Assembly (NCBI GenBank): GCA_016926735.1
Contig: JAFGOA010000228.1
Coordinates: 1-17,601 of the forward strand
Reading direction: 5' to 3'
Length of the DNA: 17,601 nt
From: Promethearchaeota archaeon
GTDB taxonomy: Archaea > Asgardarchaeota > Lokiarchaeia > Sigyniarchaeales > SOKP01
Shown here: positions 1-17,601 of the stretch, piece after piece
Layout: each line of letters begins with the position of its first letter
Position numbering within the stretch: the first letter of the stretch is position 1
Notes under the pieces: generated by a model
Told to the model about the DNA's origin: nothing
The model's database searches: none
The model's input: the letters and a program-made list of their open reading frames with translations, nothing else
Translations under genes and position numbers: made by a program

Positions 1-186
1 ATTATCTATTTCGGTAGCACTTATAAATCCATCTGGTCCAGCAGTGATTTGTTGTATATTAACTATATTGGAATCAAAGGTAAAATTTAAGCCATATGCC
101 GCTATTCTCTGATCTCCTGAATTGATATATACGTGAGTAGTGAATCTATCACCTACAATCTTATCCTCTACACCATCTATTCTTAT
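1..186 (-). other. N-terminal part of a cohesin-like domain within the large C25 protein
   Basis: Translation IRIDGVEDKIVGDRFTTHVYINSGDQRIAAYGLNFTFDSNIVNIQQITAGPDGFISATEIDN fits the cohesin pattern (VG-x-x-F-x-x-x-V-x-I/V-N ... A-x-x-x-x-x-Y/F-D-x-x-x-L/V). Only ~60 residues are visible. Confidence 0.68.
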
Positions 187-3100
187 ACATCCGGGTAAAT
201 CTATAATTGGATTAGAATTAATATGAATATTATTACTCTCATTCAGTTCAATCACTTGATTATTCTTATCAATAATACATTTTAATTCATACTTTCCAAA
301 AGGTATGGTAATATTCCCATAACAACATGCAGTATATATATTAATTATGTCTCCATCTAATAAAGTTAAATCATTTACTCCTCCTAAATAATAAATATTA
401 TCACCTTCAAATATATAAAAGTCAACAGGAATTTTTATTCCAAATAAGGATAATCCAGAATTAAAAATATATGATGATAAATTATAAGAGAAACTGATTT
501 CTCCTTCTTCTTCCATGATAAGATTAGTTAATTTATAATCAATGAAATCTACAACCTCAAAATCTGGAGCACAATCATCAGGTGAAAATTCAATAAGATC
601 ATCACAAAAATAAAGATTATTATTCTTATTTGATTCTGGTAATAAAGTAGTGGGATCCACCAAAAAATGCAATTGATATGTATCAAATGGTAAGGAAAAA
701 TACTCCTTAATGTGAATATTCTTTACTTCATTCTGGTCTAATCCATCAATATAATAATCTCCAAGGAAGTAAAGGCGGTGATCACTCATACTTCTTAAGT
801 AATATTCAACACTAAATGTTTTAGTAGTTTTCAATCCATAATTTTTAACATTAAATGATATATCATAAAAAAAATCTATCAGATTTTCTCCTGTCCAAGA
901 ATCCTTAAATATGCTTAGAGGAATTGTTGTAATGTCAATATCATTGTATATTGTTAAATCTGGTAATAATATATCATTTGAGACCACTAAAGGATAAGAA
1001 TCATTATAAATATTATTATTTTCATCTTTTTCTTCCACGTTTGCATCATTATCTACAGAACAAATTATCTCATATTCTCCAAATGGTAAAGTAATTGTTC
1101 CACTACAATTTGTAGTTATTTGATTAATTGGATCTAAACTCTCTATATAATATTCTCCTAGCGGATAAACAGAATTACCATTTTTGGCAATATATTGAAC
1201 CCAGAAACCTTTATTAGTTACTAAAAGACCTTTATTTATGATATCAGAAGATATTTCATAAGAAAATGTAATTTCATTATCTCCCAAGATTATATTGCTT
1301 TTTGTAATTTCGATATCACCCGAAGTAATATCTGGATAGAAATTATCAGGCTCAAGTATGAGGGGATTAGGATCAAATAAGTAATTATTTCCTTCCTCTG
1401 ACTCATATACATCATCATTTATATCTACATAATGAAATATCTGATATTCTCCTAAAGGTACCGTAATTGTATCAGGACTATTATAAATCACAGGTTTATA
1501 TTCATTAGGATTCAGTTCATTTGTATGATATGGTAGTCCAAGATAATACATTCCATTATCTCCCCACAAACCAAAACGACTATCGAATCCTCCTGCACTT
1601 TTTCCTCCTATATTCGTAATCCCTGATCTTAAATTATAATTAAATGTTACATTTCCATCATCCAAAACTTCAATATTACTTAAACCTATATTAATATTAT
1701 CATCTCTAACTAAATCTGGTGGGGTCAAATCCTGCGTAATTTCAACGCTAGGATCTCCAAAAAGATTAAGAGACAGATAGATATACTTCCATGCATTAAA
1801 TTTTTCTTGTTTCAACCATAATGCATCATCTAAGGTTAAAGCATCATTTTTTGCATCCTGTAAAGCCCAACCAATCTTATTTAAACCTTCTCTGAATATA
1901 GCATCATAAAATTGACGTAAATAATTTTCATTTGGACCCTCACCATAAGTCAAATATAACCCTAATCCAATATTACCAATCATAGCAAATGCTCCATTGT
2001 TAGAATTCATACACTGTTCTCCGAGTGTATTTCCCAGATGAAAAGCGAAAATTTCACACGCGGTAGTATACATAAAAAAATTCTTTGTATTTCTAAGAGA
2101 ACCAATCTCTGGAATAGTCATTTTCATCAGTTTATCATGACCATGTGCCACATTATTTATTATATGTATTCCATGTTCACCAGTAAGTTTTGAGATAAGA
2201 TCACTTTTATCCCAATTATGTTCAGAATAATCATCTCGATCATATAGTTTGTCTATACTATAATACGGGTCAAATTGTTTTGTGCTATAATGAGAAGAAT
2301 CACAATAACCAGAAGTTTTTTCATTATAAATTAGATAATCTAGGTCATCACCACCAAAATTAATTTCATCTAAGCGTTGACCTACATTCAAAACACTGTA
2401 TAAATAAAAATCATCATTATTCTCACTCAATTCTTGTTCATGAAGAAGTGTTTTTCTCAAAAAATTTGAGAGTTGATTTGTTGTACTAACAGGAGCTCTT
2501 CCAACAGCAATTTGTATCTTGTTACCAATAGAAAGATATTGATCCCAATCTTTTTCTTCACCATAAATTCCATCAAAATCTTCATCCCAATAACAATCTA
2601 AAGAAGCATAATACTGATCTGAGGGAAATGGTCGTTTATAATCATAATGATAATTCTCGTTTATAAGTGGGCTTTGAAATTCTCTCATAGGAATAATACT
2701 GTCATCTCCACATAGAAGAATATATCTTGTACCCCATAAACCATAAGCATCTTGTATAAATGCTCTTATTTTTCCTGGATCATCCTCCCAATATTCATAT
2801 TCATCTCTTATTTCTTCTAAGGTTACAATTTTAGGATAATAACCTTGAATTGTTTTAAAATCTATAAAATCTTGTAAGGTATAATATTCATGAGAATTTT
2901 TCAATGCTTCATTTGTAATAATAACATAATTATATAGTCCATGATCATCAAATATACTCTGTTCTTTTGGCTTAATTGATGCCATTGGATCTCCAAAAAG
3001 TGTTGTAGTACAAAGAATCCTTTTATCCCAATTTGAACCATAAGTTGCAGTATATCGTCTTAAAAGTTCTTCTTTAGCATCTTGTAGTGCTCTACCAATT

Positions 3101-4506
3101 TCATTTATCCCTTCTTGAAAGATAGCATCATAAAATTCACGACCTATCATCTGATTTGGATCATTTGTAAGATCACTACGTGCTCCTGTTCTTGGACCAA
3201 CACCTATATCTCCAATTGCAGCAAATGCTCCATAAGTAGAAGTTATCAGTTCTTCTCCAATAGAATCATATGTAAAATGAATATAATTTGTATTACTATA
3301 ATAATTTTGATCAATTTCATCTGCAAAATAAAAAGCATTGCCTTGATAAGAATAGAGAAAAAAACATTTTTGATTTCTAAAAGAAGCTACATCCTGAAAA
3401 TCTAGTTCCATTAATTTATTATGATTAATTAGTGCTGCCTCCTCAAGTGGAATTAATTCATTTACTACTCCACCTGGAGCGACTACCTCAAATGGAAGTC
3501 CATGGTAATTTAATATATGTACACCATGTTCACTCTCAATAAAATTCATCAATGGATAATTGGTCCAACTCTCGATAATGATATTTGGAGGGTAATACCC
3601 ACTGGTATCTCGTTCATAAAGAGTCTCAAAGTGATAAGTATCAGGAATCTTCTTTGTTTGGTAATCATGAGCATGACAATACTCATTTGAATCACACATG
3701 TATAATTGATCTAAACAATCAGCACCAAAAAAAAGATTTGGAGGATCTTCCCAATCAATTCCCTCAAATTCTCCTGCCATCAAACCGCTATATAAATATT
3801 CAACATCTGATTTATGTTTAAGTTCATATTCATGAGCAAGTGTTTTCCTCACAAAATTATTAACTTCTGATGTTGAACCGACAGGAGCTCTCCCAACATA
3901 AACATCTCCAAGGTTTCCACTGTTCAATATCAAATTCCAATCACTTTCTTCACCATAAATCCTATTCAAATTTCCATCCCAATTAATATGTATTGCTGAA
4001 TAATATAGATCAGTGTAAAAGGCATAAGGATCTTGAGGACCTGGAATCCAATCTGGTAGATCAACTCCATTACAAAAATATCTTGGAGGAATAATATTTG
4101 AATCTCCTCCTAAAAGAACATATCTGGTCTCCCATCTATTATATGCATCTACGATAAAATTGCGTATTTTTTCCGCATTGTCTCTCCCACCATAATTATT
4201 ATAAATATCCTCAACAGTTACTATGGTTCCATATATTCCTTTTTGAAGTTTATTATCAATTAGATCTTCAAATTTATAAGCAGTATTAGGATTTATAAAT
4301 GCTTTACATGTAATAATAACATATAGATAAGATTCATCATTATGAACAATTGCTGATGATTTTGGTTCCTCATCTAAATACAATATAGGTTCAGAATCAT
4401 TTTCTTTATAAATTCCACTATTTTGTTTATTTATAGAATTTGTTGTTATCAAAAAAATGACTATAAATAAAATTGTATAAATGGATTTCTTACTATTTTT
4501 TTTCAT
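1..4506 (-). CDS. Large secreted multidomain protein, 3' end outside the window: signal peptide + two C25 (gingipain-like) peptidase domains + 4 CARDB domains + cohesin-like domain
   Basis: Manual translation from ATG at 4506 finds no stop down to base 1 (1502 codons). N-terminus MKKNSKKSIYTILFIVIFLITT is signal-like. C25 domain 1 (~2986-4329) has YVIIT, AEKIRNFIVDAY, YVLLGGD, TDLYYS, VGRAPV, GAFAAIG and LFGDP. C25 domain 2 (~1750-2934) has YVIIT, YILLCGDD, SDQYYA, VGRAPV, INNVAHG, YTTAC and NLFGDP. Four CARDB-like units (~1381-1722, ~1000-1338, ~610-966, ~222-570) each start PDL/PDI/PDF and end D...E..E/K.NN. The cohesin-like segment covers 1-186. Confidence 0.93.
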   Translation of the reverse strand, partial: MKKNSKKSIYTILFIVIFLITTNSINKQNSGIYKENDSEPILYLDEEPKSSAIVHNDESYLYVIITCKAFINPNTAYKFEDLIDNKLQKGIYGTIVTVEDIYNNYGGRDNAEKIRNFIVDAYNRWETRYVLLGGDSNIIPPRYFCNGVDLPDWIPGPQDPYAFYTDLYYSAIHINWDGNLNRIYGEESDWNLILNSGNLGDVYVGRAPVGSTSEVNNFVRKTLAHEYELKHKSDVEYLYSGLMAGEFEGIDWEDPPNLFFGADCLDQLYMCDSNEYCHAHDYQTKKIPDTYHFETLYERDTSGYYPPNIIIESWTNYPLMNFIESEHGVHILNYHGLPFEVVAPGGVVNELIPLEEAALINHNKLMELDFQDVASFRNQKCFFLYSYQGNAFYFADEIDQNYYSNTNYIHFTYDSIGEELITSTYGAFAAIGDIGVGPRTGARSDLTNDPNQMIGREFYDAIFQEGINEIGRALQDAKEELLRRYTATYGSNWDKRILCTTTLFGDPMASIKPKEQSIFDDHGLYNYVIITNEALKNSHEYYTLQDFIDFKTIQGYYPKIVTLEEIRDEYEYWEDDPGKIRAFIQDAYGLWGTRYILLCGDDSIIPMREFQSPLINENYHYDYKRPFPSDQYYASLDCYWDEDFDGIYGEEKDWDQYLSIGNKIQIAVGRAPVSTTNQLSNFLRKTLLHEQELSENNDDFYLYSVLNVGQRLDEINFGGDDLDYLIYNEKTSGYCDSSHYSTKQFDPYYSIDKLYDRDDYSEHNWDKSDLISKLTGEHGIHIINNVAHGHDKLMKMTIPEIGSLRNTKNFFMYTTACEIFAFHLGNTLGEQCMNSNNGAFAMIGNIGLGLYLTYGEGPNENYLRQFYDAIFREGLNKIGWALQDAKNDALTLDDALWLKQEKFNAWKYIYLSLNLFGDPSVEITQDLTPPDLVRDDNINIGLSNIEVLDDGNVTFNYNLRSGITNIGGKSAGGFDSRFGLWGDNGMYYLGLPYHTNELNPNEYKPVIYNSPDTITVPLGEYQIFHYVDINDDVYESEEGNNYLFDPNPLILEPDNFYPDITSGDIEITKSNIILGDNEITFSYEISSDIINKGLLVTNKGFWVQYIAKNGNSVYPLGEYYIESLDPINQITTNCSGTITLPFGEYEIICSVDNDANVEEKDENNNIYNDSYPLVVSNDILLPDLTIYNDIDITTIPLSIFKDSWTGENLIDFFYDISFNVKNYGLKTTKTFSVEYYLRSMSDHRLYFLGDYYIDGLDQNEVKNIHIKEYFSLPFDTYQLHFLVDPTTLLPESNKNNNLYFCDDLIEFSPDDCAPDFEVVDFIDYKLTNLIMEEEGEISFSYNLSSYIFNSGLSLFGIKIPVDFYIFEGDNIYYLGGVNDLTLLDGDIINIYTACCYGNITIPFGKYELKCIIDKNNQVIELNESNNIHINSNPIIDLPGCIRIDGVEDKIVGDRFTTHVYINSGDQRIAAYGLNFTFDSNIVNIQQITAGPDGFISATEIDN

Positions 4507-4629
4507 AACTAAACATTGTTTCCCTAATTAATTATTAAAATATAGACATATTTAAAAAGAATCTGGTATTTAATTTTGTTAAAAATTCTTTAGTAGATTT
4601 AAGTGAAAGCTAAGAGTTTAGTATACGAA

Positions 4630-4815
4630 AATGATCAATGATTTCTATAATATTTAAATTCTCCTGACTTGAATCAGATGAAGTGGTTTTGGAAATTTTT
4701 GCGTAGACGGGTAACCCATGATATATTTTTTAATTGCCATAAAAAATTCTAGAGTACTATTACGAAATTTATTAGAAAAGTCAAAAAACCATCTATTGAA
4801 ATTCAAACACAATAG
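4630..4815 (+). mobile_element. Degenerate C-terminal relic of an IS630-family (DDE) transposase
   Basis: Frame +1 from 4660 reads SPDLNQMKWFWKFLRRRVTHDIFFNCHKKF*STITKFIRKVKKPSIEIQTQ*. This matches the IS630 motif YSPDLNPIE.xWK.L+..V.HN..F. The catalytic Glu position is Lys (AAG, 4681-4683), and there are in-frame stops at 4750-4752 and upstream. No terminal inverted repeats were recognised. Confidence 0.75.
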
Positions 4816-4967
4816 CACAATGATATTCCATCCCCAATGGGATATAATTGATTTTAATTTGGTCCTTTGATATAATGCTATCGAAATTAACTAAAATTAT
4901 AATTGAAGTAAATAAAAGAGGCAAAATAATAAAAAAGGATTTAAAGTATTCTATTAATAATCCAATT

Positions 4968-5636
4968 CTATAAATTTGAACCACAATGTTCACAAAATTG
5001 TGCAGATTTCTTTACTTTCTTGCCACAACTACTGCAAAATTTCATATCTTCTGATGGAGGTTCTTGTGAACTTCCTATTGGAACATTAAAAATACTAGAA
5101 TCTTTATTTTGGCCTTTAGGTAATCTTTTTGCTGAATCATCTCTAAAATATATAAATATACGCCAATTAGAGGCAGAAGGAGGATTTTTAGGGATAATAT
5201 TTTGTGGTAAAGTGAATTTAAATGGATATTCTTTTTTTTCATTTGAATTAATCTCATCATTATCTTTGATCTCAACAATTTTGAGACGTTCGTAACGTGG
5301 CATATAACCTCCAGACATTTGAGGTGTTTCTGCTCCTGCACTTGATCGAAATCCTCCAGAAGACATCTCGACTCCTGGACTTGGTCGAAATCTTCCAGGA
5401 GAAACCTCTGTTCCACGCATAGTAGATCCTGAAGCTGAAGGTCCTGATGGTCCTGACGGTCCTGAAGACCTAACCACAAATGTTTCATATGTTTCAATTA
5501 TCTGTGCTTGAATTTTTTTTATTTTCTTTGTTTTTTTCTCTTGAGATGTAATATACATAATCCCTTCAATTTCATCTCCAGGATTATATGCTGTTTTTTG
5601 ATTTATAATTTTATATTCAAATAATAATTTAACCAT
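4968..5636 (-). CDS. Arrestin-N/Spo0M-like beta-sandwich protein with a low-complexity insert and C-terminal zinc ribbon
   Basis: 222 aa ORF. YNPGDEIEG...KIKKIQAQI and EKKEYPFKFTLP resemble the arrestin-N/Spo0M fold. The C-terminus FCSSCGKKVKKSAQFCEHCGSNL is a CxxC...CxxC zinc ribbon. A purine-rich GAGGA lies just upstream of the ATG. Confidence 0.7.
   Translation of the reverse strand: MVKLLFEYKIINQKTAYNPGDEIEGIMYITSQEKKTKKIKKIQAQIIETYETFVVRSSGPSGPSGPSASGSTMRGTEVSPGRFRPSPGVEMSSGGFRSSAGAETPQMSGGYMPRYERLKIVEIKDNDEINSNEKKEYPFKFTLPQNIIPKNPPSASNWRIFIYFRDDSAKRLPKGQNKDSSIFNVPIGSSQEPPSEDMKFCSSCGKKVKKSAQFCEHCGSNL
5329..5406. repeat. Imperfect 39-bp tandem duplication (2 copies, 31/39 identical) inside the arrestin-like gene
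   Basis: 5329-5367 vs 5368-5406; encodes EVSPGRFRPSPGV / EMSSGGFRSSAGA. Confidence 0.85.
5440..5466. repeat. 9-bp tandem repeat (GGTCCTGAN x3) encoding SGP repeats
   Basis: ggtcctgat ggtcctgac ggtcctgaa; the protein reads SSGPSGPSGPS. Confidence 0.9.
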
Positions 5637-6018
5637 ATTCTAATTCCTCTTTTTTGAGAATAAATAATAATTTATTATTTAATTTAAATAGTTTATTCTA
5701 ATCCAGAAATGAATATTTTATATTATAAGAATAAATTTACTTAATGTCCTGTATTAAAGAGGATATTAGTCGATTTTATAAAATTTAAAATTCTAATAAG
5801 AAATATAATTTATTTTATGCAATGATATTTAAAAACAGAAATTTTCATTTTTCTTATTGATAATTATTAAGATTTTTTTATTAGAAAGTAATCTTATCAA
5901 TAGAAATTATTCGTGAATGATTTTAATTACTAAATTTAATTTATTATTGGAAAGAAATCTATAGCCTTCTTTAAGAAAAGTATCAATAGCATCGTTAAAA
6001 TACAAATATTTTAATATA

Positions 6019-6118
6019 TTATACATCTAAAAAGAGCCAGTGTATATTCATCTTGATATAAAATATGTGAACTATGAGAATTTTCAAAATGACAGATAAT
6101 ACATTCTGATTTTTTTAT
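6019..6118 (-). pseudogene. Probable 5' remnant of a HIT-family (histidine triad) hydrolase gene
   Basis: Minus strand reads (ATA)KKSECIICHFENSHSSHILYQDEYTLA, then FLDV* after a 1-nt frameshift. This resembles the HIT N-terminus CIFCKI...S.I.YEDE..LAFLDI. No ATG and no HxHxH motif remain. Confidence 0.4.
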
Positions 6119-6162
6119 AGAAAAATTAAAGAATTTATGTATATTAATGTATGTAGATAATC

Positions 6163-6783
6163 TTGATAATAAATACTGTTATTTCATATCTATCTTCAAT
6201 CTTAAAAACGTTAGGATATAGAAAAACAAAAAATAATTTCTGGAAACACCAAAATGAATTTTATAATCTTATAAACTTTCAAAAAGGGGCTTATGGGGAT
6301 TATTTTTTTATCAATATCGGAATTCATCCTATCGGGCTACCTTTACTTACCGAACTTGAAGATTTTCTCCCAGAAAAGCCAAAAGAATATGAATGTTTGA
6401 TCAGAACTCGAATAGAGAACCTTCTTCAGGATTATTCACACAAAATTCTTGATAAAGGATTCATGTGTTATGATATCACAATAAAAGAATGGGAAGATTT
6501 CCTTGAAATGGTGTTTCCAACGGACGTTCACAATTGGATAACTGAATTTAGTTCTTTTACGAAGCTTATTAGTATGAGCCAAGTCGAAATGGAGCGATTA
6601 ATGCCTTATGCACCTATTGTTAAAGAAAAAATATATTTTATGACACGGTTCTATTGTTTTTACAAATTAAATAAGATTAATGAAGCTCAAATAGCATTAG
6701 AAAAATATAATGAGATCAATCTTTCAGAATTTAATTTTTCTAGAGTTGATATCTATTTAAACAATCTAATCAATAATGATTAG
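6163..6783 (+). CDS. DUF4304-like hypothetical protein
   Basis: 206 aa ORF with TTG start (start position uncertain). LKTLGYRKTKNNFWK...LINFQKG.YG..FFINIGI matches the DUF4304 pattern. Confidence 0.7.
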   Translation: MIINTVISYLSSILKTLGYRKTKNNFWKHQNEFYNLINFQKGAYGDYFFINIGIHPIGLPLLTELEDFLPEKPKEYECLIRTRIENLLQDYSHKILDKGFMCYDITIKEWEDFLEMVFPTDVHNWITEFSSFTKLISMSQVEMERLMPYAPIVKEKIYFMTRFYCFYKLNKINEAQIALEKYNEINLSEFNFSRVDIYLNNLINND

Positions 6784-6959
6784 AATAGATTTTTAAAAAG
6801 TAAATTAATTATTTACTCAAATATATCTAAAGTTTCTAAAATTATTGTTAATAGAAAAAAAAAATATATATTTTTATTATAAAAAAAAAAAACTTTTTAG
6901 TTAATTTTATCTCCACTTTTTTTCATAAACTATAAATTATTTTTATTTATTAAAATATT

Positions 6960-8339
6960 ATGGCGTTAAGTAGTACAGATTCAGAAGTGAATATTGATGA
7001 TCTAAATAAATATAAATCTGTTGGAAAACGATTTTTTCAGATAGATGTTATGAAAACAGTATGCATTATATGTGTAATTGCGGCCCATACTTTCGGTCAA
7101 TTTCATGTATATGATAATTTATGGATATTTATTCAACCGGTAACCTTATTTATGATAATATTGGGTTTTAACTATGGTAATTCTTTCAAGAAAAAGAATT
7201 ATCATAAGCTAAGTGAAATGTATAGTTTTCAATATTTTAAAGGAATATTTTGGAGATTGATTTTTCCGTTACTATTGATTAATCTCATTAGCTATTTTAT
7301 AGATCTATTTTTTTTTAGTACTACAGGGTATTATATTAATGGATGGAGTATGACTCAATTACAACCAGTAAGTTGGGGCCCAACCAATATTCCTGGATAT
7401 GCAAATACAAATATATTTTATTTTCTTCTTGGAACACCATATTTTGCTGGTCCAGGTGATTTTTATATAGTTATGCTAGTACAATTCATTTTTATCTTTC
7501 CGTTAATCTATAAATTGTTTGATATACATCCTATTTTAGGTTTAGTAACATGTTGTGCAATAGAATTAAGTTTACAATTGATAGTTCCTAATATTCCTCC
7601 TGTTGTAGGATTCTTTAATGATTATTTCTTTTTAACTTATGCAAATATCTTAAGATATATGTCTGCAATTGGATTGGGACTATGGTTTATAAATAACCAT
7701 AATTTGTTTTCCAAGAAAAATGTTTTTATTATAGTTATGGTAATTCCTGCTTTTTTTATTTTAGTAATGGGATACTGGGGGGATATACTTGCTCCAAATT
7801 TGTTAGATAATAATATAATGCAAACAATCTTTTTTAAATCTGGAGATGGCTATGCATTAAAGATTTTCAGTGCATTTGGTTGGTGGGAAATGAACAACTT
7901 ATTTACATACTTTTGGCCAGCCTTCGTTTTTCTTCTGCTTATGAAAGTATTACCATCCAATCTAAATAAGGAAAAACCAAGATCCGAATCTGTATCAAGG
8001 TTTTTTGAAAAATATAGTAAACTGACATATCATATTCTATTAGTTCAAATTGTTTATTTCTTTATAAATATTCCTATCGCATGGGGGATAAGCATAACAA
8101 TTAATAATGCCTTCTATAATGGATTTATATTACCAATAACAGAACCATATGGAATATCAGCTTCATGGATGGATCATAGTATTTTAAGCCTCAAAACCTC
8201 TATAGCTGTAGGTCTATTAGAATTATTTGTAATATTTATAAATTGTGCAGTCGTTTTTACCTTGGCAATTTGGTTTAGAAAAGTAGATTTAGGTATTCAA
8301 AAGAATTTAAAAAAACTCGGAAAAAAAATCAAAAAATAA
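6960..8339 (+). CDS. Acyltransferase family 3 (OafA/YrhL-like) polytopic membrane O-acyltransferase
   Basis: 459 aa with many hydrophobic helices. RFFQIDVMKTVCIICVIAAH matches the R..ID..+...I..V...H motif. Also has VTLFMIILGF, FWRLIFP, FYIVMLVQF..IFPL and TYHILLVQ. Confidence 0.85.
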   Translation: MALSSTDSEVNIDDLNKYKSVGKRFFQIDVMKTVCIICVIAAHTFGQFHVYDNLWIFIQPVTLFMIILGFNYGNSFKKKNYHKLSEMYSFQYFKGIFWRLIFPLLLINLISYFIDLFFFSTTGYYINGWSMTQLQPVSWGPTNIPGYANTNIFYFLLGTPYFAGPGDFYIVMLVQFIFIFPLIYKLFDIHPILGLVTCCAIELSLQLIVPNIPPVVGFFNDYFFLTYANILRYMSAIGLGLWFINNHNLFSKKNVFIIVMVIPAFFILVMGYWGDILAPNLLDNNIMQTIFFKSGDGYALKIFSAFGWWEMNNLFTYFWPAFVFLLLMKVLPSNLNKEKPRSESVSRFFEKYSKLTYHILLVQIVYFFINIPIAWGISITINNAFYNGFILPITEPYGISASWMDHSILSLKTSIAVGLLELFVIFINCAVVFTLAIWFRKVDLGIQKNLKKLGKKIKK

Positions 8340-8517
8340 GAATTGTCAGAATTTCTTTTTTCTATTTTTTTTAATTCGTGAAAGATTCATATTACAAAAT
8401 AAATATTTTGATATTTATTACAAAGAAAGCATTAAATATCGAGATACCAATATTCAATCGTTTCCTATATGAATTTAAATATCAAATATTCATTATCTTA
8501 ATAGTTGATGATGAAAT

Positions 8518-9006
8518 ATGGTAAAAGTAAAGAATCCTGATTTAATTCAAAAGGAAATAACTCAAGGTTCCTATGAAAGAAAACGTTTTTTTTCAATTGT
8601 TGCTCATATGGACCACGGTAAAACTACGCCCTCTGATTATTTGCTTAGAAGAGCTGGGTTAATGAGACCTGAAGATGCTGAACATCTTCAAATGATAGAT
8701 TCAGATGAAGAACAAGCTCATGGGATTACTATATTCACTTCTGTAGTTTTATTATCATTTAAAGATCCTAGAGATCCAGATGGAGAAGAATATATATTTC
8801 AAATTAATGACACTCCTGGTCACATTTCCTTTACAGGAGAAGTATCTCGTGCATTAAGAGGTTCAGATGGTGTAATTATAATTATTGATGCTTTAGAAGG
8901 ACTTATGACTCAAACGGAAACTAATATTCGTCTTTCTGTAGGAGAAGAACTTTGTAAACCCGTTTTATTTATTAATAAAATAGATAGGTTAATAAGTGAA
9001 TCATAG
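8518..9006 (+). pseudogene. fusA: Truncated, degenerate elongation factor EF-2 (N-terminal G domain only)
   Basis: Has G1 AHMDHGKTT, switch I HGITI (canonical RGITI), G3 DTPGH and G4 NKID. It stops (TAG) at aa 162, whereas EF-2 is over 700 aa. No EF-2-like continuation was found downstream. A Pro follows GKTT directly, which suggests decay. Confidence 0.88.
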
Positions 9007-9164
9007 GTTCTTCTTTTAATAGTTTCTATATTGTTTATCGAAAGCAATAATAAATGAGTATGATTTTTCATAAAATAGAAAAAATTATTTGAATCATTGA
9101 TTATGCCTATTGAATCATTTTTTCTTTCAATCAAATAATTTTCATATCTTCTTATAATTGTATT

Positions 9165-9467
9165 ATGATATTAGCAATGGATACATACATATATGAATGT
9201 ATCGTTACAGATCAAATTGATCAATCAGACTCAGATATAGTTATAGTAACAGTTACACACGCAACGCAATGGCAATTAGGTGATGTGAATCATGATGAAA
9301 CTATTGATATTATTGATACTCTTATGATCGCTCAACGCTATGTTGGACTTGATCCTCAACCATTTTATCCTGAAGAGGCTGATGTGGACGGTAGTGGAGC
9401 TATTGATATTGTTGATGCATTGATGGTTGCTCAGGCATATGTAGGTTTAACTAAGTTACCACCTTAG
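9165..9467 (+). pseudogene. Orphan Ig-tail + dockerin cassette, a paralog of the xylanase 3' end; probably a gene fragment
   Basis: 100 aa with two Ca-binding dockerin repeats, GDVNHDETIDIIDTLMIAQRYVG and ADVDGSGAIDIVDALMVAQAYVG. It begins in the middle of an Ig domain and has no signal peptide. Confidence 0.8.
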
Positions 9468-9530
9468 TAAAAAAGTAACTGAAAAAATTCATAAAATAGC
9501 AAATATAATCTTTTTTTTCTTTTTATATAA
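9170..9530 (+). repeat. Direct repeat of 12102-~12468 (xylanase 3' end and 3' UTR)
   Basis: 9170-9219 is identical to 12102-12151 (50 bp). There are 7 mismatches over 9170-9317, then ~70% identity over the next 129 nt (hand count). Both copies are followed by AAAATAGCAA, a T-run and TATATAAA. Confidence 0.92.
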
Positions 9531-9642
9531 ATATATGTCTATTCCTTTTGGTAAATATTAGAAATCTTATAAGGACGACCATATTTGTTCAATCTTTTAT
9601 AATCTAACTTTTAACCTGTTTTACAAATACTTTTTTCCATTT

Positions 9643-9679
9643 CTACTTCCTCATAGGAGAAGTAGGAAAACTTTAAATA
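9643..9679 (+). promoter_or_regulatory. Candidate archaeal promoter of the xylanase (inverted repeat + BRE + TATA)
   Basis: CTACTTC-N9-GAAGTAG inverted repeat (9643-9665), directly followed by GAAAAC and TTTAAATA (9672-9679). Confidence 0.45.
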
Positions 9680-9739
9680 TTATTCTCTTAGTTACAAATC
9701 ATAATATAACAATTTTTTTCTCAATTTAAAAATAAATAC

Positions 9740-9771
9740 TAAGAAATTAGCCTTAATAGAATAATTTCTTA
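9740..9771. promoter_or_regulatory. Perfect 10-bp inverted repeat upstream of the xylanase start (operator or 5'-UTR hairpin)
   Basis: TAAGAAATTA-N12-TAATTTCTTA. Confidence 0.35.
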
Positions 9772-9804
9772 AGATAAAAATCAAAAATAAAAAAAGTTAT
9801 TAAA

Positions 9805-12405
9805 ATGATGATTAAAAAAAAAAATAATAAGAATTCAATAGCTCTTTCAATACTCATAATTTGCTCCTTATTGATTAGTATATTACCTTTATTTATCACT
9901 AACGTTACTGCTCAAGTAGATTGGAGAACAGAAGCACAGTATAATATTGATACTTATCGTAAAAGTGATTTGACAATTCATGTGTCTAATAGTCAAGGAA
10001 ATCCAATATCAGGAGCAACAGTTCAAGTAGAAATGCAAAAACATCAATTTATTCTTGGTACTGCTATAGCTTTAGACGTTTTTCAAAGTAATCAACAATA
10101 TAGAGATAAAATGTTGGATCTTGATGGCCAAGGACATGGTTTTACAGGAGGAGTAATGGAAAATGCTATGAAATGGCAATACTTTAATGGAGCTGGTTCT
10201 GCTGATGTCATTTCATGGTGTAAGCAAAATGGTATGGAATTTAGAGGACATAATTTAATATGGCCTGCTTTTCAAACGTTACCCAGTGATATTGAATCAA
10301 ATCAAAATAATCCTGATTACGTACGTCAGCGTATGGATGAGCATGTCGCGGAAGCTGCTGGATGGTCTGGAATAAGAGGTGAAGTGAGAGATTGGGATGT
10401 TATTAATGAACCCGTTCATTGTACAGACATTAGAGATATTTTTCAAGGAAGTTCTTCTCAATATCCAACAGGTGAAGAAATCTATCCTGAAATATTCCAA
10501 TGGGCAGCTCAAGCAGACCCTAATGCTAAACTATATTATAATGAATATAACATTGTCAGTGGTGGATATTCAAATACAGGAACTCACAATGAGTATAAAA
10601 AATTGATTCAAGATATAAATAACAGAGGACTTTTAGATGGTATCGGCATTCAAGGTCATATGGGAACCTCTAGGACTTCCCCACAAGATGTTATGAGCAT
10701 ATTAAATGATTTTGCACAATTTGATAAAGAAATGCTAATTAGTGAATATGATTGCGCTGGACTCTCAGGAACTGAAGAATATGATTTTACAAGAGACTTT
10801 TTAACCGTAGTATTTGCTCAACCACTAATGCGATCATTCTATGTATGGGGTTTTTGGGATGGAAGACATTGGTTAGATGATGCTGCCTTCTTTACACAAG
10901 ATTGGAGTTTAAAACCAGCAGGACAGGCTATAATCGATCTTATGTTCAATGAATGGTGGACAGATGTATCTGGTACAACAAATAGTAATGGAGATTATAC
11001 TGTTCCGGATGGTGCGTTTAATGGTGAATATAAAATTACCGTATCTCAAGCTGGTCAGACTATAGAAGAAACATTTAATCTTGCTCAAGATATGACTGTT
11101 AATGTTGTTTTACCCGTTGGTCCAGTAGATCCAGATCCACCTAGTACTCCAACAGGTTTAAGTGCATCCGCTATAAGCTCATCACAAATCAATCTTGATT
11201 GGAATGACAATACTGAATCTGATTTAGCAAATTATAGAGTATATCGTAGTACTAGTGCTACCGGTACATATAGTTATATAGGACAAACAAGTTCCAGCTC
11301 ATATTCAAGTACAGGCTTAAGTTCGGAGAGCACTTATTATTATAGAGTAAGTGCAGTTGATACCAGTGGTAATGAAAGTCCACAGTCAAGTTATGCAGGT
11401 GCCACCACGCTTCCAGGTGGAGGAACAGCTACATTAAAAGCTCAATATAGAAGTGCAAATACTGCAACCACTACACAAGATATAAGAGCTCAAATACAAA
11501 TTCTTAATGATGGATCTGAGAATGTCGCACTAAATGATATAACTGTTAGATATTGGTTTACTTCTGAACCTGCTCTTAATGATCTTACCTATTCATGCGA
11601 TTATGCTGCTGTTGGATCTTCAGGAATTACAAGTTCATTTGGAACAGCTGGTGATTCTGATTATTTAGAAATTGGATTTACATCTTCAGCCACAGTTCCA
11701 ACATGGTTAGGTGGAGATGGTTCCAGCAACTCCCTCCCTATAGGAGCAAATACTGGAGATATTCAAAATAGAATTGGACGAAATTCTAATGTTGATTTTA
11801 TCCAGTCCAATGATCACTCCTTTGATGCTTCTATGTCAGATTATACAGATAATTCCCAGATTACAGTTTATTATCAAAATAATTTAGTATGGGGTGTTGA
11901 ACCCCCAAATGGTCCAATTAATAATCCTCCATCTATAAGTAGCCCAGCAGATATTACATATATTATAGGAGATACTGGATTTTCTATTGATTGGACTGCA
12001 ATTGATGAAGATCCAGCAACATATATAATTACTCGGAATGGTTCTCAAATAGATTCAGGTACATGGAGTCCAAATTTTCCAATTAGTATCAATATTGATG
12101 GATTAGCAATGGATACATACATATATGAATGTATCGTTACAGATCAAATTGGTCAATCAAATTCAGATTTAGTTGTAGTAACAGTTACACACGCAGCGCA
12201 ATGGCAATTAGGTGATGTAAATCATGATGAAACTATTGATATTATTGATGCACTTTTAGTAGCTCAATATTATGTTGGTGAAGATCCTCAACCATTTTAT
12301 TCTGAACAAGCTGATGTGAATGAAGATGGTGCAATTAATATAGTTGATGCACTTTTAATTTCTCAATATTATGTTGGACAAATTCCATCATTACCACCAT
12401 CTTGA
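9805..12405 (+). CDS. Secreted modular endo-1,4-beta-xylanase: GH10 + FN3 + CBM3 + Ig-like + dockerin
   Basis: Signal peptide (KKKNNK + hydrophobic stretch + VTA|Q). GH10 motifs ENAMKW, RGHNLIWP, WDVINEP (acid/base Glu), LYYNEYN, GIGIQGH, ISEYD (nucleophile Glu) and WGFWD. FN3 (PPSTPTGLSA...YYYRVSAVDTSGNES, ~11137-11410). CBM3 (LKAQY...QILNDG...ITVRYWFT...YLEIGF...LVWGVEP, ~11431-11905). Ig-like (~11921-12190). Dockerin (GDVNHDETIDIIDALLVAQYYVG / ADVNEDGAINIVDALLISQYYVG, ~12208-12400). Confidence 0.95.
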   Translation: MMIKKKNNKNSIALSILIICSLLISILPLFITNVTAQVDWRTEAQYNIDTYRKSDLTIHVSNSQGNPISGATVQVEMQKHQFILGTAIALDVFQSNQQYRDKMLDLDGQGHGFTGGVMENAMKWQYFNGAGSADVISWCKQNGMEFRGHNLIWPAFQTLPSDIESNQNNPDYVRQRMDEHVAEAAGWSGIRGEVRDWDVINEPVHCTDIRDIFQGSSSQYPTGEEIYPEIFQWAAQADPNAKLYYNEYNIVSGGYSNTGTHNEYKKLIQDINNRGLLDGIGIQGHMGTSRTSPQDVMSILNDFAQFDKEMLISEYDCAGLSGTEEYDFTRDFLTVVFAQPLMRSFYVWGFWDGRHWLDDAAFFTQDWSLKPAGQAIIDLMFNEWWTDVSGTTNSNGDYTVPDGAFNGEYKITVSQAGQTIEETFNLAQDMTVNVVLPVGPVDPDPPSTPTGLSASAISSSQINLDWNDNTESDLANYRVYRSTSATGTYSYIGQTSSSSYSSTGLSSESTYYYRVSAVDTSGNESPQSSYAGATTLPGGGTATLKAQYRSANTATTTQDIRAQIQILNDGSENVALNDITVRYWFTSEPALNDLTYSCDYAAVGSSGITSSFGTAGDSDYLEIGFTSSATVPTWLGGDGSSNSLPIGANTGDIQNRIGRNSNVDFIQSNDHSFDASMSDYTDNSQITVYYQNNLVWGVEPPNGPINNPPSISSPADITYIIGDTGFSIDWTAIDEDPATYIITRNGSQIDSGTWSPNFPISINIDGLAMDTYIYECIVTDQIGQSNSDLVVVTVTHAAQWQLGDVNHDETIDIIDALLVAQYYVGEDPQPFYSEQADVNEDGAINIVDALLISQYYVGQIPSLPPS

Positions 12406-12440
12406 AACTAAGAATTAAAATAAAATCCAAAAAATAGCAA

Positions 12441-12456
12441 TTTTCTCTTTTTTTTT
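12441..12456 (+). terminator. Oligo-T tract after the xylanase, a likely archaeal intrinsic terminator
   Basis: TTTTCTC followed by a T9 run ~35 nt after the stop. A similar tract follows the orphan dockerin (9511-9524). Confidence 0.4.
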
Positions 12457-12529
12457 ATATTATATAAAATAGAAAAAAAATTTAAATATCAATATAAACC
12501 ATCTAACCATAATTTAGAATTACTATGTA

Positions 12530-12709
12530 TTGGCGTTAAAAATAGTCGGATGTCATGATGTAAAAGTTGGAGATATATTAGAATGTCCCGATTGTGGTTT
12601 ACAATTAGAAGTTAAATCTGAATGCAAAGAATGTGGTACTGAAACTTCATGTGGTTGTGCTGAAGATTGTGATTTCTCATGTTGTGGGACATTATTAGTT
12701 AAAAAATAG
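12530..12709 (+). CDS. Small Cys-rich metal-binding protein (desulforedoxin-like core with a Cys-rich insert)
   Basis: Not in the ORF track. From TTG it reads MALKIVGCHDVKVGDILECPDCGLQLEVKSECKECGTETSCGCAEDCDFSCCGTLLVKK* (59 aa, 10 Cys). Upstream is an A-rich BRE + TTTAAATA (12481-12488) and downstream are T-tracts. The start codon is uncertain. Confidence 0.8.
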   Translation: MALKIVGCHDVKVGDILECPDCGLQLEVKSECKECGTETSCGCAEDCDFSCCGTLLVKK

Positions 12710-12807
12710 GATTTTACCATTTTTTATATTCTTTTTTTTTATGTTTTATTAATTGTTTTAAAGAAGATATTCTATAGTGTTATATCTTAAAATTATCTAA
12801 AAAAATA

Positions 12808-13362
12808 TTAATCTAAACTTATAATAAATCGACAAACATTCCCTCCACTAACTATAGCCTCAAGTAATTTAGCTTTAATAGGTTTGTCTAAGAGTGCACT
12901 AAATAAGCTTGTAATCCATCCCAATGAACAATTGCAGTAGGTCTTCGATATTGGTTCCTTTGATTCTCCTACTCCCATATGACAATAACATTTGTTATAT
13001 ATTGCTTAAATTTTATTATTTTTTAAAGTAAAGAGTTCTGCTCCTAAGGTTTTATTAAGATTTTTTATTATTTCTTCAGTACTTTTCGTATTATTTTTTA
13101 TTTGCTCTACTTTATCAGCGAAAGAGTTATTAAAACATTTTTCTCCCAATGTATTCATAACTTTATGTCTTTTTTCTTTTTCAGGTACTATCTTATCAAA
13201 ATCATCCATAATTCCTTTTATACATTTAGAAATCCCTTCATTATTTGAAAGATTACCACATGATTCACAATTGGATAAAAGATCCTTTTTTATCTTAATT
13301 CCAAGTTGTTGAGTAATGATATCTCCAAAATTCTTTATCCAATTCTCTTTTGAATTATTCAT
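12808..13362 (-). pseudogene. DUF6144/V4R-like Cys-containing protein interrupted by a single in-frame TAA
   Basis: The 118 aa ORF ends at TAA 13006-13008. The same frame continues AIYNKCYCHMGVGESKEPISKTYCNCSLGWITSLFSALLDKPIKAKLLEAIVSGGNVCRFIISLD* to 12808, which supplies the family's CxC, YCxCSxGW and GxxxCxFxI motifs. Confidence 0.85.
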
Positions 13363-13382
13363 TATATTTTTTCAGAATTTTA

Positions 13383-13469
13383 TTATCTATTAATAATTTC
13401 CTGTAATTTTTTAAGTGTTTCTTTCCTCATTCCCGGTTTGTAAGTAATAAATTCTCCATTATAGATAAC
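13383..13469 (-). pseudogene. Possible 3' remnant of a YoaP-domain (GNAT-associated) gene
   Basis: Minus strand reads VIYNGEFITYKPGMRKETLKKLQEIINR*, ending 20 bp before the DUF6144-like start. YNGEFIT resembles the YoaP C-terminus. There is no upstream start codon. Confidence 0.3.
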
Positions 13470-13719
13470 AGTTATTAGATTATTTAAGTCAAGAAAATAA
13501 TGAAAATATTAATTTATGGATCAGACAATGTGTACAAAGATTCTTAGAAAGAGATATTGAAGAAGCTGAGATTTTTGATGAAGAATTCTTTATAAGATAA
13601 TAAATTAAATATTTAAAAAATATATATTTTTTTTCATGGAAATCACAAGTGAAAGATTAATTTCACGTGCAAAATATCATGTCCTGATATATATTAAGAA
13701 AATATAAGAATTTTTAATT

Positions 13720-14277
13720 TTAACTTTTATTCTCATAAATTTTGATGAATTCATGGGGTATATAATCCGCAAGATATATTTCACCTGATTTATAAAATTT
13801 AATACCAGCCCTTTTAGCATTATCAACATCTATAGATAAAATAATTGGATTTCTTGTTCTTCTTTTCCCTATATTTATTGCAGTATCGATATCTCCTGAG
13901 AGATGAACATATTGACGTTTTTTTTTCTTAAGGCCTTCTTTTTTAATTGATAAGTAGGCTTTTTCTGATGTTCCATGGAAGAGTATATTAGGAGGATTTA
14001 AAACTTCAAGTACTTCAATTGTTGCTTCTATACTATGACCATAAATTGCACGTATTTTATTCTCTTTTATTTCAAATCTTCTTTTATCAGATATATCATT
14101 GATATTTTCTATATAATCTCTTGTAATATCTATATTTTTATATTGATTATTTAAAATTGTTAGTATATCTTGAAGATTTGCATAACCCTCTGTATCTAGT
14201 TTAATATCAAATTTCTCAGGATGATGCCTAAGGATATAAGATATTGTTTTAGATATACTTATTTCTGTTTTGTTCAT
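13720..14277 (-). CDS. kptA: RNA 2'-phosphotransferase (Tpt1/KptA family)
   Basis: SKTISYILRH, DKRRFE, IRAIYGHS, LFHGT, RQYVHLS and GKRR motifs; 185 aa. Confidence 0.96.
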   Translation of the reverse strand: MNKTEISISKTISYILRHHPEKFDIKLDTEGYANLQDILTILNNQYKNIDITRDYIENINDISDKRRFEIKENKIRAIYGHSIEATIEVLEVLNPPNILFHGTSEKAYLSIKKEGLKKKKRQYVHLSGDIDTAINIGKRRTRNPIILSIDVDNAKRAGIKFYKSGEIYLADYIPHEFIKIYENKS

Positions 14278-14313
14278 AGATTTAGTTTTTTTTATTGATA
14301 AAAAGTAATAATT

Positions 14314-15585
14314 TTATTCTTTTTTTAATCTTTCTAAAACTTCTTTAGCATAATCTATTCTAATTTTTTTATCCTCTACTAATATTTTAGCTACTTTTTC
14401 TACAAGATGATCTGGAACATCTGCTAATTTAGCAATATTTCGTGAATGTAATTCCATATGACCTTTCTGAATACCTTCAGATGCTAAAGCTCTTAGAGCC
14501 GCAAGATTTTGCGCTAATCCTAAGGCTGCAGTTACTTGACATAATTCTTCTGTATTCTGTGTGTTCAATATTTTGAGTGCTAAACGAGCCATTGGATGAA
14601 TTTTTGTCATACCCCCTATAATTCCTAATGCTAAAGGTAATTCTATCTCCCCAACTAAATCTCCATTATCGTCCTTATAATATTTGGTTAATGGTGAATA
14701 TTGGCCTTTAAGCGAAGCATAAGCATGAGCTCCCGATTCAATTGCTCTTGTATCATTTCCTGTAGCTAATGTTAATGCTATTATACCATTCATTATCCCT
14801 TTATTATGTGTTGCAGCTCTATATGGATCAACCCTTGCAAATTCATAAGCATTGAGAATACCATTAACTACATCTTCTCCACCTAGTAAATCCTTATCAA
14901 AAACAGCTTTAGATTTGGCTAATCGATGAGTAGCTAAATTAGAAACGATTCTAAGATATATTCTTCCTTTTGTAATGTCTTCTATAAATTTACTAACACC
15001 CTCTGCCATAGTGTTTACTACATTTGCTCCCATAGCATCAAGAACATCTACTAATAAATGAACAATAAGCATATCTCCATAATTGGTATTAAATTTTCTT
15101 GTTTCAATATCTACAACACCTCCACCTAATTTAATCAATAATGGATCTTTCTCATTAGCTAAATCTATGATTTTTTGTTTATTTGTTATAATTTCTTTCT
15201 CAGCTTGTTCAATATTTTCTAAATTTGTGATTTGAATTTGAGAAATCATAATTGATTTAACCTTTTCTGATTGGAAACCTCCTTTTTTTCTAGCTATTCT
15301 TGCTGCATTTGACGCTGCTGCAACAACTGAAGGTTCTTCAATAACCATTGGAATAAGATAGTCTTTTCCATTAATTTTGAAATTGCAAGCTATTCCAAAA
15401 GGCAATTGGTAACTACCAATTACATTTTCTATCATAGTATCAAGTTGTCCTGGTTCAAAATATCCAAATTTTTTTAATAATAATAACTCATCATTAGTTA
15501 ATTCCACTCTTTCAGCAATTATTTTTTGTCTTTCTTCAATACTAAGTTTATAAAAACCAGAAATTTTAGAATCTATTTCCTTCAT
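14314..15585 (-). CDS. mvaA: Class II hydroxymethylglutaryl-CoA reductase
   Basis: MIENVIG, PMVIEEPSVVAAAS, DAMGAN, RIVSNL, RAATHNKGIMNG, GNDTRAIE and EGIQKGHMELH; 423 aa. Confidence 0.96.
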   Translation of the reverse strand: MKEIDSKISGFYKLSIEERQKIIAERVELTNDELLLLKKFGYFEPGQLDTMIENVIGSYQLPFGIACNFKINGKDYLIPMVIEEPSVVAAASNAARIARKKGGFQSEKVKSIMISQIQITNLENIEQAEKEIITNKQKIIDLANEKDPLLIKLGGGVVDIETRKFNTNYGDMLIVHLLVDVLDAMGANVVNTMAEGVSKFIEDITKGRIYLRIVSNLATHRLAKSKAVFDKDLLGGEDVVNGILNAYEFARVDPYRAATHNKGIMNGIIALTLATGNDTRAIESGAHAYASLKGQYSPLTKYYKDDNGDLVGEIELPLALGIIGGMTKIHPMARLALKILNTQNTEELCQVTAALGLAQNLAALRALASEGIQKGHMELHSRNIAKLADVPDHLVEKVAKILVEDKKIRIDYAKEVLERLKKE

Positions 15586-15767
15586 TTTTAATGTCTCTAA
15601 ATCTTATAAAAATTAAAAATCTCAATAAATATAAATTGACTTTCTTAATATTAGAAATTTTAAAATTTTAACTATAAATAAAATTTGATAAATCTATCAA
15701 TACAGATACAACAAAGAAAAAAGTAAATAAAAAAGGAAGTTAAATATTTTTTTAATAGAAAATGTAT

Positions 15768-17393
15768 TTATACAATATGATTAGCTTTAATATACATTGG
15801 TGCCCAATTAAGATATCCTCTTTGGTGGGATGCTTCATCTTCCATTTCAATTCTTCGAATTTCATATTCTAAATTATTATTTTTACTGACATTTTTAGCT
15901 ACTCTTACTAAACCTTTTCTCAAGAAGCTATAATCATAAGAATTTGTTTGAATAGGATCAGAGATGAGTTTAGCATATAATGGAAAAAATCTTACATGAG
16001 ATCCTTTATGACCTTTTGGACAATAATTTAATCCTTCAATATTAGGAATAATACATCCTTCATCACAGAATCGAAGATAAAAACCTCTATGATCGTTTAA
16101 TTCATGTTCCTCAACTCTAGCTACAATGAAGTCTGGTTTTATAGCACCCTTCTTAATAAGTTCATATTCCTCAACACTCTTTCTCTCTTTATTATGTTGA
16201 ATAAAATCATTGATTTTAGGACCTTTCCGAGCAACATCTTTAAATCCATATTGGACTTTTAATAAACCAGAAATACAAGTAGCTCCTGAACCATATGAGC
16301 CAAAATAAACAGTATCATTCTCATGAGCATAATTCTCAAGGATATAGACAACCTGAGCCCATACAGATGCACAATACATATTACCAAAATGCATTGGAAC
16401 GGAAAGATGAGGCAAAATTCGTTCTTTTACGCTAGAAACAACCCAGTTTGATAATTTCTCCAATTTATCTGATGAGAATCCTTTTTCTTTAAGATTTAAG
16501 TATACATATTCAGGTAAAACACTAATATCTTTTAGAAAAGAATCAAATTTTTGAAAAAGTGAGGATTTTATATGGCTTGTGTTTATTTTTAATAAGTTAT
16601 TGAGATTATTACTCCATCTTTTTTCGATTATTTGTTGTACTACCTTTAAAGGCATTTTTGAAAAGGGTGCATGAAACGCATAATAATCTGCATATATATC
16701 TCCAATATTTTTAATTAAATCATCATAAGCTTCTAATTGAAGATTTAAATAACTATCTAATGAATATTTACCAAATACTTGAGCATTCTTTTCGTTAGCA
16801 GGGCGCCAAAAATCTGTGATATTTCCAGAGACCTTGCCAAATTTTTCCCCAAACGTAGCAATTCGTGGATTTCTTGAAAGTACTAATGCTACGGCTCCTG
16901 AACCTTGTGTTGGTTCACTTGGACTTTCTAAAGGATATGATGAAATATCTGCACTTATTACTAAAGCTTTGTTAATAACACCTTTATCTATTAAAGCAAT
17001 TGCATTTAAAACCGCAAGAGTACCTCCAGCACATGCATTATAGATATCTTGGGTTAAACAATTTGATGAAACATTTAATAATTCTGCGAAAACATTTGAA
17101 ATTGATTTAACTGCATAAGTAATTGTTTCAGTACCTACAAAAATAGCATCAATTTCTTTAGGATCAATATTACCTCTAAGTAATGCATGATATCCTGCTT
17201 TTAGACCTATTGAGACTATATCTTCATCAACTTCAGGTAAACGCATTTCTTTAAGCATTAATCCTATTGTAAATTTTTCTGGATCAATGTTTCTTGCTCT
17301 TGCTAAATCTTCTAAATTAACATAGTATCTTGGAGCGTTAAACCCCATTGAATCTATGCCAATATTAGAAAATAAATAGTCATTTCCAATCAT
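15768..17393 (-). CDS. mvaS: Hydroxymethylglutaryl-CoA synthase (MvaS-like) with internal insertion and C-terminal Zn-ribbon/DUF35-like extension
   Basis: Catalytic motifs GTET (Glu), NACAGG (Cys), EPTQGSGAVA, DFWRP, FHAPF (His), GNMYCAS and FGSYGSG. At 541 aa it is much longer than typical ~350-390 aa prokaryotic enzymes. Confidence 0.92.
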   Translation of the reverse strand: MIGNDYLFSNIGIDSMGFNAPRYYVNLEDLARARNIDPEKFTIGLMLKEMRLPEVDEDIVSIGLKAGYHALLRGNIDPKEIDAIFVGTETITYAVKSISNVFAELLNVSSNCLTQDIYNACAGGTLAVLNAIALIDKGVINKALVISADISSYPLESPSEPTQGSGAVALVLSRNPRIATFGEKFGKVSGNITDFWRPANEKNAQVFGKYSLDSYLNLQLEAYDDLIKNIGDIYADYYAFHAPFSKMPLKVVQQIIEKRWSNNLNNLLKINTSHIKSSLFQKFDSFLKDISVLPEYVYLNLKEKGFSSDKLEKLSNWVVSSVKERILPHLSVPMHFGNMYCASVWAQVVYILENYAHENDTVYFGSYGSGATCISGLLKVQYGFKDVARKGPKINDFIQHNKERKSVEEYELIKKGAIKPDFIVARVEEHELNDHRGFYLRFCDEGCIIPNIEGLNYCPKGHKGSHVRFFPLYAKLISDPIQTNSYDYSFLRKGLVRVAKNVSKNNNLEYEIRRIEMEDEASHQRGYLNWAPMYIKANHIV

Positions 17394-17601
17394 TATAATT
17401 CATATCTTAGAAAATATGGTTAATTTTAAGTAGTTTTGGTGTTAATTTTTATTAAATTAATAATAATTTAATGTTAATGAGTAAAAAAAAACAGCTTCCT
17501 ATTTAATTCTTACGTCGATTATTTTTTCGAGACGATTCATATTGTTAGAAATATCATAAAAATTTTACAATTTTATATTAAAACTTATAATGTTTGATTA
17601 C

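Follow-up and report, generated by a model that had tools for sequence, protein, structure and literature searches.

The locus described here raises the question of whether an Asgard archaeon has the parts of a cellulosome, a type of complex that anaerobic bacteria are known to have invented and that has an unrelated counterpart in anaerobic fungi. The window analysed is an entire contig, 17,601 nucleotides long and very AT-rich, with a giant gene for a C25-peptidase protein that runs off its end; this assembly offers no further sequence to the left. The contig of this archaeon is likely to carry two parts of a cohesin–dockerin surface system of the cellulosome-like kind: a secreted xylanase that ends in a dockerin, and the giant C25 protein, whose visible end is the beginning of a cohesin. 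No published description of a bacterial-style cellulosome kit in an archaeon was found in the literature that could be searched.

The host, to judge from the relationships of its genes, is an Asgard archaeon of the Promethearchaeota or Lokiarchaeia type. Over its full length (1512 columns), the C25 protein shares 62% identity with the product of a gene in a Promethearchaeota MAG (locus L001, a GTDB representative genome), and its orthologues were found in two GTDB representative genomes, which are titled Promethearchaeota archaeon and uncultured archaeon. The acyltransferase next to the C25 gene is 44% identical to that encoded by the gene adjoining the 3′ end of the L001 orthologue. All close relatives of the two key genes that have a name are Lokiarchaeota; they comprise two of the four C25-protein matches, the window's own excluded, and one xylanase orthologue. 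A truncated gene for an archaeal elongation factor 2 (aEF-2) scores 136 bits with the aEF-2 model vs 72 bits with that of EF-G, and its best solved relatives are EF-2 proteins of about 730 residues at 115–125 bits, compared with at most 64 bits for EF-G. The Asgard-like host proposed by the first-pass annotation is thus borne out by the closest relatives of the C25 protein and the xylanase and by the archaeal-type EF-2 fragment. Genes for rRNA, tRNA or ribosomal proteins were not found on the contig.

The xylanase and C25 genes are divergent and lie 5.3 kb apart, with four unrelated genes that are intact and two fragments of genes between them. A six-frame scan of the window with custom profiles found no further cohesin or dockerin, and the contig has no scaffoldin and no anchor protein.

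A dockerin-bearing xylanase and its truncated copy

Positions 9805..12405 of the forward strand encode a secreted modular endo-xylanase of 866 residues, assigned with Pfam. A hydrophobic leader ending VTA/QV is followed by the GH10 catalytic domain (residues 80–378, positions 10042..10938; Glyco_hydro_10, E = 4.7e-44, profile positions 8–310 of 311) and by an extra CarboxypepD_reg-like β-sandwich (residues 388–436; 22.9 bits, below the Pfam cut-off). The FN3 domain (residues 447–528; fn3, 9.4e-7) and the CBM3 (match 547–623; CBM_3, 5.4e-16) occupy positions 11143..11673. An Ig/PKD-like X module at 12007..12195, recognized by a K319L-like PKD match of 22.1 bits (residues 754–794) that is below the 27-bit cut-off, precedes a type-I-like dockerin at 12208..12369 (residues 802–855; Dockerin_1, E = 1.8e-12, 47.7 bits). 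A hydrophobic segment was looked for at the C-terminus of the xylanase, and none was found.

The protein has the (β/α)8 domain profile of family GH10 and both catalytic glutamates. The motifs WDVINEP (Glu202, from nucleotide 10393) and LISEYD (Glu314, from nucleotide 10735) align with those of the solved xylanase 7d88, the best solved relative of the domain (7d88_A, E = 7.3e-35). Glu202, which follows the WDVxNE pattern, is presumed to be the acid/base, and Glu314, from the xTEyD pattern, the nucleophile. Pfam and the alignment to 7d88 agree with the earlier description of a secreted GH10–FN3–CBM3–Ig–dockerin xylanase with both Glu motifs intact and no C-terminal anchor. Orthologues of the xylanase are 67–74% identical to it, and its FN3–CBM3–Ig–dockerin tail recurs with 68% identity in the GH9 protein P0011.

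The xylanase dockerin contains two 12-residue calcium-loop motifs, DVNHDETIDIID (from nucleotide 12214) and DVNEDGAINIVD (from nucleotide 12313), both with D or N at positions 1, 3, 5, 9, and 12. Among solved sequences it has 35 matches at E ≤ 1; the top ones are named as cellulosomal or cohesin-binding dockerin modules, with 2y3n_B at the top (E = 1.3e-7). Judged by these motifs and matches, the module is a canonical two-loop type-I-like dockerin.

The "second dockerin cassette" of the first-pass annotation is a fragment rather than a second cargo protein. It is a truncated copy of the 3′ end of the xylanase gene (9165..9467, forward strand; Dockerin_1, E = 3.9e-10), which encodes the last ~30 residues of the Ig module and the dockerin, without a leader. 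The two copies form a direct repeat (9170–9445 and 12102–12377) with 84% identity; at its 5′ side the similarity breaks off abruptly within the Ig module, and further upstream, at 9114, the reading frame is closed. The fragment is located 160 nucleotides from the truncated aEF-2 gene, and the region 8518–9467 is a patchwork of these two gene fragments. Over 88 codons, the dockerin fragment and the corresponding part of the xylanase give a dN/dS ratio of 0.41. Because the copy is truncated and lies beside a truncated aEF-2 gene, it is probably a dead gene remnant.

The giant C25–CARDB–cohesin protein

The reverse strand of positions 1..4506 encodes a giant secreted or anchored protein, of which 1502 residues are visible and the 3′ end of the gene is open. 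An N-terminal hydrophobic segment is followed by two C25 domains (Pfam Peptidase_C25, E = 1.2e-87 in two stretches), the first at about residues 60–515 (2962..4329) and the second at residues 527–922 (1741..2928), which is the best Pfam C25 stretch. About four CARDB-like units of ~120 residues each extend over about residues 930–1430 (217..1719); Pfam CARDB matches them in three stretches (E = 7.2e-25), and the layout of the units is drawn from the sequence. The last 63 visible residues (1440–1502, positions 1..189) are the start of a cohesin.

Domain 2 contains His788 (VAHGH) and Cys817 (TTACE), whose columns are invariant in five of five orthologues. Going by clan CD motifs, these residues are assumed to be the catalytic dyad, and domain 2 is apparently active. 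Domain 1 has Gln388 where domain 2 has the cysteine, and glutamine occupies this column in all five orthologues. Since Gln388 replaces the cysteine, domain 1 is probably degenerate and not catalytic. The two Pfam C25 domains and the His/Cys pair kept in domain 2 resemble those of peptidase family C25, which includes gingipains and PorU-type sortases; a PorU-related sortase model from NCBIfam matches weakly, at 43.8 bits vs a 450-bit cut-off. What sets the protein apart from that family is the glutamine of domain 1 and the fusion of the domains to CARDB repeats and cohesins, with a dockerin added in orthologues. Sequence searches retrieved no solved structure for the whole protein at E ≤ 0.01 or for domain 2 at E ≤ 10, and the AF2 model for C25 is too poor to use (pLDDT 41.3).

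The cohesin start matches positions 4–54 of the 139-position Pfam Cohesin profile with residues 1442–1492, at 20.6 bits (E = 5.3e-4), below the cut-off of 24.1. The 63 residues give a gap-free alignment with the first half of the complete modules in four orthologues, with 70% identity to cohesin 1 of P0003, and the orthologue cohesins of P0002–P0005 score 27.8–57.4 bits. An AF2 model of an orthologue cohesin reached a pLDDT of 85.3; four other models were poorer (35–71). In a Foldseek search of the PDB, all matches of this model listed down to rank 40 are cohesins, and its TM-scores against solved cohesins are 0.6–0.76. They include that of Archaeoglobus fulgidus (2xdh, TM 0.70), and Clostridium perfringens cohesins 2jh2, 2vo8, and 2w1n are among the top fold matches. 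Compared by sequence, the best E value against solved cohesins is only 0.43, and Pfam scores are often near or below the cut-off. Because of the orthologue Pfam scores and the modelled fold, the segment at 1–189 is identified as the start of a real cohesin, and the earlier reading of the visible end of the protein as cohesin-like stands.

Full-length orthologues of the C25 protein, 40–62% identical, continue with two or three cohesins and a dockerin of their own; three of the four end in the dockerin, and the fourth is partial. By orthology, the missing C-terminus of the window's protein is expected to contain a dockerin and, before it, one or two further cohesins. The C-terminal dockerins of its orthologues therefore indicate that the C25 protein is itself a docking adaptor or cargo. 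At locus L003, the orthologue is adjoined by a paralogue with C25, CARDB, and dockerin modules and without a cohesin.

Enzymes of relatives, and candidate scaffoldins and anchors in the same cohesin family

The Ig–dockerin tail of the xylanase is also found on GH9, GH48, GH5, GH10, and PL14 enzymes of relatives labelled Lokiarchaeota or Promethearchaeota. Such enzymes account for 26 of the best 29 relatives of the tail (13 GH9, seven GH48, one of which is also GH5, three GH10, two GH5, and one PL14), and seven of these relatives bear the name Candidatus Lokiarchaeota archaeon. The cargo of the dockerins, in the window (GH10 with CBM3) and in these 26 relatives, is plant-cell-wall degrading enzymes. 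Enzymes of families GH48, GH9, GH5, and GH10 together with CBM3 are the signature cargo of bacterial cellulosomes. Several enzymes, such as P0131 (GH9) and P0180 (GH5), contain one cohesin and one dockerin each.

The cohesin profile finds 558 proteins at E ≤ 1e-3. P0248, P0250, and P0251 have three to five cohesins that alternate with Ig modules, and P0244–P0247 have six to ten cohesins of the same family; both sets are grouped by cohesin family, not by taxon. The Ig module of the xylanase is 45–52% identical to the cohesin-alternating Ig modules of P0250. The C-termini of P0248, P0250, and P0251 consist of PGYD, a transmembrane segment, and RKRRQ. Among the best 150 cohesin-family proteins, eight, none of them on this contig, carry at their C-terminus PG[YN] followed by a transmembrane segment and a basic tail; the NCBIfam Loki-CTERM model matches seven of the eight ends at 10.9–17.3 bits, all below its cut-off of 19.9.

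The cohesins of the C25 proteins are only ~45% identical to those of the putatively anchored scaffoldins. The first dockerin helix reads DALQT or DALET in C25-borne dockerins vs DALLV or DALLI in enzyme-borne ones, and the tail reads FPAEL vs SLPPS; the second helix hardly differs between the classes. The differences in the helix and tail, together with the ~45% identity of the cohesins, therefore make two cohesin–dockerin specificity classes possible. The [cohesin–Ig]n proteins with a candidate membrane anchor would suit the enzyme dockerins as receptors at least as well as the C25 cohesins.

Proposed assembly and competing explanations

From the domain content, catalytic motifs, cohesin fold, orthologue architectures, lineage-wide enzyme set, and archaeal labels observed above, we infer the binding steps, the anchoring, and the pairing of the xylanase with the C25 protein. 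The xylanase would bind cellulose or the plant cell wall through its CBM3 and would present, at its end, an Ig-like spacer and a calcium-dependent type-I-like dockerin. Enzyme dockerins would plug into the cohesins of the C25 protein or of [cohesin–Ig]n scaffoldins, the latter fixed in the membrane by a Loki-CTERM-like anchor, and the C25 protein would plug in via its own dockerin. With the GH10, GH9, GH48, GH5, and PL14 enzymes of the lineage, the outcome would be a cell-bound complex of glycanases and protease. Read at the level of the system, an archaeal cellulosome-like complex is well supported by the sequences: the cohesin, the dockerin, the archaeal host, and the enzyme set of relatives uphold in part the cellulosome-like system that had been proposed for this locus, from which the second dockerin, as a probably dead fragment, has to be removed. 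Its individual contacts are less secure. The docking of enzyme dockerins on anchored scaffoldins is somewhat less likely than not, and that of the xylanase on the C25 protein is less likely still.

The system shares with the bacterial cellulosomes of Acetivibrio/Clostridium thermocellus (CipA) and Ruminococcus flavefaciens (Sca) the duplicated calcium-loop dockerins on enzymes, β-sandwich cohesins, CBM3, GH48, GH9, GH5, and GH10 cargo, multi-cohesin proteins, and adaptors with cohesins and a dockerin. It differs from them in its Asgard archaeal host, in cohesins so divergent that sequence comparison does not match them to solved ones, and in an Ig-like module that alternates with cohesins and also precedes the enzyme dockerins. 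Furthermore, PGY, a transmembrane segment, and a basic tail make up a candidate anchor of Loki-CTERM-like form, in place of an SLH domain or a sortase signal, and one of the cohesin carriers is a double C25 peptidase with CARDB repeats. The glycosidase and toxin complexes of C. perfringens are joined by cohesins and dockerins without a scaffoldin. P0131 and P0180 could form chains in the same way; however, multi-cohesin proteins with a candidate membrane anchor also exist here, and the dockerin belongs to the type-I Pfam family. The cohesin–dockerin proteins of A. fulgidus and ANME archaea share the archaeal host and the presence of cohesin and dockerin on one polypeptide. The available portion of one article describes ANME proteins with a dockerin and up to five cohesins, calls archaeal cohesins and dockerins non-cellulosomal, and gives cargo that is not cellulolytic, in ANME for instance ABC-transporter substrate-binding proteins (PMC9012536). 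By contrast, the cargo here is a xylanase with CBM3, accompanied by a full cellulase set in relatives.

The non-cellulolytic precedents from archaea would fit simple tethering, in which cohesins and dockerins hang single proteins on the surface or on each other, with no multi-enzyme particle and no synergy on cellulose. The two or three cohesins of the C25 orthologues are in line with such tethering, as are P0131 and P0180, which suit enzyme-to-enzyme chains of the C. perfringens kind. It is nevertheless improbable, given the GH48, GH9, GH5, and GH10 cargo with CBM3 and the membership, in the same cohesin family, of proteins with three to five cohesins and a candidate membrane anchor. A stronger competitor, plausible although on balance not expected, is that the C25–CARDB–cohesin protein functions as an autonomous surface protease or sortase-like processor whose cohesins bind only dockerins of their own class, forming sheets or chains, and that the xylanase uses other receptors. 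The distinct sequence subtype of C25-class dockerins points this way, and so does the weak PorU-related match; the cohesin-less paralogue at L003 would be a natural ligand for C25-borne cohesins. However, the close similarity of the second dockerin helix and the occurrence of the C25 gene and the dockerin-bearing xylanase on one 17.6-kb contig speak against it, and cross-binding between the classes is compatible with the evidence.

It is very improbable that the cellulosome genes belong to a co-occurring bacterium, such as a spirochaete, and came to lie beside archaeal DNA through an error of binning or assembly. The nearest dockerins outside Lokiarchaeota are named Spirochaetales (14 of the 120 matches listed), which leaves room for the mis-binning of related contigs, and the nearest GH10 domains outside the group are of the Rhodothermus, Saprospiraceae, and Lewinellaceae types, at 40–46% identity. 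The patchwork at 8518–9467 and two mevalonate enzymes could be read in the same sense: the HMG-CoA synthase is bacterial-looking (nearest to TIGR01835; solved 1tvz at 155 bits vs 6esq at 111 bits), and the HMG-CoA reductase is of the class II/NAD type common in bacteria. However, Asgard mevalonate enzymes intermix with bacterial ones in trees, according to the accessible part of one study (PMC11052028), and the GC3 of 0.12–0.16 is uniform over the xylanase (0.156), the C25 gene, and housekeeping genes. The dockerin fragment adjoins an archaeal-type EF-2 fragment, C25 orthologues occur in two archaeal representative genomes, every close relative of the xylanase or the C25 protein that has a name is from Lokiarchaeota, and related cohesin proteins have the Loki-CTERM-like end.

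The cellulosome reading, taken in full, has somewhat less than an even chance of being correct: a Lokiarchaeia-type Asgard lineage would build a genuine cell-anchored cellulosome, with GH48, GH9, GH5, GH10, and PL14 enzymes on [cohesin–Ig]n scaffoldins that have a Loki-CTERM anchor, double-C25 protease adaptors in the same lattice, and genes of bacterial origin re-fitted with an archaeal anchor. If this is true, it would be the first cellulosome of the bacterial cohesin–dockerin type outside Bacteria, and would carry the cellulosome paradigm into another domain of life. The new and very divergent cohesin–dockerin pairs may be usable in designer-cellulosome work. What moved between domains would have been an entire system of protein assembly, which then received a membrane anchor specific to the lineage and a protease adaptor. 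Cultured Lokiarchaeia ferment peptides and amino acids. They are also described as syntrophic in the available part of one report (PMC11316595). With a cellulosome, cultured or enriched Lokiarchaeia would acquire a role in breaking down polysaccharides that can be tested, and these relatives of eukaryotes would act as primary degraders of the cell walls of plants or algae.

Xylanase and adjoining genes

The 17,601-nucleotide window is an entire contig with a G+C content of 28.7% and eleven open reading frames of note. Scans of its whole length for tRNA genes and Rfam families returned zero matches. The forward-strand xylanase (9805–12405, 866 residues) contains the Pfam domains Glyco_hydro_10 (E = 4.7e-44, profile positions 8–310 of 311), fn3 (E = 9.4e-7), CBM_3 (E = 5.4e-16), and Dockerin_1 (E = 1.8e-12), and matches a CarboxypepD_reg-like sandwich and a PKD/Ig-like module below the cut-off. 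The N-terminus, with basic residues, a hydrophobic run, and VTA/QV, resembles a typical leader, and from this reading by eye the enzyme is predicted to be secreted. It ends in the dockerin and lacks a hydrophobic tail. At E ≤ 1e-10, 108 solved sequences match the GH10 domain, led by 7d88_A (E = 7.3e-35). In this alignment WDVINEP falls on WDVNNEM and LISEYD on WVTEYD, and the corresponding xylanase residues are Glu202 and Glu314, the proposed acid/base and nucleophile, respectively. The dockerin includes two complete 12-residue loops, DVNHDETIDIID and DVNEDGAINIVD, and has 35 matches among solved sequences at E ≤ 1, with the top scorers named cellulosomal or cohesin-binding dockerin modules (best E = 1.3e-7). 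The first-pass annotation, which described a GH10-FN3-CBM3-Ig-dockerin xylanase with catalytic glutamates and without a C-terminal membrane anchor, is borne out by these results. Orthologues of the xylanase are 67–74% identical to it, and one of them is named Lokiarchaeota. Its FN3-CBM3-Ig-dockerin tail is found again, with 68% identity, on a GH9 protein. The GH10 domains beyond the orthologues are 40–46% identical and belong to proteins named Rhodothermus, Lewinellaceae, or Saprospiraceae, many of which carry PF18962.

The second dockerin cassette claimed by the same annotation proved to be a fragment, a direct repeat in which positions 9170–9445 are 84% identical to 12102–12377. The likeness of the fragment (9165–9467, forward strand) to the xylanase tail sets in sharply partway through the Ig module, the frame is closed 51 nucleotides upstream of the ATG, and the leader is absent. 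A 162-residue stump of EF-2 (8518–9006, forward strand), located 160 nucleotides upstream of the dockerin fragment, ends just after the NKxD motif. We read the region 8518–9467 as a rearrangement scar with two gene remnants. Over 88 codons, the fragment and the xylanase tail have a dN/dS ratio of 0.41, which alone is no proof of decay, and the copy probably diverged at a time when the paralogue it belonged to was still working. The possibility that 9165–9467 encodes a small dockerin protein in its own right was rejected, because the product would be leaderless and the reading frame begins within the Ig module and adjoins a second truncated gene. The EF-2 stump comprises only an archaeal-type N-terminal G-domain with AHMDHGKTT, DTPGH, and NKIDR retained, and no EF-2-like sequence follows it; the stump resembles a pseudogene or a shortened paralogue.

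The region upstream of the remnants encodes an arrestin-like protein with a zinc ribbon (4968–5636, reverse strand), a DUF4304 protein (6163–6783, forward strand), and an Acyl_transf_3 membrane protein (6960–8339, forward strand). The arrestin-like protein has an Arrestin_C match of 29.4 bits at its N-terminus, a low-complexity middle rich in glycine, serine, and proline (SGPSGPSGPS), and a zinc ribbon at the C-terminus. The Protein Atlas clusters nearest to it are archaeal, arrestin-N-like, and rich in Bathyarchaeota, at a score of 0.88 that is under 0.9 and serves as a lead only. On the other side of the xylanase, the reverse strand encodes a 118-residue protein without a family (13006–13362), for which a Protein Atlas comparison gave no usable match, Tpt1/KptA (13720–14277), HMG-CoA reductase (14314–15585), and HMG-CoA synthase (15768–17393). 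The reductase is of the class II/NAD type. The 541-residue synthase is closer to bacterial-type models (TIGR01835, 1tvz) than to archaeal-type ones; its matches to solved sequences and family models span approximately residues 10–420, beyond which lies an additional tail of ~120 residues that includes a stretch rich in cysteine and histidine (CDEGC...CPKGH).

C25-CARDB-cohesin protein

In the giant protein encoded by the reverse strand at 1–4506, Pfam matches identify a pair of C25 domains (E = 1.2e-87), a series of CARDB repeats (E = 7.2e-25), and the start of a cohesin cut by the contig end. The cohesin start scores 20.6 bits, under the 24.1-bit cut-off; the Pfam Cohesin family under-detects this type of cohesin, with 20.6–27.8 bits on true modules. 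A search with residues 1250–1502 among 1074 candidates retrieved five proteins at E ≤ 0.001, which are the protein itself and four relatives, two of them named Candidatus Lokiarchaeota archaeon. The relatives P0002 (1758 residues), P0004 (2098 residues), and P0005 (2025 residues) contain two C25 domains, CARDB repeats, two or three cohesins, and a C-terminal dockerin, and the fourth, P0003, is a partial protein. An ungapped alignment places the last 63 residues of the giant protein on the N-terminal half of the orthologue cohesins. The part of the gene beyond the contig end is predicted to encode one or two more cohesins and a dockerin. A cohesin profile had no significant match among solved sequences (best 5lxv_A, E = 0.43). 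The P0003 cohesin was modelled with AlphaFold2, and the best of five predictions reached a pLDDT of 85.3 and a pTM of 0.81 (the remaining four had a pLDDT of 35–71). This best model has 181 matches in the PDB at E ≤ 0.001, with cohesins in all listed ranks down to 40 (TM 0.58–0.76), including Ruminococcus flavefaciens ScaC (E = 1.3e-8), cohesins of C. perfringens and C. thermocellum, and 2xdh of A. fulgidus. The annotation of the segment at the 1-end of the window as a cohesin would have been undone by a lack of cohesin matches and of a cohesin fold; given the fold matches of the P0003 model to solved cohesins, the assignment stands.

Alignment of both C25 domains from the five proteins shows an invariant histidine and an invariant cysteine in domain 2, which correspond to His788 and Cys817 of the window protein, whereas domain 1 has glutamine in the cysteine column in all five. 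Judged by the clan-CD motifs, domain 1 is read as a putative degenerate copy. Comparison with solved structures gave zero matches for the whole protein (E ≤ 0.01) and for domain 2 (E ≤ 10). An AlphaFold2 model of domain 2 computed from a four-row alignment had a pLDDT of 41.3 and was discarded as unusable.

The orthologue in a Promethearchaeota metagenome-assembled genome is split in the same manner as the window gene: one locus (L001) ends within the first cohesin, and another (L002) begins within a cohesin that is followed by a dockerin. The window protein and P0003 end at the identical residue (…ATEIDN), and the break in P0003 lies within its second cohesin. The window stub is identical to the second-cohesin stub of P0003 at 54 of 63 positions, compared with 44 of 63 for the first P0003 cohesin, and the two proteins are ~54% identical in the cohesin region overall. 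Tandem cohesin repeats have evidently broken short-read assemblies. The shared stop and the similarity of the stubs suggest repeat-driven assembly breaks, and possibly reflect repeat homogenization or strain mixing.

An Acyl_transf_3 membrane protein is encoded near the C25 gene in both the window and L002 (906–2348, forward strand), with 44% identity, though not on the same side of that gene; its substrate may be a surface glycan or the complex itself. A zinc-ribbon protein is also encoded upstream of the orthologue in L003, a locus titled uncultured archaeon, and its likeness to the arrestin-like protein of the window is confined to the ribbon. At 11904–16985 of the forward strand, L003 encodes a 1693-residue paralogue with C25, CARDB, and dockerin but without a cohesin, which adjoins the C25-CARDB-cohesin-dockerin orthologue and could be a ligand of that neighbor's cohesins.

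Dockerin enzymes and proteins with related cohesins

The Ig-dockerin tail of the xylanase has 294 matches in longer proteins at E ≤ 1e-5. The best 29 of these include 13 GH9 proteins, seven GH48 (one also GH5), three GH10, two GH5, one PL14, and three without such a domain, the domain names having been checked on nine proteins; seven of these best matches bear the name Candidatus Lokiarchaeota archaeon. Ranked lower are very similar dockerins of bacterial proteins, with 14 Spirochaetales names among the best 120 of the 294. Many dockerins of these Spirochaetales-named or unnamed relatives are N-terminal, right after the leader (positions ~22–95), compared with the C-terminal ones in archaeal-labelled enzymes. 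The longest-contig figure is the same within each of four groups of dockerin enzymes: P0134, P0143, P0144, and P0011 (25354); P0127, P0141, and P0142 (20962); P0009 and P0136 (13241); and P0137 and P0140 (42274). Dockerin genes of GH48, GH9, GH10, and PL14 enzymes are therefore probably clustered in relatives.

A cohesin profile compared with 1.84 billion representatives identified 558 proteins at E ≤ 1e-3. Three of these, P0248, P0250, and P0251, have a leader and three to five cohesins, separated by an Ig module that is 45–52% identical to that of the xylanase, and P0250 also has a GH5 domain. Their C-termini consist of IPGYD, a hydrophobic helix, and RKRRQ. Among the best 150 of the 558 matches, 12 have a C-terminal helix with a basic tail, in eight of which it takes the PG[YN] form. 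The NCBIfam model Loki-CTERM matches the extreme C-terminus of seven of these eight at 10.9–17.3 bits, all under the cut-off of 19.9. Ten and seven Pfam cohesin stretches (14 and 8 by our own profile) are present in P0255 and P0271, whose PGF-CTERM-like ends score 23.2 and 20.4 bits, below the cut-off of 24.5. These two proteins suggest that large scaffoldin-like proteins occur in other archaea too. Their N/I/K/Y/F content of ~13.5%, compared with 33–36% in the C25 proteins, is unlike that of the AT-rich lineage. Weaker matches (~70–95 bits per module) are P0244–P0247 and P0252, which combine CBM3, a dockerin, and four to ten cohesins. The GH9 protein P0131 and the GH5 protein P0180 end in a single cohesin directly followed by a dockerin, an arrangement by which enzymes of this lineage could chain to each other without a scaffoldin.

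Host of the contig and proposed arrangement of the complex

It is very unlikely that the contig is bacterial or chimeric. Over 1512 columns, the C25 protein shares 62% identity with the product of a gene from a genome titled Promethearchaeota archaeon, the window acyltransferase is 44% identical to the product of the gene adjoining the 3′ end of that orthologue, and a third orthologue locus is titled uncultured archaeon. The EF-2 stump scores 136 bits with aEF-2 and 72 bits with EF-G; among solved sequences, EF-2 entries of ~730 residues, presumably archaeal, match best (115–125 bits), ahead of eEF2 (≤100) and EF-G (≤64). The GC3 of the xylanase gene (0.156) is similar to that of the C25 gene (0.152) and of the Tpt1, HMG-CoA reductase, and HMG-CoA synthase genes (0.12–0.15), and its higher G+C content (35%) thus derives from amino-acid content rather than foreign codon usage. 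The contig carries no rRNA or ribosomal-protein gene, and both HMG-CoA enzymes that it encodes, the synthase and the reductase, belong to types often seen in bacteria; however, according to PMC11052028, Asgard mevalonate enzymes, HMGR2 included, intermix with bacterial ones in trees.

No description of an Asgard cellulosome was found in the main texts of the openly available literature searched, where the terms "archaeal cellulosome" and "Loki-CTERM" had no match. In PMC9012536, ANME proteins are described that combine a dockerin with as many as five cohesins and whose cargo includes substrate-binding proteins, and archaeal versions are said to have been thought to lack large scaffoldins. PMC11573180 uses the terms of interest separately, PMC8065059 confines "cellulosome" to its references, PMC8933973 reports that glycoside hydrolases are 94% of the CAZymes of one Lokiarchaeota metagenome-assembled genome, and 10.1101/680553 counts cohesin- and dockerin-enriched genomes without a tie to Lokiarchaeota.

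The presence of the cohesin–dockerin parts is confirmed, and the interpretation of the first-pass annotation is partly supported at the level of a cellulosome-like system, in which the xylanase would dock on the C25 protein as a putative pairing. A predicted complex of an orthologue C25-type cohesin, the xylanase dockerin, and two calcium ions scored 0.22 (mark 0.32) with controls absent, and is counted neither for nor against binding. After export, enzymes with Ig-dockerin tails would attach to cohesins when Ca2+ is present. The cohesins may be carried by C25-CARDB proteins, which with their own dockerin would be dockable themselves, or by [cohesin-Ig]n proteins, which would be held at the membrane by the Loki-CTERM-like end. 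Direct docking of the xylanase on the C25 protein is one of two live options. The C25-borne dockerins have DALQT or DALET in the first helix and the tail FPAEL, compared with DALLV or DALLI and SLPPS in the enzyme-borne ones, and C25-borne cohesins are ~45% identical to the anchored ones. These differences make plausible a two-tier arrangement, which may be similar to the split between type I and type II in bacteria.
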